This document shows positions 1-64,000 of a stretch of 64,000 bases of DNA, piece by piece. Under the pieces are notes generated by a model, which was not told the origin of the DNA, did no database searches, and saw nothing but the letters and a program-made list of their open reading frames with translations. Positions within the stretch are counted from its first letter, which is position 1; every line of letters begins with the position of its first letter. The DNA comes from Candidatus Omnitrophota bacterium. GTDB lineage: Bacteria; Omnitrophota; Gorgyraeia; JAFGIU01. The position numbers were made by a program, and so were the translations under genes. The stretch lies in contig JAFGIU010000041.1 of NCBI GenBank assembly GCA_016929445.1, positions 1,929 through 65,928 on the forward strand, in the 5' to 3' direction.

Positions 1-59
1 AACGTTGCTGTCGTGGTGGGCGTTGCAGCGGGAAGACCCCGGAGTTTTTCTGCGTTAGA

Positions 60-1313
60 ATGCCCTCGATGAAATTCCTGTTCCGATCCCTGCTTCTGGC
101 CCTGCTGCTCAGCTCCTGCGCGCGGGGCCCCGCAAACACCGGCGCAATTACGCTGCGCTTCATGGATGCCCCCGACATCGGTGGCGCATGGGCGCAGCTG
201 ATTGACCGTTTTGAAGCCGCGCACGCGGATATCCATATCGAACTCATCGAGGGGCCTGCTTCCACCAATGCCCGTGAAGAGATTTACACCGAGGCTTTTC
301 TTTCGGGCGAACCCATCTTTGACTTGGTCTACATGGATATCATCTGGCTGGCCCAATTCGCGCATTCAGGCTGGTTGCGATCTTTGATCCCATATATAGA
401 GGAGGATGCGCTCGAAGAGTTTCTCCCAGGCGATGTTGCGGGCTGCAAATATCAGGATGAGCTTTATGCCGTTCCCATGCGTTCGGACACAAGCGTGCTT
501 TACTATCGCAAGGATTTATTGGAAGAGGCAGGGTTTCCCCCGCCTGCGGGATTGCACGAACTGGTGACCGTGGCCAAAAGTCTTCAGGTTCTTCCTTTTC
601 AGTGGGGGTATGTGTTTCAGGGCGCGCAGGATGAAGGCCTTGTCTGTAATTTCTTCGAGTTGCTCTGGGGTATGGGAGGGGATTTGAATCTGGACGGGGG
701 AGAAATCGTTCTCAATACCCCGGAAGCAGTCGAGGCTCTGCGGTGGCAGCAGAACTTGATTCATTTGCACAAGATCAGTCCGCCAGGGGTCACGAAATAT
801 CATGAGGAAGAAACACGCCACATGTTCCATGAGGGCCGCGCTGTGTTTATGCACAATTGGCCTTATGCCTGGATCCTGGCTCAGAAGCCGGACTCCCCGG
901 TGCGGGGAAAGGTGGGGATTTTGCCGCTGCTGCAGCGGGCGGACAAGGAGAGTCCCCCGGTGCTGGGCGGATGGAGGTTCGGGATCTCTGCCTTGAGCGA
1001 GCACCCGGAAGAGGCCTGGGAGTTTATTCGCTTTGCGACAAGCGCGGAAAGCCAGAAACTTTTTCATTTTGCGAACGGCGCGATTCCCACGCGGCGCGCT
1101 TTATTCGAGGATCCGGAAATCCTGCTCGAGAGCCCGCACTATTCAGCGCTCTATCCGGCCCTCCTGAAGGCGCACGCGCGGCCCATGCACCCGAAGTATG
1201 CGCAGGTTTCTGGTGTGCTCCAGCGGCATTTGCACCGGGCCCTGGTCAGCGGTGAAGACCCGCAGAAAGTCCTCAAGGCTGCGGAGGCTGAATTGCTGTC
1301 CACCCTTGACTAG
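60..1313 (+). CDS. ABC transporter periplasmic solute-binding protein (family 1, carbohydrate-type), lipoprotein
   Basis: 417 aa ORF. N-terminal lipoprotein signal (LLLSSCA). Family-1 SBP-like sequence (GEPIFDLVYMD, NWPYAW). Residue-level similarity to sugar ABC binding proteins recalled from memory. Confidence 0.75.
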   Translation: MPSMKFLFRSLLLALLLSSCARGPANTGAITLRFMDAPDIGGAWAQLIDRFEAAHADIHIELIEGPASTNAREEIYTEAFLSGEPIFDLVYMDIIWLAQFAHSGWLRSLIPYIEEDALEEFLPGDVAGCKYQDELYAVPMRSDTSVLYYRKDLLEEAGFPPPAGLHELVTVAKSLQVLPFQWGYVFQGAQDEGLVCNFFELLWGMGGDLNLDGGEIVLNTPEAVEALRWQQNLIHLHKISPPGVTKYHEEETRHMFHEGRAVFMHNWPYAWILAQKPDSPVRGKVGILPLLQRADKESPPVLGGWRFGISALSEHPEEAWEFIRFATSAESQKLFHFANGAIPTRRALFEDPEILLESPHYSALYPALLKAHARPMHPKYAQVSGVLQRHLHRALVSGEDPQKVLKAAEAELLSTLD

Positions 1314-1342
1314 ATCATTTTGCTAGAATAGCCGCTAAGCCT

Positions 1343-3289
1343 ATGCCCGACTTCAATCACGCCACTGTTGTTTGCTTCGAAAACCGCAAGGCCGAGCGCC
1401 TGGCTGCCCTCGTCCGGGAGCACGGTGGCAATCCTCTCTCCGCGCCGGCCATGCAGGAAATCCGCCTCCAGAAGAACCCCGAGCTCCTGAGTTTCGGAGA
1501 GCGGCTCACGGCCGGGACCATCGACGTTGTCCTGTTTATGAGCGGCGGTGGCGCAGCCCATCTTTTGGACACCCTTTCTGCGATCTACGGAGCAGATGCC
1601 CTTTGCGCAGCTTTAACGAAGACCACTGTTCTGGCGCGCGGCCCAAAATCCGCTGAAGTTCTGAGCGCGGCAGGCCTTAGTGGTTTGCTTGTGGCGCCGG
1701 AGCCCAGTACTTGGCGTGAGGTTCTGGAGGTCCTGGACATGAGCGAGCGCGGCATTGAGTTGGAGGGTAAGTGCGTCGCAGTCCAGGAATCCGGCAGTTC
1801 CAATGCGGCTTTCTTGGCGGAACTTCAGCAACGCGGCGCGCGTGTGGTTCAGGTGCCTATTTATCGTTGGGCTCTTCCGGACGATACGCAGCCGCTCAAG
1901 AATGCGATTCATAGCCTTGCCTCCGGGAAAATTCCCTTTGCGGTCTTTACCAACAGCACGCAGGTGCGTCATGTGATGCGCATCGCCGCGGAGCTGGGAC
2001 TTCAGCCCCAACTCACGGAAGCCTTTCGCAAACACACGGTGGTGGCTTCAATCGGTCCCTCAACCACGGATGTGCTTCAGGAATTGGGGTGGTCTGCGGA
2101 TTGGGAATCGCTCGTGTCGCGCTTGGAGCCCTTGGTCATTGAGCTGGCGCGACATGCGGCCGAGTTGAGGCGCCGGAAGGTGGATCCGGAAGAGGCTGCT
2201 GCCCTTTGGGTGCAGGAGCGTTCGCAGGCCAAGAAAGAATCAGGCCCTGCGAGGAATCGATCCCATTTTCTCTTGGCCTGTTGGGGGGAGCCCACAGAGG
2301 TGACGCCTGTTTGGTTTATGCGCCAGGCCGGGCGCTATATGGAGGAGTACCGCAGGATCCGGGCCAAGGTTCCTTTCCTGCAAATGTGCCGCAATGCGGA
2401 TTTGGTTGCCGAGGTCACGGTTTCAGCGGCCGAGCGCATTGGCGCGGATGCGGCCATTGTGTTCTCCGATATCTTGGTGGTCCTGGAGCCCATGGGTTTG
2501 GGGTTGCGCTACTCGCGCGGCGAAGGGCCGGTGATCGAAGGGCGGATTCGCGGGGCAGAGGATATCCACCGCCTCGGCGAAATCAATGCGCGTGAGAGCC
2601 TGCAATACGTTTTTGACGGAGTGCGGCGGACGCGCGAGGCCTTGGCCGATCATTTGCCGCTCATCGGTTTTTGCGGCGCGCCTTTTACTCTGGCCTCCTA
2701 CATCTTGGAGGGAGGTTCCTCCCGTCAATTTCTCAAGACCAAGCATCTGATGTATACGGATTCCGGGGCCTGGCACGCGCTGATGGGCATTTTGACGCGC
2801 GGGCTCATCCATTATCTCAACGGTCAGATCGAGGCAGGCGCGGACGCAGTTCAGATTTTTGACAGCTGGCTGGGTTGCTTGAGCCCGGAGGATTACCGCG
2901 AGTCTGTGCTGCCTCACACACAGGCGCTTATCCAGGGAGTGCGCGAGGGAGTGCCCGTGATTCATTTTGGAACAGGCACGACTTCAATCCTGGAGGACAT
3001 GCGCCGCGCGGGCGGGCAAGTTATCGGTGTGGACTGGCGTGTGGACCTGGACGCGGCGCGCATCCGCGTGGGTTACGAGCGCTCGGTCCAAGGGAATTTG
3101 GATCCTGCCGTGCTCTGCACGGATTACCCGACCATCCGCCGGCACGTGCGCCGCATTCTGGAGCTCAACGGCGGGCGGCCCGGCCATATCTTTAACCTGG
3201 GACACGGGGTCTTGCCTCAAACACCCGTGGACCATGTTATTGCGGCCATTGACATGGTGCATGAGATGTCATTGCGGGGCGGACGCTAG
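1343..3289 (+). CDS. hemE: Fused uroporphyrinogen-III synthase (HemD, N-terminal ~300 aa) / uroporphyrinogen decarboxylase (HemE, C-terminal ~340 aa)
   Basis: ATG at 1343. The N-terminal half matches the HemD/HEM4 two-lobe pattern. The C-terminal half has the hallmark HemE motifs (PVWFMRQAGRYMEEYR, IGFCGAPFTLASY, VQIFDSWLG). Single uninterrupted 648-aa frame. Confidence 0.85.
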   Translation: MPDFNHATVVCFENRKAERLAALVREHGGNPLSAPAMQEIRLQKNPELLSFGERLTAGTIDVVLFMSGGGAAHLLDTLSAIYGADALCAALTKTTVLARGPKSAEVLSAAGLSGLLVAPEPSTWREVLEVLDMSERGIELEGKCVAVQESGSSNAAFLAELQQRGARVVQVPIYRWALPDDTQPLKNAIHSLASGKIPFAVFTNSTQVRHVMRIAAELGLQPQLTEAFRKHTVVASIGPSTTDVLQELGWSADWESLVSRLEPLVIELARHAAELRRRKVDPEEAAALWVQERSQAKKESGPARNRSHFLLACWGEPTEVTPVWFMRQAGRYMEEYRRIRAKVPFLQMCRNADLVAEVTVSAAERIGADAAIVFSDILVVLEPMGLGLRYSRGEGPVIEGRIRGAEDIHRLGEINARESLQYVFDGVRRTREALADHLPLIGFCGAPFTLASYILEGGSSRQFLKTKHLMYTDSGAWHALMGILTRGLIHYLNGQIEAGADAVQIFDSWLGCLSPEDYRESVLPHTQALIQGVREGVPVIHFGTGTTSILEDMRRAGGQVIGVDWRVDLDAARIRVGYERSVQGNLDPAVLCTDYPTIRRHVRRILELNGGRPGHIFNLGHGVLPQTPVDHVIAAIDMVHEMSLRGGR

Positions 3290-3305
3290 GGAGGAGCGGC
3301 AATCG

Positions 3306-4223
3306 ATGCCCTATGACCACATTCTCCTAATCGGATATGGGGCCCCGGAGCAGCCTGACGACGTGTTGCCTTTTTTAGAGGAGGCCACACGCGGCGTGCG
3401 GGTTTCGCGGGAACGTCTGGAAGAGGTGCGCTCCCATTACGATCTTTTGGGCGGGGCTTCGCCTTACAACGGGGCTTGCTACCGGCTTTGCAACCAACTC
3501 TTCGAGGCGCTCGGCGGGTCTGTTCCTGTTTATGTGGGCATGAAGAACTGGCATCCCTTCTTGAAGGACACGCTGCGCGCTATTGGCGAGGCCGGGGGCA
3601 AACGCGGTTTGGGTCTGGTGTTGGCCCCGCATCGTTCGGAGGCGAGTTTTGACCGCTATGTGCAGGCGGTGAATCAGGCTCAGAAGGATGCCCGACTCCA
3701 GGGGCTTTCCTATACCTACCCGGCGCCCTGGCACGAGGACGCGCGATTCGTGGAGGCCTGGGCTCATCAGGTGCGCATGGAACTCGGCCGCTTGCGCAGC
3801 GAAGCCTTTCCGGAACCTGTTCTTCTCTTTAGCGCGCACTCCATTCCCACGGACATGGCGGAAAAATCAAATTACGCGGCGGAGTTTCGCGCCACAGCCG
3901 GGGCGGTTGCGCAGGCCGCGGGCGTGCGCCCGGATCGCATTGCGCTGGCTTACCAGTCGCGCAGCGGGAACCCCAAACAACCCTGGTTGGAGCCCGATGT
4001 GTTGCAGGCAGCGAAGGCCTTGGCTGATAAGGGAGAGACCTGTGTGCTTACTGTGCCTGTGGGATTTTTGTGTGAGAACGTGGAGATCCTGTATGACTTG
4101 GATACCGAGTTGAGGGAGGAATGTGTGCGTTTGGGTATGCAATATGCACGGGCCGGCACGGTAATGGATCATCCGAAGTTTCTGGAAATGCTCGCTGGAT
4201 ATTTGACACCACAGTCCGGTTAG
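3306..4223 (+). CDS. hemH: Ferrochelatase
   Basis: ATG at 3306 preceded by GGGAGGAG. N-terminus ILLIGYGAPE (ferrochelatase start). ~305 aa, the typical length. The longer ORF 2967.. in the track is an upstream extension overlapping hemE and was rejected. Confidence 0.85.
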   Translation: MPYDHILLIGYGAPEQPDDVLPFLEEATRGVRVSRERLEEVRSHYDLLGGASPYNGACYRLCNQLFEALGGSVPVYVGMKNWHPFLKDTLRAIGEAGGKRGLGLVLAPHRSEASFDRYVQAVNQAQKDARLQGLSYTYPAPWHEDARFVEAWAHQVRMELGRLRSEAFPEPVLLFSAHSIPTDMAEKSNYAAEFRATAGAVAQAAGVRPDRIALAYQSRSGNPKQPWLEPDVLQAAKALADKGETCVLTVPVGFLCENVEILYDLDTELREECVRLGMQYARAGTVMDHPKFLEMLAGYLTPQSG

Positions 4224-4261
4224 CCGCTCACCCTGAGGAGCCGCATAGCGGCCTCTAATCC

Positions 4262-4316
4262 GGGGACAGGTCTCGCCAACCGCTTATACACCAATAAGTT
4301 GTATGAGAACCGTCCC
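4262..4316. repeat. Hairpin repeat family copy A (GGGGAC(A/G)G(T/G)TCTC ... GAGAACCGTCCCC arms, ~30-nt loop)
   Basis: Direct reading. Imperfect 13-bp inverted arms flank a variable loop, between convergent hemH and redoxin genes. Related copies at 8385, 40378 and 45979. Confidence 0.6.
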
Positions 4317-4325
4317 CGTATAGAA

Positions 4326-4907
4326 CTATCCGAAATAATCCGGCTCGTTCCCCGGCTTCCACTTAATATTGCAGCCCATGCTCGGTTTCTGATTTCCGTC
4401 CACAGTCCCGTTGATGACCACGGCGTCCATGGCCGCGCGCAGGTCTTTCCCTGTGACAGGTTTGCCGTTTTCCGGCCGGCTGTCGTCCAATTGTCCCCGG
4501 TAGGTGAGCTTGTGATTTGCGTTAAACAAAAAGAAGTCCGGGGTGCACGCAGCGGTGTAGGCCTTGGCTACTTCCTGGGTTTCGTCATAGAGCAGGGGAA
4601 AGGCGAAACCGAGCTGCTGCGCCATTTTCTTGAGCTTGTCCGGGGAGTCCTCAGGATGCGTGCCCACAAAGTTGGAGCTGATGGCGACAATAGCAACGTC
4701 CTTGTTTGCGTAATCCCTGCCGAGTCGTGCCAGCTCCTTCTGGACATGGACCACATAGGGGCAGTGCTTGCAGATGAACATGACCAAGAGGGCTGCCTTG
4801 TCCTTAGAGTCCTTGAGAGAGACTGTTTTTCCTGTGACCACATCCGGCAGGCTAAAATCCGGTGCCGCTGTGCCCAAAGCCAACATTGTCGATGGTGTGA
4901 GTGCCAC
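4326..4907 (-). CDS. Thioredoxin-fold redoxin (AhpC/TSA / TlpA-like thiol-disulfide oxidoreductase)
   Basis: CKHCPY CxxC motif in a redoxin context. 193 aa. Confidence 0.7.
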   Translation of the reverse strand: MALTPSTMLALGTAAPDFSLPDVVTGKTVSLKDSKDKAALLVMFICKHCPYVVHVQKELARLGRDYANKDVAIVAISSNFVGTHPEDSPDKLKKMAQQLGFAFPLLYDETQEVAKAYTAACTPDFFLFNANHKLTYRGQLDDSRPENGKPVTGKDLRAAMDAVVINGTVDGNQKPSMGCNIKWKPGNEPDYFG

Positions 4908-4938
4908 ATGTATTCCTTCTGTTTCACGAACGTTTCAC

Positions 4939-4977
4939 GGTGCCAGGCACCGGTGCCTGGCACCCGTGCCTGGCACC
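4939..4977. repeat. Palindromic repeat family copy 1 (GGTGCCAGGCACC|GGTGCCTGGCACC; core GGCACCGGTGCC)
   Basis: Perfect 26-bp palindrome plus an extra half-copy, flanked by CGTTTCACGG. It lies in the divergent intergenic region between the redoxin gene and giant-protein paralog P1. Related copies at 40657 and 60934. Confidence 0.7.
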
Positions 4978-5037
4978 ATTGTACTGGGGGGGCTGGATTT
5001 GGAAAGGGGCAGGGGAGAAAAATACTTACAAAAGAGA

Positions 5038-5066
5038 TTGATTAACTATGTGTGTAGTGGTATGCT
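5038..5066 (+). promoter_or_regulatory. Candidate sigma70-like promoter (TTGATT-17-TATGCT) for paralog P1
   Basis: Read from sequence in an AT-rich stretch upstream of ATG 5105. Hexamer matches only, no other support. Confidence 0.25.
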
Positions 5067-7021
5067 TAGACTATTCTGTCCCTCTGAATGTCCTTGGAAA
5101 TAAAATGGAGCCTATTGTGATAAAACAAGTTACACGTGTTGGACTCATTGCATGTCTTCTCTCTGTTGCTTGGGCCTTTGCCCCCACTAACTCGTCTTTT
5201 GGCGCCCCAACCCCCCAACATCTGGCAACCACCCCCACTTTTGGAGCAGAAGAGATCCAGCGCACCTGGAATGCCTGGGCCCTGCAGCCGGAGGTGCTTC
5301 AGAGAATCGCAGAGCTCAGTAAAGAAAGCAGGCAGGCCTTTGATGCCCTGGGCCTGACGGATTTTCGCGACCGTGTGGCCCTGGTTTTGGCGCGTGCAGC
5401 TGTTGAACGCGGAGTCCATACAGAACTTGCCATGCGACCTGAGCGAATCGGTGCACTGGGAGGAATGCTGGGCCGTGAAATTGACGGGGAACTGGCTCCG
5501 TATCTCTCCGCTCTCCTTGATTTGGGAACTCCATCCGAAGATCCAGAGAGGGATAAGCTGATCCAAGCCTGGCAGGAACTCCTCCCATTCCGCGCAGCCG
5601 GCGGTCTCCCCAGTGTTGGTATGGTGATCGGTGGAACGAATGTACGGGCGGGGGCTATGACAGAGACCGCAGTAGTGAGGGTAAAGTCCCGTGCATGGCG
5701 CGATGTCCAAATCAACGAACGCACAGTGGCACACGAACGGGCGAAAATTCAGCGAGACTTCATGTTAGAGGATCTACGCGAAGAACTTAAGCATCTCCTC
5801 GGGGATCTTAGCCTCTCTGCCGCAGACATCGGCAAAATCGGTGTGTCCTGGGCTGCCCCCGGAAGATACGAAGAGGGCCTGGTGTATATGACTCCAAAGA
5901 CTCCAGCCTTCATGCCTGAGCACATGGGGTATTACGTCGTATCAGATCCCTATATTGTCCGGCACACAGATGGGCAAGTGTACTTCGATCTCCGTCGTTG
6001 GCTTCAGGAGACAATTCGCATGGTATTCCCGGGCGCCCCCAAGGTCGAAGTGGAGATCCTGCACGATGGCGCGGCCGCAATCTCGGGAGAATTGCCTTAC
6101 CAAGTCCGCACCGGGGCGCTAAAGGCAGAGTACCTTGATGGTCATGCGGTGTATGGAGGCGTGGTCTGGCCCGGATCTGAAAATGAGCGAGTTATCCAGT
6201 TCGGGATCGGAGAAGTAGGTTTGACCACTTATGCCGCAGAGATGCGCGGCACTCAAACAACGGAAGCCATGCGGTTGGATCCGCAAGTATATTTCGAGGG
6301 TTCAAAGCCCCAAGAGGGCGAGGCGTCCCTGGAACACTGGGTGGGGGGCGTGGCTGTGGCCCGGCGATTTGTCCAGGCCGTTGAGGATTCTGTGAATGGG
6401 AATGAGGCTGCTGTACAAACCTTCTTTGGCACTGATCTAAGCCTTGCCGAGCTGTACAAAGGCTGTTCGAAAAACGGCGATGAGCGCGACGATGAGGTGA
6501 GTGACATGGTCCTCAAAAAATGGGGGCAAGAGCTCAAGACCCAAGGAGAGAATTCGATTGCATGGACGCTCATGGAAGCTGTGGCTGAAGACGAAGGCCG
6601 TGCGCTTGCCTTACTGCTGCATGCATATCCCAAGGGGTACGCGCTGGGTTTGATCAACGGCACGGGCATCGGATGCGGTTTTTACAAGCTGGACAATGCA
6701 GAACTGCCTACTGTTATCACTCTTGTGGGAGGCTTTCATGAGAAGGCTGCCACAAATCTGATCGAAGGAACAGACGATCCCTTTATGGGGCTCTTGTGGG
6801 CTGCCGCCGGAAAATGGCTCCGGGAGTTCGGCGCAACAGAGGCTGAGCAGCAGAATCTGCCTGGAAGGATCATCCGCTCCACCAACAATCCCGGGCTGCG
6901 GGACCTTCAGGCCTTTCTCGCCGAGCGGCCTCCGGTTTTAATCGAAGCAGACATCCCGCCGGCGACTGAGAGTATCCGCATTGAAGTCCGAGTTCAGAGA
7001 GACCTGGACAGCTCGATCTAG
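5048..7021 (+). CDS. Large secreted protein, family paralog P1, with an ASKHA (ROK/glucokinase-like) domain; function unknown
   Basis: Likely true start ATG 5105 (MEPIVIKQ...). Sec signal peptide (AWA-FAP). The ~40-aa N-terminal block after the signal (FGAEEIQ...LQRIAELSKES) is shared with P2 (FGDAEIE...LQRIAELSEAS). The middle carries ASKHA/ROK-like motifs (VGMVIGGTNVRAG, ILHDGAAAISGE, NGTGIGCGF). Confidence 0.65.
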   Translation: MCVVVCLDYSVPLNVLGNKMEPIVIKQVTRVGLIACLLSVAWAFAPTNSSFGAPTPQHLATTPTFGAEEIQRTWNAWALQPEVLQRIAELSKESRQAFDALGLTDFRDRVALVLARAAVERGVHTELAMRPERIGALGGMLGREIDGELAPYLSALLDLGTPSEDPERDKLIQAWQELLPFRAAGGLPSVGMVIGGTNVRAGAMTETAVVRVKSRAWRDVQINERTVAHERAKIQRDFMLEDLREELKHLLGDLSLSAADIGKIGVSWAAPGRYEEGLVYMTPKTPAFMPEHMGYYVVSDPYIVRHTDGQVYFDLRRWLQETIRMVFPGAPKVEVEILHDGAAAISGELPYQVRTGALKAEYLDGHAVYGGVVWPGSENERVIQFGIGEVGLTTYAAEMRGTQTTEAMRLDPQVYFEGSKPQEGEASLEHWVGGVAVARRFVQAVEDSVNGNEAAVQTFFGTDLSLAELYKGCSKNGDERDDEVSDMVLKKWGQELKTQGENSIAWTLMEAVAEDEGRALALLLHAYPKGYALGLINGTGIGCGFYKLDNAELPTVITLVGGFHEKAATNLIEGTDDPFMGLLWAAAGKWLREFGATEAEQQNLPGRIIRSTNNPGLRDLQAFLAERPPVLIEADIPPATESIRIEVRVQRDLDSSI

Positions 7022-7025
7022 ACCG

Positions 7026-8351
7026 CTATTGCGTTGCCGTAAAGAATTTCTTGGTGCCCTTGGCCTCGATGGCGGCGCCGATCCGGTTCAACGCATGCGC
7101 GTAGGCCGCGGTGCGCATATCAATCTGCTTCTCTTCCATAAAACGCCAGATGTTTTCGGTCTCAGCCACCATGCGCTCCTTGAGCAGGCTGTTGACCTTG
7201 TCCTCGGACCAATAGAAGCCTTGCCGGTTTTGCACCCATTCAAAATAGCTCACGGTTACGCCACCGGCATTGGTGAGGATATCCGGCACCACGAGTTTGC
7301 CTTTGTTATTGAGGATTTCATCCGCGGCCGGGGTTGTGGGGCCGTTGGCGACCTCAAAGATGTACTTGGCCTTGATTCGATCGGCATTCTCTGCCGTGAT
7401 CTGGTTCTCCAGGGCCGAGGGCGCCAGGATATCCACGTCCAACTCCAACAGCTCTTCGTTAGTCAAAGTCTGGTGCTCCTCGATATGACACACGGAGCCT
7501 TCACAGTACACGGCCTTGAGTTGTTTTCGTTTTTCCTTGAACCGGCGCACCATGGGAATGTCCAAACCTTGCTCGGCATACACGCCGCCTTTGGAATCAC
7601 TCACCGCAATGATTTTGTAACCTGCTTCGTGCAACAGCTCGGCCAAAATCCCGCCCGCATTTCCAAAACCTTGAATGGCCACGGTCGTGTCTTGCGGCGC
7701 CTTGCCCAACTTAGGCATGATTGCCTCGATCGTGAAGAATGCCCCGCGCGCAGTGGCTGACTCGCGACCCAGGCTGCCGCCCATGGGAATGGGTTTGCCG
7801 GTGATGACTGCAGGTACGTGCTTATGATTAATAATGCCGTATTCATCGAGCATCCAACCCATGATCATCTGATTGGTGTAGACATCGGGCGCGGGGATGT
7901 CGCGGTCCGGGCCGATCATGATATTGACCGCATCAATATAGCCGCGGCTCAGGCGCTCCAGCTCAAAGCGGGAAAGCTCCTTGGGATTGACCCTGATTCC
8001 CCCTTTGCCCCCGCCAAAAGGCAGGTTGAGCGCCGCGCACTTAAAAGTCATCCAAAACGCGAGAGAGGTGACCTCATCCATATTGACGCCCGGATGAAAA
8101 CGGATTCCGCCCTTGGTCGGGCCGAGGGAATCGTCGTATCGCACGCGATATCCCGGAAAGACTTTTAAATCCCCGGTATCCATGCGCACAGGAATTGAAA
8201 CCTTCAATGCGCTCTTCGGATACTTCAATCTTTCAATGGCATCCGGCGGCACGGTCGCATGCGCGAGCGCCTTGACCACGCGTTGGCTAGCTTCCGCAAA
8301 TAGACTTTGCTCCACTCCGGCAGCTCCTTTGCTGATGAAGTCAAGGGACAT
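7026..8351 (-). CDS. gdh: NAD(P)-specific glutamate dehydrogenase
   Basis: GDH signature throughout, including the catalytic-Lys motif GGGKGG and the GFGNAG dinucleotide fold. The ATG at 8351 (MSLDFISKG) is the preferred start. The ORF as given extends to 8399 with a non-ATG start. Confidence 0.9.
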   Translation of the reverse strand: MSLDFISKGAAGVEQSLFAEASQRVVKALAHATVPPDAIERLKYPKSALKVSIPVRMDTGDLKVFPGYRVRYDDSLGPTKGGIRFHPGVNMDEVTSLAFWMTFKCAALNLPFGGGKGGIRVNPKELSRFELERLSRGYIDAVNIMIGPDRDIPAPDVYTNQMIMGWMLDEYGIINHKHVPAVITGKPIPMGGSLGRESATARGAFFTIEAIMPKLGKAPQDTTVAIQGFGNAGGILAELLHEAGYKIIAVSDSKGGVYAEQGLDIPMVRRFKEKRKQLKAVYCEGSVCHIEEHQTLTNEELLELDVDILAPSALENQITAENADRIKAKYIFEVANGPTTPAADEILNNKGKLVVPDILTNAGGVTVSYFEWVQNRQGFYWSEDKVNSLLKERMVAETENIWRFMEEKQIDMRTAAYAHALNRIGAAIEAKGTKKFFTATQ

Positions 8352-8384
8352 ATCTACGAAGGAGATGTGTCCCTCAGGACTTGA

Positions 8385-8439
8385 GGGGACGGTTCTCACA
8401 GAACTGGATGCAGCGAAAAAGGCTAGCGAGAACCGTCCC
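8385..8439. repeat. Hairpin repeat family copy B
   Basis: GGGGACGGTTCTC ... GAGAACCGTCCC arms with a ~29-nt loop, immediately upstream of the gdh start. Confidence 0.6.
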
Positions 8440-8610
8440 TAATCTTGACTCATTCTAACCGCTGAATGCTGAATTCGCATTAGAGTTTGTAACTTATTTG
8501 CAAACAAGTATTTAGAAAGAGGATCTCAAATTCTTGAATGCCGTCCTGAAGCTTATTTAGATGATATACTTTGTTGTAAATATACTAATTGGCACAAGTT
8601 ATACGAAACT

Positions 8611-11600
8611 GTGATGAAGAAAAGAAATCTCTTGCCCGCAACGATTGCTTTTGTAAGCGTGCTTCTCGCTGCGATTCCTTGCGCCAATGCATCAGCCCCC
8701 AAACTCGCGACCATCGCAACCTTTGGCGACGCAGAGATTGAAGCCTTCTGGATCAAGCGCTATAGAATCGACCCCACTCGCCTTCAGCGTATTGCCGAGC
8801 TCAGTGAAGCATCTCCAAGACTTTTCAACACATTGATTGGGAGAAGCAATCCTGGCGCTGCTTGGCTCTCTCTGATGCTTAAGGAGGCTGCGGAAGAGGC
8901 CGGTGCAACTGGAGTGCCCTCCGAGGAAGTGTTACGTTGGATGGAATCGCAACCAGGGCAGCAGGGTTGGTCTCTTCTTGCAGATGCTAAGTCAGTCTTG
9001 GCGCCGTCTGGCAGACGCAAGAGCCTGGAGTCGTTACTCGGCTCGGAAGGGAGCGCTCAGCTTTTGGGTTGGGTGAATCAAACACTTGCAGGACCGATGC
9101 CTGAAGGGTTTCACGATCCCTTCCGGGCGTATCTTGGGAGCGATGTGGTCAACGAAGTCCGGGCCATAAATACGGTGATGAGAGAACTCGGTTATCCCCT
9201 TTCAGATTGGATATTGGAAGAGTGGCGAGAACTACAGAGACTCGGAGAGCAAGTTGCCCTGGCCATCCCCAATATTGAGAACTTGGATGAAGAACAAAGG
9301 ATGCAATATCCGGAGTATGTACGCCTCAAGAGGATGCGGAATTTCTTGGAGCTTTATGTGAACGATTTGTACCAGTTGGAATGGATCATTCGGCACACTC
9401 AGGAGAAAGAAGCTGAGTATTGGCCTGCAGTTTGGGCGACTCTTGAGGTCAGGGCTGGTGTGAGTCGCACGCAGATCCAGGCTTCTGAGAGCGTGATTCG
9501 CGATCTGTTGGTGAACTTACCGTTGGAAGGATCATTGCGTAAACCCTTTATTGGTGAGAGGGAGCAAAAGATCTTGTTGAGGTTGAGCCAAGAATGGGGG
9601 GTGCCATTGGGCAGGCTAGCAGCGCTCATTGAAGAGGAACAACATCGGGGCGAAAAACAGAAGGGCCTTGAATTACTGCAATCTGGTCGTGCTAGCGTCG
9701 ATTACCAGATTGCCATGATGCATGCATTCCAGGAGAACCTGGCTGAGATTCTACACGCACCGATTCAAGCAGGCGAGGTCATTGTCCATAAGATTCCATC
9801 CGGCGAGTCTGTAACCCAACTATTTGCAACTCATGCAACCCAGCCGGAGTACTTGGCATCAATGGCTTTAATGGGGATTATGGGGGAGGCCCCTGCCAGG
9901 AAAATAGCACCGTCCTCTGTTCAGGCCCTCAGCGGTGGGGCGGTGACGACGGGCACTTCTTTCCAAGTCGGCGCAGTGGAAAGAACCTTTGGAAATATTC
10001 CTAATCCCTATGGATTTTACGATCCCCAACACAATTCAATGGCGAAACATGGATATCAATATTTCTTGATGACGAATCCCAGGCCTGGGGGTGAGTACGG
10101 AGTGTTTATTCCTTGGCAGCAAATGTGTGAAGCGCGTAGGGATCGAGACTTGGATATTCAGCTTTACCAAGAGTGGAGTGTCGGGGGTGAGACTTTTAGG
10201 AGAAAGATCGCCGAATTGGGTAGGGTGGGTGCAGAGGAGTGGCGTGACCAAATGATGACACAGCTCACTATCTACAACAGTGACGTGCAACAAAGGATGA
10301 GAGCTCGGGGGGTAAGAGATCTTGAGAGGGCGGTGCAGGCTTGGAGAGAAGAAGGGACGATTGCCACAGGCAGAGATCCGTGGATGATTGAACACCGTGC
10401 TGCGGGGGAGGAGCAGGGAGAGATTACCATTTACCCTCCAGTGGACGGCCTGGATATCGACGCCCAGGGCGGTATGCTGATGGTCCCAGCAGCACAGCTC
10501 GAGGCCTTTCTCCTGGATATCATGCAATTTGCGGCCGAACACGGACTGCCGCTCAATCCTGACAAAGTCCTTCCACGCGTGGTTCCCTATGAAGAGGAAA
10601 ACCTGCAGCTCGCCATGTTGGCTATGGAGCATCGCGATCTGAATGAGGTCAGGGCTTCAGCACGAGATAGAGTCTGGAGAGCGTGGGATGCTCTTACGGG
10701 AGTTAGACCGCGCCTCGAACTCCTCTCCCCAGAAACAGGCCGGGAAGCATTGGAATTGTTTGGCGTAGTTTGTTGTAAAGTAATGGCTGAAAAGTATGGT
10801 GAGTCGCTTGGCCAAGCCGCAGCCACGATTGCAGGAGACCCAGTGACATTTGCGATAATCATCTCTAATGAGGACATTTTATCCGCATTTGTAGAGGCAG
10901 TGAAGAAACGCTTTGGTGCGGAGATCTCGACGGAGGAGGTCTCGAAGGCATTCAAAAAGCTTTGGTTTCATCGAGAGGTACCTACCAATCCGCTGCTGAT
11001 TGCTGCAGAGGGAGATAGGGTTGCGCTGTCAGGGTTTTCTGCCGAGGAAGCCTCGAGACTCTTACAAGCTGCGGTGCTTGCATCCAAGGGAGGAATTTTG
11101 TCAGAGGGGAAGAACAGTGTTGTTGCTGCAAGCGGGGGAGCATCGATCACCTTTTATAGTTCTGGTACTGCTATTGTAGGCTGGCGCTCTGAGGCAAAGC
11201 AATGGATGGCAGGGCAACAGAGGGCATGGGTGCGAGAGGCGCTCACCACAGCCTATGCGTATGACCTTTTTGAAGAGCCCCATTGGGATCCATTCCTGCG
11301 GCAGTACCTACATTTTCTACCTTTAAACCTCTCTGAGGAAGTGGTCGAGCGGTTGCTCGCGAGTGAAAATACAAACAAGGAAGAGGTCTTTACAGCGCCC
11401 GAGGAGCGTGCGATTGCTGAGGCGGCCATCCGGGGCATCGCAGGGTGTCCCTCAGAGGATCTGGATTGGCAAAGCGATCCGGACGGATATGAAGTCGCAG
11501 AGATTAGTCAGCAGCCTGACGTGTTGGGTCGCATCTTTGGTAGTGAACGCATCCAAAGGGCCTGGACAGTTCGTTATGAAGGGCTTCCGCTGTTATTGGC

Positions 11601-13419
11601 GGCGCAGGTGGACGACCGAGCACTGTACACTCGACTTTCTGAATCCCGTCAGGCAGACCGAACATTGCTCCGCTACTTTAGGACAGATCCTTCCGCACGC
11701 ATGTGGGCGGTTCATCCTTATGGTGTTTCGCACATCGGGCCGGGCTCGGGTGCTGTGGATCAGTTGCGCATCCCTGTGCTGCCCGGAGTGTGGCCTGGAG
11801 GCTATGCCAGCTTGTTGCTCGAGGCTGCCCTGCCACTCATTCAGGAGGGGGACGAGGTGGTGGACCTGGGGTGTGGAACTGGGATTATTGGAATTCGTGC
11901 TGCTGAGCAAGGCGCGTTTGTGCAAGCCCTGGACTTAGACCTGATGGCTGTGGAAAACACGCGAGTTGCCGCAGAGATTTCTGGGGTGGCCGATCGCGTT
12001 GTGGCCAAGGTATCTGACGGGTTGGCCGAGGTGCAGGAGCCGGTGGACTTCATTCTTTTTGGTGCCCCATTGGTGCAGCCAGAAGCGGCCGAGGATGACG
12101 CGCGCCACACGGCCACACGGGATGGCGGATTCAATCTGATGCGGTCCGTTATGCAGGATCTTCCGAGAAAACTGAAGCCCGGAGGCTCGCTCATCATGTA
12201 CAACAACGACTTTGTGACAGAAAAGATCCTCAGAGGATTTCTGGGGGGGCATTCTGGTGACTTCCAAATGCGGAGTCGGAAAAGTGAGAGCGGACTGGTT
12301 GTCTGGGTAGTGGAATACCGGCCCGTGTTGTTGCCTTTGGGGCCAGAGGGGCTGCCGGATGCACTACACCTGAATATCCCGGGAACGGGATACAACTCGA
12401 TGGCAATTCCGGAAGTGGCGGAAATATTTCGTTCCTATTTGGATGATCTGGCAGATCCCGAAGGGGCTCTCGCCTTCCAGCTCAAACGAAACCTTGCAGG
12501 TTCGATGGCAGGCTGGCCGACCTTCGAAAATCATTCCGCCTTTTTGAGGCAAATCGGTGGAGAGGTTGGGATGGGTTCAACGGTCTACTATCCATTTGGA
12601 GGCGCCGATCCGTACACACCTTTTGCTATGGATTCTGATGTAGAGGATGTTATCGCTTTTGGTCTGGAAAACTTCGGTTCCCCGGGGGATATTCAAAAGA
12701 TGTTCGGAGACGGCAATTATTACCACAGGGTGGGTGGGTTATTCGGCGGGATTGATTCTCATCTGTCCTTAGTCAATATGCTGCAGCGTCTGGGCTTGAA
12801 CGGCATAGGACCTTTGGCTTTGGCACGTTGTGTCAATTTTTTGGGAGCAGGAATAGAGGGAGTTTACTATTTTGATCTCCAAGAGGACGGCGACTTTAGA
12901 TTTTTGACTGAGGAGGACATGCGCGACCGTCCTGAGCAAGGGTTTAGGAATGCCGTAATTCAGTTTGAAGATCCTCATACAGGAAGGCTCAAAAGGTTCT
13001 GGTATATGCAGGACAATGTCTATGATCAAACATCACCCTTCAGAGCAACCCTTGGAAGGTTGCGTTTCGATACCCTGCTTCTCAAAGGCGCGCTGGACTT
13101 TCTTGAACCCGGTACGGATCCAAGCGATGTGGTGGATGAAAAGGTACTGCAGCAGGCGCGAAGACTGAACGCCAATGTGGTTGCGGATATGAACCAACAG
13201 CATATGAGCCGAGGCATTTGGAGAGTTCGACCCGATAGTATTCCTATTCCATTGGGCGAAATGTTTGGCTACGGCGGTGTGCAGCAAGGCGGAGAAGTCC
13301 ACTATGGGCCCTCAACTATGCTGGTGGAAGGCCCGAGTCGTGCGGATGAGGCGCGGCAGTTGCACCTAGGGACATGGCCTTCGCAGCAGGCAATAGTCGC
13401 TATTGAATCTTCTCTGTAG
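8611..13419 (+). CDS. Giant secreted protein, paralog P2 (1602 aa), with an internal degenerate HemK/PrmC-like SAM methyltransferase domain
   Basis: Signal peptide (ANA-SAP). N-terminal block shared with P1. The MTase domain (~aa 1030-1200) has IPVLPGVWPGG (compare HemK VLIPRPETE) and VDLGCGTGIIG (motif I), but FGAP replaces the NPPY motif IV. The MTase region is shared with P3 (IPVLPGVWPPG ... LDLGCGTGVIG). Preceded by a 170-bp AT-rich region. Confidence 0.8.
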   Translation: MMKKRNLLPATIAFVSVLLAAIPCANASAPKLATIATFGDAEIEAFWIKRYRIDPTRLQRIAELSEASPRLFNTLIGRSNPGAAWLSLMLKEAAEEAGATGVPSEEVLRWMESQPGQQGWSLLADAKSVLAPSGRRKSLESLLGSEGSAQLLGWVNQTLAGPMPEGFHDPFRAYLGSDVVNEVRAINTVMRELGYPLSDWILEEWRELQRLGEQVALAIPNIENLDEEQRMQYPEYVRLKRMRNFLELYVNDLYQLEWIIRHTQEKEAEYWPAVWATLEVRAGVSRTQIQASESVIRDLLVNLPLEGSLRKPFIGEREQKILLRLSQEWGVPLGRLAALIEEEQHRGEKQKGLELLQSGRASVDYQIAMMHAFQENLAEILHAPIQAGEVIVHKIPSGESVTQLFATHATQPEYLASMALMGIMGEAPARKIAPSSVQALSGGAVTTGTSFQVGAVERTFGNIPNPYGFYDPQHNSMAKHGYQYFLMTNPRPGGEYGVFIPWQQMCEARRDRDLDIQLYQEWSVGGETFRRKIAELGRVGAEEWRDQMMTQLTIYNSDVQQRMRARGVRDLERAVQAWREEGTIATGRDPWMIEHRAAGEEQGEITIYPPVDGLDIDAQGGMLMVPAAQLEAFLLDIMQFAAEHGLPLNPDKVLPRVVPYEEENLQLAMLAMEHRDLNEVRASARDRVWRAWDALTGVRPRLELLSPETGREALELFGVVCCKVMAEKYGESLGQAAATIAGDPVTFAIIISNEDILSAFVEAVKKRFGAEISTEEVSKAFKKLWFHREVPTNPLLIAAEGDRVALSGFSAEEASRLLQAAVLASKGGILSEGKNSVVAASGGASITFYSSGTAIVGWRSEAKQWMAGQQRAWVREALTTAYAYDLFEEPHWDPFLRQYLHFLPLNLSEEVVERLLASENTNKEEVFTAPEERAIAEAAIRGIAGCPSEDLDWQSDPDGYEVAEISQQPDVLGRIFGSERIQRAWTVRYEGLPLLLAAQVDDRALYTRLSESRQADRTLLRYFRTDPSARMWAVHPYGVSHIGPGSGAVDQLRIPVLPGVWPGGYASLLLEAALPLIQEGDEVVDLGCGTGIIGIRAAEQGAFVQALDLDLMAVENTRVAAEISGVADRVVAKVSDGLAEVQEPVDFILFGAPLVQPEAAEDDARHTATRDGGFNLMRSVMQDLPRKLKPGGSLIMYNNDFVTEKILRGFLGGHSGDFQMRSRKSESGLVVWVVEYRPVLLPLGPEGLPDALHLNIPGTGYNSMAIPEVAEIFRSYLDDLADPEGALAFQLKRNLAGSMAGWPTFENHSAFLRQIGGEVGMGSTVYYPFGGADPYTPFAMDSDVEDVIAFGLENFGSPGDIQKMFGDGNYYHRVGGLFGGIDSHLSLVNMLQRLGLNGIGPLALARCVNFLGAGIEGVYYFDLQEDGDFRFLTEEDMRDRPEQGFRNAVIQFEDPHTGRLKRFWYMQDNVYDQTSPFRATLGRLRFDTLLLKGALDFLEPGTDPSDVVDEKVLQQARRLNANVVADMNQQHMSRGIWRVRPDSIPIPLGEMFGYGGVQQGGEVHYGPSTMLVEGPSRADEARQLHLGTWPSQQAIVAIESSL

Positions 13420-13426
13420 ACCTGAT

Positions 13427-14143
13427 CTACCACGGCGCCAACTCAAAGAAACTCGAATCCTTCACAGTCTCGCCTTCTCCGGCATTGGCAATGTCCACAA
13501 ACTGCCGGGCCCATTCCTCAATAATGGCTTGGGCCTGCCAGTACCAAGCCAGATTCTTCAAATTCACAAGGGAGGCCTTTTCCTGTTCGCGGTCCGCAAA
13601 GGCGGCCACCACCTCGTTCGTGCGCCCGTCCCTGAGCCGCGCCTCAAAAGCCACCCGGCTCTTGGCGCCCATGCGCAGCAGGCCTCCCGCATAAGGAACG
13701 CCATAACTCAGCGTGTCCAGAAATGCCCGGTTCGGAATGATCTCCACCAAGGCCAGCTCCAGAATGATTGAGTTGCTCTGGGCTTCTTCCACGACCAGGT
13801 ATTTATGATCGCGATCCTGCGCAAAGGCCATCTTAAAGGCTTGGCGCGCGGTCTCGGCTACAAAGGGAATATCCTTTTCCGGGATTTGCCCCTTGCCGAT
13901 CTCCTTGATCCAATCCATTTCCAGTAAATAGCGGGTGTTGACCGGCGCGATATAGATCGTGGAGTAGTTGTCCCAGCTAAAGCCTTCGGCCATCCAGGCT
14001 TTGTGAAAGGGGAAGCGTTCGTCCTCCAGCAGTTGCTCCTCGGACACAAAACCCGCCGAGGGCGCAGGCTTGGCCTTGAAAGAACAAGCGCTCAAACCCA
14101 GACAGAGGAGGATGAAAAGCAGGAAGATACGGGAACGGCACAT
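13427..14143 (-). CDS. Putative lipoprotein of unknown function
   Basis: ATG at 14143. Signal peptide plus lipobox (LGLSAC). ~238 aa. Confidence 0.55.
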   Translation of the reverse strand: MCRSRIFLLFILLCLGLSACSFKAKPAPSAGFVSEEQLLEDERFPFHKAWMAEGFSWDNYSTIYIAPVNTRYLLEMDWIKEIGKGQIPEKDIPFVAETARQAFKMAFAQDRDHKYLVVEEAQSNSIILELALVEIIPNRAFLDTLSYGVPYAGGLLRMGAKSRVAFEARLRDGRTNEVVAAFADREQEKASLVNLKNLAWYWQAQAIIEEWARQFVDIANAGEGETVKDSSFFELAPW

Positions 14144-14234
14144 GCATTCATTATAACCGACTGCGCAAGTTAGGGTAGGGGGTAGACAAAGCATTTATTG
14201 CCTGCCCCTTTCCCTATCGCTTACCATAGTTTCT

Positions 14235-14891
14235 ATGGTGCACTCCAAGGTCCACCGATCCCTTAGCGGACGTTTCTTCGATACCCTGCTTTTTCCTTTG
14301 CGGGCGTTATTTGCGGGTACGGAACCCAAATGGGGGCTTTCCACTCTGCGGGATGAGCGCATGCGCGCTGTTGCGCGGCATTGCAAGGGCCGCGTGCTGG
14401 ACGTGGGCTGTGGTCCGGGGAATCTTTTTATCCGGGACTTCATCGGCCCGGACCAGGGTGTGGGCGTGGATGTCTTTGCTTATGAGGGAGTAGAAAATGT
14501 GGTTGATGACCCTTGCCGCCTGCCCTTCGAGGATGAGTCCTTCGACACCCTGAGCTTGGTGGCGGTTGTGAGCCATATTCCTCAATCCAAACGCGTAGAA
14601 GAGTTTAAGGAATTCGCGCGGGTTCTCAAACCCGGCGGATTGCTGGTGGCCACTGAGGGGGAGCCCGTCACGCAAACCCTGGTGCATCAATGGGCGCATT
14701 TCTATTGCGCCTTGCGCGGCAAAAAGGACATGGACACGGAGCGGGGCATGGAAGAGGACGAGCAATACTGCATGCCCCATAAGGAGCTGCTCAGCTACCT
14801 GAATACTCCGCCCCTTCAGTTTGTCCGGCGCCGGCCTTTTATGTGGGGCCTTAACTGGGTCTTTATCGCGCAGAAGCAGGGCTCCTTTTAG
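14235..14891 (+). CDS. Class I SAM-dependent methyltransferase (Methyltransf_11-like)
   Basis: Motif I VLDVGCGPGN, followed by an acidic motif II and motif III LKPGGLL. Confidence 0.75.
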   Translation: MVHSKVHRSLSGRFFDTLLFPLRALFAGTEPKWGLSTLRDERMRAVARHCKGRVLDVGCGPGNLFIRDFIGPDQGVGVDVFAYEGVENVVDDPCRLPFEDESFDTLSLVAVVSHIPQSKRVEEFKEFARVLKPGGLLVATEGEPVTQTLVHQWAHFYCALRGKKDMDTERGMEEDEQYCMPHKELLSYLNTPPLQFVRRRPFMWGLNWVFIAQKQGSF

Positions 14892-14918
14892 GCGCTTTGC
14901 TGTTACACTGAGTAGGCC

Positions 14919-15689
14919 ATGCCGTACTCTGTCTTTCTCAAAGACGAATCCTTTCCTCTGCCGATCGAGCCGGTGAGCCGGGTTCTGCATCAGGTCCTGG
15001 GCGGGGTGATGCTCGATTACTTTCCGCAGCTTAAACTTCACTACGGGTGGATTGCCAAGGATCTGGATCTTTCTACCGCCGATGCGTTGCTTGCGGCATT
15101 GGAGTCTGCGGGTTTTCCGGCCCTCAAGAAGGAGGATTCGGAGCCCAAGGGCGCGCTTCAACTCTATGCGGTCAAAAAGGCGGAACTGAAGGAGGACTTC
15201 CTTTACGCCCAGATCGGAATCACCGAAGCCCTTACGTCTGTGCCCTGGCACAGTCTATCTATCGTCTCCATCGGGAGTGTGCCTATCACCAAACAGAAAA
15301 GCGTGGTGGGGGAGGCCAAAAAACACAGCATTAATTGGGGAGTGACTGCCCTTACCGGCATTCCCGTGAGCAAAACCAAGACCGTCAAGACAACCCGTTT
15401 TGAAAACGTTTCCGAACAAGGGGTTCTGATTCACCTGATTTTTGCTCAGGAAAAGATCTTGTTGGAGATCCGCCCCACCGCATTCAACTATGCGTATCTG
15501 AAAGAGCGCCTGGCCACCAACTCCCGCGAGAATTTTAAGACCTTGCTTCAGGACCTACAGCGCTTTGCCACCCAGGCCTGCTGGACGCGCGTGTCCCGGA
15601 AATTTCTGGAGACCGGGGAGCTCAAGCCGGACTTCGTGGACGCCAAGGACTTCCTGCGTTACAACTCGTGGATTTTGGAGAAGTCGTGA
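14919..15689 (+). CDS. Hypothetical protein
   Basis: 256-aa ORF in coding-dense context. No motif recognised. Confidence 0.45.
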   Translation: MPYSVFLKDESFPLPIEPVSRVLHQVLGGVMLDYFPQLKLHYGWIAKDLDLSTADALLAALESAGFPALKKEDSEPKGALQLYAVKKAELKEDFLYAQIGITEALTSVPWHSLSIVSIGSVPITKQKSVVGEAKKHSINWGVTALTGIPVSKTKTVKTTRFENVSEQGVLIHLIFAQEKILLEIRPTAFNYAYLKERLATNSRENFKTLLQDLQRFATQACWTRVSRKFLETGELKPDFVDAKDFLRYNSWILEKS

Positions 15690-15753
15690 TTTTGGGGGCC
15701 AAAGATTGCTTCCCCTTTAAAAGGCTCAGGGTCTCAATGAAGGCTGAACGCCC

Positions 15754-18231
15754 TTACTCAAATTTGAGCAGGTACCACGGACTCTGCGTGCCGCTCAAAT
15801 TCAGATCATGGCGCACGCGTCCGGACGCCAGGGAGGGCTCTTCATGGGGCTCGCCTTTTTCGTCGAGCGCATAGACCTGCAGCGAGTAGCGGTCGTGAAT
15901 GAAGAGTTGCAGATCCATGCCGCACAACATCGGTGTGCCGTCTCCCCATAAAAAGTGTTTGTCGCTGCGGCGCTTACTGCCGCGCGCTTGCAGGGGGCCC
16001 ACCGCATACAGAATCAGCTCTTGTGCTTCATCCAAAGGAACTCCGTCCGGGGCAATGAGGGCGCCAACGCCCTGGGAGCGGGTGTGGAACAGGGTCCGGC
16101 GTTTGGGGCTGGGGTTTAGGGCCGGGGCTCCGTAAATAATCGCCGCGCTGGAGTTGCTAAGGCCAATTCCGGTTTCGCTCACGGTCTTCTTCAGTTCCTC
16201 TTTTCCCAGATAAACCAGACTGCCCAAACTGCAGAGCAGGAGCTGTTGCGGGTTCGCCGCGATCTCAAAGTAGTCGTTTACTGCGCTGGCGTATTCATAG
16301 GAGTCAGCGCTATTCGCGAAGTTGTACTGGAATACTGCATCCCATCCGCGCTCTCTGGCGGTGTGGGCCAGGAGTACCGGCGTCTCCCAAGAGAATGTAT
16401 TGGGATAGCAATGATTCCATTCGCTTACGGTGAAGGGTTTGTCGCGGACTTCTTTCTCGATCAATCCGGCGAGCAGCCCCGTCTCCTCGGCCTCGCCCTC
16501 CTTGCCGAAGATGGATTCATTATGGATCCGGAAATCGCTGCGATCCCAGGCTTTGTCCGGGAACTGCGGGTAATCCCAAAATGCCTGGGCATCCACATAG
16601 TCCAGGTCTTCTTGGGTCCTGAGATTTTCCGGCAGAGGGTAGCCGCTGATGCCTGTGACCGGGACTTGAACCCCCGCCTCCACACGCAGAAAGCGCTCCA
16701 TCTCCGTGAAATAGGCCCTTTCCAATTCCAGGTAGAATTCCCGGATGTCCTTTTGCATGAGCTCAGGATAGAAATAAAGCCATGCGTACTTGGGGCGTTT
16801 GAAGTCAAATCGTGTCCTTTGGGCTTCCTTCATCAAAATGGGCAGAGTCGTGACCTTGGAGAGCCGCACATCTTTGATTCGCACCATGGCTTTTTGGGCG
16901 CCGAAGTAGAAGGTGAGTTTGGCGTTGAGGCAGTCGTCCGTGGCCGTAAAGGGAATCTGGTAGATGCGCCAGGCGCGATCCAATTCGCAAGATTGGTCAA
17001 GGCCGAGATGGGTGAGCGGAAAAGTCGCCTGCTGAATTACCGCCTGGATGTTGAGTGTGCGGTCTGCGCTGCCGGTGAATTCCAAGAGGTAGTTTTGCCC
17101 GGCCACAGTGGGAATGCGATTGCGCCGGTACTGAAGGTGCTCGGCTTTTCCGGTAACCAGATCGGCGTGCAGGATGGCCGCGCCGGCTGCGGAGTTGAAA
17201 CGGCAACGGGCATCGGCGTGTTTTTCGACCACCCACAGATGATCTTGCTGAACAATGGCGCGCTCCACAGGTTCCAGACCATCGAGGCCCCAGATAGCAA
17301 TGGCCTCCGCCGGGGTGGGGTATTTTTTCTCCAGCCAACGGTTCCACCGGTCATCCAGCTGCTTCAAGTAGAACTCCGGCAAATAGGCCTTTTCCCACAG
17401 ATTGTCGGGTTCGTTGAGCCGGCCTTGTTGCCAGGCCCGGATCAGGGAACAGTCGTTGACGATTTCGACGAAGGCGACAGCGGGTTCCTCAGAGTAGCGG
17501 CTTTCGGTGTAGGGGTTGTAGTGCGTAAGCAATTGCTTTGCGTAAATTTGTTGGAGCTTGATGAGGTGCGGGTCAAATAGACAGGCAGGCTTTGCTCCGG
17601 GGCCGAGCAGTCCGGCTTGGACAACACCGTCAGCCACCGTGAACCGGCGGTTGGTCAGTAGATTGAATGCGGTGTAGATGCCGCGCCGCTTAAGCAAGTA
17701 AATTAAACGGTCCATCCGGTCGAGCTGTTCCCTGCTGATCAATTGGGTGTTTTTGAGTTGCGGGTCGGTGTAACCGGGGGCACTGTCCTCCAACAAGCCA
17801 TCGGGGGCAAAGGCGCTGTCGATATCGCTGAAGCGGACTGCATTGAAACCGAAAAAAGCGATGCGATCTGCCGCAAACTTGGCCTCTTCCTCCGGAGGGA
17901 ATGCGCCTGAACGGCACAAATTAGTGCCCCAGAAGCGAGCTGGGCTGCCGTTATCAAATTGAAAATCCGCGCCGTTAACCTCGACATAGCCGTGAATACC
18001 GGCCGGCGCATTCAGCACATGCCTCCCGATATTGGCTGGAGAGTCCGGGTCGAGGTTTTTGTCCAGGGTAAAGGCGTACCAGGCCTCGGTGCTTTGAGCA
18101 AAGGCGGGCGGTATGAAGAGAAGAAACAGGGCAATCGTCATCGCAATGACAAAGATTGCTTTCCCTTCGGCAGGCTCAGGGTCGCAATGCCGGATTAGAT
18201 CTGCTCGCGGTGGCCTTGGAGTGATGGTCAT
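15754..18231 (-). CDS. Secreted glycoside hydrolase (TIM-barrel, GH5-like/cellulase superfamily)
   Basis: N-terminal signal/TM (IALFLLFIPPAFAQS). RFWGTNL and NAVRF motifs typical of GH clan A. Its ATG overlaps the stop of the upstream kinase (ATGA coupling). Confidence 0.55.
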   Translation of the reverse strand: MTITPRPPRADLIRHCDPEPAEGKAIFVIAMTIALFLLFIPPAFAQSTEAWYAFTLDKNLDPDSPANIGRHVLNAPAGIHGYVEVNGADFQFDNGSPARFWGTNLCRSGAFPPEEEAKFAADRIAFFGFNAVRFSDIDSAFAPDGLLEDSAPGYTDPQLKNTQLISREQLDRMDRLIYLLKRRGIYTAFNLLTNRRFTVADGVVQAGLLGPGAKPACLFDPHLIKLQQIYAKQLLTHYNPYTESRYSEEPAVAFVEIVNDCSLIRAWQQGRLNEPDNLWEKAYLPEFYLKQLDDRWNRWLEKKYPTPAEAIAIWGLDGLEPVERAIVQQDHLWVVEKHADARCRFNSAAGAAILHADLVTGKAEHLQYRRNRIPTVAGQNYLLEFTGSADRTLNIQAVIQQATFPLTHLGLDQSCELDRAWRIYQIPFTATDDCLNAKLTFYFGAQKAMVRIKDVRLSKVTTLPILMKEAQRTRFDFKRPKYAWLYFYPELMQKDIREFYLELERAYFTEMERFLRVEAGVQVPVTGISGYPLPENLRTQEDLDYVDAQAFWDYPQFPDKAWDRSDFRIHNESIFGKEGEAEETGLLAGLIEKEVRDKPFTVSEWNHCYPNTFSWETPVLLAHTARERGWDAVFQYNFANSADSYEYASAVNDYFEIAANPQQLLLCSLGSLVYLGKEELKKTVSETGIGLSNSSAAIIYGAPALNPSPKRRTLFHTRSQGVGALIAPDGVPLDEAQELILYAVGPLQARGSKRRSDKHFLWGDGTPMLCGMDLQLFIHDRYSLQVYALDEKGEPHEEPSLASGRVRHDLNLSGTQSPWYLLKFE

Positions 18232-19391
18232 GCCTCTGGAGCGGGGATCTTAAGCACGATCTTGGCGAGCACGCCGCCTCCGGGACGGTTGGTCACACTG
18301 ATCGTGCCGTTGTGGGATTCGATAATGTTGCGACTGAGCGTAAGCCCCAGGCCGCTGCCCTGTTTGACCGTGCGTGTGGTGAAAAAGGGATCAAAGATTT
18401 TGGTGATGTCTTTTTCTGAAATTCCCGCACCCGTGTCCTCGATATCAATCACAAAGACTTCTTCGCCCTCGTGGAATTGATCCGGCCGGCGCACGGCGGA
18501 CTTTTCTTGTATACGTTGAAAGACATCTGTGTACGTGGCCACAGTGAGGATCCCTCCATCGGGCATGGCCTGCAAGGCATTGCGGTACACAGAAACCAAA
18601 GCTTGATTGAACTTCTCGTGGTCCAGTGCAATCTTGGGCAGGTTCCTGCCCAGCTTCTTCACGATCTTGATGTTGTTCTTTTTGAATTCCTGATCCATGA
18701 GAAAGAGGGCCTTTTCCACCACCGTGTTGACAGTCTCCTGGTGGGGAGTGCCGCGTTGCGCCCCGGAGAGATTGGAGAGATCCTCGATAATCGTATCCAC
18801 CTGCTTCACAGAGTCTTCGATATTGCGCAGAGCGTCCTGGGTTTTGTCGTCATCCGTGTTGGTGTGTTTGAAGAGAAAGTGTGTGGCTAGCAGAATGCTG
18901 GTAAGAGGGTGCTTGATTTCATCGGCCATACGTTTGGCCAAACGGCCGGAAGATTCGAATTTTTCAGCCTGAATAAGCTGATCCTGCGTGGCCTGGAGCT
19001 CTTGGTGTGTGCGTTGGAGCTGGGCCTTGTCCGCGGCGTGCGTGAGAAGCTCCGTTTGCAAGCGCTCGATTGTAACGTGGAGTTCCCGGGAGGAACGCTC
19101 TATCCTTGAATGGGAAATCAGAAGATCCTGCACAATATCGTGGATCATGTTGCGGCCGAAAAACAGGCCGAGCAGGGCGATAAAGATGCTCAACAAAAAG
19201 TAGAAACCGTCCAGACCGATGAGTGCATTGACGGAAAAGAAGCGGACGGTAATCAGATAAAGACAGATGAGCAAGGGAATGATGCTCATTAGGGCAAATG
19301 CCACGTGGAAACGAGCTAGAGTGGCCTCGGATAAGCTGACCGGTATAGGAGGATTCTTCTCAGTGCTCACGCCCATAGTATACGACGGCAC
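18228..19391 (-). CDS. Sensor histidine kinase (2 TM + HisKA + HATPase_c)
   Basis: H-box AEKFESSGRLAKRMADEIKHPL. G-boxes DTGAGI and GSGLGL. Confidence 0.85.
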   Translation of the reverse strand: MPSYTMGVSTEKNPPIPVSLSEATLARFHVAFALMSIIPLLICLYLITVRFFSVNALIGLDGFYFLLSIFIALLGLFFGRNMIHDIVQDLLISHSRIERSSRELHVTIERLQTELLTHAADKAQLQRTHQELQATQDQLIQAEKFESSGRLAKRMADEIKHPLTSILLATHFLFKHTNTDDDKTQDALRNIEDSVKQVDTIIEDLSNLSGAQRGTPHQETVNTVVEKALFLMDQEFKKNNIKIVKKLGRNLPKIALDHEKFNQALVSVYRNALQAMPDGGILTVATYTDVFQRIQEKSAVRRPDQFHEGEEVFVIDIEDTGAGISEKDITKIFDPFFTTRTVKQGSGLGLTLSRNIIESHNGTISVTNRPGGGVLAKIVLKIPAPEA

Positions 19392-19413
19392 AAGGTGTAA
19401 GCCCAGTGCAGGG

Positions 19414-21507
19414 CTAGCTGAGCTTGAGCGCTGCCAAGGTGCGGGGCGGGAGAGTGTATGGAGTTCCGCAGGGGATCTGCTCCCCGTGTCTTTCAGGAAC
19501 AGAAGTGTGGATCATGGTTGTCCACGAGTGCGGGGCCCGGTAACAGGGCGGGTAGAAAACTTGTTCCGAATGGCCGGCGTTCATCAAGATAAAAAAGGTC
19601 GAGTCCGCGCCCACCAACCACATCCCGATGCATAACAGGTTCGGGGACTGCCAGTCGCTTTGCTTCATCTCCTGGCCGGAAGGTTTCAGCCAGAGCACGT
19701 CTTTGGCACGCAAACCCGGGAGAAATCGGCCGGTGAGGTACTCTGTGCGTCCTAACAGGGGCTCTGTCCGGCGCAGCCGGATAACGTGCTTGGTAAACTC
19801 AAGGAATTCTTGATCCGTTGGACTGAGATCCCAGTTAAGCCAGCTAAGTTCGCTATCTTGGCAATAGGCGTTGTTATTACCGAGCTGCGTGTGCCCGAGT
19901 TCGTCTCCGCCCAGGATCATGGGCGTGCCTATCGAGATCATGAGCGTGGCCATGAAATTGCGCTTATGCTTTTGGCGGCGGGAAACCGTCTCCGGGTCGT
20001 CGGTGGGCCCTTCAACCCCGCAGTTCCAGCTCAGGTTGTGGCTTTCGCCGTCCCGGTTGTTTTCGCCGTTGGCCTCGTTGTGCTTGGAGTTGTAGCTGAC
20101 CAAGTCTTGGAGGGTAAATCCGTCGTGGCAGGTCACAAAGTTGATGCTTGCGCTTGGAGGCCGGCCCTTTGTATCAAATTCCCATCCGCTGCCGCACACA
20201 CGTGAGATGAAGTCAGGGAGTGTTCCGGGCGTGCTTTTCCAATAGTTGCGCACGGCGCTGCGGAACTTATCATTCCATTCAGTCCAGGGCGGCGGGAAGT
20301 TTCCCAATTGATATCCGTCAAATCCGAGGTCCCATGGTTCAGCGATAAGTTTTGTCTTGTTTAGAAGAGGGTCCTCATTGATTTCCCTAAAGAACGCCCC
20401 GTTCATTTCCACGGAGTCTTTGCCGCGCGCCAAGGCAGTGGCTAAATCAAAACGGAAGCCGTCCACGTGCATCTCTCCCACCCAGTAGCGCAGGCTGTCG
20501 AGCACGAGCTGGCGCACCTGCGGGTGGCGCAGATTCAAGGTATTTCCGCAGCCGGAGAAGTTCTGGTAGAAACGCGGGTTGTTTGGTTCCAAACGGTAGT
20601 AGCTGGCATTGTCGATTCCCCGGAAATTGAGGGTGGGGCCGAATTGATTGCCCTCAGCCGTGTGGTTGTAGACCACATCCAGAATCACCTCGATGCCGGC
20701 ATTATGAAAGGACTTGACCATGTTGCGGAATTCATGGATAGCAAGCACCGGATCCTGTGCTGCGGCGTACTCGTAGTGGGGGATGAAGAAGGAGAGGGTG
20801 TTGTAGCCCCAATAATTGGTGGTTCCTTTGTCTTCGAGGTGGCGGTCGTCTGCATGAAGGTGCACGGGCAGCAGTTCGATCGCCGTGATGCCCAATTCTT
20901 GGAGGTGGCGGATCACGGGTTCGCTGGCAAGGCCCGCGTAAGTGCCGCGCAACTCCCTGGGGACTTTGGGGTGCAGGGCGGTCATGCCTTTGACGTGCGT
21001 TTCGTAAATCAGGGTTTTGTCCCAGGGCACCAGCGGAGCCTTGTCCTCGCCCCAATCATAGTGCTCCTCAACGACCATCCCCAGCGGAGCGCAGGCGGCG
21101 CTGTCTTTGCGGTCCATGAAGAGATCGCTGCGGCGTTTGGTAAATCGATAGGAAAAGAGTTCGTCCGACCACTTCAGCGGCCGGCCCAAAGCTTTGGCAT
21201 AAGGATCCAGCAGGACCTTGAAGGGATTGAAACGGTGCCCCTGGCGCGGGGTGTAGGGGCCGTGAATGCGGTAGCCGTAAAGCTGGCCCGGGCCGATTGC
21301 GGGCAAGTAGGCGTGCCAGACTCCCTGGGTGCGTTCTTGCAGAGGCAGGCGATGGGTTTCACGCGCAGCTTCCGGTGAATCAAAGAGGCAGAGTTCCACC
21401 GAAGTCGCGTGTTTGGCAAAGATGGCAAAGTTGGTCCCACTGCCGTCAAAGGTCGCCCCCAAGGGGGTTGCGCGTCCGGTTTCGAGGGTTGGAGCGGATG
21501 TACTCAA
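19414..21507 (-). CDS. glgX: Glycogen debranching enzyme GlgX (isoamylase, GH13)
   Basis: N-terminal PLGATFDGSGTNFAIFAKHATSVELCLF. GH13 catalytic regions (GFRFDLA, EPWD). 697 aa. Confidence 0.9.
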   Translation of the reverse strand: MSTSAPTLETGRATPLGATFDGSGTNFAIFAKHATSVELCLFDSPEAARETHRLPLQERTQGVWHAYLPAIGPGQLYGYRIHGPYTPRQGHRFNPFKVLLDPYAKALGRPLKWSDELFSYRFTKRRSDLFMDRKDSAACAPLGMVVEEHYDWGEDKAPLVPWDKTLIYETHVKGMTALHPKVPRELRGTYAGLASEPVIRHLQELGITAIELLPVHLHADDRHLEDKGTTNYWGYNTLSFFIPHYEYAAAQDPVLAIHEFRNMVKSFHNAGIEVILDVVYNHTAEGNQFGPTLNFRGIDNASYYRLEPNNPRFYQNFSGCGNTLNLRHPQVRQLVLDSLRYWVGEMHVDGFRFDLATALARGKDSVEMNGAFFREINEDPLLNKTKLIAEPWDLGFDGYQLGNFPPPWTEWNDKFRSAVRNYWKSTPGTLPDFISRVCGSGWEFDTKGRPPSASINFVTCHDGFTLQDLVSYNSKHNEANGENNRDGESHNLSWNCGVEGPTDDPETVSRRQKHKRNFMATLMISIGTPMILGGDELGHTQLGNNNAYCQDSELSWLNWDLSPTDQEFLEFTKHVIRLRRTEPLLGRTEYLTGRFLPGLRAKDVLWLKPSGQEMKQSDWQSPNLLCIGMWLVGADSTFFILMNAGHSEQVFYPPCYRAPHSWTTMIHTSVPERHGEQIPCGTPYTLPPRTLAALKLS

Positions 21508-21616
21508 GATGGGTCATTATAGCGGTGCTCAGCTTGATGCTCAACACCGGGGAGGCGTGGCTTGATACGGGTCCTATTTGTAGTAGAATCCCATAGGAGT
21601 ATATAGGGCATTAATT

Positions 21617-22819
21617 ATGGCAAATGAAAAACTTAATCTCCTGTTGGTAGAAGACAGTCCTACTGAGGCGGCTCTAATTCAAGAACGCCTGGAAGAGGCT
21701 TTCTCCGGTAAATTTTTTATTGAGCATCACAGCTTGCTCGTCACTGCCATTGACCGTCTGGGGCGCGGGCACATTGATGTTGTGCTCTTGGACTTGCACT
21801 TGCCCGATAGCCAGGGTCTTTGCACGGTTCAACGCGTGTGCGAATCAGTGCCGCAGGTTCCTGTCGTGGTTCTCACGGGCTTGGACGATGATTCGGCCGG
21901 GGTTCAGGCGGTTCGCTTCGGGGCCCAGGACTATCTTGTGAAGGGGCATTTTTCCGGAAGTGAGATTTTGCGGGTCCTGCGTTATGCAATTGAACGCCAC
22001 AAGATTCTTGAAAAACTCAAGTCCACTCAGCTGCAACTAGTTGAATCAGCAAAGTTTGAGTCTGTGGGCCGCTTGGCTCAAGGCGTGGCGCACGAGGTCA
22101 AGAATCCCCTAGCCATTCTCCTTGTCGGAGTTGAGTACCTGGCTGAAAAGATCCCGGGGGACAAGGATCTGCTCGGAATCCTGGAAAATATGGACCGGGC
22201 GATCAGGCGGGCCGACAAGATCATCAACGGTCTGGTGGACCTCTCTGTGGAGCGGGAACTGCGCTTTGAGGTGGATGACCTCAACATTGTGGTTGAACAC
22301 GTGCTGCTGTTGCTGACGCATGATTTGGCGCGCGCGCAGATCACAGTCATTCCCAGACTAGTTGAGGGCCTTCCTCCTGTGCTGGTGAACCGGGGCCGTC
22401 TGGAGCAGGTATTTATCAGTATTTTCCTCAACAGTATTTACGCAATGGCGGATGGTGGTGTGCTCAAGATCAAGACAGCTGTCCGGGAAGTCCGTGAGTT
22501 GGACAAGGAAGTGGGTTCGAAAGTTCCGGAGCGCCTGGCGGCTGACCAAAAAGTGGTTGTGGTGGAAATCGAAGACTCCGGCCCCGGGATCGGCGCAGAG
22601 GAAATGGAAAAGGTTTTTGACCCCTTCTTCACAACCAAACCCACGGGCCAGGGACCCGGACTGGGGCTGTCGGTGGCACGCAAGATTATGGAACTCCACA
22701 AAGGGATTATTTACCTAGCCAACCGGCCAGAGGGTGGTGTGCGCGCCACCCTGATCTTTGAGCCTGCTGCACGCCAGGAGCAGGGATCTCGCGCAGGCAC
22801 GCAACGACGTCCTACGTAG
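21617..22819 (+). CDS. Hybrid response-regulator receiver / histidine kinase
   Basis: N-terminal REC domain (LLVEDSPTEAAL ... VVLLDLHLPD). Then H-box SAKFESVGRLAQGVAHEVKNPL and HATPase_c (DSGPGIG, GPGLGLS). Confidence 0.85.
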   Translation: MANEKLNLLLVEDSPTEAALIQERLEEAFSGKFFIEHHSLLVTAIDRLGRGHIDVVLLDLHLPDSQGLCTVQRVCESVPQVPVVVLTGLDDDSAGVQAVRFGAQDYLVKGHFSGSEILRVLRYAIERHKILEKLKSTQLQLVESAKFESVGRLAQGVAHEVKNPLAILLVGVEYLAEKIPGDKDLLGILENMDRAIRRADKIINGLVDLSVERELRFEVDDLNIVVEHVLLLLTHDLARAQITVIPRLVEGLPPVLVNRGRLEQVFISIFLNSIYAMADGGVLKIKTAVREVRELDKEVGSKVPERLAADQKVVVVEIEDSGPGIGAEEMEKVFDPFFTTKPTGQGPGLGLSVARKIMELHKGIIYLANRPEGGVRATLIFEPAARQEQGSRAGTQRRPT

Positions 22820-22836
22820 GGATTCACTGGAACTGT

Positions 22837-24693
22837 ATGCTCGAGCAAATCCTAAGCCCGTCCTCTTATTCCTCTTCCGCCTTTGCTCTTGCCCCCGCTT
22901 TTGTCGGTCTCTACGTCCTCTGTGTTGCATTCGCCACACTGGTGCACGAGCGATTTTCCAAGATTAGCCTAACCTATGCCTTGTCCTGCGCAGGTGTTGC
23001 CGTTTGGTATTCCTCTATGTCGATGAATTACATGGCAAACAGCCATGAGTTGAACGCGTGGTGGATCAAAACCGGACTCCTGTTTTTTTGTATGACTCCA
23101 TCCATGATTATCGACACGAGCGCGGGAATTATCCGCAGGACACGACAATTCCGCACGTTGTTGCGGGTTAGCCATGCCCTTTCCTTTATTTACTTTGTGA
23201 CTATCCTGCTCGGACTCGGATTCTACACGGGCATTCATCACTATGAATGGGGCCACTATCCGGTATACGGCTTGGTCGGATGGTCCTTTGTCTTGTTTTT
23301 TGCCGGGGCAGTGCTTTTTAATCTGTGGTGCTTCAGAAAGTCCAGTAATGAATCGGATTCGCCTTTGCACAAAAAGAGATTGCGGGCTTTTGCGATCGCC
23401 TATGCTGTTTGTTACTTAGGTGCTTGGGACTTTCTGCCAGTCTTTGGAGTTGACGCTTATCCTTACGGCCCCGTTCCGGTGGGCGCCGGGTTTACCCTGA
23501 TGGCCTTTGCCATATGGCAGTATCGCTTGGTGGCGATCACACCGTCTCTTGCAGCTAAACACATCATTAAGACAATGCCGGAAGCGCTATTTGTTTTTGA
23601 TAACGAGGGGATTCTGAGCATCGTCAACCAATCCGGATGCGATTTGCTAGGCCGGCAAGAAACTGATCTTGTCGAGAAATCAATTGTCCGGATTGATGAT
23701 TCGGTGTTGACCCCTAAGTTTGTGCAGGAACTGATCGAGCTTGGAAATGTCAAAGATATGGAAATAGTACACCAGGGGAGGGAGGGTCAACGCTGGCTCA
23801 GCCTTTCTTCCCAAACGATGACCTCCGCGGACGGCAATTTGGAGGGCCTGGTGATTGTGGCGCGTGACATTACTGAGCGCAAAAGTGTTGAGAACGGGAT
23901 CTTGCTTGCGCGAACGGAACTGGCTAATACCCAGCTCCAAATAGCCAGGATGGAGAAGCTCCAGTCTATGGGACGTTTGGTTGCGGGCGTGGCTCATGAA
24001 GTCCTGAACCCTCTCACCACCATCAAATTGGGGGCGGAGGTTTTACGCGGAAGGCTTGTGCGAAACGAGGATCTGCATCCCATTGCGCAGGATATTCTGG
24101 ATGCCGGTGTGCGCGCGGAGGAGGTCTTGAAAAGGCTGATAAAGTTTTCCACCAGTTCGGAATTTAAGTTGCAGGAATGCAGCTTGAACCGCATCGTGGA
24201 GTCCGCTCTCCTGGTTCTGGAGCCCGAGATCAAGATCAGGCAGGTGAAGTTGGAATTGAATTTGGCTTCGGGCTTGCCGGCACTCCAATTGGATGCAGGG
24301 AAGATCGAACAGGCATTGGTCAATGTATTGTCGAACGCGATTCAGGCGGCACCCATTCGCGGTTCGTTGAAGGTTTCGTCCAAATTTCTCAACTCTTGCC
24401 GTTTCGACAACAGTGATGCGAATAACCGTCAGGCGGACCGGCTGCGCACGGGCGATAGTGTGATTGCGGTCGATATCGAGGACAACGGGCCGGGTATCTC
24501 GGAATCTCTCCTTGGCAATGTATTCGATCCCTTTTACACAACCAAACCCACGGGCAAGGCGATGGGTCTGGGGCTTACCGTGGCGCAGAAGATCGTGGAG
24601 TTGCACGGCGGGACCATTCATTTGCGGAATCGCAAAGAGGGAGGTGTTTGCGCTACTGTGTGTCTGAAGGTGTCTGACCCGGTACCGCATTAG
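22837..24693 (+). CDS. Membrane sensor histidine kinase (multi-TM sensor + PAS + HisKA + HATPase_c)
   Basis: ~7 hydrophobic segments at the N-terminus. PAS-like region. H-box KLQSMGRLVAGVAHEVLNPL. DNGPGIS and GLGLTV. Confidence 0.85.
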   Translation: MLEQILSPSSYSSSAFALAPAFVGLYVLCVAFATLVHERFSKISLTYALSCAGVAVWYSSMSMNYMANSHELNAWWIKTGLLFFCMTPSMIIDTSAGIIRRTRQFRTLLRVSHALSFIYFVTILLGLGFYTGIHHYEWGHYPVYGLVGWSFVLFFAGAVLFNLWCFRKSSNESDSPLHKKRLRAFAIAYAVCYLGAWDFLPVFGVDAYPYGPVPVGAGFTLMAFAIWQYRLVAITPSLAAKHIIKTMPEALFVFDNEGILSIVNQSGCDLLGRQETDLVEKSIVRIDDSVLTPKFVQELIELGNVKDMEIVHQGREGQRWLSLSSQTMTSADGNLEGLVIVARDITERKSVENGILLARTELANTQLQIARMEKLQSMGRLVAGVAHEVLNPLTTIKLGAEVLRGRLVRNEDLHPIAQDILDAGVRAEEVLKRLIKFSTSSEFKLQECSLNRIVESALLVLEPEIKIRQVKLELNLASGLPALQLDAGKIEQALVNVLSNAIQAAPIRGSLKVSSKFLNSCRFDNSDANNRQADRLRTGDSVIAVDIEDNGPGISESLLGNVFDPFYTTKPTGKAMGLGLTVAQKIVELHGGTIHLRNRKEGGVCATVCLKVSDPVPH

Positions 24694-25438
24694 CGATTTC
24701 CGCGCAGGTTAAGAACTGCCGTCCTTGAGCGCGCAGCTGCTTAACCCACTCTGTAAAAAATGCCTTCTGGCTGGGGCCGCAACGCCGGTAGTAGTACTGC
24801 TTCTTCCATCCGGCCACATTCAACCCTTCCACCGGACACCCGGCTAAATCGAAACAATGAGCATAGCAGACCACCGTTTCCAGGCCCCGGGTTGTGTGAG
24901 CGGCCGCTGCTAAAGCAGCAGGTCCCATTCCCATCAGCGCGGAACTCGAATAGGGCATGCCGCGCGCCATGAGTCGCGTGACCGGCACCCGGACCAGCTT
25001 AGGAGTTGCGGGGTCGATATGAGGCGGGACCCGCGAAAGCAGCGAAGAATCGTAATCGAAAAACTTTTCAACTTCGGAGAGGATCAGAGGGTTTGTCTGA
25101 AGGCTCATCGCGCGAAAACCCTTAATCTCAATGCCCTCCCGGTCAAAAGCTGCCTTGGACTCCTCAATGATTCCCGGGATGCCGGAGGGCTCGAGCTGCG
25201 TGAGACACTGCTTGTTCCCTTTGTCCATTTCGGAGTGGTGCGCGCCGTGACTGGCGATCTCATGCGGGGATTCCCTTAGCGCGCGGATCACATCCGGATT
25301 TCGCTCCAGTACCGAAGTTGTGCAAAAGAAAGTAGCCCGGATCCCGAGTTCCCCCAGCAGATCGAGAAATGCGTGGACCCCTTCCGGCGCAGCTTCAAAG
25401 GTGTGTTCGACATCAATGCTGAGGACGGCTTTTAGCAT
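24653..25438 (-). CDS. Polysaccharide deacetylase (NodB homology) family protein
   Basis: LSIDVE start and HGxxH motif (SHGAHH) typical of NodB/CE4. 261 aa. Confidence 0.7.
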   Translation of the reverse strand: MLKAVLSIDVEHTFEAAPEGVHAFLDLLGELGIRATFFCTTSVLERNPDVIRALRESPHEIASHGAHHSEMDKGNKQCLTQLEPSGIPGIIEESKAAFDREGIEIKGFRAMSLQTNPLILSEVEKFFDYDSSLLSRVPPHIDPATPKLVRVPVTRLMARGMPYSSSALMGMGPAALAAAAHTTRGLETVVCYAHCFDLAGCPVEGLNVAGWKKQYYYRRCGPSQKAFFTEWVKQLRAQGRQFLTCAEIANAVPGQTPSDTQ

Positions 25439-26169
25439 CAGGCTCGTTTATCTGCGGACACGATGAAGGTATCGGCCCACAAGGTGTTCCAAAGTCCGGT
25501 GAAGTGTTCCCAAATCAGATACGGCCGGTCGTGGGCGTGGCTGTACTCGAAACGGATACCCAAAACGTCCAGGTATTCTGGAAGCTCTCTTGCGCTGCTA
25601 AAAGGGACAATGATGTAAAGGTTCCGGCCGGTCAGAGAGTTGATCGTGAATCCTGTTTGCTCCAATAGCGTCTTCAGGCTTGCGGCTGAGAAGAAACGCA
25701 GGTGCTCGGAGTGCTGCACCTCCGAGCAGGTTTTCCCCAATAGATGCAAAAGGCGGTAAGCAATGTGCGCGCTATTGGGGGTGGTGAGCAGCAGCCGGCC
25801 GCCCGGCTTCAGCACGCGGCGGATTTCCGTGAGCAGCGCAGTGGGATTCGCCACATGTTCGAGCAGCTCCGTGCACCAAACGAGATCAAACTCGGCATCG
25901 GAAAGAGGCAAAGCTTCTTCAAGATTCGCTGTTTGTCCCTCAATGCCGCGCTCCCGGAGTTTTTGGATTGCATTGGAGCTGATATCAATACCGTAGACCT
26001 CGTGACCCATTTCTTTAAGCCGCGAAGCCATCACACCCGAGCCGCACCCCAAATCCAGCGCCCGGCCCGGCTTCAGCCCGCGCGCTTGCTCCAGAGCCCT
26101 CAGCTTATAGCTGTGCAGGACCTCTTCACCCGAAGCATACTTTTGTTGGTAATATTCGACATTCGGCAT
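25438..26169 (-). CDS. Class I SAM-dependent methyltransferase
   Basis: Motif I ALDLGCGSGV, motif LKPGGRLLLTTPN. Confidence 0.8.
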   Translation of the reverse strand: MPNVEYYQQKYASGEEVLHSYKLRALEQARGLKPGRALDLGCGSGVMASRLKEMGHEVYGIDISSNAIQKLRERGIEGQTANLEEALPLSDAEFDLVWCTELLEHVANPTALLTEIRRVLKPGGRLLLTTPNSAHIAYRLLHLLGKTCSEVQHSEHLRFFSAASLKTLLEQTGFTINSLTGRNLYIIVPFSSARELPEYLDVLGIRFEYSHAHDRPYLIWEHFTGLWNTLWADTFIVSADKRA

Positions 26170-27204
26170 TTAGCGGAACCAGGTTCGGAGCATAACCCAT
26201 CCGAAACCCAGAGGGTACCGTAGGCCCGGCGGTTTCTTGCTCATTCCGTTCTCCCGGTTGGCCACGGTGACAGGAACTTCCTTGTACCTCAGCCCCTTTC
26301 TGCGGGATTCAATCAAGATTTCCGGGGCGCTAAACCGGGATTCTTTCAGATTAAGGCGCATCAGATCTTGGGCGCGGATCGCGCGAAAGCCGTTGGTGAC
26401 ATCGGACACGCGCCTGCCGGTGAGTACGCTGGCCACTTTGGAAAAAAAGACAATGCCCGCGTGCCTTCCCGAGCCTTTTCCTTCGTACTCCCCCAGAAAA
26501 CGGGAACCCACCACCAAATCCGCCTCATCATTGAGCACAGGCAAGACCAGGCGCTCAACCTCTTCCGGCTGGTGTTGGCCGTCCGCGTCCATGGTGACGA
26601 TAACATCTGCTCCGTGCTCCAAAGCAATTTCAAATCCGGCGCGCAGCGCATCTCCCTGCCCACGGTTGATAATCAAGCTCGTCACAGGGTGGGCTGCATC
26701 GCGGCAAAGGGTATGCGTGTTGTCAGTGGCGCCGTCCACCACAACAATGGGTTTGACTTCACTGCTTCCGATCGTAGTGGGGAGGCGGCTGAGGACCCCT
26801 TGGATGGTGTCGCTTTCGTTAAAGGCGGGGATGACGACTGCGGTTAGAGTTCCGCCTGCTTTAATTCCGGAATGGGCTTGGGCAAATTCCGCGCGGGCCA
26901 AAGTCCGCACCAGATCGGACAGATGGCGCTGAGAGGCGCGCACTTGGTCCACCAAATAGAGCACGAGGAGGAAAAGAATGCCGTTCGCGACCACCACCAG
27001 AGTGAGCCAGCGGATCTGCATATTGAGGGAGCGGCGAACGAAGTCCAGAAGAGAGGGGAACGCGCTGGTCGCGATAATGGTGAGGGCAACAGCCCAGAAC
27101 ACAGCCAGATCCAGCCGCCTCAGGCTGCCGGAACGGAAGCGGCGATAAGTGAAAAAGGCCAGCCAAAGGCCGACCAGTATTCCTAAAATTTGGATATTTC
27201 TCAT
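26170..27204 (-). CDS. GT2 polyprenyl-phosphate glycosyltransferase (ArnC/DPM1/GtrB-like) with N-terminal membrane helices
   Basis: ATG at 27204 (MRNIQILGIL). GT2 motifs VVIPAFNESD and TMDADGQHQPEE (DxD). Three N-terminal TM helices. Confidence 0.8.
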   Translation of the reverse strand: MRNIQILGILVGLWLAFFTYRRFRSGSLRRLDLAVFWAVALTIIATSAFPSLLDFVRRSLNMQIRWLTLVVVANGILFLLVLYLVDQVRASQRHLSDLVRTLARAEFAQAHSGIKAGGTLTAVVIPAFNESDTIQGVLSRLPTTIGSSEVKPIVVVDGATDNTHTLCRDAAHPVTSLIINRGQGDALRAGFEIALEHGADVIVTMDADGQHQPEEVERLVLPVLNDEADLVVGSRFLGEYEGKGSGRHAGIVFFSKVASVLTGRRVSDVTNGFRAIRAQDLMRLNLKESRFSAPEILIESRRKGLRYKEVPVTVANRENGMSKKPPGLRYPLGFGWVMLRTWFR

Positions 27205-27205
27205 G

Positions 27206-28138
27206 TTAAGTACTCTTGGTTCGCTGCAGATAAAGGGTGCCCAAAGCCCCCCACACCCCAACGACAATCCATTGTATCACATGGCTTCCTACGGCCAGAA
27301 AGGCGGGGTTGGGCAGGCCCTCGCCCAAGCGGAGTCCCAGAAAGACGCTGGCTTCCCAAGTGCCGAGCCCTCCGGCGGTCTGCACTGTCTTTGAAAGCGA
27401 GAGAAAAACATAGATGAGGAGCAAGGAGGCGAGGCTGGGTGTGTGACCGACGGATTGCAGCAGGAAACTCAAGAAGACCAGGCGAACAATCTGTATGAGG
27501 AAACTGGCTGCGATCAATTTGAGATAGAGGCGGCGTTCGTGGAGCTTCCGGAGTTCAAAGGCCGTGTTGCGCAGCCAGCCGACCAGTTTCTTATGGAAGC
27601 GGGGTCCCTTCCCTTCATGGGCGCGCGGCTGGAGATTCTTGCGGCTCAGAATCTCCAGGCTGAGAACAAAGGCCCCGGTGCCGATCCATCCGATGGCCAC
27701 AGCCCAAGTGAGCTCCGTGTAATAGGGGAGGATGCTCTGGGGCCGCAGCGCCCAGAATCCGGTCAAGAAAAGCATGAGTGCGAGCGTGTCTCCCACATAG
27801 GTAAAGACAAAAGCGGATCCGGACTCCGCGAGGGACAGCTTGAGATAGTTGCGAGCCATATATAGAAATGAGGCGGATCCCGAGTGGCTGGGCAGGATGT
27901 GATACCAGACCGTGAAGATGCACAGAATGGCCGTGAGCATACCCAGTTCCCGAATTTGAAGCAGCCACGCCGTGATCCAGGCAGAGCCCATGTTGATTAG
28001 GAAAAAGAGACTCAGCGCGACCAGAAGGGGCCCTAAGTGAAAGGCCTTTTTTACCCCGGCCCACTCTTCAAAGGGGACTTGCAGCAAGACAAAAACGAAG
28101 AGACACAGAGGAATTAAGCCGCGCAGAAAAGTTTTCAT
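27206..28138 (-). CDS. Flippase-like membrane protein (lysylphosphatidylglycerol-synthase TM-region / UPF0104 family)
   Basis: ~8 TM segments. Family recalled as frequently adjacent to GT2 enzymes. Stop abuts the GT2 start. Confidence 0.6.
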   Translation of the reverse strand: MKTFLRGLIPLCLFVFVLLQVPFEEWAGVKKAFHLGPLLVALSLFFLINMGSAWITAWLLQIRELGMLTAILCIFTVWYHILPSHSGSASFLYMARNYLKLSLAESGSAFVFTYVGDTLALMLFLTGFWALRPQSILPYYTELTWAVAIGWIGTGAFVLSLEILSRKNLQPRAHEGKGPRFHKKLVGWLRNTAFELRKLHERRLYLKLIAASFLIQIVRLVFLSFLLQSVGHTPSLASLLLIYVFLSLSKTVQTAGGLGTWEASVFLGLRLGEGLPNPAFLAVGSHVIQWIVVGVWGALGTLYLQRTKST

Positions 28139-29199
28139 CGAAGCAGCGTTCTTCTGATGTGCCGGCCCATCCTCTCAAGCAAGGGCCTGGGCATGTTTTG
28201 AAAGAAGGCTGCCCCGATGCGCAACTGCGGGTGTTCCTGAGAAAGCGGGGGAATGGCCCGGATCTCATCGCGGATCAGATCCCATCCCAAATCCCATCTT
28301 AAACTTTCCTCCACACCCCATTTCTCTTTGAAGCGGCGCTGCCCGCTGTATTTCATAGGACCGAAATCCACGGCATCCAAGCCCATTTGGTGGGCCAGCT
28401 CAATGGCTTGCCAGTGGGCCAGATCATTGCATCGGTACTCCAGCCCTTCCTTTTTGGAGAGGGTGAAAAGAAGCTCCATCTGGTTTGCGGTGTATCCGGC
28501 CAGGAGCAGGGCGAGAACCGTGTCCTTATGGAATACTTGGATAAGAAGCAGATGGGTCTGGTCCAAGCTGAACCAAGTTTCGAAATAGGGTCTGGGATGA
28601 GGCGGAGTGCCGAAGCGTTTCATTCCTCCCAGATAGAAGGAGTAGAAAAGATCTGTGTTGGCCCTTGTGGGAGGAGCGGTGCGAACGTGCAAGCCGGAAC
28701 GTTCGGCCTTATTGAGGGCCTTCTTCAAAGAATAATGAAGCTCGGACTGGATCTCGACCAACTCTCTCAGGGGAAGTCTTGCATAAGGATAGGCTGCCGC
28801 CAGGGGCATGCTGTTCTCCAAGCCTTCGATTAAAGGCATCCCGATGAAACGAACGGATTTGAGTTCCAGTTTGCGCATTTCTTCAAGCAGGCAATGGCGC
28901 GCCCACATATCCCACCGGCGTGAGGATCCTGCGCTGCCGACGGGGAGCAGCAAACCGGGACGGGCGCAAAACGGAAGCCCTACAGCTTTAGCCTTTTGGG
29001 GATGGCGAACGATGGCCAGCTGGCACTCTTCTCCGGTACTGCAGCAGGTGCTCAAATAATGAGTGGCCAAACCATAAGTGTCTTCGAGCACATGGGCCAT
29101 GATGGGTTGGTGGAAGACAGATCCATCAGGATGAGTGAGAGCCGCACTCTGGACCCGCGTATTGGCAATGGAGTACTTTGGTCCGGGTCTCTTGAACAT
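28135..29199 (-). CDS. FemAB-family / GNAT-fold acyl(aminoacyl)transferase
   Basis: Preferred start ATG 29199 (MFKRPGPKY), giving ~354 aa. Overall pattern resembles FemAB-like (exopolysaccharide-locus type) proteins. Weak motif-level support only. Confidence 0.5.
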   Translation of the reverse strand: MFKRPGPKYSIANTRVQSAALTHPDGSVFHQPIMAHVLEDTYGLATHYLSTCCSTGEECQLAIVRHPQKAKAVGLPFCARPGLLLPVGSAGSSRRWDMWARHCLLEEMRKLELKSVRFIGMPLIEGLENSMPLAAAYPYARLPLRELVEIQSELHYSLKKALNKAERSGLHVRTAPPTRANTDLFYSFYLGGMKRFGTPPHPRPYFETWFSLDQTHLLLIQVFHKDTVLALLLAGYTANQMELLFTLSKKEGLEYRCNDLAHWQAIELAHQMGLDAVDFGPMKYSGQRRFKEKWGVEESLRWDLGWDLIRDEIRAIPPLSQEHPQLRIGAAFFQNMPRPLLERMGRHIRRTLLR

Positions 29200-29227
29200 G
29201 GACCGTATTTTAGCATAGGATAAGCCT

Positions 29228-30478
29228 ATGAAATCCCGGACGAAAACAATTGTAGCAGTAGTAGTTGTGTTCCTTTTTGCCTGGGGTATCCGCTCTGTCT
29301 TCAATATTCTATTCCCGGCAAAGGGTGCGCTGGATACCCCCTGGTACACAGAGGGGGCGCAGATTCTGCTGCAGCCCGGCGGATTTATGCGGCTTGTGGA
29401 TATGGGATATGGGTATTATCTGGGACGGATGACCCATATTGGCTTTATCGCGGTATGTCAGCTGCTGTTCGGATTGCCGGCAACGGTACCGATGGTTCAG
29501 ATTCAGGCTTTCTTGAGCGCGGTCACCGTGCTCATCCTCTATTTCTCGGCCAGGCGCTTCGCTTCGAAAGAATCCGCTTTGGGCGCGATGATTCTCGCTG
29601 CGGCGCACATGCCCTTTGCGTTTTGGGCAGGGTACATCTTATCTGAGACAGTGTTCCTCCTATTTGTGGCGATTTGGGCCTTCTTTGCTATCCGGCTGGC
29701 CCAGGAGTGGAAGTGGACGAATCTTGCGGGCTTTCTCGGCTTTGCCCTGGTGTGTGTTTTTACCCGGCCCAATGCCTTGGGATATGCGGTCTTAGCCGCA
29801 GTATGGGTGCTTTGGGTCTGGGTGAGGAACTCTATTCAGAGAGGCTCCCGGGCTCATACCTGGCTGAAGCTCACCGTTGTCGCACTGAGCCTTTGTTATT
29901 TTTGGACCGTCTGGTTTACCTTCGAAAATATTAATCGCCCGGAAGAAGAACGCTGGAGCGGTTTCAGCTATATCATGAAGGATTACAATTCGAGGAATGA
30001 GAATTTCAAAGAGTGGTCCAAGCCGGAATGGGGTTGGTTGGTTTATACGGAGTATCGCAACTATGTGGTCCACGACATGGACGACAATGCCGAAAAGCTG
30101 CGAGTGCAGTTGCGGAAGGCCTGGATGTATTGGAAACCCTGGCGGGAATGGTTTTCACTTAAGCATAACGTATATAACACGTTCTACATGGTCCTGGCCG
30201 GCGGGCTGGGTGTCTTGGGGCTGGTGTTTCTCTCGCGCAAGCGCCCTGCATTTAGAGACTTTGTTTTGCTTGTGTTTCTTTACCATACGAGTATCGCTGT
30301 TGTAGACAGTCCGGGAGCAGACGGGCGCTACCGTTTGCCTTGTGAGTATTTGTTGCTTTTGGTGTCCGCCGGGGGTCTTGAGTGGTTGCGTTACTTTTGG
30401 AACAGTAAAGCAAAAGAGGGTACAACAAGGCGGGATAAAGGGAGTCTGCAAGATGAGGCGGGTATGCGCAGCGGATAG
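29228..30478 (+). CDS. GT-C fold membrane glycosyltransferase (ArnT/PMT-like, GT39/GT83-type)
   Basis: ~11 TM segments. The first extracytoplasmic loop has LDTPWYTEGAQILLQ, resembling the ArnT/PMT D-E-x-R-Y-A-E-I-A motif. Divergently adjacent to the GT2/flippase operon. Confidence 0.55.
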   Translation: MKSRTKTIVAVVVVFLFAWGIRSVFNILFPAKGALDTPWYTEGAQILLQPGGFMRLVDMGYGYYLGRMTHIGFIAVCQLLFGLPATVPMVQIQAFLSAVTVLILYFSARRFASKESALGAMILAAAHMPFAFWAGYILSETVFLLFVAIWAFFAIRLAQEWKWTNLAGFLGFALVCVFTRPNALGYAVLAAVWVLWVWVRNSIQRGSRAHTWLKLTVVALSLCYFWTVWFTFENINRPEEERWSGFSYIMKDYNSRNENFKEWSKPEWGWLVYTEYRNYVVHDMDDNAEKLRVQLRKAWMYWKPWREWFSLKHNVYNTFYMVLAGGLGVLGLVFLSRKRPAFRDFVLLVFLYHTSIAVVDSPGADGRYRLPCEYLLLLVSAGGLEWLRYFWNSKAKEGTTRRDKGSLQDEAGMRSG

Positions 30479-31074
30479 TAGACCCCGAGACTTTCCTTTG
30501 CGGCCAATCCGGCCTGATTTCCGAGAGCTAGAATTTCTTCAAACCGGTATTGACGGGGCCGCATGCCATTGGCTGCGGCGGGTCTCTTCATTAACTGGAC
30601 TCCGCGGCGGATCCAGCTCTGTGCATTAAGACAGGCCACAAAGAAGGTGCCGCCTGGCCGTAGCACTCGTCGGGCTTCGGCAAAAAGAGTCTGAGGCTGC
30701 TCCAAGAGTCCGATGACTCCGTGACATAACACGAGATCAAATGTTTGAGAGTCAAAAGGAAGGCTTCCAGCAGATCCCAAGGCCACCCTCAGGCCCTTTT
30801 GCACAGCGAGCTTGGCCATTTCCGGGCTGATGTCGATTCCATAAACGATATTGTTTTCAAGCAGGGGCCGGACAAAAAGCCCAGAGCCGCAACCGATCTC
30901 CAAAACGGCTTGCTTGCGGACTTTTCCAATAAGTCTGAACCATTGTTGGCAGGCAACATAGCTTCCCGCATCACGATAGTCGTTGGCCTCAGGCGTGTCG
31001 CCCAAGCGGTTTGCCTGCGAGTCGTAATGAGTTTTCCACGAGGCACTTGGAGATTTAACTGATGTTGGCATCAT
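30391..31074 (-). CDS. Class I SAM-dependent methyltransferase
   Basis: Motif I VLEIGCGSGLF, LRPGGTFFV. Its 3' end overlaps the GT-C gene convergently by 88 nt. Confidence 0.7.
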   Translation of the reverse strand: MMPTSVKSPSASWKTHYDSQANRLGDTPEANDYRDAGSYVACQQWFRLIGKVRKQAVLEIGCGSGLFVRPLLENNIVYGIDISPEMAKLAVQKGLRVALGSAGSLPFDSQTFDLVLCHGVIGLLEQPQTLFAEARRVLRPGGTFFVACLNAQSWIRRGVQLMKRPAAANGMRPRQYRFEEILALGNQAGLAAKESLGVYYPLRIPASSCRLPLSRLVVPSFALLFQK

Positions 31075-31144
31075 TGGTTAGCTTCCTGGACAATGAACAT
31101 TCCCCATTGTACAGTAAACATATTCTGCAAGGGAGGGACTGTTT

Positions 31145-31759
31145 TTGGGCCGGATGGAAATACTCTTTCGATTTCCCGGGTTATACCGGTTCAAACGCGC
31201 AATGACGCGTTTGTTTGCGGTTCGGAGCGGATGGGATCCCAGAGCTTACCTGGAGCAGGGACTGGTCCTGGATCTGGGATGCGGGCCGGATGAGTCAGAC
31301 ACGGATCTCTCTGGCATCAAACGGGTTGGGATTGATGTTTCCGTTCCCTTCCTCCGCGCGGCCAAGTGTTCCAGTCCTTCCGGATATTTTGTGAGGGCCA
31401 GCGCCGAGAAACTTCCCTTTGTGGACGGCGCGTTTCAGGCGACTTTTGTAAGCTGTGTTCTGCATCATATTCCGGTGGACACCCGCTTGATCATAGAAGA
31501 AATCCGCCGGGTGACGCGAGAGCATCTTGTGCTGGTGGAACCTCTGCAGTCTGAGAGAGGGTTTCCCAGATGGGTCAAGACCCTCTGGTGGCGCATGACG
31601 GACGGAGGGTGTGCGTATCTGCCTGAATCCGAGTGGAATGAGTTGTTGGCGGGTTGGGACCAGGTGCAGCGCATCGAAGAAGGCAGGCTGTTTAAGAACA
31701 CCTTCAGGTTTATTGGATCACGAACGAAAGACCCGGCATTCGAAGGGAGCGCACAATGA
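31145..31759 (+). CDS. Class I SAM-dependent methyltransferase
   Basis: Motif I VLDLGCGPD, followed by an acidic motif. Confidence 0.7.
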   Translation: MGRMEILFRFPGLYRFKRAMTRLFAVRSGWDPRAYLEQGLVLDLGCGPDESDTDLSGIKRVGIDVSVPFLRAAKCSSPSGYFVRASAEKLPFVDGAFQATFVSCVLHHIPVDTRLIIEEIRRVTREHLVLVEPLQSERGFPRWVKTLWWRMTDGGCAYLPESEWNELLAGWDQVQRIEEGRLFKNTFRFIGSRTKDPAFEGSAQ

Positions 31760-32964
31760 AGATTATGATTGCAGGAGTGGACGGATACTTGGGGTGGGCC
31801 TTGGCGCAGCATTTGACCATGCGCGGACATGAGGTGAGCGGTTTTGATACTTATGCAAGACGGGATTGGGTCGCGGAAGTGGGTTCGCAATCGGCCACTC
31901 CGATTGTGCGCATGACCGAACGCTTGGCTGCGTTCAGGCGGGAGTACGGAGTCAATCTTCAGTTCCGGCGTCTCGATATTATGGATTACAATGCGCTCGC
32001 TTTGTTTCTGCGATCCGTGCAACCCGATGCGATCGTGCACCTGGCGGAGATGCCTTCGGCGCCTTATAGCATGATGGATGCGCACCACGCGGTTTACACC
32101 CAGTCGAACAATGTCTTGGGCACTCTGAATCTGCTCTTCGCCATCCACGAACATTGTCCAAATGCCCATCTTGTCAAACTGGGGACCATGGGAGAGTACG
32201 GAACGCCGAATATTGATATCCCTGAGGGCTTTTTTGAAATTGAGTACCGCGGCCGCAAGGCCACGTTGCCTTTCCCGCGCCAGGCCGGCAGCTGGTATCA
32301 CCAGAGCAAGGTGCACGACTCGCACAATGTCGCCTTTGCGTGCAAGATCTGGGGCCTGCGTTCCACGGATATCATGCAGGGTGTGGTTTTCGGCACGCGC
32401 ATTGAGAATCAGCCCGAAGACGAGAGGCTTCTCACCCGGTTTGATTTTGACCAGAGCTTTGGCACCGCGATTAACCGGTACTGCGCGCAAGCCGTTATCG
32501 GGGAGCCCCTGTCGGTTTTTGGCGCCGGGGGCCAGAGCCGTGGATTTTTGCCGCTCAAGGATTCCATGCAGTGCATCAGCTGCATTATTGAGAATCCCGC
32601 GCAGAAAGGCGAATACCGCGTCCTCAATCAGTTCGACAAGGTGTTTGATGTGACCGAGCTTGCTGAAAAAGTGCAGCAGATCGGAAAGTGCGTGGGCCTG
32701 AAGGTGGAAGTCAATCATATCGAGAACCCTCGTATGGAAGCGGAGTCGCATTACTACAATCCGGACCGGGAAGGTTTGCTTCGGCTCGGGTATAAGCCAA
32801 CCGAAGATATTGACTCTGAGATAGAGAACATGTTAGAAGATTTAATGCAGTATCGTGAACGTATCGAGGCCAGAGCAGAGGCTTTGATTCCCGATATCCG
32901 CTGGGACGGTACGATACGCAAGTCCGAGGTGATTCAACCCAAGACGGTGACTAGCGCAAAGTGA
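31756..32964 (+). CDS. sqdB: UDP-sulfoquinovose synthase
   Basis: Near-identity at hallmark SQD1/SqdB positions. GVDGYLGW (GxDGYxGW Rossmann). HLAEMPSAPYSMMDAHHAVYTQSNNVLGTLN. LVKLGTMGEYGTPNIDIPEG. YHQSKVHDSHN catalytic Y-x3-K block, identical to plant SQD1 YHLSKVHDSHN. ~400 aa, including the SQD1-specific insertion. Confidence 0.9.
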   Translation: MKIMIAGVDGYLGWALAQHLTMRGHEVSGFDTYARRDWVAEVGSQSATPIVRMTERLAAFRREYGVNLQFRRLDIMDYNALALFLRSVQPDAIVHLAEMPSAPYSMMDAHHAVYTQSNNVLGTLNLLFAIHEHCPNAHLVKLGTMGEYGTPNIDIPEGFFEIEYRGRKATLPFPRQAGSWYHQSKVHDSHNVAFACKIWGLRSTDIMQGVVFGTRIENQPEDERLLTRFDFDQSFGTAINRYCAQAVIGEPLSVFGAGGQSRGFLPLKDSMQCISCIIENPAQKGEYRVLNQFDKVFDVTELAEKVQQIGKCVGLKVEVNHIENPRMEAESHYYNPDREGLLRLGYKPTEDIDSEIENMLEDLMQYRERIEARAEALIPDIRWDGTIRKSEVIQPKTVTSAK

Positions 32965-33875
32965 AAGTCTTAATTACCGGTGGATGCGGATTCATCGGTT
33001 CCAATCTCATTGACTACCTGCTTCCCAGGGGATACGAGCTCTCTATCCTCGACAATCTCAGCTCCGCAAGCGACGAATACGCGCGCGCCCAAAATGTCCC
33101 TGTCCAAGCCGGCGATATCCTGGATGACAATGCACTGAGTCAGAGCCTGGCCAATGTGGAATCGGTCGTGCATTTGGCCGCGCTGACCAGTGTGCCCGAT
33201 TCTATGGCGGATCCGTTGAGTAATTTCCGTGTCAATGTGGAAGGGACGTGGAAGGTGCTGGAAGCCTGCCGCACAGCCGGGGTGACACGCTTTGTTTTTG
33301 CCAGTTCCAACGCGGCCGTGGGGGAGCAGGAACCCCCGATCCGGGAGGACATTTTGCCGGCGCCCAAATCGCCTTACGGCGCGAGCAAGCTCATGGGAGA
33401 GGCGCTGGTCAGGAGCTATGCCGAGGCCTACGGGATCCAGGCCCTTTCCCTGCGTTTTGCCAATGTGTTCGGGCCCCATGCGGAGACCAAGGGAGCGGTT
33501 GTCGCGGCTTTTCAACGCAGTATTAAGCAGGGTAAACAGCTCACTATCTACGGGGACGGGGAACAGACCCGCGATTTTGTGCACGCTGCAGATATTGCGC
33601 AGGCCATCGAATTGGGCTTACAGAAGGGCGGCCACGGGCAGGTGTATCAGATTGCCAGCGGGAAAGAGACCTCCATTTTGGAACTGGCCATGAAGATTCT
33701 GAACCTGCACGGCAAAAACTACAAAGAAGGGGTGTGTTTTGCAGAGGCCCGGCCGGGAGATATTCTGCGCAATTACTCGGATATCGGCAGGGCAAGCGCG
33801 GAATTAGGATATGAGCCCAAAGAAGACCTCTGGTCCTTCCTAGAAGAATCCAAGATGCAGCCGAGCGGCTTCTGA
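32961..33875 (+). CDS. NAD-dependent epimerase/dehydratase (UDP-glucose 4-epimerase-like SDR)
   Basis: GGCGFIGSNL Rossmann motif, YGASK catalytic motif. 304 aa. Its start overlaps the sqdB stop. Confidence 0.85.
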   Translation: MKVLITGGCGFIGSNLIDYLLPRGYELSILDNLSSASDEYARAQNVPVQAGDILDDNALSQSLANVESVVHLAALTSVPDSMADPLSNFRVNVEGTWKVLEACRTAGVTRFVFASSNAAVGEQEPPIREDILPAPKSPYGASKLMGEALVRSYAEAYGIQALSLRFANVFGPHAETKGAVVAAFQRSIKQGKQLTIYGDGEQTRDFVHAADIAQAIELGLQKGGHGQVYQIASGKETSILELAMKILNLHGKNYKEGVCFAEARPGDILRNYSDIGRASAELGYEPKEDLWSFLEESKMQPSGF

Positions 33876-34151
33876 CATCATATTTTTGTCCCAGGGCGGT
33901 TCCCATACAAGTTCAACACGAGCTACGGCCACTCCCTCCACTCTCTCTGCAGCGCGCTGGACCGCAGGCGGGATGCTCTGTGCTTCGGGACAGGCCGGGG
34001 AAGTGAGGGTCATCCTGATGTCGACCTCACCCTCATCGTTGATCTCCAATCCGTAGATCAGACCCAATTCATAAATATCAATCGGAATCTCGGGATCGTA
34101 AACAGTCTTTAAAGCTTGCACAATATGGTCTTTGAGTTGTTCCTTATCCAT
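33840..34151 (-). CDS. sufT: SUF system Fe-S assembly protein SufT (DUF59/MIP18 family)
   Basis: DPEIPIDIYELGLIY motif and conserved Cys (TLTSPACP). 103 aa. Confidence 0.8.
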   Translation of the reverse strand: MDKEQLKDHIVQALKTVYDPEIPIDIYELGLIYGLEINDEGEVDIRMTLTSPACPEAQSIPPAVQRAAERVEGVAVARVELVWEPPWDKNMMSEAARLHLGFF

Positions 34152-34173
34152 TAGACTATCTCTCTAAAGGTTC

Positions 34174-34617
34174 TCATTCGGTTGAAACCGGGTCTTCTTG
34201 ATTCTCGAGGGCTGCCCGCAGCGTGTGCCAGGCGAGAGTGGCGCATTTGACGCGGGACGGAAATTCCCGAACCCCTCCGAAGACTGCGAGTTTTCCCAGG
34301 TTCTCGCTGATCTCGGCATTGCCCGTAACCACGTTGTGAAATGTCTCAAAAAGTGTTGCAGCCTCCTCCACGGACTTGCCTTTGAGGAGTGTGGTCATTA
34401 AGGAAGAAGACGCAGTGGAGATGGCGCAGCCTGAGCCTTCGAACTTGATATCCTCGATTATCCCGTCCTTTACCAAGAGATAGACCGTGATCTTATCCCC
34501 GCACAGGGGGTTGTCTCCGTGTGCGCAGTGATTGGCCTTGTCTATCTTGCCGAAATTCCGGGGCTTCTTGTTGTGGTCCAGGATGACTTCCTGGTAGAGA
34601 TCGCGCAGACCGGACAT
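34174..34617 (-). CDS. sufU: SufU/NifU-like Fe-S cluster scaffold (SUF system)
   Basis: Conserved Cys triad (NPLCGD, GSGCAISTAS, VKCATLAW). 147 aa. Confidence 0.85.
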   Translation of the reverse strand: MSGLRDLYQEVILDHNKKPRNFGKIDKANHCAHGDNPLCGDKITVYLLVKDGIIEDIKFEGSGCAISTASSSLMTTLLKGKSVEEAATLFETFHNVVTGNAEISENLGKLAVFGGVREFPSRVKCATLAWHTLRAALENQEDPVSTE

Positions 34618-35840
34618 TAGGCAAAAACCTCGCTGACCTTCTGAATTCCCCGAACCAGGGCATCGATTTCTTGAACCGTGTTGTAGAGTCCGAAAGAGGC
34701 GCGGGCCGAGGCCGGAATGCCGTAATGATCCATTACGGGTTGAGTGCAGTGGTGCCCGCTTCGAATGGCAATCCCTTCCTGGTCGAGAATCGTCCCCACA
34801 TCATGGGCGTGGGCCCCCTCAATGACAAAGGAAAGGACGCCGGCTTTTTGTTCGGCCGTCCCGATCAAACGCACACCCTTTAAAGCACTGATACGGGCCG
34901 TGGCATGCTGAAGGAGCTCGGATTCATGTGCGGCAATGGCTTCCAGACCCAGGCTCTTCAGATAATCAACGGCTGCGCCCAGACCGATACTGCCCGCAAT
35001 ATTCGGTGTTCCGGCCTCGAACTTGTAGGGCAGATCGTTGTATGTGGTTTTTTCAAAAGACACCGAGCGGATCATGTCTCCTCCGCCTTGGTAGGGCGGG
35101 AGTCTATCCAGCCATTCGGTCTTGGCATAGAGCACGCCGATTCCCGTGGGGCCGTAAAGTTTGTGTCCGGAAAGCACAAAAAAGTCACAGTCGAGTTCCC
35201 GGACGTTGACCCTAAAATGGGGAGCGGATTGCGCACCGTCAATCAGCACGGGGATGCCGCGGGCATGGGCTCGTTGAATAATTTCTTCAATAGGATTAAT
35301 GGTGCCCAGGGAATTAGATAGGTGCACCACAGAAACCAGCTTGGTCTTCTCGTTCAAGGCCTTATCGAACTCATCCAAGAGGAGTGTACCGCTTTGGTCA
35401 AAGGGGACTATCCGCAGCTTGACGCCGGTCTCATCGCGCAAAATCTGCCAGGGCACGATGTTGGAGTGGTGTTCCATTTCGGTGATGAGTATTTCATCCC
35501 CGGGGCGGAGTAAGGAGCGGCCCAGGCTGTGGGCCACAAGGTTGATGGCCTCTGTGGCGCCGCGCACAAACACGATTTCATGCGCGTGTTGTGCGCCGAG
35601 AAAGTCTTGAACTTTCTGCCGCGAAGTCTCGTAGGAGGCTGTGGCACGCTCGCTCAAAGTGTGTACGCCGCGATGAATATTGGCGTTGTCTTGGGTGTAG
35701 TAGTTCTCCAGGGCATCAAGGACCTGACGGGGCTTTTGGGTGGTGGCGGCGTTGTCCAGGTACACGAGCGGGTGGCCGTGCACTTGTTGGTGCAATATGG
35801 GGAAGTCCCGGCGGATTTGTGCAATATTCAAGGCGTTCAT
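34617..35840 (-). CDS. sufS: Cysteine desulfurase SufS (class V aminotransferase, group II)
   Basis: PLP-lysine region SGHKLYGPTGIGVLY. Active-site loop RSGHHC. 407 aa. Confidence 0.9.
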   Translation of the reverse strand: MNALNIAQIRRDFPILHQQVHGHPLVYLDNAATTQKPRQVLDALENYYTQDNANIHRGVHTLSERATASYETSRQKVQDFLGAQHAHEIVFVRGATEAINLVAHSLGRSLLRPGDEILITEMEHHSNIVPWQILRDETGVKLRIVPFDQSGTLLLDEFDKALNEKTKLVSVVHLSNSLGTINPIEEIIQRAHARGIPVLIDGAQSAPHFRVNVRELDCDFFVLSGHKLYGPTGIGVLYAKTEWLDRLPPYQGGGDMIRSVSFEKTTYNDLPYKFEAGTPNIAGSIGLGAAVDYLKSLGLEAIAAHESELLQHATARISALKGVRLIGTAEQKAGVLSFVIEGAHAHDVGTILDQEGIAIRSGHHCTQPVMDHYGIPASARASFGLYNTVQEIDALVRGIQKVSEVFA

Positions 35841-37186
35841 CCGACGCTTTCAAAAATACGGGCACTGGGCATGCAGCGGGGCAGTGTCTTCCAGTGCAGG
35901 TGATCGGCCAGCAGCGGGATCTGGACCCGCTCCAGCAACTCAGAAGCAAACGCGAGAGTCAGAATATGGCGTGCAGCGTTCGCTCCCACTCCGCGAGAGC
36001 GCAGATAAAACAGCGCGTCTTCATCCAATTGGCCCACTGTGGCGCCGTGCGAACACTTCACATCATTCGCGTAAATCTCCAGCTCCGGCTTGGTATCGAT
36101 CTGCGCGTCCTCCGAGAGCAGCAGGTTGCGGTTTTCCTGGCGTGCATCCGTTCCCTGGGAATCAGGTCTTACCATGACCTTGCCGTTAAAAACAGCGCGC
36201 GACTTGCCGTTCAAAATGCCTTTGTAAAATTCGTGGCTGGTGCACCGCGGACTGATATGGTCTATGAGCGTGTGGTTGTCTAAATGTTGTGTGCCACGCG
36301 AGCTATACAGACCGTATAAAGAACATTTGGCGCCCTCTTCCGTTAATCGCACGTTTAGATCTGTGCGGGCGAGAGCGGATCCTGTACAAAAATTATGAGA
36401 TACGTAGTTTGAGTTCGAGGCTTGCTTCACCTCAATAAGGTTTGTGTGATAGGCGGTAACGCTCTCTTCTTGCAGGAGGTAGTGCTCAATTGAGGAATTG
36501 TCGTCCAAGACGAGCTCGCACACACAATTGGCCCAATAGTGTGAATCCAAACCATCCACATGATATTGGATGAGCGAGGCCTCGGAGCCCGGGCTGGCTA
36601 CCACCAGGACGCGCGGAAAGGTGACGAGCATATCTTTTTTACCGCCGGAAGCAAAAACGATTTGGATGGGTTCGTGCACAATGGTGCCGGGTGCGATGTG
36701 GACAAAGGCGCCATCCGTCCAAAAGGCGGTGTTGAGCGCAACCAGGGCATTTCCTTGGCAAGGCGCGACGTGCGTCATGTAATTATCCACAGCGACCGGG
36801 CTGTTTTTGAAGGCAATGGAAAGAGGGCAGACTGTTACACCAGGCGGTAGTTCGTTCAGCCGGGACTGTGCCGCGTTGAAGACTCCGTTGATAAAGACCA
36901 GACGGTGGCCCGGGAGTTCCGCTGCTGTCTTGTCCTGCAGATCGCTTAGGTCAAAGCCCTCTTGGTCTAAGGTTGCCGCGGGGATAAAGGGGGTGTGTGC
37001 CAGTGCGGCGAGGTTGGTATATTTCCAATTCTCCTCCCGGATCGTGGGGAAGCCCAGTCCGGCAAAATGCTCAATAGCCGCCTTACGCAGCGGACGGGCC
37101 CAATCCGGCGAGATTTCCATGAGATGGGATTCCATCTGTGCAAAGTGCTCGGTGTAGCGATCCTGTGCGTCGAGTTTATTGATCAT
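35837..37186 (-). CDS. sufD: Fe-S cluster assembly protein SufD
   Basis: C-terminal SufB/D beta-helix motifs (CSHGATVGQLDEDALFYLRSRG). 449 aa, between sufC and sufS. Confidence 0.85.
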   Translation of the reverse strand: MINKLDAQDRYTEHFAQMESHLMEISPDWARPLRKAAIEHFAGLGFPTIREENWKYTNLAALAHTPFIPAATLDQEGFDLSDLQDKTAAELPGHRLVFINGVFNAAQSRLNELPPGVTVCPLSIAFKNSPVAVDNYMTHVAPCQGNALVALNTAFWTDGAFVHIAPGTIVHEPIQIVFASGGKKDMLVTFPRVLVVASPGSEASLIQYHVDGLDSHYWANCVCELVLDDNSSIEHYLLQEESVTAYHTNLIEVKQASNSNYVSHNFCTGSALARTDLNVRLTEEGAKCSLYGLYSSRGTQHLDNHTLIDHISPRCTSHEFYKGILNGKSRAVFNGKVMVRPDSQGTDARQENRNLLLSEDAQIDTKPELEIYANDVKCSHGATVGQLDEDALFYLRSRGVGANAARHILTLAFASELLERVQIPLLADHLHWKTLPRCMPSARIFESVG

Positions 37187-37944
37187 GAGTTGACGTTTGC
37201 CGCTTCTTCTTCGATCCAGGCATAGCCCTTTTCTTCAAGCTCCATGGCCAGTTCTTTGCCGCCTGACTTCACAATCCTGCCGTGATACAAAACATGCACG
37301 AAATCAGGCACCAGATAGTTGAGCAGGCGCTGGTAGTGTGTGATGACGAGCACGCTATGGGCCGCGCTCCGCAAACGATTGACTCCATTGGCCACCACGC
37401 GCAAGGCATCGATATCCAGACCGGAGTCGGTTTCGTCCAAAATGGCGAGCTTGGGTTCCAGGACCGCCATCTGAAAAATTTCGTTGCGTTTCTTCTCACC
37501 CCCGGAAAATCCGCAGTTTACGGGCCGGTTGAGGAAGCCCTCGTCCAGATTCACCCACTTGATCTTTTCTTTGACCAGGGCCAGAAAATCCATGGCGTCC
37601 ATCTCTTCTTCACCGCGATGCTTGTGTAACGCATTGACTGCGGCCTTGAGAAAATAGGTGTTGCTCACACCGGCAATTTCCGTGGGGTACTGAAAGGCGA
37701 GGAAGAGGCCGGCGCGGGCGCGTTCCTCCGGGGCCATGGATAAGAGATCTTTTCCCTCAAAAAGGACCCGGCCTTGGGTTACTTCATAAGCACTGCGGCC
37801 GGCCAGAACATTGGACAGGGTGCTTTTTCCGGAACCGTTCGGGCCCATGATGCAATGCACCTCGCCCGGGCCAATCTTCAGGTCAATGCCGCGTAATATT
37901 TGATTTCCATCGATGGATGCGTTTAGGTTCTTAATTTCCAGCAT
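37183..37944 (-). CDS. sufC: Fe-S cluster assembly ATPase SufC
   Basis: ATG at 37944 (MLEIKNL). Walker A GPNGSGKST, ABC signature FSGGEKKR, Walker B ILDETDSGLD. Confidence 0.9.
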   Translation of the reverse strand: MLEIKNLNASIDGNQILRGIDLKIGPGEVHCIMGPNGSGKSTLSNVLAGRSAYEVTQGRVLFEGKDLLSMAPEERARAGLFLAFQYPTEIAGVSNTYFLKAAVNALHKHRGEEEMDAMDFLALVKEKIKWVNLDEGFLNRPVNCGFSGGEKKRNEIFQMAVLEPKLAILDETDSGLDIDALRVVANGVNRLRSAAHSVLVITHYQRLLNYLVPDFVHVLYHGRIVKSGGKELAMELEEKGYAWIEEEAANVNS

Positions 37945-38000
37945 GGTGTTCTCCATAATCGTTGCTAAAAGAGACTCCGTCATCGCGATGACGCTACGCG

Positions 38001-39485
38001 TCACCCAACACTCCCTTCCAAACTCAAATTCAATAGGTTCTGAGCTTCTACAGCGAACTCCATAGGCAGCTCGCTAAATACCTCTTTGCAAAATCCGTTT
38101 ACAATAAGCGAGACCGCGTCTTCCTCCGAGATTCCGCGCTGCATGCAGTAGAAGAGCTGGTCTTCCCCGATTTTGGAGGTTGAGGCCTCGTGTTCAAGTT
38201 TTGCGGAAGTATTGCGCACCTCAATATACGGAAAGGTATGCGCTCCGCAGAGATCTCCCATGAGCAAGGAGTCACACTGCGAGTAGTTACGGGCGTTTTG
38301 CGCTCCCTTTTGAATTTTAACCAGGCCGCGATAGGAATTCTGCGCGTGGCCGGCGCTGATGCCTTTGGAAATAATCGTGCTCTTGGTATTCTTGCCCACA
38401 TGAATCATCTTGGACCCCGTGTCCGCTTGCTGGTAGTTGTTCGTGACCGCCACACTGTAGAATTCACCCACAGAGTTGTCCCCCAAGAGAACGCAGCTGG
38501 GATACTTCCAGGTAATCGCGGATCCGGTTTCCACCTGGGTCCAAGAAATCTTTGAGTTTACACCGCGGCAGGCTCCGCGCTTGGTCACGAAGTTATAGAT
38601 ACCGCCTTTGCCCTCTTTGTCGCCCGGATACCAGTTTTGAACGGTGGAGTACTTGATTTGCGCGTTGTCCATGGCGACCAACTCAACCACGGCCGCGTGG
38701 AGTTGGTTCTCGTCGCGCCGGGGGGCGGTGCAGCCTTCCAGGTAACTTACATACGAGCCCTCTTCCGCGATGATCAGCGTGCGTTCGAACTGGCCGGTTT
38801 CCGCCGCGTTGATGCGGAAATAAGTGGAAAGCTCCATGGGGCAGCGCACGCCTTTGGGGATATAGCAAAAGGAACCATCGGTGAAAACGGCGGAGTTGAG
38901 TGCGGCAAAAAAATTGTCCGTGTAAGGAACAACAGACCCCAGGTATTTTTGCACGAGTTCCGGGTGTTCGTTCACAGCCTCGGAAAAAGAAGAGAAAAGG
39001 ATGCCTTTTGCAGCCAAGGTTTGCTTGAAAGTTGTGCCCACGGAAACACTGTCAAAGATTGCGTCCACAGCAATAGCCGATTGCTGTGTTGCAGGGCTGT
39101 CATCCGCGCCCTCGACTCCGGCCAGGCGCTTTTGCTCCTTCAAAGAAATCCCCAGCTTATCGAAGGTCTCTTTAATCTCCGGGTCCAGTTCCTCCAGGCT
39201 TTTGAGCTTCTTCTTCTTCTTCATAGGGGCGGAATAATAGCGGATATCCTGATAGTCGATCGGATCGTAATGGATATGTGGCCAGGCAGGTTCTTTGAGT
39301 GTGAGCCAATGGCGAAAGGCCTTGAGCCGCCATTCCAACAAGAATTCCGGCTCCTTCTTTTTGGAGCTGATCAGGCGAATGACATCCTCGTTCAAACCCT
39401 TGGCCAGAGTGTCGGATTCCACATCCGTGACAAAGCCGTACTTGTAATCCTGTTCCGTGAGTTTGTGGAGGGGATCAGAGATCAT
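38001..39485 (-). CDS. sufB: Fe-S cluster assembly protein SufB
   Basis: Canonical SufB sequence ([43 protein letters not shown]). 494 aa. Confidence 0.9.
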
Positions 39486-39493
39486 GAGGTTGC

Positions 39494-39934
39494 CTATGCT
39501 TTCTTACAGTCGCAGAGCATGGAGGCCGGTGCGACCATTTCGGCCAGAGATACGTTAGTGAGTGCCGAAGAGATGAGTTGGTTGATAATTTGCCAATGCT
39601 GGCCTACCGGGCAAAGCGCTTCGTGATTGCAGTCGCGGTTGCTTGCATCGTCACTGCATTGCGTGATGGCAATGGGACCCTCCAAGGCCACGATGATATC
39701 GGCCAGGCTGATGTCCCGGGGCTTGCGCGCCAGTTCATAGCCGCCCTTGACCCCGCGATGGGAGATCAGCAATCCCTCGCGCGTCAGGCGTTTGAGCACC
39801 TTGCCCACAGTGGCCTCAGGCAGTTGGGTAAACTGCACCAGGTCGCGGGCTGTGAAGGTGCTTTGTCCGCTGTTTGAGGCACAGCGGACCATGAGGATGA
39901 TACCGTAGTCAGCCAATTTGCTCATTCGCAGCAT
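39494..39934 (-). CDS. Rrf2-family transcriptional regulator (IscR/SufR-like), probable repressor of the SUF operon
   Basis: Rrf2 wHTH N-terminus ([13 protein letters not shown] ... [39 protein letters not shown]). Three Cys (C-x6-C-x?-C region), consistent with [Fe-S] sensing. First gene of the suf operon. Confidence 0.85.
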
Positions 39935-39977
39935 AGTAGGGGATTCCTCTAAAAGGTGATGGAGCTCATAAATAGGA

Positions 39978-39997
39978 CTAAACTAGTACTAGTTTAG
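39978..39997. promoter_or_regulatory. Candidate Rrf2 operator: perfect 20-bp palindrome CTAAACTAGTACTAGTTTAG, with flanking GGACTAAA / TTTAGTCC half-sites
   Basis: Read directly. 44 bp upstream of the rrf2 start. The GGACTAAA half-site recurs inverted at 40023-40030. Confidence 0.5.
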
Positions 39998-40126
39998 CGC
40001 GCCTGGAGCGAATGTCAACCGGTTTAGTCCCAATTTGAGAAGGAGTTGTGTGTGGTAGGATGAGGATTCTTGGGTGTCAGTTTGAGCATCATGGTTTTTA
40101 GAATCGATTACCGTTAGGAGGAGCGA

Positions 40127-40372
40127 GTGTTGGGAAATATGAAGCACATGATGAAGATGGCGAAGGCAATGCAGAAGTTGATGAAAGACAAGGACTTCCA
40201 GGCCATGATGGCCAACCCCAAGGTTCAGGAATTGATGGCGGATCCGGAGTTCAAGCAGATCGCGGAGAGCCGGCAGTTCGACAAACTTTCCACTCACCCC
40301 AAGCTGTCGGCACTGGTCCAGGATCCCGGCTTTCAGAAGCTGGCCTTGGAACTCCAGGGCAAACTCCGCTAA
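40127..40372 (+). CDS. Small soluble protein with two STI1/DP-like repeats; function unknown
   Basis: GTG at 40127, 7 nt after AGGAGG (40115-40120). Internal repeat NPKVQELMADPEFKQIAE / HPKLSALVQDPGFQKLAL. No signal peptide. Resemblance to STI1 repeats is by eye only. Confidence 0.45.
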   Translation: MLGNMKHMMKMAKAMQKLMKDKDFQAMMANPKVQELMADPEFKQIAESRQFDKLSTHPKLSALVQDPGFQKLALELQGKLR

Positions 40373-40377
40373 ATCCC

Positions 40378-40433
40378 GGGGACGGTTCTTGATTACCCCT
40401 TTCATCACGGCAGCTTACGCGAGAACCGTCCCC
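40378..40433. repeat. Hairpin repeat family copy C
   Basis: GGGGACGGTTCTT ... GAGAACCGTCCCC, beginning 6 nt after the stop of the small ORF. Confidence 0.6.
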
Positions 40434-40481
40434 TACAACCCGTAGTTATTAAAACTTTCACAATAATTGAAATAAGTCGGT

Positions 40482-43400
40482 TTGGATGCTAGACTTGAGC
40501 TTATGCATCCTTTTCGCTCCCACCCTCCTTTGAAGTCATTTAAGCCCCGCGGTTTTTGGGCCCTTCGGGGCTGGGCTGTCATGCGGCCAGTGGCCCTGCT
40601 GATTGCCCAAGTCTTCTTCTTTTCCAGCGTGGATTGCGCATGGACCTCTGACCTCGGTGCCAGGCACCGGTGTCAGGCACCGGTGTCAGGCACCGGTGTC
40701 AGGCACCAAAACTTGGCAGTGCGGGCCAGGTATGAAGGCGAGGTTGCCGCGGCAATGGACGCATGGCTGGTTGCTCCGGGAGTCAAGGAGCGTGTGCTTA
40801 TGCTGCCCACCGAGAGCCGTGCGCAACTGCTCGGCCTGGTTGGGGCTGAGCAGGAAGCATTTCTTCACAACAGAATGGTGGAGTTGGCCCTGGAGGACGG
40901 GCAGGCTGAGCTGGTGGCAGGGATGGCACAAAAGGCGCTTGAGCGCCTGGATTCTTCCGGGCCCAGAGGCTGGCCTCATCCGGCATTGGCGGAGAGTTCT
41001 GCAGCGCTCCGGGCGCTTTTGGAGCAAGACCCCTCTGCATACGAGCGTTTGCTGGCTCTGGAGGAGGAACGCTACGAGCGCACCTATCCGTACTCTGATT
41101 CAGTACTGGAAGACCTTCCTAATTTCCGCCGTCATCTCAATCACAAGCTCGCACTGTTGATGGTGGTGGAAGAGGTGGAGACAGTTCGATGGTTATTGGA
41201 TAAAGGGCTCCTTCAAGAACACGAGATTAACTCTTTTCTGAGTGTGCGACGCTTATTGCTTTCTCTGGTGATGACTCCCCAACCGGAACCCGAAAATGAC
41301 AGTGAGTATTGGCAGGTCCCGAATATTCAGGATCACCTGGGGCGGATGGGAAGCATGCTGTTGGTTTTGCTGTACGAAAACCGGGATCGCTTTGAGATTT
41401 CTTCCGACGAGATCTTGGAAGTCTACTTCACAGCCCTTACCCACGACTGGGGGGATTATTACACGGAGTCCAGCGATCTAATTGTGGTTAAGGAGGTTGC
41501 CCGGCAACTGGGCATTGACAGTTCGGCCGAGAAGTACCTTCGAGGCGGATTTCCGCAATTGTTGGAGGACCTCAACTTGGCGGTTGATGAGCGCGGGAAT
41601 GAAGTCGATCCCGCATGGATGACCCGCTACAATGCGGTTCAGCCCCGGTTCGATTTGTTGGTGACTCGCAGTAGCGCCAAGAATCCGCTGGATCATCATT
41701 CCAAAGGCCGCTACGAAGAGTTCCTGTTGAGGGAGGATGTGCGGGCGCTTTTGGAGCCGTTGAGTTTCCGGGGTCGTGCCGTGACCCGGATGCTGGACGA
41801 CTTCCGGTATCTGACGCACCACCACGCTTCCCAGGAGCTGGAGTTCGATCTGTCCCCAGAGTCTCATCGAGGCCCGCGCCTCGCAGAGGCACAGAAGCCC
41901 GCAGCGCAGGACATTCCCCGTCGCGTCCAATATTGGGAAGGTATCTCCCTGACCGGGGATCAGAAGGGCGTGTTGGCATTGCTTCAGGCCGCGGATATGT
42001 ATCAGAAGCGTCTCAATGCCGCCAACAACATGTGGTTCTATCTGAACAGTGTTCGAGCCTTCCGTCCCGCGGACGTAAAGGACTATGTGATGGCCTTTCC
42101 ATTTGCAAGGCCCATCGCCTCCAGCATAAGAAAGGTCGCGGATAGCGGCGATCCGCTCTTCTCCGGCGCGGCGGTGCGGAGTATGGGCTATGTAACGGAG
42201 TTGCCGGACACAGGAACGGGAGCTGCGGAAGAAGACCGGCCCGGCGCCAACACGGCATCGCGGGCAGGTGAAGTAGGCCACAGCACAATGAACCGGGTGG
42301 CCTTTATGAGCGACAAGTACCAGGCGTGGCGGGCGGGTGAGGGCGTGGAGGAGGGGGCCTTGCTGCGTGAGGCGCTTCCCTTGCCGGAGGATCTGCAAGG
42401 GTCTTGGGGCGGGTTTATGGCCGATCTGCAACAGCGCTTTGATGCGGTGGACGAGAGCGGGGCGCCTCTGATCCTGGACGGGATCGAGCTCCCGGCCTCC
42501 CAATCCCCGGCCGGCGGAATGCTGCGCGCCCCGCCCCTGCAGATTCCGCTCTCCGCTCTTCTCAACGGACAAGCCCGCATTGCCTCCGGCCTTCCCACCG
42601 GCGAAATGATCCACATCAAAGACACGTCCATCGTGCTTTTGGACACCGAAGAAGACTTCCTGGCGGCCGAGCTGCACGAGGATCTGGAGAGTGTGTCCGT
42701 GCAATTCGCGCATGCGGGCCGCGGGTTGCATGGCGAGCCGGGGCGGGAGCAGCGGCTGGTGGTGTATTTGTCCAAGGCCATGGTTGAGAAGGCGCTCCAC
42801 CGTGCGGAGGGCTATGCGCCGGAACACTTGATGGCCCTGATCGCCGAGGAGATGGCCGAGGAAGTGCGGCGCAGGCAGGCGGAGATGCTTTCGGCACAAT
42901 TGGGGCTCGGAGGGGCGGCCGCGGTGGCCCTGGAGCAACGCATTGTGGACGCAACGGACGCGCAGTTAACCAAAGCGGGCGGGGCGTTGGAAGGTGTTTT
43001 TACAGATCGCGATACGTATGCCCAGCTTGGAGATCGCAGAGAGCACCTCGTACAGTCCCTTGAGGGATTGGATACGGGCGTGCTTGCAAGATTGCGGCAG
43101 ACGGCTCCGGACAAGCTGGCGGAGTTCTTCCGCTATCGCGAGGCCCTGTTGGGGCCGAATCCTCCGCTCGACTGGCGCAATCTTCCGGCTAATGGGGCGC
43201 TCGATCTGTATGAATCCCATATTGCCGACGTGCTCGCATTGGAAATGGTGATTCAGGGATACAACCTGCACAAGGGACGGGTCGTATTTTCGATCGCCGA
43301 CTGGTTGGGTGCGGGCGCAGAGATCGCGGCGCGCGGTTCTTTTGATTTTGAAATCCGAGTAAAGCTGCCCGAACTGAATGGGGCGCCCTCGGAAATGAAG

Positions 43401-45917
43401 AGGCTTCTGCAAACGGAAATCAAGCATTTGGTCTTCTACCTCAAGCGGCACGCGGCCGGATATGCGTCCTCCAGCGAATTGGCCGCGGCAGAGAACGGCT
43501 ACTCAGACGGAGACGCCTTTGACTCTCTTGTTTTGGAAGAGATCCCGGATCATCTGGATGACATCCTTATGGGCCGGTCCACCTTTGCCTGGAAGGCGAG
43601 GCAAAGCAGAGAACGGGTAGGAGGGACCAGAAGAGCGAGTGTGGATAGATCCGCGAATGCGCATCCCTACGCAAAGCTTATAGTGGGCCGGATTTTGCCG
43701 GAGATGTTGCAGCGCTGGGGCGTGGATATTCAAGCCGAACCGGAGATTGGAGAAATCCTGGTGGAATTCGCCACCTGGTTTGTGGCCGAGGAGGAGCTGC
43801 GGCCGTATGGGGATTTGAGCGATCAGAGAACGTTGTCTCACAAGTTCATTTCGCGAATCCAGGCAATGGAGTCGGCGGACGCGCTTTACGCGGCCGTGGA
43901 TCGTCATTTGCAGCGGGCTGAAGCGCGGGCGCTTTTTCCGGATGCGGCACGCATGTTGAATCGGCGCAGGAGGGAGTTGATGCAGTGGAGAGATGCGCAA
44001 AGCGCGTATGAGGACGATTATTTGGAGCGCGCCAACGTGGGCTCCAGACAGCGCGGCTCGGTTTGGAGGCCTTGGGACTTCACGCGGGAAGAAAGCCAAC
44101 TCATTGCCGAGGCGTGTCTGCGTGGGGCCACGGGAGAAGGGGCCCCGGAGCTGGACTGGCAGCGCAGTGGGCGGCTGTATTGGGAAGCGCCGATCGGGAT
44201 CGATCCGTTTGTTCAGAAGCGCCTGTTTTCCGGCTCACAGGTCCAGCGCGCCTTTGCCGTTAAGGATTCTCAAGGTCTGCTGGCCGCGGTGGCCGCCACG
44301 CCGGAGGGATTCAAATACCTGCTGTTGACGGGCGGCGAGGGTGCGGTGGACCGGATGGACCGGTATATAAACCAGAAAGGCGGAGCCTCTCAGTGGAATC
44401 AGGTGGAAGAGGTCAGGCAGGGCTTCCTAAACGACGAGTTCGGAATAGAACGCACGAGCATCCCGGTTCTCCCTGGGGTATGGCCTCCGGGAGTGTCCGA
44501 TCCGCTCGCTTTGATCGCGCAACAGCGGATCAGGCCGGGCTCCACGGTCTTGGATCTGGGATGCGGGACCGGAGTGATCGGCAGTGTGTTGCCGGAGTGT
44601 TATGTGATCATGTCCGATATCGATCCGATGGGGGCCAGTAATGGAGAGATTTCCGCGAAATTGTGCGGAGCAGTGAGCGGGGTGGAGTCCATCCGCATGG
44701 ACGGGCTGCGCGGATTTAACAGAAAGGTGGATTGGATTGTTCTTGCCGCCCCGAGGCCGGTCCATGCGGCCGGTGCGGCGGAAGCGGCCACGGCAACACA
44801 GGATCCCGGAGGCCGCCTGTTGAACGAAGCGCTGCGGGAATTACCGCGGGTTCTGAACGCCCCGGGAGGCCTGCTGCTGATGGTGAGCAATGAGGTGGCT
44901 GTTCAAAGGAGGGTCCGGGAGATGCACGGGGAGGCTTTTTGGGTGGAGGTGGTGGACAGGGACCTCTACCAGCAGGTGGTTGCGGTCCAATGGAATATGG
45001 ATTTTTATCGCGAGCAGGCTGCGGTGCCCGGGGCCACGGAGGATTCTGCAGCGGGTCCTGCAGTCGTCACCGGCGACCTGGACCTTCTGATAGAGATTCT
45101 TTCAGAGACTCTGCCGGGATCAAACTTCCAACAATTTAACGGAGTGCCTTACTCGGTGACGCGGCTGCAAACCGGAGAGTGGCGGTTGACGATTCATAAG
45201 GGCGCCGAAGGATTTGAGGAATTGATGCCGCGGGGCAAAGACGGAGTCATCTATGATGACCCGGAAAGGATCGCCGAAAGCGTCAAAGCGAAGGCATTGG
45301 GTTTGCTGGGCGTTTACGAGGCCTCCCTGCCGGAAGCGCATGAATTTGGCGGGCCGTTGCTGGTGGTCGGCCCCGGGCCGACTCTGGGAGAGGTGGATGC
45401 GCTTGTGTCCCATTTTCAGGCTCTGGATAGCGGGAGTGTGGATGTGATGGAAGTGTCGAACCGGAACGTACTGTCTTTGCTGAGAAGACTCCAGGAAATT
45501 GAAGCGGAAGGCGGGGAGAATGAAGCTTTGCTGCACAGAGTGGGAACAATCCACCACGCCCGCTTCGGGCAAAATGCGGGCCTGCTGGAAGAGGCGCGCT
45601 ATGGGTTTGTCTATGCGTTCGGCTCCGTGGACAGGGATCTGGCCGTCACCGTGGCCGGAGGGCCGGCCAATCAGCAAGAGGCGGTGGCTGTGCTGGAGGC
45701 GCAGTGGCGCGAGCTGTGGCGCATTCTCCAAGCCGGGGGATTGGGGCTGGGGCACTTTGAGTCCGAGGGGCCGGGCATGCGCTCCTTTTACACAGGGCGC
45801 GAGGCGTGGCGCCGCTTCCAAACCTTGGGGAATCCACGCTTTGACAGGGCTCTGGACTGGGTTCACAAGCCTGAAGAACTGGCCGTTGCCGCAGCAGCCC
45901 TGGAATCCTCCATCTAG
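40482..45917 (+). CDS. Giant protein paralog P3 (up to 1811 aa) with a degenerate HemK-like SAM methyltransferase domain; start uncertain
   Basis: The MTase region (~aa 1330-1480) has IPVLPGVWPPG and VLDLGCGTGVIG, but LAAPRP replaces NPPY, and is shared with P2. Possible starts: 40482; 40581 (MRPVALLIAQVFFFSSVDCA, signal-like, which would place the palindromic repeat in-frame); or 40755 (MDAWLV, which places the repeat upstream). AT-rich 5' flank. Confidence 0.75.
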   Translation: MDARLELMHPFRSHPPLKSFKPRGFWALRGWAVMRPVALLIAQVFFFSSVDCAWTSDLGARHRCQAPVSGTGVRHQNLAVRARYEGEVAAAMDAWLVAPGVKERVLMLPTESRAQLLGLVGAEQEAFLHNRMVELALEDGQAELVAGMAQKALERLDSSGPRGWPHPALAESSAALRALLEQDPSAYERLLALEEERYERTYPYSDSVLEDLPNFRRHLNHKLALLMVVEEVETVRWLLDKGLLQEHEINSFLSVRRLLLSLVMTPQPEPENDSEYWQVPNIQDHLGRMGSMLLVLLYENRDRFEISSDEILEVYFTALTHDWGDYYTESSDLIVVKEVARQLGIDSSAEKYLRGGFPQLLEDLNLAVDERGNEVDPAWMTRYNAVQPRFDLLVTRSSAKNPLDHHSKGRYEEFLLREDVRALLEPLSFRGRAVTRMLDDFRYLTHHHASQELEFDLSPESHRGPRLAEAQKPAAQDIPRRVQYWEGISLTGDQKGVLALLQAADMYQKRLNAANNMWFYLNSVRAFRPADVKDYVMAFPFARPIASSIRKVADSGDPLFSGAAVRSMGYVTELPDTGTGAAEEDRPGANTASRAGEVGHSTMNRVAFMSDKYQAWRAGEGVEEGALLREALPLPEDLQGSWGGFMADLQQRFDAVDESGAPLILDGIELPASQSPAGGMLRAPPLQIPLSALLNGQARIASGLPTGEMIHIKDTSIVLLDTEEDFLAAELHEDLESVSVQFAHAGRGLHGEPGREQRLVVYLSKAMVEKALHRAEGYAPEHLMALIAEEMAEEVRRRQAEMLSAQLGLGGAAAVALEQRIVDATDAQLTKAGGALEGVFTDRDTYAQLGDRREHLVQSLEGLDTGVLARLRQTAPDKLAEFFRYREALLGPNPPLDWRNLPANGALDLYESHIADVLALEMVIQGYNLHKGRVVFSIADWLGAGAEIAARGSFDFEIRVKLPELNGAPSEMKRLLQTEIKHLVFYLKRHAAGYASSSELAAAENGYSDGDAFDSLVLEEIPDHLDDILMGRSTFAWKARQSRERVGGTRRASVDRSANAHPYAKLIVGRILPEMLQRWGVDIQAEPEIGEILVEFATWFVAEEELRPYGDLSDQRTLSHKFISRIQAMESADALYAAVDRHLQRAEARALFPDAARMLNRRRRELMQWRDAQSAYEDDYLERANVGSRQRGSVWRPWDFTREESQLIAEACLRGATGEGAPELDWQRSGRLYWEAPIGIDPFVQKRLFSGSQVQRAFAVKDSQGLLAAVAATPEGFKYLLLTGGEGAVDRMDRYINQKGGASQWNQVEEVRQGFLNDEFGIERTSIPVLPGVWPPGVSDPLALIAQQRIRPGSTVLDLGCGTGVIGSVLPECYVIMSDIDPMGASNGEISAKLCGAVSGVESIRMDGLRGFNRKVDWIVLAAPRPVHAAGAAEAATATQDPGGRLLNEALRELPRVLNAPGGLLLMVSNEVAVQRRVREMHGEAFWVEVVDRDLYQQVVAVQWNMDFYREQAAVPGATEDSAAGPAVVTGDLDLLIEILSETLPGSNFQQFNGVPYSVTRLQTGEWRLTIHKGAEGFEELMPRGKDGVIYDDPERIAESVKAKALGLLGVYEASLPEAHEFGGPLLVVGPGPTLGEVDALVSHFQALDSGSVDVMEVSNRNVLSLLRRLQEIEAEGGENEALLHRVGTIHHARFGQNAGLLEEARYGFVYAFGSVDRDLAVTVAGGPANQQEAVAVLEAQWRELWRILQAGGLGLGHFESEGPGMRSFYTGREAWRRFQTLGNPRFDRALDWVHKPEELAVAAAALESSI
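40657..40707. repeat. Palindromic repeat family copy 2 (GGTGCCAGGCACC followed by 3 tandem GGTGTCAGGCACC units)
   Basis: Direct reading. Same GGCACCGGTG core as copies 1 and 3. Lies at or just inside the 5' end of P3. Confidence 0.7.
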
Positions 45918-45978
45918 AAACTTTCACCCTTGCCGTCCCACCCTGTTTCGCTATACTAATTCATTCTGTCCTCATTCA

Positions 45979-46033
45979 GGGACAGGTCTCGCCATCTCAT
46001 TGCCGGCCAGTGGGTTACGCGAGACCCGTCCCC
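45979..46033. repeat. Hairpin repeat family copy D (variant arms GGGACAGGTCTCGC / GCGAGACCCGTCCCC)
   Basis: Between the P3 stop and bcp. A partial extra GGGGACGG follows at 46054. Confidence 0.55.
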
Positions 46034-46123
46034 TCCGCAGGAATTGGGGAATGGGGACGGACCTTACATAACTCACTGTGCTGTAAAGAGTAATTGAGAC
46101 CAGTCCCTAAAAAGGAGAATTTA

Positions 46124-46603
46124 ATGACTGAACTCACACCTCTCAAGGAAGGCGACAAGGCGCCGGCCTTCAATGTGCCTTCCACTCTCGGCAAGAAGAT
46201 CGCGCTCAAGGATTTCAAGGGCTCTCAGCGAGTGGTTCTCTATTTCTATCCCAAAGACGACACCCCGGGTTGCACGGTGGAAGCCTGCGGGTTCCGGGAT
46301 AAGTTTGACGAAATTGAAGAACTCAACGCGATGATTTTGGGCGTGAGCCCGGACAGCATCGAGAAGCACGACAAGTTCATCGACAAGCACGAGCTGCCCT
46401 TCGTTCTCTTGTCCGATGAAGACCACAGTCTTTGCGAGGCCTATGGCGTGTGGGTCGAGAAGAACAATTACGGCAAAAAGTACATGGGTGTGCAGCGCGC
46501 GACCTTCATCATTGATACGGACGGCAAGATCGGGAAGATCTATCCCAGAGTCAAGGCCGAGGGGCACAATGATGAGGTGATTGAGTGGTTGAAGAAGAAC
46601 TGA
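46124..46603 (+). CDS. bcp: Peroxiredoxin Bcp (thiol peroxidase, AhpC/TSA family)
   Basis: ATG 46124 after AAAGGAG. Catalytic motif FYPKDDTPGCT. ~159 aa. Confidence 0.9.
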   Translation: MTELTPLKEGDKAPAFNVPSTLGKKIALKDFKGSQRVVLYFYPKDDTPGCTVEACGFRDKFDEIEELNAMILGVSPDSIEKHDKFIDKHELPFVLLSDEDHSLCEAYGVWVEKNNYGKKYMGVQRATFIIDTDGKIGKIYPRVKAEGHNDEVIEWLKKN

Positions 46604-46658
46604 GAATTGTCAGCCACGGAATTCCCGAATTCCGTAAATCCGCTACAATAGGGGGACT

Positions 46659-47714
46659 ATGAGCTTGGCTGGCGCTATCACAAAACTTCGTGAGTATGCT
46701 TCGGATTCCGCGGCGATCCTACGGGGGGAATCCTGTGGCGTCTTGAATGTCTCCTTTAATGAGCAGTCCTGCAATCTAAACTGCCGGGTCTGTGGTTTTA
46801 GCGCCAAAGAAGTGCGGAGCACCTACGGCACGGCCTCTGCCATGGATTCGGAAACTTTCGAGCACCTGGTTGCCGCAGTGCCGAATCGTTCGGATTTCTG
46901 GTTTGATATTTCTGCGATTGCGGAAACTCTACAGTTCGATCATCTGGAAGAGTTCATTGCCCGCCTCAAAAGCCGTAAACCTCAGGTCAACACAATCATC
47001 TCCACGAACGGGACCCTTTTGACGCCGGAACGGTGCCAGGCCCTTGTGAGCTCTGGGCTGGATTTTGTCCAGTTCTCTCTTTTTGCCCCAGACCCTGAGG
47101 GCTACGCCTTTATCACCCAAACCAAGGTCCCTTTTGAAAAAGTGGTCAATAATCTGCTCATGCTCTCAGAGGCGCGCGGTGAGTCCAAAAAGCCGGGCCT
47201 TGAAGTCTTCATTTATGACACCTTAGATTTTAGAGACCGAGCCGTGCCTTTTATTCAAAAGTACCGGGATAAGGTGGATGAGATCTATTTCCGCAAGCTT
47301 TATGATACGGCGGGTATGACCCAACACGGTCTTAATCCGGAGCAAACGCCGGAACGCTATCCCTGCGGAATGCTTTGGTATAGCGGTGCTGTCAGGAGCA
47401 CGGGCGATTTCCTCATGTGTTATCCGATTCAATGGAAGGACCGGAAGCACAAAATAGCCAATGTGCGCACTCACAGCCTGAAAGAATACTGGAGGAGCTT
47501 AGAGCCGTATCGCATCATGCATCTTGAGGGAAGGTGGAGCGAAATCCCGGCGTGCAAAGAATGTGATGCCTGGAGCATGACGCCCTCCGTCTTCTCAAAG
47601 CGCAAAGACGGGAGCTTCCATATTCCTTGGCAGCGCAGGGCGGCGGCGAAAATAGTAAACGGGATCAAGGCCTTGTTTAGAACAAAGCCTTTTGTGCGCA
47701 TGCATCGGTCGTGA
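46659..47714 (+). CDS. Radical SAM enzyme with C-terminal SPASM/twitch-like Cys-rich domain
   Basis: CNLNCRVC (CX3CX2C) near the N-terminus. C-terminal cysteines (YPCGMLW, CYPIQW, CKECDAW). 351 aa. Confidence 0.8.
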   Translation: MSLAGAITKLREYASDSAAILRGESCGVLNVSFNEQSCNLNCRVCGFSAKEVRSTYGTASAMDSETFEHLVAAVPNRSDFWFDISAIAETLQFDHLEEFIARLKSRKPQVNTIISTNGTLLTPERCQALVSSGLDFVQFSLFAPDPEGYAFITQTKVPFEKVVNNLLMLSEARGESKKPGLEVFIYDTLDFRDRAVPFIQKYRDKVDEIYFRKLYDTAGMTQHGLNPEQTPERYPCGMLWYSGAVRSTGDFLMCYPIQWKDRKHKIANVRTHSLKEYWRSLEPYRIMHLEGRWSEIPACKECDAWSMTPSVFSKRKDGSFHIPWQRRAAAKIVNGIKALFRTKPFVRMHRS

Positions 47715-48586
47715 TTCAATCCAAGACTTCTCCTATCCCTGAATGGGTTTTGGCCGTACTGAGGGCGCCGGGTCCGGGTGCTTCCTCGCTTCGATTGGAG
47801 GAGGAATCCTTGGTCTGTGCGTCCTCGGGCAGGAAGTATCCTCTTCATCCCATCCCCAATTTCATGAAGGAGCCGGAAACGGCAAGTGCAGGTATCTTGC
47901 CGCTAAATGCAGAGGCCCTGTCTAGAAAGTGGAAAGCCGTCAGGGCCAAGCCTTGGATCGGGGATGCTGCAGTAGAGGCTTTGCCTGCGGGGCGGATAGT
48001 GCTTTCTGTGGGAGAGGGCTATGGAGAATTTGCGTTGCGGATTGCTCAGCGGCGTCCTGATCTTTGCGTGATAGGGACGGAAATTGCAGTGGATCGCATT
48101 TCACATGCGATTGCCTTGCGTGACCGACTGGGTCTGAAGAACGCGTGGTTTTGTTTGGCCAGCGCAGGAAGCTTGCCCTTTGCAGCCGGAAGTTTCGAAT
48201 TCGGTTATGCACGCGGACTTTTGCAGATCCTTCCGGATCCTCTCTCGGCAGTGGCCGAACTCAAACGTGTGATCGGCAAACGGCTCTTGGTGGACCAACT
48301 GGGCAATCATCCTTATGACTTGATCTGGTTTTGGTTGCTCCAGCGTTATGAGAATCTGCGTGCGCACCTGCAGGGCCGCCTTCCCAATACCCGGATTTGG
48401 GGAGACATTGCACAGACCCGAGAGTTGGGCGGAATATGGCGCTCCGTAACATATTACAAACAGTGGTTTAGAGGATGCAGAGAGGTCAAGCTTTTGACCA
48501 ACTACCTTTTTGTTTGGGAGACTGGTACGCACCATCCTTTCTGGGGACGCTTCGGCTATTCCGGTGCTTTGGATGTTCACTTTTAG
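47711..48586 (+). CDS. SAM-dependent methyltransferase with degenerate N-terminal Trm112-like segment; paralog of the C-terminal domain of the flippase fusion at 51956-54040
   Basis: GTG start overlapping the rSAM stop (GTGA). N-terminus LVCASSGRKYPLHPIPNFM resembles a Trm112 zinc-ribbon lacking its Cys. VLSVGEGYGEFALRIA ... LLVDQLGNHPYDLIWFWLLQ ... YLFVWETGTHHPFWGRFGYSGALDVHF aligns residue-for-residue with the end of the 720-aa flippase ORF. Confidence 0.65.
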   Translation: MIQSKTSPIPEWVLAVLRAPGPGASSLRLEEESLVCASSGRKYPLHPIPNFMKEPETASAGILPLNAEALSRKWKAVRAKPWIGDAAVEALPAGRIVLSVGEGYGEFALRIAQRRPDLCVIGTEIAVDRISHAIALRDRLGLKNAWFCLASAGSLPFAAGSFEFGYARGLLQILPDPLSAVAELKRVIGKRLLVDQLGNHPYDLIWFWLLQRYENLRAHLQGRLPNTRIWGDIAQTRELGGIWRSVTYYKQWFRGCREVKLLTNYLFVWETGTHHPFWGRFGYSGALDVHF

Positions 48587-48598
48587 GCGCAGGGGATC

Positions 48599-49273
48599 AT
48601 GGCTTCAAAAACTAAGCAGCTCAGACTTGCTTTCTTGGTATCGGGCAACGGCGGATTGATGCGTTTTGTGATTGAGGCTTGCCGCGCGCGCCGGATTCCC
48701 GCCGAAGTGAGCCTGGTTCTGTCCGATCGGGAGTGCGGCGCAGTGGCGCAGGCGCGCGAGTGCGGGATTGAAACTCATGTAGTGGAAGCCGGTGCAGGCG
48801 AGGGATCCCGGGAAGTCTCTGTCAAAATGGACGCTATCCTCCGCCCGCATGAGATTGATTTGGTGTGTTTGTCCTACAACCGCCTGGTCTTTCCGCCCTT
48901 GTTGGCTCGTTTTCAGGGCCGCATGATCAACACCCACCCCAGCCTCTTACCCAGCTTCAAGGGATTTACCGCGCTCGAGGACACTATCCACAGCGGAGCG
49001 CGGGTTGCCGGCTGCACCATCCATCTCTGCACAGAGGATCCGGACGGAGGCCCCATTATCATCCAGTCGGCAATCACGACAAAACCGGGTATGAGTCCCG
49101 GGGATCTTGGGGCAATGCTCTTTGAGTATCAACGCGTGAATTTGTGCCAGGTGATTCAGTGGTTTGCGGAGGACCGGATTCGGGAAGTGAATCAAAAGGT
49201 GAGTGTGCTCGGGGCCCGGTATGGCGCATTGCCCACCAATCCCGCCTGTGAGATTGATCTCCCGGCACCCTAA
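48599..49273 (+). CDS. Formyltransferase-family protein (PurN / sugar N-formyltransferase-like)
   Basis: ATG 48599 after AGGGGA. N10-formyl-THF transferase catalytic motif INTHPSLLPSFKG, and Asp in CTIHLCTEDPDGGPII. 224 aa. Confidence 0.7.
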   Translation: MASKTKQLRLAFLVSGNGGLMRFVIEACRARRIPAEVSLVLSDRECGAVAQARECGIETHVVEAGAGEGSREVSVKMDAILRPHEIDLVCLSYNRLVFPPLLARFQGRMINTHPSLLPSFKGFTALEDTIHSGARVAGCTIHLCTEDPDGGPIIIQSAITTKPGMSPGDLGAMLFEYQRVNLCQVIQWFAEDRIREVNQKVSVLGARYGALPTNPACEIDLPAP

Positions 49274-49294
49274 ATCCGTTACAATGATAAGACC

Positions 49295-51223
49295 ATGAGC
49301 CTAAGCGATCAGACCTTTATTTGTTTCAGCTCCATTGACTGGGACTTTGTGTGGCAGGGCCACCAGGAGATCATGTCCGATCTGGCGGCCAAGGGAAACC
49401 GCGTTCTCTTTGTGGAGAATACTGGGGTTCGAAGTCCTAAACTGAAGGATTTCAGCCGGTTAAGGAGCCGTATCCGCAACTGGGCCCGGGGCTTCGGCGG
49501 GATCCGCCAGGAGCAGGACCGGCTCTGGATCTACTCGCCCCTGGTTTTGCCTTTTCCTTATTCGCGCCTGGCCCGTTGGATTAATCGCAAGCTCATCCTC
49601 CGCAACTTGGAGCGCTTTTCCCGCGCCGAGAATTTTCACAATTCCATCCTCTGGACTTTTCTGCCCACAGACTTGGTCCGGGATATTTCGGACCGCCTGG
49701 ATCATAAATTACTTGTTTACTATTGCATTGATAAATTTACCGAAAGTTCCAAGGAGGCCTTTGAACGCGTGGCTGAGCCTGAAAAACGCATGTTGCAGCG
49801 CGCTGATCTTGTGTTTGTGACTTCCACGGCTTTGGGCAAGTATTGTGAACAGTATGCCAAGGAGGTGCACAAGTTTCCCTTTGGTGTGCATCTGGAGCGT
49901 TTTGTGGCGCAATCCAAGCAACAGGAAAAGGCCCCGTCCGAAGCCCGGGAACTTTCCACCACGACGAAGGTGGCTGGCTATGTGGGCGGTTTGCACCAAT
50001 GGATGGACTTGGATCTTCTGTCCGAGGTCATTGAGGCCCAGCCGGATGTGCGCTTTGTATTTGTGGGGCCGGTCCAAACAGATGTCTCAATGTTGAAGAA
50101 ATATCCTAATGTGCGTCTTCTGGGCATGAAACCGCATGAAGAACTTCCGCACTATATTTCGACTTTTGATGTCGGGCTCATTCCGTACCGCCGCACTTCC
50201 TATACGGAAAATGTGTATCCTACTAAGCTCAATGAGTACCTGGCCCTGGGTGTGCCGGTGGTGGGGACGAATATTCCGGAACTGGTGGATTTCGAAAGGC
50301 AAGCGCCGGATCTGATCCGCGTGGCCTCGGACGCGAAGCAGTTTGGACAGTATGTGAACGCCGCGATTCAGGACGGCGATGCAAAACTGCGGGAGAGGCG
50401 CGTTTCTGCGGCCATGCAAAACACATGGCCCGTGAGGATCGAGAAGATGACGGAGCTTATTGAGAAGAAGATGCAGGAGAAACAGGAGTACGATCCACTC
50501 CGGTGGAAGGCGCGTATGCGGCGGATTTACCTCCGCTCGCGTTTGAAAGTTGCCTTAATTGCGGGAGCGTTCCTGCTGGCATTCGGCATATTTCAGAGTC
50601 CCGCCGCGATTCGTTGGGCCGGGGCGCCTTTGGTTATTGCCGGCACGCCTCAGGTAAGTGATGTGATTGTGATTATCGGGGGCGGTGTGGGGGAAGGCGG
50701 ACGCCCCGGTGCCAATACCTATGAGCGCGCAAGGTTTGGCGCGGAGCTCTACGCTCAGGGGTTTGCGCCGGCTGTGTTGCTCTCTTCGGGTTATCAATAC
50801 GTGGTCAAGGAGACGGATGAAATGGCCGCGATTCTGGAGCAGAACGGGGTTCCCGCACAAGCCGTCCGGATTAATCGCCAAGCCATGAACCTGGAAGACA
50901 ATATTCGGCGGCTTGCTCCGGTTCTGGAGCAGTCCGGGGTGGAATCAGTCATATTGGTGAATTCGGGCTATGCAATGGCGCGCACCCGGTATTTTGTGCA
51001 GCATTACTGGTCCGGGGTTCAGGTGAGCTATGTGCCGAAGACCACGTCACTCTTTTTTGATCCGGAGGTCGGCAGTCGCGGCGAACAGTGGAAGGCCTTG
51101 TGGCACGAGTATGCGGGGTTGATCTATTACAGGCTTCGCGGATTTGAGGCGAGGAATTCCGAAACAGTCGGCGTCCAGACTTCCCGCGTCTTGATCCACT
51201 CCAGCAGCCGCTCCAGGAGTTGA
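49295..51223 (+). CDS. Fusion: GT4-type (GT-B) glycosyltransferase + TM helix + DUF218/YdcF(ElyC/SanA)-like domain
   Basis: N-terminal 400 aa has GT-B features (EELPHYISTFDVGLIPY ... PTKLNEYLALGVPVVGT, the E-x7-E region). C-terminal VIVIIGGGVGEGGRPGANTYERARFGAELYAQGFAPAVLLSSG matches the DUF218 core. 642 aa. Confidence 0.65.
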   Translation: MSLSDQTFICFSSIDWDFVWQGHQEIMSDLAAKGNRVLFVENTGVRSPKLKDFSRLRSRIRNWARGFGGIRQEQDRLWIYSPLVLPFPYSRLARWINRKLILRNLERFSRAENFHNSILWTFLPTDLVRDISDRLDHKLLVYYCIDKFTESSKEAFERVAEPEKRMLQRADLVFVTSTALGKYCEQYAKEVHKFPFGVHLERFVAQSKQQEKAPSEARELSTTTKVAGYVGGLHQWMDLDLLSEVIEAQPDVRFVFVGPVQTDVSMLKKYPNVRLLGMKPHEELPHYISTFDVGLIPYRRTSYTENVYPTKLNEYLALGVPVVGTNIPELVDFERQAPDLIRVASDAKQFGQYVNAAIQDGDAKLRERRVSAAMQNTWPVRIEKMTELIEKKMQEKQEYDPLRWKARMRRIYLRSRLKVALIAGAFLLAFGIFQSPAAIRWAGAPLVIAGTPQVSDVIVIIGGGVGEGGRPGANTYERARFGAELYAQGFAPAVLLSSGYQYVVKETDEMAAILEQNGVPAQAVRINRQAMNLEDNIRRLAPVLEQSGVESVILVNSGYAMARTRYFVQHYWSGVQVSYVPKTTSLFFDPEVGSRGEQWKALWHEYAGLIYYRLRGFEARNSETVGVQTSRVLIHSSSRSRS

Positions 51224-51984
51224 TTGGCCCCGGCATTCTCGGGGTGCAATAGGATTGTCAGTAATCTTTGATTGGCGTAGGCTTCCTCTAAAGACTGTTC
51301 CCATTCAAACCATAGAGAATCAACAGCGTCGGGGCTGTGCCCCCCGGCTTCCAGATAACCATCCCAGAGATCCGCCGGAATCCTCAAAAGGGCGCTGGCG
51401 GGATCGGGCTTCAGAAGGCTCAGATCCGCCAGGGCCCCGGCCTCCTTCAGGGCCTTATCCGTCAGCCCGGGTTTGAATTTCATGCAATGGCTTCGATTGC
51501 AGGCGAGTTTCGGCACGCGCTGCTTCAGGCTTTCCCACTCCGCCTTGATTGCCGCCGGGTTCTCATGCGCGCCGGTCGAAAGGTGCAAACCGATCTCGAA
51601 TCCGGATGCTTGAAGCTCCTCCCAAAAAGCGGATAAACGTTGCCCGGACCGGAATCGTGTCTTCTCTCCGTACCAGCCGTCGCGAAGCCTGCGATGGGTT
51701 CGCAGTGGAGAAAAGAAAAAGTATGTCGCGTGGACTTGATATTCCTTTTCCAGGACAAAGGCTTGGTAAATGCGCTCAGCCAGAGGAGGCGCATCCCAGA
51801 ATCTGCGCAGAAGTGCCCAGGGGATGCGGGCCGGCGCCTTGAGTCCTTGTTCTTTCCAGGATTCGGGAAATGTCCGGAGCAAGTGCCGGAGGTGATCGCT
51901 GTCCCACCGGTGCAGCGCATCGACGTCATGCGTGATCAGCACAGTGCATTTGGAATCAGTACCAGACTTCAATGGCTCCGGCAT
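51127..51984 (-). CDS. Polysaccharide deacetylase-like (CE4/NodB-related) protein
   Basis: VLITHDVDA start motif and His-rich segments. Overlaps the 3' end of the GT4-DUF218 gene by 97 nt convergently (see findings). Confidence 0.5.
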   Translation of the reverse strand: MPEPLKSGTDSKCTVLITHDVDALHRWDSDHLRHLLRTFPESWKEQGLKAPARIPWALLRRFWDAPPLAERIYQAFVLEKEYQVHATYFFFSPLRTHRRLRDGWYGEKTRFRSGQRLSAFWEELQASGFEIGLHLSTGAHENPAAIKAEWESLKQRVPKLACNRSHCMKFKPGLTDKALKEAGALADLSLLKPDPASALLRIPADLWDGYLEAGGHSPDAVDSLWFEWEQSLEEAYANQRLLTILLHPENAGANQLLERLLEWIKTREVWTPTVSEFLASNPRSL

Positions 51985-54040
51985 AACCCATCCATCCTAA
52001 TAGAGGCTTGTGTCTTGCTGTTTCCCAGATAAAGAGGCAGTTCGCATGAACTTGTTTTTGGCGCGCATCCTGAAACCATTGGAGGTACCGGTGCAAGGGC
52101 CAGTACGTGCCTTTTGCCTGTTGGTTGTGCAGCACATCCTGCCAAATATCCCGGTTGGGACTGCGCCTTTGCAAGAAGGCGCGCACGTACTCCCATTGCT
52201 GCAGCAGCCAGAACCAGACTGCAAAGAAGGGCCTGTTGGTGATTTGATCCACAAACAGGCGTTGCGTTCCGATGCGCCGGATTTCATCCAGTCCGGCCTG
52301 AGGATTTTGAAGAATGTGAAGCACGCCCCGGGCAATGACCACAGTGAAACTCTCAGACCGGAAGGGAAGCCGCGTGATATCCGCATTGCAGAAGACGAGG
52401 TTTGTCAGAGCCTTGTCTTGGGCCAAACGGTTGCCGTGCCTAACGCGCTCCAGATCCAAATCTGTTCCCACAAAACTCAGGTAAGGATGGGTCTGCGCAA
52501 GCCGCACCAAGAGTTCTCCGTAACCTTCGCCCACACTGAGAATTCGCGTGCCTGCGGGGAGCGAGCTCACAAAGCAGTCCCCCACCCAAGCGTTTTGGTG
52601 AAAGTGGATAGTTGCGGAAGCGTCTTCGGTCTCTTTTCCCATCATACGTTTCCAGGTGCCTTGAGGCAGAATTCCCAGGCCCCGCAAGAGCAGAAGATAA
52701 AAACAAAATCCCAACAGTTTGAATCCCAACCCGCTCCCGTAGCTTAGCAGCAGGGCGAGCCCGATTACAGCGAGGGATGAGGGAAGAAGGATGCGGAGTC
52801 CGTGTTGTAGCGGGTGGATCTTTTTGCTCACCCAGAGCATGCCTATGAAGATCAACACGCAAGCCAGGAGATAGGCCATCGCGGCTCCTGCCGCGCCCCA
52901 GCGGGAGATAGCCCCCACTGCAAGCAGTATGGCAGCGCCGTAGGAGATCGCGTAAATCCAAATCCGGTGGTAGGTCTGTTCTTTAACTGCCATGCCGCCG
53001 GAGACAATCCAATCTCCGAGAAAAAAGACCCAGGCGGCAATCAACAGCAAGGCTGCAGGCGTATGGGCGGCTGCGTAAGGAGTCCCCCCCGCCAAAGCGA
53101 TGAGGTCGCGGAGAAAAATGAGCATGCCCCCCAAAACCAGAAGGACGATTCCGTTGAGCTCTCTGACCGGACCTGCAACGGAATCAGAGGCTTTGGGCTG
53201 CCGGGCAAAGAGCCAGGGAAGCCAGGCTTTGCCTGCTCCGGTGATGGTTAAAGTGAGCAGGGATTGGGCCCGCTCTGCAAAGCCGTACCATCCCATGGCT
53301 GTGGCCGAAGCAAAGCGCGCCAAAAAGAGCCGGATGAAAAGGCCGAAGCCATATTGAATGAGTGTGGTGGCGGTGAACGGGCCTCCGAAGCGGATATATC
53401 TGAGTGGTGATCCCACTAAAACCCCCAAGCGGATGAACGGCGCCAGCCTTGGAAAGGCAATGAGTGAAGAGATGACTGAGGCCAGGAGCAATGCCGCTAA
53501 ATAGCCTTCGAGCCCCCATTTGAGAAGCAGCACAAAAATCAGGACGCCCAAAAGTGTCAGAGCGGCTTGCGCAATGAGAAGAACGGCATGGGCCTTCGGT
53601 TGCTTTACGGTGACGGTAACCTGCACAAAGGCTTCCATGACTGCTGTGGGAATAACTGCCAGGGCAACCAGCCAGATCGCCCCTGCACTGATGCGGAGTC
53701 CGGAAATGCTCTGGGCCAGGGGGGCAAGTGCCAGAAGAAGAAGCGTGGAAACCAGCCCCGCAAGGATCTGGACGCTAATGCCCCCGCCCAGGATGCGCTT
53801 TCGCAGATTTTCGTCCTCGGTGTCAAAATAGAATTTGCAGGTGCTTTGAAAAATGTTGAAGTTCACAAGGGCCGTGAGGAACCATTGGGCGGTCCGGAGC
53901 AAATCCGCCAATCCGAAGTGAGCCACGCTGATGTTCCGCACCACCATCACAATCGCGACAAGATTGATGAATTGTGCGAGACCGCCTGCAACGGAATAGC
54001 TGAGCATTAAATTGGATAAAGACTTGGTCTGGGTCTTCAT
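51956..54040 (-). CDS. Fusion: polysaccharide flippase (MOP/Wzx-like, ~12-14 TM) + C-terminal SAM methyltransferase-like domain
   Basis: Preferred start ATG 54040 (MKTQTKSLSN). Long hydrophobic N-terminal ~470 aa typical of Wzx/MATE-like polysaccharide biosynthesis proteins. The C-terminal 230 aa is paralogous to the 47711 MTase (ILSVGEGYGELLVRLA ... WFWLLQQWEY ... FIWETARHKPLLGWMGYAGAIEVWY). Confidence 0.65.
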   Translation of the reverse strand: MKTQTKSLSNLMLSYSVAGGLAQFINLVAIVMVVRNISVAHFGLADLLRTAQWFLTALVNFNIFQSTCKFYFDTEDENLRKRILGGGISVQILAGLVSTLLLLALAPLAQSISGLRISAGAIWLVALAVIPTAVMEAFVQVTVTVKQPKAHAVLLIAQAALTLLGVLIFVLLLKWGLEGYLAALLLASVISSLIAFPRLAPFIRLGVLVGSPLRYIRFGGPFTATTLIQYGFGLFIRLFLARFASATAMGWYGFAERAQSLLTLTITGAGKAWLPWLFARQPKASDSVAGPVRELNGIVLLVLGGMLIFLRDLIALAGGTPYAAAHTPAALLLIAAWVFFLGDWIVSGGMAVKEQTYHRIWIYAISYGAAILLAVGAISRWGAAGAAMAYLLACVLIFIGMLWVSKKIHPLQHGLRILLPSSLAVIGLALLLSYGSGLGFKLLGFCFYLLLLRGLGILPQGTWKRMMGKETEDASATIHFHQNAWVGDCFVSSLPAGTRILSVGEGYGELLVRLAQTHPYLSFVGTDLDLERVRHGNRLAQDKALTNLVFCNADITRLPFRSESFTVVIARGVLHILQNPQAGLDEIRRIGTQRLFVDQITNRPFFAVWFWLLQQWEYVRAFLQRRSPNRDIWQDVLHNQQAKGTYWPLHRYLQWFQDARQKQVHANCLFIWETARHKPLLGWMGYAGAIEVWY

Positions 54041-55209
54041 GATTTTTCCAAAAGCCGGTTGTAGTGGTTCATGTATCTGTTGAAGAGCTTCGGGCCCTGA
54101 AGATACTTCATTACCCATTCCCTGGACCGGGCGCCCAAGATCTTAAGCGTCTGAGGATCCTCTGTGTGTTCTATGAGCGCGGCCAGGATCTCCTTTTCAG
54201 TGCTTACCTGGATAACGGGCGGAGCCTCCTCAAATAATTCCGGGATATGCTTTAGATTCATGAACACGGGGCGCTCGCAGGCCCATGTCTCCGAAGCGAT
54301 TGTCCCGTAGTCCTCCATCACAAATTGGTCGAAGACCGCATGACAAAGATTGTAATACTTGACGAGTTCATGACGGGACATCCGGGGTAACCACTGCACA
54401 TGGTCCCCGATACCCAGCTCGCGAACCAGAGCGCGGCTGTGCTCCAGATCCGGGCCGTGGGCAATCGCAAGCAGCCGAGCCTTCTTTTGAGTCTTTTTCA
54501 GGAACTGCGCCCATGCCCGAAAAAGCCGGTGGTTACCCTTTCTTTCCCAAGGGCCGGTTTGATCTGTCCAGGCCTGGCGCGTGGGGTGAAAAAATATCCA
54601 ATCCGCATTGTATTCTGCGCGGGCCCGGGCAACGGCCTCCGGATCCAGAGGGTGAAATCGCCCCACATCCAGAAAGAGGGGGATAAAGGCGGTCCTTTTC
54701 AGCTGGAGTTGTTCGGCCGCGCGTTTTCCGAAATTGCTGTTGAGCAGCACGAGGTCCATGTCCCTCAATCCCTGTCTTTGGCGGAAGGCCAAATACCGGC
54801 GGACCGGGTTGTCCTTCATGAACGGGAAGACATTGAGATCCCCGCCATAAGTATGAAAAACAGAGGGGCGGCCGGTCTTCCGGGCCCAAATGGGGCCATA
54901 GTAAAAAGTGTGAACCAGATCGCAGTCACCCAGGGTTTTCACAAAACTGCGGTCTCCCAAGCCGAATCGCTTCAGTCTTAGGGATGGGACTTTCCGAATC
55001 CAATCCGGGTAAGCGCCTTCGAGTTCAGGATCCTCTTGCTCCGGGCGCCAGAGGCAATCGGCTTCCAAAATCAGACGCGCATCCAGACCTCCGGCCCGCA
55101 GGCCTTTGGCAAGAGAGTATGCGTTGTTGCAGACATTCCCGTAAATGTTGATCTTGGGTGTGGGAGGAAGTGCGGCCAAGGGGATCAGCTCCGTACGGTA
55201 AGGGTCCAT
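54037..55209 (-). CDS. GT4-type (GT-B) glycosyltransferase
   Basis: 390 aa. C-terminal half has GT-B donor-binding features (HELVKYYNLCHAVFDQFVMEDYGTIASETWACERPVF). Contiguous with the flippase gene. Confidence 0.6.
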   Translation of the reverse strand: MDPYRTELIPLAALPPTPKINIYGNVCNNAYSLAKGLRAGGLDARLILEADCLWRPEQEDPELEGAYPDWIRKVPSLRLKRFGLGDRSFVKTLGDCDLVHTFYYGPIWARKTGRPSVFHTYGGDLNVFPFMKDNPVRRYLAFRQRQGLRDMDLVLLNSNFGKRAAEQLQLKRTAFIPLFLDVGRFHPLDPEAVARARAEYNADWIFFHPTRQAWTDQTGPWERKGNHRLFRAWAQFLKKTQKKARLLAIAHGPDLEHSRALVRELGIGDHVQWLPRMSRHELVKYYNLCHAVFDQFVMEDYGTIASETWACERPVFMNLKHIPELFEEAPPVIQVSTEKEILAALIEHTEDPQTLKILGARSREWVMKYLQGPKLFNRYMNHYNRLLEKS

Positions 55210-55823
55210 TCATAAAGTGGGTAGTCGTGGAGCAGATTCACTTCTTTCCCAAAATTCTTTTTGCAGTAGTCGAAGAAGAACATCGGGTCCGCATAGTAAA
55301 GATGATCCTTGCGATAGTCCACATAGATGCTTAACGCGTTAAACGCGAAGCCTTTGACTGAGAATTCTGCAAGATTCTTGAGCGTCTTGAGTATGTATGC
55401 GGTCCAGGCCTTTTCGCTCTGCTCCAATCGCACATTGAAGATACCGCAGGCAAAGGAATAGTCCGCTTCTTGGGTGAGATGGTCACTCAACTGGAACTCT
55501 ACCTTGGGGTTGCAGATTTGGTGGTTTGCGGCATCCAACATCGGATAGCTGATTTCATAACCATAATATTTTTTTAGTTTGATGGAGGTGCTCTTTTCGA
55601 TGTGTCTGTAAAGTGCTCCATAGCCACAACCCAGATCGTTAACGCTGACTTTACCGGAAGAGGGTTGCACGACCGTGAGCAGTTTATCAAAGCGCAGGAC
55701 ATGGGACTTGGGATCCTTCCAGCCCACGCCTGCGGATCGGGTTCCGTGCTCTTGCAGACTTTCTGTGTAGAGATCGGCGATGGGAGTCAGTTTTGAATCA
55801 GGAGAAGACTTTTTTGGGCTCAT
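55185..55823 (-). CDS. Class I SAM-dependent methyltransferase
   Basis: Preferred start ATG 55823 (MSPKKSS). Motif I VNDLGCGYGAL. Confidence 0.65.
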   Translation of the reverse strand: MSPKKSSPDSKLTPIADLYTESLQEHGTRSAGVGWKDPKSHVLRFDKLLTVVQPSSGKVSVNDLGCGYGALYRHIEKSTSIKLKKYYGYEISYPMLDAANHQICNPKVEFQLSDHLTQEADYSFACGIFNVRLEQSEKAWTAYILKTLKNLAEFSVKGFAFNALSIYVDYRKDHLYYADPMFFFDYCKKNFGKEVNLLHDYPLYEWTLTVRS

Positions 55824-56853
55824 GAGGAGCAGCTCCTTGGTAGAGTTCGGAATAGGGCAAGACATAAAATCCGGGATAAGCTTTTTGCAGTGTACCGGGA
55901 CTTTGTTTGCGGAGTTTCGCATTATTCACTTGGACATAATAAGTATAGGGATAGTCCGAAGCAGCCCATTTTGTCTTGAAGCGATAAAGAGGCTCCTGAC
56001 TCTCCCAAGTCCCTCCCCAGTTCCAGTATTGATAGCCCGATGCGGCAGCCGCTGTCATGGCCTTAGCCAGAATTGCGGAAAGAGGCTGTAAGTTGCGGTG
56101 CTCGGTCAAGCTCACAGGGGTGTAGTACTCCACTGTGGTGCCGGAGTAAAAAAGAAGAAGAGCAGCGATCGGTTTTCCCTGGAGACGTGCTACATAAATA
56201 TTGTAGTCCTTCTCTGCTTCAAAATGTTTGGGGAAGATGTCGAAGAACTTGCGAGGTTTGGCCAAGCCTCCGATCTCCTGCATGTGGGAGAAATGCGCAG
56301 AGGCCAGGAAACCGGTCGCTGTATTGTCCACGATCACCTCAATATCCGCTGCTTGCGCCTTGCGCACATTCCGGCGCGCAGAGGATGCGATACGCGCGAG
56401 CAGGAAATCTTCTGAATGATCCTCCGGCGAGAGAACCGTGATTTGTCCGGTGCGGGTGTCTGTGCAGTTATGCCGGAGGCCTTTGTGGGGATCGGGGCAC
56501 AGAGGTGAAGAAATCAGTGTGGATGAGGCAACTTGAGGCGCGGAAACCACCTCATTGTACGCGGCAATCAGGGATTGGGCCGCTTCTGCGGATTGGGCCA
56601 AGAGGCCGCCGTTGCTGCCGTAAAAGGGGAGGGAGTTCCAAACCTCGCCCAGGGGGCCGGGCGTTTTCATCAAAGGGAGCACTCCGAGGATTTCGTTATC
56701 CTCCAAAGCCAGCAGATAGTGCGAAGCGCAACCCAGCAGCTCTTCGAGAAAATCCCTGAACTTGAGCGAGTGGTATAGAAGCGCACCGGGATAGGCGCGG
56801 GCAAAGGCCTCATACTGAGGCTGTTTGGATGTGTTGAGAACTTCGATTTTCAT
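55798..56853 (-). CDS. FemAB-family / GNAT-fold transferase (exopolysaccharide-locus type)
   Basis: ATG 56853 (MKIEVLNT). ~351 aa. Overall similarity to the other FemAB-like ORF at 28135 (both end with a W/Y-rich K-W-G/A block). Confidence 0.5.
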   Translation of the reverse strand: MKIEVLNTSKQPQYEAFARAYPGALLYHSLKFRDFLEELLGCASHYLLALEDNEILGVLPLMKTPGPLGEVWNSLPFYGSNGGLLAQSAEAAQSLIAAYNEVVSAPQVASSTLISSPLCPDPHKGLRHNCTDTRTGQITVLSPEDHSEDFLLARIASSARRNVRKAQAADIEVIVDNTATGFLASAHFSHMQEIGGLAKPRKFFDIFPKHFEAEKDYNIYVARLQGKPIAALLLFYSGTTVEYYTPVSLTEHRNLQPLSAILAKAMTAAAASGYQYWNWGGTWESQEPLYRFKTKWAASDYPYTYYVQVNNAKLRKQSPGTLQKAYPGFYVLPYSELYQGAAPHEPKKVFS

Positions 56854-58747
56854 TAGAGTTTCTTTTTGAGCCGGGGCCCAGATTCTGTTGGCACCATTCT
56901 TCCACACACAGCAAAGACCAAATCAGGAGGCGGCGGTTGACCTTTTCCTCCAAGTGCTCCCGGATCAGACAGTGGACTGCTTTGCGGTCCATAAAGTCAT
57001 AGATCAGGGCATTCTTCGTGAGCAGTTGCCGGCGTACAAATTCCAGGCTTTCGCCGCGGAACCAGCTGGCATCGGGTCCGCTGAATCCCTGCTTGGGTGC
57101 CTGGGATATCTCTGCAGGGAGATGGCGCTCCATGACGCGTCGCAGCAAGAGTTTTCCGTTGTGAGTCCGGGAGTAATACTTGGCGGACTTGGGTCCGGGT
57201 TCGTTTTCGTCGATCCGGAAAGAATCCCGCAGTTTACCGAGCTTGAGCCGGACCGGGAGGGCTATGGCAAAGTCCACAAGGTCGTTGTCCAGGAAAGGCA
57301 CACGCGTTTCCAGCCCGTGCGCCATGCTCAGTTTGTCCTCGATGTTGAGAAGCGCATGCAAAAAAGTCTTGGCCTCCAAGTAAAAGGACTGATTGATGTA
57401 ATCCTCGGGCGATCTGAGTTGGTTGGGATGTTGTTTGAGCACATCTCTGAAGATGTCGCGCGTCCACACCCCCTTGACTTGGGGCCAAACAGGGCTAAAG
57501 ACTTTTTTGATGACCTGGTTGGGAATGAGCCGCTGCCAGTAGAGGTAGTAGTGGTCCACGAATTCTTCGAAATTCGAACTGGAGGCAGCGCTGTAGTAGC
57601 GCCAAGGATAGCCTCCGAAAAGTTCGTCTCCTCCGGTTCCCGCAAGCACCACTTTCACAAAGCGGGCCGCCAACTTGGCCACGCAGTAGTTGGGGTAAGA
57701 TTGGCCGACCCGGGGTTCGCCCAAGTGACGCATGATCTTCGGCAAAACTCTTTCCATATCGCCGGCCTTGAGGATCATCTCATAGTGCTCTGTCTGAAAG
57801 CGGTAAGACATCCGCTCCGCCTTGTCCCGTTCGTCAAAACCGAGTTCGAGCCCGGAGGCCGAATGCAGGTCAAAGCCGGCGGTGAAGGTCTTGATATTGG
57901 GGAGTTCCTTTGCCGCGACGGCGGTGATAGACCCGCTATCCATGCCTCCGCTCAGATAAGCGCCGACCTCGACGTCACTCACCAGTTGGCGTTTCACTGC
58001 CTGGCGAAAAAGCCGGTCAAGCTCTTCGGAGTACTCGGCCTCGCTCCGGACTTGAGCGGGTTCGACAAAACGGTAGTCCCAGTAGCGATGAACGGAGAGT
58101 TCCTGCGAGTTCTCCGCCAGCCGGGCATAAGACCCTGCGGGCAAGAGATGCACTCCTTTATAGAGAGTGCGATCCGTAAAAAAATTCTGAAAGGTGAAGT
58201 ATTCCAAAAGTCCTTCCATATCCGGGGACATTTCGAATGCGGGGTTTGCCAGGATGGCCTGGACCTCAGAGCCAATGAGGAGAGTCTTTCCGCAAAAGGC
58301 ATAGTACAACGGTTTAATTCCGTAACGGTCCCTGCAGATCAGCAGTTCGCGTTGGCGCGAATCCCAAAAGGCGAGTGCAAACATGCCGTTAAAACGTGAT
58401 AGCGCGTCAATTCCCCATTCCATCAGCGCGTAAAGAGCGACTTCCGTATCTCCGCTTGAGCGGAAGCGGTAGCCCAAGGATTCGAGTTCGGTGCGGAGCT
58501 CTCGAAAGTTGTAGATTTCTCCATTATAAGAAAGGGTGTAGCGGCTGTCCGGGCTTTGCATGGGCTGATGCGAGTTTGGCGTGGGGTCGAGAACCGCAAG
58601 GCGGCGGTGGCCAAGACCGAGGTTGTTGTCAATGTGCTGCCCCTGGCCGTCCGGGCCGCGATGCGCCAGGGCCTCCGTCATTTGTTGCAGTGCATTCCGG
58701 GAGACGGGTTTGCCTGAGCGGTTGAAGATGCCGGCAATCCCGCACAC
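56810..58747 (-). CDS. asnB: Asparagine synthase (glutamine-hydrolysing) family amidotransferase
   Basis: N-terminal MCGIAGIF (Ntn Cys2). PP-loop AYLSGGMDSGSIT. 645 aa. Located in a glycan locus, so probably a sugar-amidating paralog. Confidence 0.9.
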   Translation of the reverse strand: MCGIAGIFNRSGKPVSRNALQQMTEALAHRGPDGQGQHIDNNLGLGHRRLAVLDPTPNSHQPMQSPDSRYTLSYNGEIYNFRELRTELESLGYRFRSSGDTEVALYALMEWGIDALSRFNGMFALAFWDSRQRELLICRDRYGIKPLYYAFCGKTLLIGSEVQAILANPAFEMSPDMEGLLEYFTFQNFFTDRTLYKGVHLLPAGSYARLAENSQELSVHRYWDYRFVEPAQVRSEAEYSEELDRLFRQAVKRQLVSDVEVGAYLSGGMDSGSITAVAAKELPNIKTFTAGFDLHSASGLELGFDERDKAERMSYRFQTEHYEMILKAGDMERVLPKIMRHLGEPRVGQSYPNYCVAKLAARFVKVVLAGTGGDELFGGYPWRYYSAASSSNFEEFVDHYYLYWQRLIPNQVIKKVFSPVWPQVKGVWTRDIFRDVLKQHPNQLRSPEDYINQSFYLEAKTFLHALLNIEDKLSMAHGLETRVPFLDNDLVDFAIALPVRLKLGKLRDSFRIDENEPGPKSAKYYSRTHNGKLLLRRVMERHLPAEISQAPKQGFSGPDASWFRGESLEFVRRQLLTKNALIYDFMDRKAVHCLIREHLEEKVNRRLLIWSLLCVEEWCQQNLGPGSKRNSNENRSSQHIQTASV

Positions 58748-58748
58748 G

Positions 58749-59906
58749 TCAATCCGCTCCGTTGGACAACTTTGTCAACGTTTCCACAATGTATCCGAAA
58801 TCGCCGGCCTGCATCCGGTTGTGTAAAGGAAGCGCAAGGGTTTGCTGCGCGCATCGCAGTGCATTGGGGTAGTCTTCCGGATTGAAATGCAACTGATTGC
58901 GATAGTACCCGAGATCAGGAACGCATTGGGTGCCGGGGCGGGTGCTGATGCCGCGCTCTTGGAGTTTGGCCATGAGTTCGTTCCGGCTAAAAGGAGCATG
59001 GGTTTCGTTCACCGTGCAGATAAAGGATTGCCAGGCATGCCCGCAATCAGCGGGAATGCGGGGAGGCTCAAGCCAGGGGATAGCCCGGAGTTCCTCTATA
59101 TAGTAGGCAGCCCAGCGCGCTCGATCCTGAATCATGGTGTCGAGCTTTTCGAGTTGTACAAGCCCGACAGCGCCTTGAAGATCCGTCATCCGGTAGTTGA
59201 ATCCCAATAAGTTGAAGTCCGGCAGCAAATAAGGCTGCGGCCCTTGGTGGCGCTGCTCTTCCGAGATTTCGGCTCCGTGATTGCGGAGCTTGGCCACGCA
59301 TTCGGCGAGCGCCTTATCATTCGTCGTGACCATGCCTCCCTCGCCGGTGGTAATCGACTTGCGCGGATGAAATGAAAACGCGGCGGCAGTTCCCAAACCC
59401 CCTGCGGGCCGGCCCTTGTAAGTGCTGCCCGTAGCGCAGGCCGCATCTTCCACCAAGGGAATACCTTGCGCGGCCTCAGCGATCGCATTCATGTCAGCGC
59501 AGAGACCGAAAAGATGGACCGGAATAATGGCTCTGGTCTTTGGGGTGATTGCTGCACTCAAAGACTTGGGGTCCAGGTTAAATGTATGAGGATCAATATC
59601 CACGAATACGGGCTTTGCTCCGCAGTAGAGCACGGCGTTGGAGGTTGCAACCCAGGTAAACGCGGGGACAATGACTTCATCCCCGGGGCCGATTTCCAGG
59701 GAGGCGAGGATCAAATGCAGGGCGGTGGTGCAGCTGCTTGCGGCGAGTCCGTAGCGCACATGGTGGCGCGAAGCGAAGGCCTGTTCAAACGCGGCGACTT
59801 TAGGGCCCTGGGTGATCCATCCCGACATCAAGGGTTCTTTGAGAGCCTGCCACTCTTCTTCGCCGGTGCAGGGTTGGGAAATTTGAATCGAGCGCAATTT
59901 ATTCAA
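58749..59906 (-). CDS. DegT/DnrJ/EryC1/StrS-family PLP-dependent sugar aminotransferase
   Basis: Characteristic N-terminus (PCTGEEEWQALKEPLMSGWITQGPKVAAFEQAFA) and PLP-Lys region (SFHPRKSITTGEGG). Confidence 0.9.
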   Translation of the reverse strand: MNKLRSIQISQPCTGEEEWQALKEPLMSGWITQGPKVAAFEQAFASRHHVRYGLAASSCTTALHLILASLEIGPGDEVIVPAFTWVATSNAVLYCGAKPVFVDIDPHTFNLDPKSLSAAITPKTRAIIPVHLFGLCADMNAIAEAAQGIPLVEDAACATGSTYKGRPAGGLGTAAAFSFHPRKSITTGEGGMVTTNDKALAECVAKLRNHGAEISEEQRHQGPQPYLLPDFNLLGFNYRMTDLQGAVGLVQLEKLDTMIQDRARWAAYYIEELRAIPWLEPPRIPADCGHAWQSFICTVNETHAPFSRNELMAKLQERGISTRPGTQCVPDLGYYRNQLHFNPEDYPNALRCAQQTLALPLHNRMQAGDFGYIVETLTKLSNGAD

Positions 59907-60916
59907 AGGGCCGCTCCTACTTTGTCCTTGTTACGCCATTCCACAAGCCGTTCAAGCCCTTGCTTGAGTCCGACCGATGCAGTGAACCCGAGTTCTTTTT
60001 GAGCCTTTTGCGGACACCCCACGCGGTTTTTTACAAAAGTCGGTCCGGCGGCCTCATACACAATCTTCTGCTTGGATCCCGTGATTTGCAGAAGCAGTTC
60101 AGCCAGTTCTTTGAGCGTGGTTTTCTTGCCCGTTCCTACGTTGTAAAAGGAATCCACGGTCTCGGACTTCATTGCGCAAAGGTTGGCCGCGGCACAATCC
60201 TGCACAGCCACAAAATCATAGGCCTGAGACCCGTCCCCGTAAAGAATAGGCGGCAGTCCCTCGTCCAAGCGATCCAGAATCCGCATGATCACCGAAACAT
60301 AAGCGCCGTTATAATCCTGTCGCGGGCCAAACACGTTCATATAGCGCAGTCCCACATAGTCGAAGGCTGAGTCTGTTTTTTTGTAGCGATGATAGAGGGC
60401 GCGGGCCATGGCCTCGCCCGCAATCTTGGTGGCTCCGTAAAACGTGCGGTTGTTGAAAGGATGCCCCTCGGTCATGGGTTCGGCAACCGCGTCTCCGTAT
60501 ACAGAGGCGGATGAAGAATAGACAAGTCTTTTGACGGAATTCCTGGCGCAAGCCTCCAGCACGTTGAAGGTCCCTCTGATATTGACGTCAAAGGCGCTGC
60601 GGGGGTATTCCTCACAGTGCAGTAGCCAAAGCGCGGCAAAATGGAAGACGCCGTCCATCCGTTTCATGGCCGCATCCAAGAGCTCCGGGTGCAAAATGTC
60701 CCCGCCGTGCTCAAAGATCCGGGTGCGCGGGTCTTTGAGCGCTTGGCTGAGATTTTCTTTGGAGCCGCGGGCGAAGTTATCAAACACGCAGACTTCTTCC
60801 ACATCCTCTTGGAGGAGTTGGTCTACGGTGTGGGAACCGATCAATCCGGCTCCTCCGATCACCAAAAATCGCTTTCCTTTTAGATCCATGGATTCGTCCC
60901 TGTCAGGCATGTCCAA
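59903..60916 (-). CDS. NAD-dependent sugar-nucleotide epimerase/dehydratase (SDR; WbpP/UDP-GlcNAc-epimerase-like)
   Basis: GGAGLIGSH Rossmann motif, SSSASVYG, YGATK. ATGA overlap with the degT start. Confidence 0.85.
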   Translation of the reverse strand: MDMPDRDESMDLKGKRFLVIGGAGLIGSHTVDQLLQEDVEEVCVFDNFARGSKENLSQALKDPRTRIFEHGGDILHPELLDAAMKRMDGVFHFAALWLLHCEEYPRSAFDVNIRGTFNVLEACARNSVKRLVYSSSASVYGDAVAEPMTEGHPFNNRTFYGATKIAGEAMARALYHRYKKTDSAFDYVGLRYMNVFGPRQDYNGAYVSVIMRILDRLDEGLPPILYGDGSQAYDFVAVQDCAAANLCAMKSETVDSFYNVGTGKKTTLKELAELLLQITGSKQKIVYEAAGPTFVKNRVGCPQKAQKELGFTASVGLKQGLERLVEWRNKDKVGAAL

Positions 60917-60933
60917 ATGCTTGTAGTCTAGCA

Positions 60934-60980
60934 GGTGTCAGGCACCGGTGCCAGGCACCGGTGCCTGACACCGTGAAACG
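60934..60980. repeat. Palindromic repeat family copy 3 (GGTGTCAGGCACC|GGTGCCAGGCACC|GGTGCCTGACACC, then GTGAAACG)
   Basis: Direct reading. Reverse-oriented relative to copy 1, including the CGTTTCAC flank. Sits 18 nt upstream of the epimerase start, at the head of the 10-gene glycan operon. Confidence 0.7.
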
Positions 60981-60983
60981 GGC

Positions 60984-61223
60984 TCAGAAGAGGTTCACGA
61001 ACAGGGCAAAGAGGGCGCCGGTCAGGGCGCCGTCGGCCAGGGCCCACAGGGATCCAAGCAGCAGGCCCCGGAAGGAGGGCCCAAAGCCCCGATAGATCCG
61101 CGAGAGGAGGCGTACCAGCTCCACGCCGGTGCCCCTTCGGGCCATGAGGCCCATCAAAAAGATGCACGATGACCAGGCCACGCCCACACTCAGGGCGCAG
61201 CGGGCCACATCCAAACGATGCAA
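60984..61223 (-). CDS. Possible small membrane protein (79 aa)
   Basis: Two hydrophobic stretches. Intergenic position between the large hypothetical gene and the palindrome. No other support. Confidence 0.3.
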   Translation of the reverse strand: MHRLDVARCALSVGVAWSSCIFLMGLMARRGTGVELVRLLSRIYRGFGPSFRGLLLGSLWALADGALTGALFALFVNLF

Positions 61224-61409
61224 GCGAACACACTCCTTTCAGCTTCCTTGAACTATCATAGCCCACTGGTTCCCGCAAGAGGAATATCAGATGCGCGCCG
61301 AAGCCAATGCCCGCCGCCTTTTCCTGGCGAGTATTCTCTACTTACCTGTGCTGTTGTGTGTGATGGTGTTGGATCGCGGGGGTCACGTCTAGAGAAGAAC
61401 AGCGCGACC

Positions 61410-63905
61410 TTATAACGCAGATTCAAGGTCCAAGGCACTGTCTGCGTCCTGCTGAAGAGCCGGCACAACCATCAAGGCCCGGTCGGACCGGGCTGCGAGA
61501 GGATCGTAATCCTGCATCTGCGTTTCCTTGAAATTTGCCATGGCATGGCCCCAAGCAAATAGATTGTCCCAGAGTTCCTCATAGATGGGCTCAGCTACGT
61601 CCCACGTCTCTGCAGTTCTTGCATCCGCTAGGATAGAGAACAGTTGCCGTAGTCCGCTTTCGAAAACCTGCAAGATTTCGGATTTGGGCGCTTCATAGAG
61701 CGTGACCGTATCTTGGTGGTTCCCTTGCAACCCCAATTCTTCGGGAGTGAAAGAGGCGGGAGAATCGTAAAATACCAGATGCACATCTGTAGAGGGATTT
61801 GTGATGGCCCATGGATTTTGCCGCCACTCCTGCGCTTCCGTCCAGAGAACCTTCAGGGCCTGAGAAAAGAGGTCCGGATACTCATGTGTACGCATGTAGG
61901 ACAGTGTTGTGAGTGAGTCCTGTGTGGCTGACCGGTAGAGTTGAGTAGCATTGTCGCCGTCAGAGAGATCCGCTGTCCTGAGATCGCCGGTATACATTCG
62001 TTGGTATTGATCGCCCAAGTGGTCTATTAGCACCTTTAGACTGAGTCCGGAAAGCTCTTCCAAGTGATCGAATTCGTCTGCCCGAGAATCGCCGAACCTC
62101 CCAGAAAGGGTCCAAAGGATGCGATGGCGGCGTTCGAGTTCCTTCCACTCCTCTTTGAATTGTTCGATCAACCCGTGCGCTGTTTGGGCGTTTTGGTCAA
62201 ATAGCATCCTGCGCTGGATATTTTGCGCTCTGCGCTGTCTCAGAGCCGCGGTATTCTCCTGCTCCAAGGCATAGACAACGGCAAGATCCCTGCCGAGTTC
62301 TTCGAAGTCAAGGTCCTCAAAGGCACCGGCAGTTTCTTGATCTGCTTCGTTTAGCAGCGCTATGTGCATTTCCCATCTGTCCCAGATCTCGGCGGCTGTC
62401 TCGTTTAGACGCGGGTCTACGACCCCAAGGGGAAGGGCACTCCACCGCTGGAAAAAGAAGCCGAGGATCTTCAACTGGTTTCTGGCTGATGCTCTTCCGG
62501 ATCTGTGGATTCCGGAAGGATTTTCCTGCATGCCCAGGCGTTCGAAGACCGTATTCCGGAATCGCTGAAGCTCCTGAAGCGCGTCAGGAATGGAGGGGTT
62601 ATCGCCCGGTGCTCCAATTCGGAGCAGATCAGAAAGAAACATTGAAGCCATCCCGGCTGGGAAGTATTCACTCCCCATTGATTGCCGATCGTATTGATCT
62701 CCTTCCCGGATGTTTTGCGCTCTCCTTCTGAAATACTCCAGGCGTGTTGTGAGGTCCAGCCATGTTCCGATTTCATAGTCCGGTAAAGGAACGAGTAGGA
62801 ACTGTGTACCGGTGTACCCGCCGCAAAATTCGGTGAACTCGTCTATTTCGCGTTTGAGCCGCGCCACTTCAGCCTCGGCACCGGCCAACCGGGTTTCAAA
62901 ACGGGCAAGGCTCAGTTCCCGGTCCAGGTTCTGCATCTGGCGTATCACTCGGACGGAGTGGACTGTACCGGGGTCGGCCTCTAATTCGGATTGGATGTCC
63001 CTGTATTGACCCACAAGGTCTTCCCTCATGCGATTGAGATACTCGGGAGGCCAGGTGTCATCCGTGAATTGGGCAATTTGTTGCCGGAGTTCATGGAGTG
63101 CCACGAATCGCGCCTCAAGTTGCGCCAGCCAGGTTTGGAGATAGGAGCCTGTTCGAGTGGCTCTGTCGAGCGATTGGACACTGCGGGCGATGTCTTCCAG
63201 GTCTGTGCGTCCTTGATCCGGAGGAGCATTTCCTCTCCCGATTTGGTCTTCCAGCGAATTGATATTCTGTATTAGCTCTCTCAGTTGGGGATCGATGCTG
63301 CTTCGGCCGTCCTGATCCAATACCCGCCGGTTCTGCATATCATCTACTTGCGGGCGCACTGCATCCTGCAGGAACGCTGCCAGCTCGGATTGCAACGGAT
63401 GCGGGACAAATACCCTGAGGGGCAGGTAGTTGTGCGGGTCTAAATTGCCCAAAGCGAAAAGGGCGTCCCGGATGTTGTAGATGCCGGGTAGAATATGACG
63501 CAGGTGGCCAGGAGCCAAATACGTTAAGACAAGCGTATCTGCCAGGATATCCGCCCGCACTGTTCTGTCATTACCTTCCACAGACTGCACTTGAATGCCG
63601 TCCAAGTTCTTGATTCTTGACTGCCAAAAGTCCATCTGCGGGTTTTCCGGTGCCTCCTCGCTGTAGCGGAAGAATAGCAGCAAGGCATTTCTGAGAGTCT
63701 GTCGCACTTCGGCTTCTGAAAGCCTGTTGTTCCCTAAGAAGACATCGGGCAATTCCGCCCGTGCAGCCAGACGCTCCGCGTACAGGATAGGAGCCAGGCG
63801 CAGTGCGCCCTGATTGAGTGGGGCCAAATAGTCCGGATGGATATCCAGAAGAAGGTGGGCATACAAGGCTTCCAGATCTTCACCGTCCAGCTCCGGAGCC
63901 AACAA
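61410..63905 (-). CDS. Large hypothetical protein (>=831 aa; may extend past the window edge), coiled-coil rich
   Basis: Long ORF with coding-like composition and repeated QELxR / LxxLE heptad-like segments. No recognisable catalytic motif. Upstream of the glycan operon on the same strand. Confidence 0.55.
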   Translation of the reverse strand: MLAPELDGEDLEALYAHLLLDIHPDYLAPLNQGALRLAPILYAERLAARAELPDVFLGNNRLSEAEVRQTLRNALLLFFRYSEEAPENPQMDFWQSRIKNLDGIQVQSVEGNDRTVRADILADTLVLTYLAPGHLRHILPGIYNIRDALFALGNLDPHNYLPLRVFVPHPLQSELAAFLQDAVRPQVDDMQNRRVLDQDGRSSIDPQLRELIQNINSLEDQIGRGNAPPDQGRTDLEDIARSVQSLDRATRTGSYLQTWLAQLEARFVALHELRQQIAQFTDDTWPPEYLNRMREDLVGQYRDIQSELEADPGTVHSVRVIRQMQNLDRELSLARFETRLAGAEAEVARLKREIDEFTEFCGGYTGTQFLLVPLPDYEIGTWLDLTTRLEYFRRRAQNIREGDQYDRQSMGSEYFPAGMASMFLSDLLRIGAPGDNPSIPDALQELQRFRNTVFERLGMQENPSGIHRSGRASARNQLKILGFFFQRWSALPLGVVDPRLNETAAEIWDRWEMHIALLNEADQETAGAFEDLDFEELGRDLAVVYALEQENTAALRQRRAQNIQRRMLFDQNAQTAHGLIEQFKEEWKELERRHRILWTLSGRFGDSRADEFDHLEELSGLSLKVLIDHLGDQYQRMYTGDLRTADLSDGDNATQLYRSATQDSLTTLSYMRTHEYPDLFSQALKVLWTEAQEWRQNPWAITNPSTDVHLVFYDSPASFTPEELGLQGNHQDTVTLYEAPKSEILQVFESGLRQLFSILADARTAETWDVAEPIYEELWDNLFAWGHAMANFKETQMQDYDPLAARSDRALMVVPALQQDADSALDLESAL

Positions 63906-64000
63906 CTCTGTGAGTTCGTGAAAGACTGTTCGGCAAAAGCGTTCCGGTGTGATTTCCTCGAGCTGGCCGGGCCGGGTTTCAGAGGGCCATTGCCGGTTGA

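Follow-up and report, generated by a model that had tools for sequence, protein, structure and literature searches.

The closest described counterparts of the repeat analyzed here are REP and BIME elements, which are short, dispersed, hairpin-forming palindromes that are mostly extragenic and lie near gene 3′ ends (PMC3337134, PMC3733652). One end of a REP bears a tag, the conserved tetranucleotide GTAG or CGTC, and intragenic REPs and RPEs that preserve the ORF have been documented (PMC3733652). REPs located ≤15 nt from a stop codon have been reported to stall ribosomes (PMC12306157). A REP is either one imperfect palindrome of 20 to 40 bp or an inverted doublet separated by a spacer, and REP families are usually lineage specific, reach tens to hundreds of copies per genome, and flank their cognate RAYT (Y1/HUH). 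RPEs are ∼100 to 150 bp long. MetJ met-box operators are tandem 8-bp palindromes in the promoters of one regulon with a known repressor, and classical contingency loci have repeats with units of 1 to 7 nt, at which phase variation proceeds through slipped-strand mispairing. MITEs possess terminal inverted repeats and a target-site duplication, and intrinsic terminators consist of a G+C-rich hairpin and a U-tract.

We analyzed a 64-kb stretch of DNA from an uncultured Omnitrophota lineage (the window), which contains three arrays of a 13-bp palindromic unit. Like the REP, BIME, and REPIN elements of Escherichia coli and Pseudomonas (PMC3337134, PMC3733652), such arrays are G+C rich, dispersed, mostly extragenic, and predicted to form hairpins. 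They also resemble REP and BIME elements in lying often near stop codons or in convergent gaps, in being sometimes clustered or in tandem, and in the context-dependent effects that they may have. As REPs do, the window arrays can form palindromic stem-loops, here from 39 to 52 bp, with predicted G+C-rich stems of 18 to 19 bp (−36 to −46 kcal/mol; z of −3.5 to −7 versus shuffles). However, these are not canonical REPs. Neither GTAG nor CGTC abuts any of the three, none is a spacer-separated doublet, no target-site or other direct duplication flanks any copy, and no Y1_Tnp, RAYT, or other transposase or recombinase was detected among the ∼55 window ORFs scanned with Pfam; RAYTs were likewise absent from the top families of neighboring genes in other genomes. 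Whereas a REPIN is built from two inverted REPs and a spacer, the array units abut one another with a period of 13 bp, and the unit occurs in several phyla rather than in one lineage. Against the tens to hundreds of REP copies in a genome, three arrays were seen in 64 kb. Unlike a MITE, the element is palindrome throughout. Overall, we favor, at a probability of about 0.55, the reading of all three sites as copies of a dispersed, REP/BIME-like palindromic element.

Three arrays of a 13-bp palindromic unit

The unit is GGTG(C/T)C-W-G(G/A)CACC, which is self-complementary and repeated head to tail without a spacer. Arrays occur at positions 4939 to 4977 (3 units), 40656 to 40707 (4 units), and 60934 to 60972 (3 units), and no further array of this unit was found in the 64-kb window (0 of 100 shuffles). 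The three palindromic sites reported in the first-pass annotation were thus recovered where it had placed them, apart from the start of copy 2 at 40656: the 12-bp palindrome GGCACCGGTGCC with ≤1 mismatch has 8 matches in the window versus 0.16 expected, and none of 100 shuffles reached 8. When ≤2 mismatches were permitted for the 13-mer, the matches comprised only the three arrays and two chance-level hits. Tandem Repeats Finder detected a period of 13 at all three arrays, with 3.1, 4.1, and 3.1 copies, and the iteration number per locus, previously given as 2 to 4, is 3, 4, and 3. The perfect palindrome GGCACCGGTGCC had been described as common to all three; it is present in copies 1 and 3 but absent from copy 2, in which the core 12-mer is GGCACCGGTGTC, occurring three times.

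In copies 1 and 3, each 47 bp long, an 8-bp, one-sided tag, CGTTTCAC, is joined to a 39-bp near-perfect palindrome. The two are mutually inverted and share this flank, as first described, and their 47-nt arms, CGTTTCAC included, are 94% complementary; copy 2 has GACCTC as its flank. The tag itself is not enriched in the window (7 matches with ≤1 mismatch versus 4.25 expected), and no Rfam family was detected in the window at gathering thresholds.

Two other identities were considered and rejected. The tag motif GTTTCAC resembles half of the parS sequence TGTTTCACGTGAAACA, but a full palindrome is lacking and the tag is not overrepresented in the window. A sigma-54 promoter, suggested by TGGCAC within the unit, was ruled out by inspection, given the wrong spacing to any −12-like GC, and also by the GGTGTC/GACACC variants, which lack the GG of the consensus.

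Copy 1 (4931 to 4977, plus strand) consists of the tag CGTTTCAC followed by the units GGTGCCAGGCACC, GGTGCCTGGCACC, and CGTGCCTGGCACC, which together make a 39-bp palindrome with one mismatch and a predicted RNA hairpin of −36 to −40 kcal/mol. It occupies the divergent gap between an AhpC/TSA-redoxin gene (4326 to 4907, minus strand), of which it lies upstream at 32 nt from the GTG start, and the gene for the large protein P1, which starts at 5048 or 5105. On the minus strand, a sigma-70-like promoter match at 4978 to 5005 (TTTCCA, 16-nt spacer, TACAAT; a consensus match only) directly abuts copy 1 with its −10 hexamer at 4978. If this candidate promoter applies, the array would be at +1 or in the 5′ untranslated region of the redoxin transcript, and copy 1 may give that RNA a hairpin at its 5′ end or close to it. 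A direct repeat of GTTTCAC (two copies, 11-bp spacing) also abuts copy 1 at 4921 to 4938, and its second copy is the tag; spacing of 11 bp is typical for sites of winged-helix response regulators.

Copy 3 (60934 to 60980, minus strand) reads on its own strand as the tag CGTTTCAC plus three units, with a perfect 39-bp palindrome (19 + 1 + 19) and a predicted hairpin of −41 to −46 kcal/mol. It starts 11 nt past the stop codon (60984 to 60986) of a holin-like gene encoding a 79-amino-acid small membrane protein (60984 to 61223, minus strand; NCBIfam holin_4, full length, E value of 1e-18). Downstream, the glycan cluster opens with the gene for an NAD-dependent epimerase/dehydratase (59903 to 60889, minus strand). 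The end of copy 3 is 44 nt from the likely ATG at 60889, which replaces the 18-nt distance to a start at 60916 given earlier. Copy 3 may serve as a stem-loop, either 3′ or intercistronic, that could shield the holin-like mRNA and dampen read-through toward the glycan operon. Its 11-nt distance from the stop codon fits the class of ribosome-stalling REPs (PMC12306157), and it could also disturb terminating ribosomes. Of the proposal that every copy lies directly 5′ of a gene in a promoter-proximal position, only the part concerning copy 1 stands; copy 2 is within the reading frame of P3, and copy 3 comes just after the end of the holin-like gene.

Arrays of the unit in other genomes

The pattern GGCACCGGTGYCWGRCACC was scanned over one genome per GTDB species and yielded at least 120 loci; among the matches listed, many are single chance matches in high-GC genomes and none is from the genome of the window. 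The tandem 13-bp unit was found at ≥13 loci in the Gaiellales metagenome-assembled genome (MAG) BP_430, at ≥9 loci in the Caspian proteobacterial MAG casp150-mb.100, at ≥6 loci in the gammaproteobacterial MAG KW1-S15_96, and at ≥5 loci in the Actinomycetota MAG BR1F70218_bin_207. Within single genomes, an identical sequence of 26 to 39 bp recurs at ≥5 to ≥13 loci. Among the matches listed, the variant GGTGTC-W-GACACC clusters in loci from Thermoleophilia, Acidobacteriota, Burkholderiales, and Bordetella. No arrays were found in viral contigs or phages, and plasmids gave a single chance match, in a Streptomyces PKS gene. In the searchable literature, variants of the unit appeared only in eukaryotic primers and constructs, with no bacterial context.

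Arrays outside the window have 1 to 7 units. Eight JGI metagenome contigs carry 3 to 7 units each. A metagenome scan for the tag joined to an array gave no match. The longest array that we encountered, at positions 532 to 622 of contig Ga0179591_1209457, has seven units and lies between two same-strand ORFs. It is composed of three GGTGTCAGGCACC, three AGTGTCAGGCACC, and one further GGTGTCAGGCACC, the variant that is also found in copy 2, and in it the local amplification of individual variants is plain. In this array as in copy 2, identical variants stand together in blocks, which indicates growth of the arrays through tandem duplication in place.

The genomic context of these arrays was assessed for the 62 arrays or clusters with ≥2 units among the matches listed, 39 of which could be classified. 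These fell into same-strand (23), convergent (13), and divergent (3) gaps, compared with a background of 56, 19, and 25%, respectively, so that divergent gaps are depleted (3/39 versus 25%) and convergent gaps are enriched among the arrays listed. In the other genomes, again among the matches listed, the median distance was 26 nt for gene 3′ ends and 112 nt for gene 5′ ends. The 100 ORFs nearest to arrays contain 147 Pfam families, none of them in more than two ORFs, and represent unrelated housekeeping genes, including those for glutamine synthetase, phosphoenolpyruvate carboxylase, aconitase, and Clp protease. A search for co-occurring regulator genes, proposed in the first-pass annotation, likewise returned no enriched family, and neither a regulator nor a transposase stands out in the top-25 family list for these 100 ORFs. 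Based on the dispersal of the arrays in unrelated genomes, mostly after stop codons and beside unrelated genes, we consider the REP/BIME-like interpretation, one of those offered initially, to be supported.

Several features bear on which part of the repeat is conserved. In two-unit arrays, the pairs of central W bases are AT (7 cases), TA (5), AA (6), and TT (1). The W positions of adjacent units are thus free of pairing constraint, which indicates that the conserved entity is the 13-bp 6-1-6 unit and not a long hairpin; a free central base fits binding by a protein at least as well as hairpin formation. Strand cases of G-U pairing numbered 2 in the sense and 4 in the antisense orientation, a very small sample without bias, so a function at the RNA level is only a candidate. 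The element repeated in the Gaiellales MAG is 55 to 75 bp long and consists of the array and a one-sided flank, paralleling the tag-plus-array build in the window.

Units also occur in loose clusters with 20- to 57-bp spacing rather than as abutting tandems, at loci L102 (Lachnospiraceae RUG12573), L055, L081, L101, and L057. L081 has four GGTGTCTGACACC within 150 bp, and L102 has six GGTGYCWGRCACC units, mostly GGTGCCTGACACC, in its 7.3 kb. These clusters resemble BIME-like clusters.

How the arrays may arise

Under the REP/BIME-like interpretation, arrays would grow and shrink via slipped-strand mispairing, and new copies would come from a putative trans-acting activity (RAYT-like or another hairpin-recognizing enzyme) or from repeated local formation. 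The function of an array would then be incidental and dependent on its context. The positions of the window copies count in part against this interpretation: two of the three are extragenic, but only one follows a stop codon, leaving two outside the usual location 3′ of a gene. The sharing of the unit across phyla could reflect convergence among G+C-rich palindromes.

An array within the gene for a giant protein

Copy 2 (40656 to 40707, plus strand) has no tag and comprises four units, GGTGCCAGGCACC followed by three identical GGTGTCAGGCACC, with a predicted hairpin of −46 kcal/mol (z of −6.3). It is translated in the frame of the P3 gene (40581 to 45917, plus strand; 1,778 amino acids from the ATG at 40581, with a deposited start at 40503), 75 nt past the ATG, and encodes GARHRCQAPVSGTGVRH. 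The deposited 1,804-amino-acid protein (P0121) also contains the array-encoded segment. P3 begins with a signal-peptide-like hydrophobic N terminus, MRPVALLIAQVFFFSSVDCA, continues with the array-encoded linker and then a motif common to P1 and P2, and has a methyltransferase domain near its C terminus. The motif, xLAxxxxF/YGxxE...W...P...LQRIAELSE, lies just behind the signal peptides of P1 and P2, and its counterpart in P3, NLAVRARYEGE...AW..P..KERVLMLPTESR, follows directly after the array; the three N-terminal regions were aligned by eye, and BLASTP gave an E value of only 0.19. Copy 2 may thus be an in-frame passenger that is tolerated in a linker behind the signal peptide.

A search of 1.84 billion representative proteins with the N-terminal 700 amino acids of P3 found no homolog other than P3 itself, and accordingly no ortholog with an empty array site. 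The array-encoded peptide had 104 word-sharing candidates, none of which was significant, so arrays within predicted proteins appear to be rare in the collection searched. As in the RPEs of Rickettsia (PMC3733652), a palindromic repeat here resides in an ORF with the frame unbroken. Yet the two have no sequence relationship, copy 2 being 52 bp of tandem 13-mers, and precise removal of the entire array would not restore the frame; simulated deletion left P3 out of frame.

Three large proteins are encoded in the window, P1 (5105 to 7021), P2 (8611 to 13419), and P3 (40581 to 45917), and each has a signal-peptide-like N terminus followed by a motif of the form ..LAT..TFG..E...W....P..LQRIAELSE... 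P2 and P3 are 34% identical over 288 amino acids in the region containing the methyltransferase. The P3 gene (window positions 42000 to 46000) has a G+C content of 0.605, versus a window average of ∼0.55, and a GC skew of 0.155, also above average, which could reflect foreign origin or composition bias.

Alternative explanations

The array in P3 can alternatively be read as a contingency locus, in which slipped-strand mispairing would switch the secreted giant protein off. We regard this as doubtful, although it would be compatible with a REP-like origin of the repeat. Like simple-sequence contingency loci, copy 2 has a unit that is not a multiple of 3 and is situated toward the 5′ end of a gene whose product is secreted or at the cell surface, and the gain or loss of one unit would shift the frame of P3 because 13 leaves a remainder of 1 on division by 3. 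Among the simulated alleles tried, only those with 1, 4, or 7 units encode the full-length protein, whereas those with 0, 2, 3, 5, 6, or 8 units reach a stop after 42 to 201 amino acids. The identity of units 2 to 4 points to recent local duplication, and the variable unit number of arrays elsewhere is also consistent with such a switch. Nevertheless, four palindromic 13-nt units are long and few compared with the repeats of classical loci, and an array would be in frame by chance in one of three cases. Furthermore, at exactly 39 bp, the three identical extra units make up 13 whole codons, a length that purifying selection on the reading frame would explain as well as switching.

A second alternative is that the arrays are independent structural hairpins, serving as terminators without a U-tract or as protectors of mRNA 3′ ends and having neither mobility nor shared ancestry; they would have arisen in each lineage by local duplication of a G+C-rich palindrome. 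The proximity of arrays elsewhere to gene 3′ ends is in keeping with this idea, as are the A-runs and T-runs that flank the arrays of the Caspian MAG in the manner of bidirectional intrinsic terminators, and convergence is conceivable for a 6-1-6 palindrome, which has only six free positions. However, the recurrence of an identical 26- to 39-bp sequence at many loci of one genome requires copying, and ∼1 Mb of loci yielded just 2 other well-formed palindromic tandem arrays with a score of ≥55, versus 46 of the 13-bp family. In addition, A/T-run flanks of this kind were observed for the Caspian MAG alone; no array in the window received a terminator-like call, and a T-tract follows 0 of 3. We therefore consider independent hairpins an improbable account of the family.

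The REP/BIME-like interpretation must also be weighed against an operator array, in which each 6-1-6 unit would bind a dimeric regulator, cooperatively over tandem units as in MetJ, and redoxin/P1, P3, and the glycan operon would be coregulated. The form of the repeat suits such a role, since the 6-1-6 palindromic unit leaves its central base free and the units, like met-boxes, stand head to tail without spacers. Copy 1 abuts the −10 element of a promoter-like site, copy 3 is upstream of the epimerase ATG, and cell envelope- or stress-related genes border all three sites. The locations are otherwise unfavorable: copy 2 is within a coding frame, copy 3 immediately follows a gene, and arrays elsewhere are depleted in divergent promoter gaps and, among the matches listed, lie a median of 26 nt after stop codons. 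Unlike met-boxes, most arrays follow genes, and a linked regulator appeared neither as an enriched family among the 100 neighboring ORFs elsewhere nor in the window, where the sole DNA-binding regulator, an Rrf2 protein, is encoded in the suf operon. Moreover, P2, the paralog of P3, has no array upstream. We conclude that an operator array is distinctly unlikely. The shared regulator of the giant-protein genes and glycan operon that had been proposed is not borne out, given the misplaced copies 2 and 3 and the depleted divergent gaps; nor does the motif tie the accessory modules together, with one copy coding, one after a stop codon, and no neighboring family enriched.

Site-specific recombination, by which the inverted 47-bp copies 1 and 3 would mediate inversion of the intervening 56-kb segment, is suggested by their long complementary arms but is very improbable, as the GC skew is positive across both sites with its sign unchanged, the ∼55 window ORFs scanned include no recombinase or transposase gene, and neither copy 2 nor the arrays in other genomes fit the scheme.

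Other repeats and genes in the window

We observed a second repeat family in the window, with the structure GGGGAC(G/A)G(T/G)TCTC, ∼30 nt, GAGA(A/C)CCGTCCCC, with a variable loop on a conserved 13-bp stem. Full copies are at 4262 to 4317, 8385 to 8440, 40378 to 40433, and about 45980 to 46033, and single arms are at 34785, 60226, and 28513. Arms with ≤2 mismatches numbered 10, versus 1.87 expected (0 of 100 shuffles), and the predicted folds have energies of −27 to −33 kcal/mol. The four full copies are all intergenic: one adjoins the 3′ end of the redoxin gene, and the others lie between the glutamate dehydrogenase (GDH) gene and P2, between a suf-side ORF and P3, and between P3 and AhpC. These neighborhoods coincide with those of the 13-mer arrays. 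The family could be another REP-like family or a genuine shared regulatory site.

A 40-nt direct repeat (15700 to 15739 and 18150 to 18189; 85% identical, 2,450 bp apart) brackets an 825-amino-acid ORF (15754 to 18231, minus strand) that has no Pfam match. The GDH of the window matches MBN1586472.1, of a Candidatus Omnitrophica MAG, at 100% identity, and its next relatives are ≤73% identical.

Implications

The repeat is ordinary in nature and REP-like, and what is unusual about it is the tag-less tandem-13-mer build that recurs across phyla, together with the in-frame copy in P3. Recognizing the shared motif as a generic dispersed palindrome takes away a tempting but unsupported connection of the giant-protein genes with the glycan operon, as the motif is not evidence that they have a common regulator. 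The identical 13-bp unit forms multicopy arrays in distant phyla and finds no mention in the searchable literature. If convergence is not the explanation, its recurrence points to an unrecognized system for mobilizing or recognizing REP-like DNA. In this uncultured Omnitrophota lineage, the translated palindromic array in an orphan, secreted protein of 1,778 amino acids is a candidate for phase variation.

More speculatively, and with low confidence, GGTGYC-W-GRCACC may be the unit of a cosmopolitan, undescribed superfamily of tag-less palindromic repeats, which would occur as tandem arrays just past stop codons in Omnitrophota, Actinomycetota, Pseudomonadota, and probably Acidobacteriota. If this is true, it would imply a promiscuous mobilizing enzyme or a conserved host factor that recognizes the 6-1-6 site, for example, in a protein-mediated transcription roadblock or terminator. 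The array in P3 would then have been captured as a frameshift switch with a 13-nt unit for a secreted orphan giant protein.

Follow-up and report, generated by a model that had tools for sequence, protein, structure and literature searches.

A set of putatively exported modular proteins with a common C-terminal pentapeptide in Candidatus Omnitrophota

Four long proteins, designated P1 to P4, are encoded in a 64,000-nucleotide (64-kb) stretch of a Candidatus Omnitrophota genome, the whole of which was analysed and is called the window in the following. With a probability of about 0.5 they are lineage-specific, Sec-exported modular proteins and represent small versions of the multi-enzyme proteins with a signal peptide or transmembrane (TM) segments which are known from Omnitrophota. 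Such a protein would be built of four parts: a signal peptide, a short leader (clear in P1 and P2, weak in P3), a variable cargo and a C-terminal pentapeptide common to all. The cargo of P1 would be a ROK-type ASKHA domain binding a sugar, that of P2 and P3 an MTS-type class I SAM methyltransferase. Leader and tail may have a role in sorting or processing, and the targets could be glycans or proteins of the envelope or of a partner cell.

A life on other cells, or at their expense, is assumed for Omnitrophota and related uncultured phyla. The foremost candidates for this cell interaction are their very long exported multi-enzyme proteins, whose size and singular sequences make them too difficult to study. 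Of the long Omnitrophota proteins 94% possess a signal peptide or TM helices, and they tile methyltransferase, starch-synthase and ROK (PF00480) domains (10.1101/2023.11.21.568195; 10.64898/2026.06.07.730766). Adjacent to giant genes a type II secretion or pilus-like locus, with PilZ genes downstream, has been reported (10.1101/2023.11.21.568195; 10.64898/2026.06.07.730766). An earlier, sequence-only reading of the same DNA had found the domain combination impossible to place; this is out of date, as the two preprints catalogue such Omnitrophota proteins. We infer both that P1 to P4 are a small variant of this known kind of protein and the function outlined above. New here is the tail common to P1 to P4.

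Genes and genomic surroundings

The coordinates of the features are compiled in Table 1. P2 and P3 correspond to NCBI proteins titled as from a "Candidatus Omnitrophica" metagenome-assembled genome (MAG). As described before, P1 and P2 flank the housekeeping gene gdh on the opposite strand. Downstream of P1 to P4 lie gdh and the genes for a DUF3313 lipoprotein, a peroxiredoxin and an epimerase; the neighbours in the 64-kb window comprise heme, gdh, suf, peroxiredoxin, two-component and envelope-glycan genes. The GC content of the window (55%) together with its full heme, suf and gdh set seems unlike what is usually reported for Omnitrophota. A search of the whole window against Rfam revealed no RNA family and no rRNA.

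The AT-rich 5' regions with lower GC which had been noted for P1 and P2 amount to a mild dip (GC 0.50–0.54 versus ~0.55) and nothing stronger. A clearer signal is GC3, which is low in P1, P2 and P4 (0.54–0.59 versus 0.61–0.72 in 18 reference genes) and normal in P3. The nearby repeat elements mentioned earlier are present, namely 13-nt palindromic units and an inverted-repeat element, each with sister copies in the window. The 13-mer contains TGGCAC; a sigma-54 reading of it was rejected, since a −12 element is absent by eye.

Table 1 Features of the P1 to P4 genes and their surroundings (positions within the window; aa amino acids, CDS coding sequence)
Feature	Position	Strand	Basis or remark
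Three 13-nt palindromic units GGTGCC(A/T)GGCACC	4939..4977	.	128–166 nt upstream of the P1 ATG
Sister arrays of the 13-nt palindromic unit	40656-40707, 60934-60972		first array inside the P3 CDS
P1 coding sequence, 638 aa	5105..7021	+	ORF
P1 predicted Sec signal peptide, aa 1-26, MEPIVIKQVTRVGLIACLLSVAWAFA	5105..5182	+	heuristic
P1 post-signal leader block, common to P2	5219..5350	+	tblastn with P2 block against window, E 3.4e-6
P1 divergent ROK-type ASKHA domain, aa ~152-616	5558..6952	+	
P1 C-terminal tail LDSSI	7004..7018	+	
gdh (glutamate dehydrogenase), housekeeping, between P1 and P2	7026..8399	-	Pfam ELFV_dehydrog E 3.5e-78
Inverted-repeat element, gdh-P2 gap	8386..8439	.	conserved 12-13-nt arms, arm starts 42 nt apart, variable spacer
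Sister copies of the inverted-repeat element	4263-4316, 40379-40432, 45979-46032		last two bracket P3
P2 coding sequence, 1602 aa	8611..13419	+	NCBI MBN1586473.1, start one codon later
P2 predicted signal peptide, aa 1-27, ending ANA	8611..8691	+	single hydrophobic peak, KD19 2.22; heuristic
P2 post-signal leader block, common to P1	8704..8835	+	tblastn E 5.8e-6
Module common to P2 and P3, P2 aa 927-1212 (~140-aa pre-domain and methyltransferase core)	11389..12246	+	
MTS-type class I SAM methyltransferase domain, P2 aa 1067-1201	11809..12213	+	PF05175, 43.3 bits, E 4e-11
P2 motif IV position, GAPL where NPPY is expected	12061..12072	+	HMMER alignment to T. maritima HemK 1sg9
P2 C-terminal tail IESSL	13402..13416	+	
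P3 coding sequence, 1804 aa	40503..45917	+	NCBI MBN1586500.1; methyltransferase module 44079-44930, tail ALESSI 45900-45914
P4, orphan acidic leucine-rich protein, at least 862 aa, open at window end	61410..64000	-	tail LESAL 61413-61427

Export signals

In each of P1, P2 and P3 a strongly hydrophobic stretch of 19 residues occurs exactly once, at the N-terminus; aa 1–26 of P1 are the sole segment of this protein with KD19 ≥ 1.6. In P1 and P2 the hydrophobic segment is preceded by a basic n-region and closed by AFA or ANA. This hydrophobicity and charge heuristic, not a SignalP result, is positive for P1 to P3 and in line with the Sec signal peptides postulated earlier for P1 and P2. A hydrophobic leader also stands at the start of the P1-like proteins P0002 and P0010 and of the L021 ORF. 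The N-terminus of P4 is cut off by the window end; export and signal-peptide cleavage are presumed for P1 to P4 alike.

The N-terminal segment could instead be an uncleaved anchor by which enzymes facing the cytoplasm are tethered to the inner membrane, acting there, with cytoplasmic SAM and nucleotides, on envelope-glycan precursors that the neighbouring genes produce. Such an arrangement would suit domains that depend on SAM and, ancestrally, on ATP, and would fit the fusion of ROK-like relatives with PMI, UDPGP, HAD and starch synthase; genes for glycosyltransferases, small methyltransferases, epimerases and deacetylases, moreover, are abundant in the window, and 46% of the long Omnitrophota proteins were read as TM-anchored and cytoplasmic (10.64898/2026.06.07.730766). 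It is nevertheless unlikely. Positive charges precede the hydrophobic segment and none occurs within ~20 residues after it, a pattern which predicts an N-in/C-out orientation and therefore the bulk of the protein outside. In addition, P1 and P2 have canonical AxA sites behind the h-region, and further TM segments are missing.

Leader block and C-terminal tail

The sequence-only reading had regarded the proteins as mosaics of shared modules, and this holds for a leader block in P1 and P2 and a methyltransferase module in P2 and P3. The post-signal block of ~40 aa is well supported between P1 and P2 (BLASTP 37% over 79 aa, E 9e-6; tblastn E ~4e-6). Its match to P3 is weak and not significant (E ~0.3), and the P1-like protein P0010 is devoid of it. 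An alignment of P1, P2, P3 and the ORF at 61410 had been suggested: P1 to P3 do share modules, P4 shares the C-terminal tail alone. Apart from the leader block, the tail and the P2/P3 module, nothing in common emerged from tiled Smith-Waterman comparisons among P1 to P4.

The tail, of the form hydrophobic-(D/E)-S-(S/A)-(I/L), ends P1, P2, P3 and P4 and only these among 502 six-frame ORFs. Its codons differ from gene to gene. A common 3'-end DNA element as its origin is ruled out by the differences in codons and in the DNA downstream. C-terminal signals of the sortase, exosortase or T9SS type were dismissed because a TM helix, a basic tail or a C-terminal domain of ~80 aa is missing, and with a Sec signal at the N-terminus a T1SS signal is unlikely. 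In form the tail corresponds to a class I PDZ-binding motif. As a tentative and rather doubtful proposal it might, perhaps with the leader block, be an undescribed sorting or processing tag for a lineage-specific exported set of proteins, read by a factor that recognises the tail, for instance a protease with a PDZ domain or part of a secretion apparatus. Cargoes as different as a ROK-like sugar binder, methyltransferases and an acidic protein rich in leucine would then share one route to the cell surface or to a partner cell. A leader block or C-terminal pentapeptide common to long proteins was not found by keyword in the two preprints (10.1101/2023.11.21.568195; 10.64898/2026.06.07.730766).

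Several long proteins with a P1-type domain from other metagenomes have C-termini ending in -AA or -SA, which hints that C-terminal tags are perhaps general for such proteins.

The ROK-type domain of P1

The occurrence of a ROK/ASKHA-type domain in an exported protein, pointed out earlier, applies to P1, in which the domain stands behind the heuristically read export signal. The three ROK/glucokinase-type ASKHA motifs named at that time are all real. The predicted structure of P1 is a confident fold, and this model confirms a two-lobe ASKHA architecture whose nearest structural neighbours are ROK proteins.

As a direct query P1 gave zero sequence matches in Pfam, NCBIfam, PHROG and PDB, in Pfam not even at E ≤ 10, and it fails ROK membership by the gathering score of PF00480. 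Relatives surfaced only through an exhaustive HMMER search. In a word-indexed homologue search P1, which is not among the entries of the protein collection searched, had zero matches, and a P1-family profile returned one protein. The PF00480 gathering score is reached by four proteins with a P1-related domain, P0005 (38 bits), P0006 (46 bits) and the giant ORFs L017 (46.5) and L022 (53.3). The P1-type domain occurs within metagenomic ORFs of more than 6000 aa, beside Dus, Maf, ARMT1 or methyltransferase domains, and also in proteins of 1500–4100 aa beside starch synthase, PMI, HAD or UDPGP domains. Fusion of ROK-like-domain relatives to typically cytoplasmic enzymes is an observation that runs counter to export.

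At the kinase phosphate-1 motif DxGGT P1 reads VIGGTN, and the Mg-ATP Asp is gone. This residue is missing in all six members aligned there (a seventh sequence, P0003, begins downstream of the motif), its position being taken by Val in P1 and by Leu, Ile, Ala or Ser in the relatives. A regex scan for the PS01125 signature and the zinc-binding motif CxCGxxGC found neither in P1 nor in any of its relatives, whereas GlcK as a control was positive, and the corresponding region of the P1 model has a pLDDT below 50. The xNDxNxAAxGE segment with its catalytic or sugar-binding Asp and Glu, on the other hand, is present in P1 as ILHDGAAAISGE. The sugar-contacting Asp and Glu are kept in the form HDGAAAxxGE, and D182 and E190 are invariant across the family alignment. 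Judged by these motifs, the domain most likely serves sugar binding rather than sugar phosphorylation, and, with the ATP-site Asp absent, a pseudo-enzyme is plausible.

The methyltransferase module of P2 and P3

P2 and P3 share a module with 33% identity over 288 aa (BLASTP, E 6e-30); in the tiled Smith-Waterman comparison it scores 239 against a null maximum of 64. The HemK/PrmC-type core recognised earlier in P2 and P3 is substantiated by the MTS model PF05175, which both proteins pass at a cutoff of 23 bits (P2 43.3 bits, P3 26.1 bits). More specific NCBIfam models are missed: TIGR03534 (cutoff 199 bits) gives 32.8 bits for P2 and 17.3 for P3, TIGR00537 (cutoff 87 bits) gives 51.7 and 16.9, and P2 stays under the cutoff of each of the HemK2-, PrmA- and PrmC-type models.

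Motif I (VDLGCGTG) and the acidic LDLD/SDID after beta-2 are kept between P2 and P3. Earlier, the catalytic NPPY was said to be replaced by FGAP in P2. The absence of NPPY is correct; FGAP is one residue out of register, and the aligned residues are GAPL. In P3 the position reads AAPR. Of the two interpretations offered for this replacement, a pseudo-enzyme or a changed substrate, the former is not indicated for the methyltransferase, as the SAM motifs are kept from P2 to P3 and only the substrate motif IV differs. With the SAM-binding motifs intact and NPPY replaced in motif IV, the enzyme probably methylates a substrate that is neither a glutamine amide nor a nucleobase amine.

The ~140-aa pre-domain in front of the core has no match in any library searched, and the methyltransferase is surrounded by more than 1000 aa without recognisable relatives. 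The earlier remark on long stretches without a recognisable motif holds for most of P2 and P3. A single-sequence AlphaFold model of P2 aa 403–1602 had a pLDDT of 37.5 and was discarded. With the P2/P3 module as alignment query no true relative was found on the genome contigs of the GTDB representative set, which does not contain the source genome; a scan of genome contigs with the back-translated pattern IPVLPGVWP gave 15 matches, all due to chance. With P2 as query the word-indexed homologue search yielded no protein but P2. It missed P3, although P3 is in the collection, and its negatives are therefore weak evidence.

Delivery into other cells

SAM is not expected outside the cytoplasm, and this speaks against export: an exported methyltransferase would have no obvious cofactor supply unless it reached another cell. 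P1 to P4 could form a polymorphic family resembling effectors or toxins, delivered into a host or prey, whose modules act inside the target, where SAM and sugars are at hand, and whose termini are delivery signals. The need of the methyltransferase for SAM favours intracellular action, common termini with different cargo make a mosaic, GC3 is low in three of the four genes, repeat elements flank the genes, and Omnitrophota have been proposed as host-dependent or predatory. But a Sec signal peptide alone cannot carry a protein into another cell, P3 has a normal GC3, and only four members were seen. These proteins possess no toxin or trafficking Pfam domain and nothing else that can be recognised as a toxin; none of the genes is followed by a small immunity-like gene, and no immunity gene was found in the 64-kb window. 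Nor was a secretion system found in the 64 kb, in which a Pfam scan of about 35 of the ~50 ORFs detected no secretion, pilus or PilZ genes. The earlier interpretation as polymorphic surface or effector proteins is not upheld by these results, and delivery into target cells is regarded as improbable, slightly more so than membrane tethering.

That the genes are decaying or spurious, functionless ORFs of orphan sequence and atypical codon usage in a MAG is very improbable: P2 lacks homologues in the word-indexed search, genome scans for the P2/P3 module came back without relatives, the protein collection has no entry for P1 and GC3 is low, but uninterrupted ORFs of 638–1811 codons are unexpected by chance, methyltransferase motifs are kept between paralogues only 33% identical, the tail peptide is conserved despite differing codons, P1 has relatives and a confident fold, and the word-indexed search likewise missed P3.

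Comparison with known systems

In comparison to ROK sugar kinases and repressors (PF00480; for example glucokinases 3vgk and 2qm1, NanK 2yhw, Mlc 1z05) P1 is without a Pfam match and without the DxGGT Asp, the PS01125 signature and the CxCGxxGC zinc site. It has a helical insertion of about 150 additional residues and an additional GTGIGxGF segment ahead of the adenosine-motif strand, and its domain sits after a putative N-terminal export signal.

With HemK/PrmC, HemK2/Mtq2, RsmC and PrmA-type MTS methyltransferases (PF05175) P2 and P3 share the class I SAM fold, the PGVW/PGVF strand, the DLGCGTG motif I and the acidic residue after beta-2. Their motif IV, however, is GAPL or AAPR and not (N/D)PP(Y/F), their scores are far under every NCBIfam equivalog cutoff, and the domain is embedded, behind the ~140-aa pre-domain, in proteins of 1600–1800 aa with a putative export signal.

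Examples of secreted bacterial methyltransferase effectors are Legionella RomA, Chlamydia NUE, E. coli NleE and M. tuberculosis Rv1988. By analogy a methyltransferase leaves the producer and would use the SAM of the target cell, as is conceivable here. These effectors have other folds or secretion routes (type III, type IV, ESX), and neither homology to them nor a delivery system was found here.

The closest comparison is with the long and giant multi-enzyme proteins of Omnitrophota (Archaeovorin-type; West-Roberts et al. 2023). The earlier term 'giant' does not fit P1 to P4, as the field uses it for at least 10,000 aa; with 638–1811 aa they are 6–15 times shorter than the catalogued proteins. 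They have one recognisable domain each, and one or zero Pfam domains, in contrast to many tiled domains, and internal TM helices are missing, as are, among the ORFs scanned, an adjacent type II secretion-like locus and PilZ genes. Both groups combine an N-terminal signal peptide or TM segment, in P1 to P3 read from hydrophobicity and charge, with cytoplasmic-type enzyme domains, including methyltransferase and ROK (PF00480), and both have large domain-free stretches, most such proteins being unique in sequence. Because they are short and single-module, proteins of the P1 to P3 type are far more tractable; one ROK-like domain or methyltransferase module could be expressed. They expose features that are hidden in the giants, namely an export-linked ROK-type domain without kinase hallmarks and a common pentapeptide as a potential sorting tag. 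If this tag is real, the exported 'toolkit' of such genomes could be listed from sequence alone.

Long open reading frames and their composition

The four long open reading frames (ORFs) P1 to P4, which carry enzyme-like or orphan content, are listed below together with the glutamate dehydrogenase gene gdh and the repeat elements. The arrangement of P1 and P2 as long ORFs around gdh, proposed in the sequence-only reading, is borne out by the ORF scan and the Pfam match of gdh; the label "giant" does not suit lengths from 638 aa to ~1800 aa. The NCBI records of P2 and P3, both from one 83,996-bp contig, bear the title "MAG: methyltransferase [Candidatus Omnitrophica bacterium]", which is the sole evidence on taxonomy; the genome is absent from the GTDB species representatives searched. 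The claimed compositional signature is present as a low third-codon-position GC (GC3) in P1 (0.574), P2 (0.542) and P4 (0.592), which lie under all 18 reference genes (0.608–0.724), but it is weak overall, with a typical value in P3 (0.689).

Positions of the long ORFs, gdh and the repeat elements in the window
Feature	Position (nt)	Strand	Remarks
P1	5105-7021	+	ORF, 638 aa
gdh	7026-8399	-	Pfam ELFV_dehydrog, E 3.5e-78; flanked by P1 and P2
P2	8611-13419	+	ORF, 1602 aa; MBN1586473.1
P3	40482/40503-45917	+	ORF, ~1800 aa; MBN1586500.1
P4	61410 to window end	-	at least 862 aa; frame still open at base 64000, N-terminus outside window
13-nt palindrome array	4939-4977		upstream of P1
13-nt palindrome array	40656-40707		inside NCBI-annotated P3 CDS, between signal peptide and leader
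13-nt palindrome array	60934-60972		downstream of P4
Inverted-repeat copy	4263-4316		intergenic, between hemH and ahpC
Inverted-repeat copy	8386-8439		intergenic, between gdh and P2 (upstream of P2)
Inverted-repeat copies	40379-40432, 45979-46032		intergenic, bracket P3

Predicted export signals and leader block

A 19-residue hydrophobicity scan of P1, P2 and P3 found one strongly hydrophobic segment in each, located at the N-terminus, and no internal membrane-helix candidates. The N-termini of P1 (MEPIVIKQVTR-VGLIACLLSVAWAFA) and P2 (MMKKRN-LLPATIAFVSVLLAAIPCANA) comprise a basic n-region and a hydrophobic segment followed by an AxA site, and ~20 residues after the hydrophobic segment are free of positive charge. 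By this heuristic both look like cleavable Sec signals, as had been predicted earlier.

Right behind the signal P1 and P2 have the leader block FG..EI...W......LQRIAELS.ES in common (37–48 % identity; BLASTP E 9e-6; tblastn against the window E ~4e-6), which the sequence-only reading had already recognized. P3 aligns only weakly to this block (E ~0.3). P0010 from another metagenome, a P1-like protein that resembles P1 from residue 162 onward, lacks it. Thus, paralogues with different cargo, the variable part between leader and tail, have the leader in common, and relatives with the same cargo do not. In the sense of one leader on different cargoes the proteins are mosaics.

A common C-terminal tail

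Absent from the sequence-only reading and new to this analysis is a C-terminal pentapeptide: P1 to P4 all terminate in hydrophobic-(D/E)-S-(S/A)-(I/L), namely LDSSI, IESSL, LESSI and LESAL, respectively. In a six-frame scan of the window the ending [DE]S[SA][IL] occurs in 4 of 502 stop-to-stop ORFs of at least 60 aa, which are exactly P1–P4; it is lacking in all ~50 further plausible genes. The tail codons differ (P1 AGC TCG ATC, P2 TCT TCT CTG, P3 TCC TCC ATC, P4 TCT GCG TTA) and the DNA 3' of the four tails is mutually unrelated; therefore the tail is kept at the peptide level, and a copy of one DNA repeat is ruled out. P4, which had been put up for comparison with P1–P3, has the tail in common with them but no other similarity by BLASTP or tiled Smith-Waterman comparison. 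The pentapeptide takes the form of a class I PDZ-binding motif; that it serves as a sorting tag not described before is rather doubtful.

Proteins with a P1-type domain from other metagenomes end in -HSAA (P0002), -AKAA (P0003), -DASA (P0004), -AQAA (P0005) and -SQAA (giant ORF L022:2-20173). These Ala-Ala/Ser-Ala ends are far above chance expectation for ~10 sequences and perhaps represent another C-terminal tag, used by related lineages.

The ROK-type domain of P1

Direct searches with P1 gave no match in Pfam (even at E <= 10), NCBIfam, PHROGs or PDB sequences, and nothing was obtained from a word-indexed protein search. An exhaustive HMMER search of 1.84 billion representatives returned six relatives (E 8e-22 to 6e-4), all aligned to P1 residues ~150–570. 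Two of them have Pfam ROK (PF00480) above cutoff; in P0005 it covers the exact stretch aligned to P1 and in P0006 it overlaps the weaker P1 match. The top matches of a seven-sequence profile against PDB sequences were only ROK kinases and regulators, the best being glucokinase 2qm1 (E 1.3e-4) and N-acetylmannosamine kinase 2yhw (E 3e-4). In addition, an AlphaFold2 model of P1 residues 140–638 with the seven-sequence alignment as input (mean pLDDT 71, pTM 0.70) retrieved ROK glucokinases, hexokinases, ManNAc kinases and Mlc-type repressors first in Foldseek (E 3e-9, probability 1.0). The earlier assignment of an ASKHA/ROK domain was therefore correct.

The P1 domain is of this type, yet it departs from several features that define the ROK family. 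A Val replaces the phosphate-1 Asp of DxGGT, which is missing in all six aligned members, and both the PS01125 signature and the CxCGxxGC zinc site are lacking; the model has pLDDT < 50 in the region where these would fall. The sugar-contacting Asp and Glu (HDGAAAxxGE) are invariant in the P1-type alignment. Together these features suggest that the domain has kept sugar binding without being an ATP-dependent kinase of the conventional kind, comparable to the ROK repressors, and such a role would fit a location without ATP.

P0002 (629 aa) and P0010 (687 aa), which are the P1-like proteins nearest to P1, and the L021 ORF likewise start with a hydrophobic leader, so an export signal is found in combination with a P1-type domain more than once. 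On the 4.4-kb metagenome contig L016, P0002 (2074–3963) is preceded by a 529-aa paralogue (369–1958). This paralogue likewise starts with a hydrophobic leader, has the N-terminal half of the ROK-like domain in degenerate form and shares the beta-rich C-terminal module of P0002. Tandem mosaic paralogues thus exist in another organism, too.

The methyltransferase module of P2 and P3

P2 residues 927–1212 are 33 % identical to P3 over 288 aa (E 6e-30), and by tiled Smith-Waterman comparison the similarity spans roughly P2 826–1276. Within this stretch both proteins match the Pfam methyltransferase small domain (MTS, PF05175; cutoff 23) with 43.3 bits (P2) and 26.1 bits (P3); matches to the NCBIfam models HemK2/Mtq2, PrmA, PrmC and RsmC are all far below cutoffs. 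The HemK-type domain call for P2 was right, as was the ROK-type call for P1, and the region common to P2 and P3 was confirmed. The PGVW strand, motif I DLGCGTG and the acidic residue after beta-2 are kept between the two, while in the alignment with Thermotoga maritima HemK the NPPY tetrad is replaced by GAPL in P2 and AAPR in P3. The replacement had been noticed before, in the incorrect register FGAP. Judged from these motifs, the module probably still binds SAM, with a substrate other than a glutamine amide or nucleobase amine; of the two options offered earlier, a changed substrate is better supported than a pseudo-enzyme.

Outside this module, ~1200 aa of P2 had no match in Pfam, NCBIfam, PHROGs or PDB, and a single-sequence AlphaFold model of residues 403–1602 (pLDDT 37.5) was of too low quality for use. 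The word-indexed search with P2 missed P3 although MBN1586500.1 (33 % identical over 288 aa) is in that collection, so its "no homologues" is not to be taken as orphan status. P1 is missing from the collection under either ATG start.

Repeat elements

The three palindrome arrays consist of 3–4 tandem units of the perfect 13-nt palindrome GGTGCC(A/T)GGCACC. Inside the P3 CDS the array translates to GARHRCQAPVSGTGVRH. A unit of 13 nt does not fill whole codons, so a single unit gained or lost would put P3 out of frame, which makes the array a possible phase-variation switch.

The inverted repeats have conserved arms of 12–13 nt (GGGAC[GA]G[GT]TCTC and complement), whose starts lie exactly 42 nt apart in all four copies, and non-conserved spacers of ~30 nt. 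Two copies also adjoin peroxiredoxin genes. The three copies that were folded form stable hairpins (z -3.7 to -5.4). The element has no Rfam match; a REP-like sequence, an operator and a terminator are candidates.

Genomic neighbourhood

The comparison with Pfam covered ~35 of the ~50 ORFs in the window; leaving P1–P4 aside, four of these matched no family. The others are housekeeping genes (gdh, a hemD-hemE fusion, an Rrf2 regulator adjoining an apparent suf operon, a glycogen debranching enzyme, two peroxiredoxins and histidine kinases) and envelope-glycan genes (GT1, GT2 and GT4 glycosyltransferases, a polysaccharide deacetylase, several small methyltransferases, epimerases, FemAB-like acetyltransferases and a PMT_2-like transferase). 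Neither a secretion system, PDZ protein, toxin domain nor immunity-like gene was found among these ~35 ORFs, and Rfam returned neither rRNA nor any other family for the window.

The hemD-hemE fusion (1343–3289, +; 648 aa) joins uroporphyrinogen-III synthase (HEM4, residues 19–265) to uroporphyrinogen decarboxylase (URO-D, 307–641) and is followed by a ferrochelatase-like ORF. An 825-aa orphan ORF (15754–18231, -) with a strong N-terminal hydrophobic segment adjoins two histidine-kinase genes; it has no Pfam match, leader block or P1–P4 tail.

Possible function

The earlier observations are confirmed with small corrections, and their interpretation is partly supported. From the ORFs, modules, folds and tail established here we infer a pathway in which Sec would export P1–P4, leader and tail would serve a common post-export step (sorting, tethering or processing), and the cargo modules would have their targets or ligands among the glycans or proteins of the own envelope or of a partner cell. 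The chief problem of this pathway is where an exported methyltransferase would obtain its cofactor, and it keeps two rivals alive. Membrane-tethered proteins with cytoplasm-facing domains would address it, but such a topology is at odds with both the AxA sites and the distribution of charges. Delivery into another cell, the "polymorphic effector" reading proposed before, would address it as well, but is not supported, as the scanned ORFs contain no secretion, toxin or immunity genes. That P1–P4 are spurious ORFs is very unlikely.

Comparison with known long multi-enzyme proteins

The P1-type domain also occurs in other proteins, which are long and multi-domain. The Auribacterota protein P0003 is a "glycogen/starch synthase" of 1539 aa, P0005 (1978 aa) and P0006 (1827 aa) combine ROK with phosphomannose isomerase, HAD or UDP-glucose pyrophosphorylase domains, and the cluster of P0004 (2953 aa) also holds a 4124-aa protein. 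JGI metagenome contigs contain the domain within ORFs open for 18–20 kb (> 6000 aa), alongside Dus, Maf and ARMT1-like domains (L017) or a methyltransferase domain (L022).

Giant proteins of Omnitrophota with methyltransferases and glycosyltransferases, signal peptides and TM regions are described in a preprint (West-Roberts et al., 10.1101/2023.11.21.568195). According to a 2026 complete-genome survey, a signal peptide or TM helices occur in 94 % of the 916 proteins that reach 10 kaa or more, Pfam co-occurrence modules include methyltransferase, starch synthase and ROK (PF00480, 44 proteins), and most long proteins are unique in sequence (10.64898/2026.06.07.730766). The relatives match both preprints; an export signal with ROK or methyltransferase modules is thus an already described phenomenon, and the earlier statement that the domain combination lies outside any described family is out of date. 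Compared with these long and giant proteins, those studied here have neither internal TM helices nor an adjoining type II secretion-like locus, and P1–P4 are 6–15 times shorter, with one recognisable module per protein.

Follow-up and report, generated by a model that had tools for sequence, protein, structure and literature searches.

A candidate lipid-carrier-dependent sulfoquinovosylation cluster in an Omnitrophota bacterium

The window (the whole 64,000-nucleotide stretch of Omnitrophota DNA analysed here) contains a ten-gene cluster that probably encodes a three-component, polyprenyl-phosphate-carrier glycosylation system acting outside the cytoplasm, with sulfoquinovose (SQ) or a closely derived sugar as its substrate. 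The first-pass annotation had interpreted the cluster as lipid-carrier sulfoquinovosylation, and this interpretation is now supported as the leading hypothesis, with a presumptive donor sugar and acceptor. The decisive evidence for the link between sqdB, which encodes UDP-sulfoquinovose synthase, and the GT2 glycosyltransferase of the cluster is synteny. The annotation was aware of no such bacterial pathway, and a literature search likewise found no paper describing one; in current reviews, SQ is a lipid head group from phototrophs (PMC13436972). The pairing of sqdB with a lipid-carrier module recurs in many non-photosynthetic bacterial phyla and thus points to a previously undescribed route by which SQ reaches their cell surface.

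All ten genes claimed earlier were recovered at their coordinates among the open reading frames and the gene calls, which were made on a Logan contig identical to the window; domains were assigned with Pfam and NCBIfam models. The cluster is bordered by histidine kinases on the left and the Suf operon on the right. The genes for a FemAB-like transferase, a UPF0104 membrane protein, the GT2, the methyltransferase MT1 and a NodB-type deacetylase form one tightly packed operon. sqdB is located outside this operon, approximately 4.5 kb away, in its own operon (MT3-sqdB-SDR), where sqdB overlaps both neighbours: its start with the stop of MT3, and its stop with the start of the SDR gene, the latter by 4 nt.

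The sqdB product (31756..32964, + strand, 402 aa) matches Arabidopsis SQD1 (1qrr/1i24) at 415 bits across residues 2-384 and NF041015 at 554.8 bits over positions 1-383/384, slightly below the cutoff of 575. The T/Y-H-x-x-K catalytic residues are present and GTMGEYG and YHQSK are conserved relative to SQD1, which agrees with the earlier view that this is an unambiguous, genuine SqdB. The block YHQSKVHDSHN had been described as identical to SQD1; in fact, SQD1 has YHLSKVHDSHN, and 10 of the 11 residues match. SqdB is predicted to convert UDP-glucose and sulfite to UDP-SQ, a first step common to the SqdB/SqdX (SQD1/SQD2) pathway to SQDG and to Sulfolobus Agl3. Unlike the SQDG pathway, the window cluster contains no GT4 SqdX/SQD2. 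An Agl16-type enzyme had also been named as a partner of SqdB, which is incorrect: in Sulfolobus N-glycosylation Agl16 adds the terminal glucose and not SQ, and the SQ transferase has not been identified (PMC8993221). The SDR epimerase noted near sqdB is a GalE-like SDR (32961..33875, + strand, 304 aa; Pfam Epimerase, 219.9 bits). Among solved structures, UDP-glucose 4-epimerases come closest to it (e.g. 4zrm, 166 bits), and relatives with 40-48% identity are found in sqdB or GT2 loci elsewhere. It may supply or balance UDP-glucose, or epimerise the sulfo-sugar.

The GT2 product (26170..27204, − strand, 344 aa; Glycos_transf_2, 71 bits) consists of a GT-A domain fused at its N-terminus to DUF2304 (38.4 bits), a domain absent from the first-pass annotation. 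GacI and PpgS, both undecaprenyl-phosphate HexNAc synthases, each have a DUF2304 protein as partner (GacJ and Rv3632), and DUF2304-GT2 fusions are already known in nature (bioRxiv 10.1101/180810); the window protein would be a one-chain counterpart of GacJ plus GacI. Its best NCBIfam matches are PpgS (top), AglJ, Dol-P-hexose transferase and ArnC, its best PDB matches are DPMS (5mlz), ArnC and GtrB, and a TMDADGQH motif is conserved. The closest characterised relatives (DPMS, ArnC, PpgS and AglJ) all glycosylate polyprenyl phosphate. Comparison with ArnC/GtrB-type models and structures bears out the DPM1/ArnC-like assignment and places the protein in the polyprenyl-phosphate glycosyltransferase class, with a GacJ-type DUF2304. 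The PpgS, ArnC and AglJ models score it at only 52-90 bits against cutoffs of 325-529, so it is the orthologue of no HexNAc enzyme. By homology for the enzyme class and by synteny for the donor UDP-SQ, the GT2 is a candidate polyprenyl-phosphate sulfoquinovose synthase that would load the sugar at the cytoplasmic face.

Flipping of the lipid-linked sugar across the membrane would fall to the UPF0104/LPG_synthase_TM (PplT) protein (27206..28138, − strand, 310 aa). Its PF03706 score (44.7 bits, cutoff 33.4) is consistent with the earlier flippase-like description, and its relatives adjoin GT2 and/or sqdB in 14 other loci. Transfer to a periplasmic acceptor is tentatively assigned to a compact, divergent GT-C membrane glycosyltransferase (29228..30478, + strand, 416 aa); lipid A or LPS as the acceptor is a guess. 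This protein had been proposed as a GT-C with an ArnT/PMT-like loop, and structure prediction yields a GT-C fold (AF2 model, pLDDT 84.9, pTM 0.85; top Foldseek matches all GT-C enzymes), with a conserved Asp (Asp36) in the first external loop. Profile comparison divided: profile A1 matches ArnT 5ezm (E=2.3e-7), the sole PDB sequence match, with D36..Y40 aligned to the DEGRY loop, and 28 of the 35 aligned homologues match PMT_2, whereas the single sequence scores below the PMT_2 cutoff (23.3 vs 26.1 bits). The protein is not an ArnT orthologue; the match to ArnT covers the N-terminal ~220 residues only, and the large periplasmic domain is absent. Relatives are rare (118 among 1.8 billion representatives), and the nearest homologue (P0002, 31% identity) lies on a 10-kb contig without sqdB. 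A phmmer comparison with the GT-Cs of the comparison loci gave no direct match, and the relationship is distant.

The linkage of sqdB to the GT2 subfamily was observed from both directions. In the sqdB-anchored set (80 genomes), at least 11 species have a subfamily member no more than 5 kb from sqdB; they include representatives of Desulfobacterota, Chloroflexota, Acidobacteriota, Bipolaricaulota and Zixibacteria. In the GT2-anchored set (80 metagenome loci, 67 of them subfamily members), sqdB is present at 31 of the 67, always with the Y-H-x-x-K motif; these loci are not phylogenetically independent, and the scan patterns were derived from sqdB-linked sequences and may favour that clade. Among the subfamily loci whose flanks both reach at least 3 kb, 13 of 20 carry sqdB, mostly directly upstream, against none of the 13 loci with a more distant GT2. 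In a less biased sample, made up of those GT2s on long contigs that are most closely related to the window protein, four of eight loci have sqdB or an sqdB-like gene. The co-occurrence check suggested earlier thus reveals a reciprocal association of sqdB with the GT2 subfamily, UPF0104 and GT-C that is conserved across many phyla. A Bipolaricaulota MAG (L028) carries sqdB-GT2-DUF2304-MT-MT-UPF0104-PMT_2 (GT-C) on one strand; the order is MTx3-sqdB-SDR-GT2-PMT_2 in L164 and sqdB-UPF0104-SDR-GT2 in L048, and one or two GT-C genes with GT2 are divergent from sqdB in six further loci (L103, L105, L111, L122, L123 and L127). In the cultured Rubrobacter calidifluminis, sqdB overlaps the start of GT2, and a cis-prenyltransferase and membrane proteins of GT-C type are encoded close by. 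The GT-C-type proteins recurring beside the module belong to PMT_2, YfhO, PTPS_related, Mannosyl_trans2, TMEM260_N, DUF6541 and DUF6077. sqdB is missing at about one third to one half of the long-flank GT2 relatives (none within 8-10 kb at L100, L121, L134, L163, L169 and L170), which indicates that the subfamily is not strictly tied to SQ; at several GT2 relatives, sulfotransferases take its place.

The remaining genes may modify either the sugar or the glycan that accepts it. Pfam supports the three SAM methyltransferases reported earlier, all of class I: MT1 (25438..26169, − strand, 243 aa; Methyltransf_23, 111 bits), MT2 (30391..31074, − strand, 227 aa; Methyltransf_11, 80.6 bits) and MT3 (31202..31759, + strand, 185 aa; Methyltransf_11, 46.8 bits; gene call on L001). 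An MT1 relative (40% identical) follows sqdB-SDR-GT2 in L051, and methyltransferase pairs follow GT2 in L028 and L068. The NodB deacetylase and the FemAB-like transferase are also present as annotated. The NodB-type (CE4) protein (24653..25438, − strand, 261 aa; PF01522 Polysacc_deac_1, 49.9 bits) contains DVEH and HEIASHGAHH motifs and no signal peptide. The FemAB-like/Acetyltransf_6 acyl- or aminoacyl-transferase (28135..29199, − strand, 354 aa) matches PF13480 at 36.8 bits and TIGR03019 at 74.3 bits, far under the cutoff of the latter. No homologue of either was found in the 160 comparison loci; the two genes are not conserved partners of sqdB/GT2. Both point to an N-acetylated sugar and suit an amino-sugar better than SQ; a neighbouring amino-sugar is their more likely target.

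Several known systems resemble the cluster in part. The Streptococcus pyogenes system GacI/GacJ/GacK/GacL, which provides the group A carbohydrate with its GlcNAc side chain, likewise combines a GT2 forming undecaprenyl-P-sugar, a DUF2304 partner, a flippase and an extracytoplasmic GT-C; however, its sugar is GlcNAc and its flippase is the Wzx-type GacK, whereas the window, from a Gram-negative-type candidate phylum, has UPF0104, a fused partner and an association with sqdB. ArnC/ArnD/ArnEF/ArnT (L-Ara4N on lipid A) has a GT2 for undecaprenyl phosphate in common with the cluster, along with a flippase, a GT-C and a deacylase of CE4/NodB type that works on the lipid-linked sugar, but the ArnC model gives the window GT2 52 bits vs a cutoff of 529, the window flippase is from another family and the window has no Ara4N-synthesis genes. 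PpgS/Rv3632 (GalN on mycobacterial arabinogalactan) pairs a polyprenyl-P-HexNAc synthase with a DUF2304 protein that stimulates it; the sugar context differs, and the window GT2 is not a PpgS orthologue, as it scores 89.5 bits vs a cutoff of 370. Skovierova and co-workers are said to have placed the GT-C Rv3779 in the PpgS pathway in 2010. An archaeal neighbourhood of AglD-type GT2, UPF0104 and PMT/STT3-like genes co-locates the same three families, and UPF0104 was proposed there to flip the lipid-linked sugar (Makarova et al., 2015; PMC5898192); unlike the window, it is archaeal and dolichol-based, has no described link to sqdB and is a prediction only.

An unlikely alternative is that the cluster serves an amino-sugar carrier pathway and sqdB is a mere neighbour. 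The GT2 would load GlcNAc/GalNAc on polyprenyl phosphate like GacI/PpgS, NodB would deacetylate it (ArnD-like), the FemAB-like enzyme would re-acylate or aminoacylate the amine, UPF0104 would flip the product and the GT-C would transfer it. UDP-SQ would pass to another cytoplasmic glycosyltransferase, for SQDG or a glycan of GT-B enzymes, and two GT-B genes are indeed located 15-21 kb downstream, at 49-55 kb of the window. The five-gene operon that excludes sqdB fits this account, as do the top PpgS match and the donors of the characterised DUF2304-partnered enzymes, UDP-GlcNAc or UDP-GalNAc (bioRxiv 10.1101/180810). A context of deacetylase, UPF0104 and glycosyltransferase is also already known (PMC5898192, as a second UPF0104 context with polysaccharide deacetylase; PMC12713373). 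In contrast, conserved sqdB-GT2 pairs, often with overlapping start and stop, occur in many loci without NodB or FemAB, and the low HexNAc-enzyme scores of the GT2 also count against this account.

It is also doubtful that an SQ-lipid (polyprenyl-P-SQ or other) is itself the final anionic outer-leaflet lipid, with the GT2 (or GT2 plus NodB) and UPF0104 acting like the HexSDF (C. difficile) and GpgSDF (P. aeruginosa) triads and the GT-C belonging to another pathway. Each of those operons encodes a UPF0104 flippase together with a glycosyltransferase and a deacetylase and changes membrane surface charge, and the UPF0104 proteins of HexSDF, GpgSDF and MprF are tied to flipping finished charged lipids (PMC10128005; PMC12713373). 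Many loci, moreover, have the sqdB-GT2 pair alone, and no GT-C can be recognised up to 10 kb away (L090, L091, L115, L116 and L130). However, the HexSDF/GpgSDF synthases are GT-B enzymes acting on diradylglycerol/phosphatidylglycerol lipids, not DPM1-like GT2s, and their systems make a finished lipid with no GT-C and no sulfo-sugar (PMC10128005; PMC12713373). DUF2304 has so far been linked to polyprenyl-phosphate acceptors (bioRxiv 10.1101/180810), and GT-C-type proteins repeatedly adjoin the module.

A chance neighbourhood, with sqdB serving ordinary SQDG through a distant sqdX/SQD2 and the GT2, UPF0104 and GT-C forming an unrelated Gtr/Arn-like system, is very improbable and already disfavoured by the linkage evidence: the genome view spans 64 kb, so sqdX could sit elsewhere, and in Anaerolineae sqdB is surrounded by housekeeping genes (asd, hisD) and has no neighbouring glycosyltransferase gene, but the reciprocal cross-phylum linkage, the full-module replicas in L028 and L164 and the estimate that well under 1% of random 20-kb windows would hold sqdB (assuming one copy per several-Mb genome) all argue against it. 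A PAPS reductase or CysNC gene adjoins sqdB in L028, L042, L165 and L168, consistent with sulfur supply.

The cluster at positions 24653–33875 comprises ten genes, with three sensor-kinase genes to its left and a Suf iron-sulfur operon to its right, and the base composition of the region is unremarkable. Gene calls on the window reproduced the genes and coordinates of the first-pass annotation, and an identical sequence on a Logan contig fixes the gene starts through its own gene calls. On the minus strand, a leftward operon with abutting or overlapping stops and starts encodes a FemAB-like protein (28135–29199), a UPF0104 protein (27206–28138), a GT2 glycosyltransferase with a DUF2304 domain (26170–27204), the methyltransferase MT1 (25438–26169) and a NodB protein (24653–25438). 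The GT-C gene (29228–30478, plus strand) is divergent from this operon and convergent with the gene for the methyltransferase MT2 (30391–31074, minus strand). A rightward operon on the plus strand carries the methyltransferase gene MT3 (31202–31759), sqdB (31756–32964) and an SDR gene (32961–33875), joined by 4-nt overlaps. Based on Pfam and Foldseek, a GT2 synthase, a UPF0104 protein and a GT-C enzyme are all encoded within 26170–30478, which bears out the three-component carrier trio (GT2, flippase-type protein and GT-C) that had been read from the sequence. No GT-B gene was detected with Pfam in 24653–33875; two are located further along the window, at 49295–51223 and 54037–55209.

SqdB aligns end to end with Arabidopsis SQD1 (1qrr; 415 bits, residues 2–384 against 3–383). 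The catalytic Thr (GTMGEYG) and the YHQSK motif align with the SQD1 motifs, including the SQD1-specific His beside the Tyr. The active-site block had been described as identical to that of SQD1; the Y-H-x-S-K motif is indeed kept, but one residue differs (Q for L). The NCBIfam model NF041015 scores 554.8 bits over 1–383 of its 384 positions, slightly under a cutoff of 575 that is an annotation threshold and not a biochemical criterion. Homology identifies the protein as a predicted UDP-sulfoquinovose synthase. The adjacent SDR is closest to UDP-glucose 4-epimerases. A hopanoid hpn-type reading of the neighborhood (HpnA/HpnB/HpnL-like) was rejected, since the HpnB (26.6 bits) and HpnA (85.6 bits) scores are far under their cutoffs and hopanoid genes are absent.

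The GT2 contains a feature that the first-pass annotation lacked, an N-terminal three-helix DUF2304 domain (38.4 bits, cutoff 25.5). GacJ and Rv3632 belong to the DUF2304 family as well; both are small membrane proteins that bind a partner undecaprenyl-phosphate HexNAc synthase, GacI and PpgS respectively, and enhance its activity, and naturally occurring DUF2304-GT2 fusions have already been noted (10.1101/180810). In the catalytic domain, TMDADGQH, the DxD-type motif of the GT-A domain, is invariant in the subfamily alignment, as are several basic residues (R181, R235, R247, R274, R317 and K323/K324). The top NCBIfam models are PpgS, AglJ, Dol-P-hexose transferase and ArnC, and the closest solved structures are Pyrococcus DPMS, ArnC and GtrB. 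The DPM1/ArnC-like description therefore stands for the nearest relatives but not for orthology: the PpgS, ArnC and AglJ models score 52–90 bits against cutoffs of 325–529. Because no model approaches its orthologue cutoff, the donor sugar is unreadable from homology. The closest characterized relatives all use polyprenyl phosphate as acceptor, which places the protein, by homology, in the predicted polyprenyl-phosphate glycosyltransferase class.

The 27206–28138 product matches PF03706 (UPF0104/LPG_synthase_TM) over its full length (residues 11–297; 44.7 bits against 33.4), in agreement with its initial family assignment, the flipping itself being predicted. UPF0104 proteins are predicted flippases of lipid-linked sugars in archaeal glycosylation, and the flippase domain of MprF belongs to the same family (PMC5898192; 10.1101/2022.03.11.483950). 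UPF0104 relatives lie beside the GT2 and/or sqdB in 14 comparison loci, as counted with an HMM rebuilt after the Pfam identification of a relative in L102; a three-sequence HMM had missed most of them.

The fold of the 29228–30478 product was examined by structure prediction. An alignment-based AlphaFold model (pLDDT 84.9, pTM 0.85), which replaced a single-sequence AF2 model (pLDDT 47), is all-helical and membrane-embedded. The top 31 Foldseek matches in the PDB are GT-C or related membrane enzymes with lipid-linked donors (STT3, PglB, AglB, PMT, AftB, ArnT and ALG9), with a probability of ~1.0 and a TM score of 0.5–0.59 for the best; no other confident match was obtained. A word-index search recovered the protein itself alone, whereas HMMER, run exhaustively over 1.8 billion representatives, yielded 118 matches with a best identity of 31%. 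The protein scores 23.3 bits with the Pfam PMT_2 model (gathering threshold 26.1), and 28 of 35 aligned homologues match PMT_2. Asp36 and Tyr40 are conserved in at least 90% of these 35 homologues and align with the DEGRY motif of ArnT, which holds the acidic residue of the first extracytoplasmic loop. The proposed ArnT/PMT-like character is thus retained in the loop Asp and in the GT-C fold, but the family profile matches ArnT (E=2.3e-7) over ~220 N-terminal positions only. The protein has 416 residues compared with 578 in ArnT, and full-length GT83 similarity that includes the C-terminal periplasmic domain is absent. The model and profile evidence indicates that the product is a compact, very divergent predicted GT-C enzyme, and the partial match that it is not an ArnT orthologue. 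Its nearest relative, P0002, is encoded on a 10-kb contig (ENA ERZ1426844) beside a methyltransferase-GT2 fusion, a methyltransferase, GT1, GT4 and AsnB; sqdB is absent from this contig, which is uninformative about sqdB. The P0002 gene is divergent from the 501-aa fusion, a fusion-type hint that methyltransferases partner the GT2.

The neighborhood of sqdB was compared across species-representative genomes, in which the 80 closest loci (61–71% identity) all derive from non-phototroph-type MAGs. Neighbors were annotated by clustering and Pfam, and ORFs were called with a simple procedure. A GalE-like SDR lies downstream of sqdB in ~22–29 loci. In at least 11 loci (L009, L015, L034, L038, L042, L048, L051, L053, L068, L077 and L080), a full-length relative of the DUF2304-GT2 (33–45% identity) is encoded no more than 5 kb from sqdB, and L028, L014 and L025 contain split versions. 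Other contexts were also observed. In Anaerolineae (L023, L026, L033, L035 and ~15 others), sqdB lies in a strictly conserved order of prephenate dehydratase, aspartate-semialdehyde dehydrogenase (asd), sqdB and histidinol dehydrogenase (hisD), and no glycosyltransferase is near sqdB in these housekeeping loci. In MAGs of Spirochaetia, delta-proteobacteria and Acidobacteria (L019, L027, L030, L037, L058, L061, L063 and L076), sqdB shares its cluster with a flippase of the Wzx type (Polysacc_synt), and in some of these clusters it follows a NusG-like gene; the order NusG-like, sqdB, SDR, unannotated gene, Wzx is seen in some MAGs of Spirochaetia and delta-proteobacteria. This linkage hints at sulfoquinovose (SQ) in Wzx/Wzy-type polysaccharides.

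The reciprocal comparison started from the GT2. Metagenomes scanned with an alignment of sqdB-linked GT2s gave 80 loci, 67 of which hold a GT2 of the subfamily (family-profile score of 250 bits or more) and 13 a more distant one. True sqdB is present in 31 of the 67, usually 0–450 bp upstream of the GT2, in 13 of the 20 subfamily loci whose flanks extend 3 kb or more in each direction, and in 0 of the 13 distant loci; the loci are not phylogenetically independent. Of the co-occurrence of sqdB with GT2 and GT-C neighbors, which the first-pass annotation had proposed to check, the sqdB-GT2 part is found as a linkage (13/20 versus 0/13). Because the scan patterns were derived from sqdB-linked sequences, a second sample was drawn from long contigs using only the proteins most similar to the window GT2 itself, and four of these eight loci (L162, L164, L165 and L168) contain sqdB or a divergent sqdB-like gene. 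The Y-H-x-x-K motif is kept in every sqdB of the comparison loci. A 166-aa SDR fragment in L167 was rejected as sqdB. The divergent 382-aa SqdB-like proteins (L130, L132, L138 and L168, 2863–4011) form a subfamily 45% identical to the window SqdB, with YHTTK(V/I)(M/L)D instead of YHxSKVHD, and are also linked to GT2 and sulfate-activation genes; their product may differ from UDP-SQ.

Several loci replicate the module. In L028 (Bipolaricaulota), sqdB, GT2, DUF2304, two methyltransferases, UPF0104 and a PMT_2 protein (66 bits) are encoded on one strand. L164 contains three methyltransferases followed by sqdB, SDR, GT2 and a 776-aa PMT_2 protein, and L048 contains sqdB, UPF0104, SDR, GT2 and a 17-helix membrane protein. 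In six further loci (L103, L105, L111, L122, L123 and L127), sqdB is oriented divergently to one or two PMT_2 genes, after which comes the GT2. YfhO-type proteins lie near the module in L096 and L065, and PTPS_related membrane proteins in L034 and L051; we take these families, along with DUF6541 and DUF6077, to be GT-C-type, partly on their presumed Pfam clan membership. The trio of GT2, flippase-type protein and GT-C recurs in L028, L034, L083 and L143; GT-C neighbors in the comparison loci were found by profile or Pfam searches alone. Methyltransferases stand beside the GT2 in L028, L068, L051, L138 and L164, which together with the fusion beside P0002 makes it plausible that the sugar or the lipid-linked intermediate is methylated. 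In the cultured Rubrobacter calidifluminis (GCA_028617075.1; L162, 8817–11056), the sqdB stop overlaps the start of the DUF2304-GT2 gene; this sqdB is 50% identical to that of the window, and its neighbors encode Mannosyl_trans2 and DUF6541 membrane proteins, an SDR and a cis-prenyltransferase.

Sulfur genes accompany the module. Sulfite-supply genes (PAPS reductase, CysNC) adjoin sqdB in L028, L042, L165 and L168. One to four PAPS-type sulfotransferases surround sqdB-less GT2 relatives in L083, L135, L143, L095, L144 and L167, and L168 combines an sqdB-like gene, PAPS reductase, CysNC and a sulfotransferase. Neither sqdB nor sulfotransferases are near the GT2 relatives in L100, L121, L134, L163, L169 and L170. 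Since sulfotransferases occur where sqdB is absent, the module appears to be tied to sulfo-sugars in general, suggesting a DUF2304-GT2/UPF0104 module dedicated to sulfo-sugars, formed by C-sulfonation or O-sulfation.

The explanation that we judge slightly better than even is a lipid-carrier route. SqdB would produce UDP-α-SQ, and the GacJ-GacI-like fusion, presumably inverting like its relatives, would form β-SQ-phospho-polyprenol at the inner membrane face; UPF0104 would flip the lipid-linked SQ, and the GT-C enzyme would pass SQ to an acceptor. From synteny alone we infer which sugar is donated, that it is flipped and that the GT-C enzyme uses polyprenyl-P-SQ; the GT2 class and SqdB identity are drawn from homology and the GT-C assignment from fold. 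A broader proposal, which we hold tentatively and below even confidence, is a widespread bacterial surface system, in which the DUF2304-GT2 subfamily would charge polyprenyl phosphate with SQ, the C-sulfonated sugar from SqdB, in most lineages, or with an O-sulfated sugar where PAPS sulfotransferases replace sqdB, and UPF0104 and varied GT-C enzymes would deliver the sugar to polymers of the envelope or to proteins. The lineages concerned are Omnitrophota, Chloroflexota, Acidobacteriota, Desulfobacterota, Bipolaricaulota, Zixibacteria and Actinomycetota (Rubrobacter).

The best-surviving alternative is an amino-sugar carrier pathway, in which the GT2 loads HexNAc, NodB deacetylates it, the FemAB-like protein re-acylates it and sqdB serves something else. 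The operon structure and the known DUF2304 partners favor this pathway. NodB keeps the CE4 metal-binding motifs and lacks a signal peptide, and the FemAB-like protein is similar (NCBIfam) to the one that is paired with CE4 enzymes in loci for PEP-CTERM polysaccharides. The coupling of sqdB to the GT2, however, is widespread in loci without NodB, which argues against the amino-sugar pathway. The NodB and FemAB-like genes do belong to the cluster, as first described, but their partnership with the module is not conserved: among ~170 loci, they are present only in the window. The window GT-C, NodB and FemAB-like proteins gave no phmmer match in any comparison locus, indicating that these three are not conserved at the sequence level with other modules. 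NodB and the FemAB-like protein more likely act on an amino sugar of the acceptor or are a sign of the amino-sugar pathway.

More doubtful still is that the lipid-linked SQ is itself the final membrane lipid, as in the HexSDF/GpgSDF systems. Those systems use a GT-B synthase on a glycerolipid (HexS is MGDG-synthase-like and GpgS a GT4; PMC12713373; PMC10128005), whereas the window synthase is a DPM1-like GT2 with DUF2304, and GT-C neighbors are recurrent. A chance neighborhood beside ordinary SQDG synthesis, with sqdX possibly beyond the 64-kb window, is unlikely given the reciprocal sqdB-GT2 linkage.

The architecture of the lipid-carrier route is of a known kind, shared with Gtr, Arn, GacIJKL and the predicted archaeal AglD/UPF0104/PMT-like neighborhood. 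The coupling to a UDP-SQ synthase is new, as are its breadth and the donor that it implies, polyprenyl-P-SQ. A full-text literature search found neither a polyprenyl-P-SQ pathway nor a non-lipid glycoconjugate of SQ described in bacteria, in line with the first-pass annotation, whose author knew of no described bacterial pathway of this kind. SQ is currently regarded as the head group of SQDG, a lipid of phototrophs, and as a component of one archaeal N-glycan; a 2026 review still equates it with phototroph-derived SQDG, and SQ-cycle reviews assume phototrophic sources (PMC13436972). If the proposal is true, polyprenyl-P-SQ would be a new activated lipid-linked donor in bacterial glycobiology, the surface decoration would be permanently anionic and phosphate-free, and non-phototrophs, many of them anaerobes, would be an uncounted source of SQ in sediments, soils and groundwater. 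The question is directly testable because R. calidifluminis, a possible laboratory model, is cultured and has the sqdB-GT2 pair; sqdB and the GT2 can also be co-expressed in E. coli.

Elsewhere in the window, a second, separate glycan cluster (46659–60916) encodes a radical-SAM/SPASM protein, methyltransferases, a formyltransferase, GT1 with DUF218, GT4, a second FemAB/Acetyltransf_6 protein, asparagine synthase, a DegT aminotransferase and an SDR; it could be the source of the acceptor glycan or consume UDP-SQ in the cytoplasm. Directly left of the sqdB cluster (18228–24693), a CBM48/alpha-amylase gene is flanked by three genes for sensor histidine kinases, of which one is a hybrid that includes a receiver domain and another contains 7TM and PAS domains; these kinases are possible regulators of the cluster. 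Two giant ORFs are present (8611–13419 and 40482–45917), one of 1602 aa with an MTS methyltransferase domain and the other of 1811 aa, within a stretch with a GC content of ~0.60 compared with ~0.55 elsewhere. A 648-aa ORF at 1343–3289 is a fusion of HemD (uroporphyrinogen-III synthase) with HemE (uroporphyrinogen decarboxylase), and ferrochelatase follows it.
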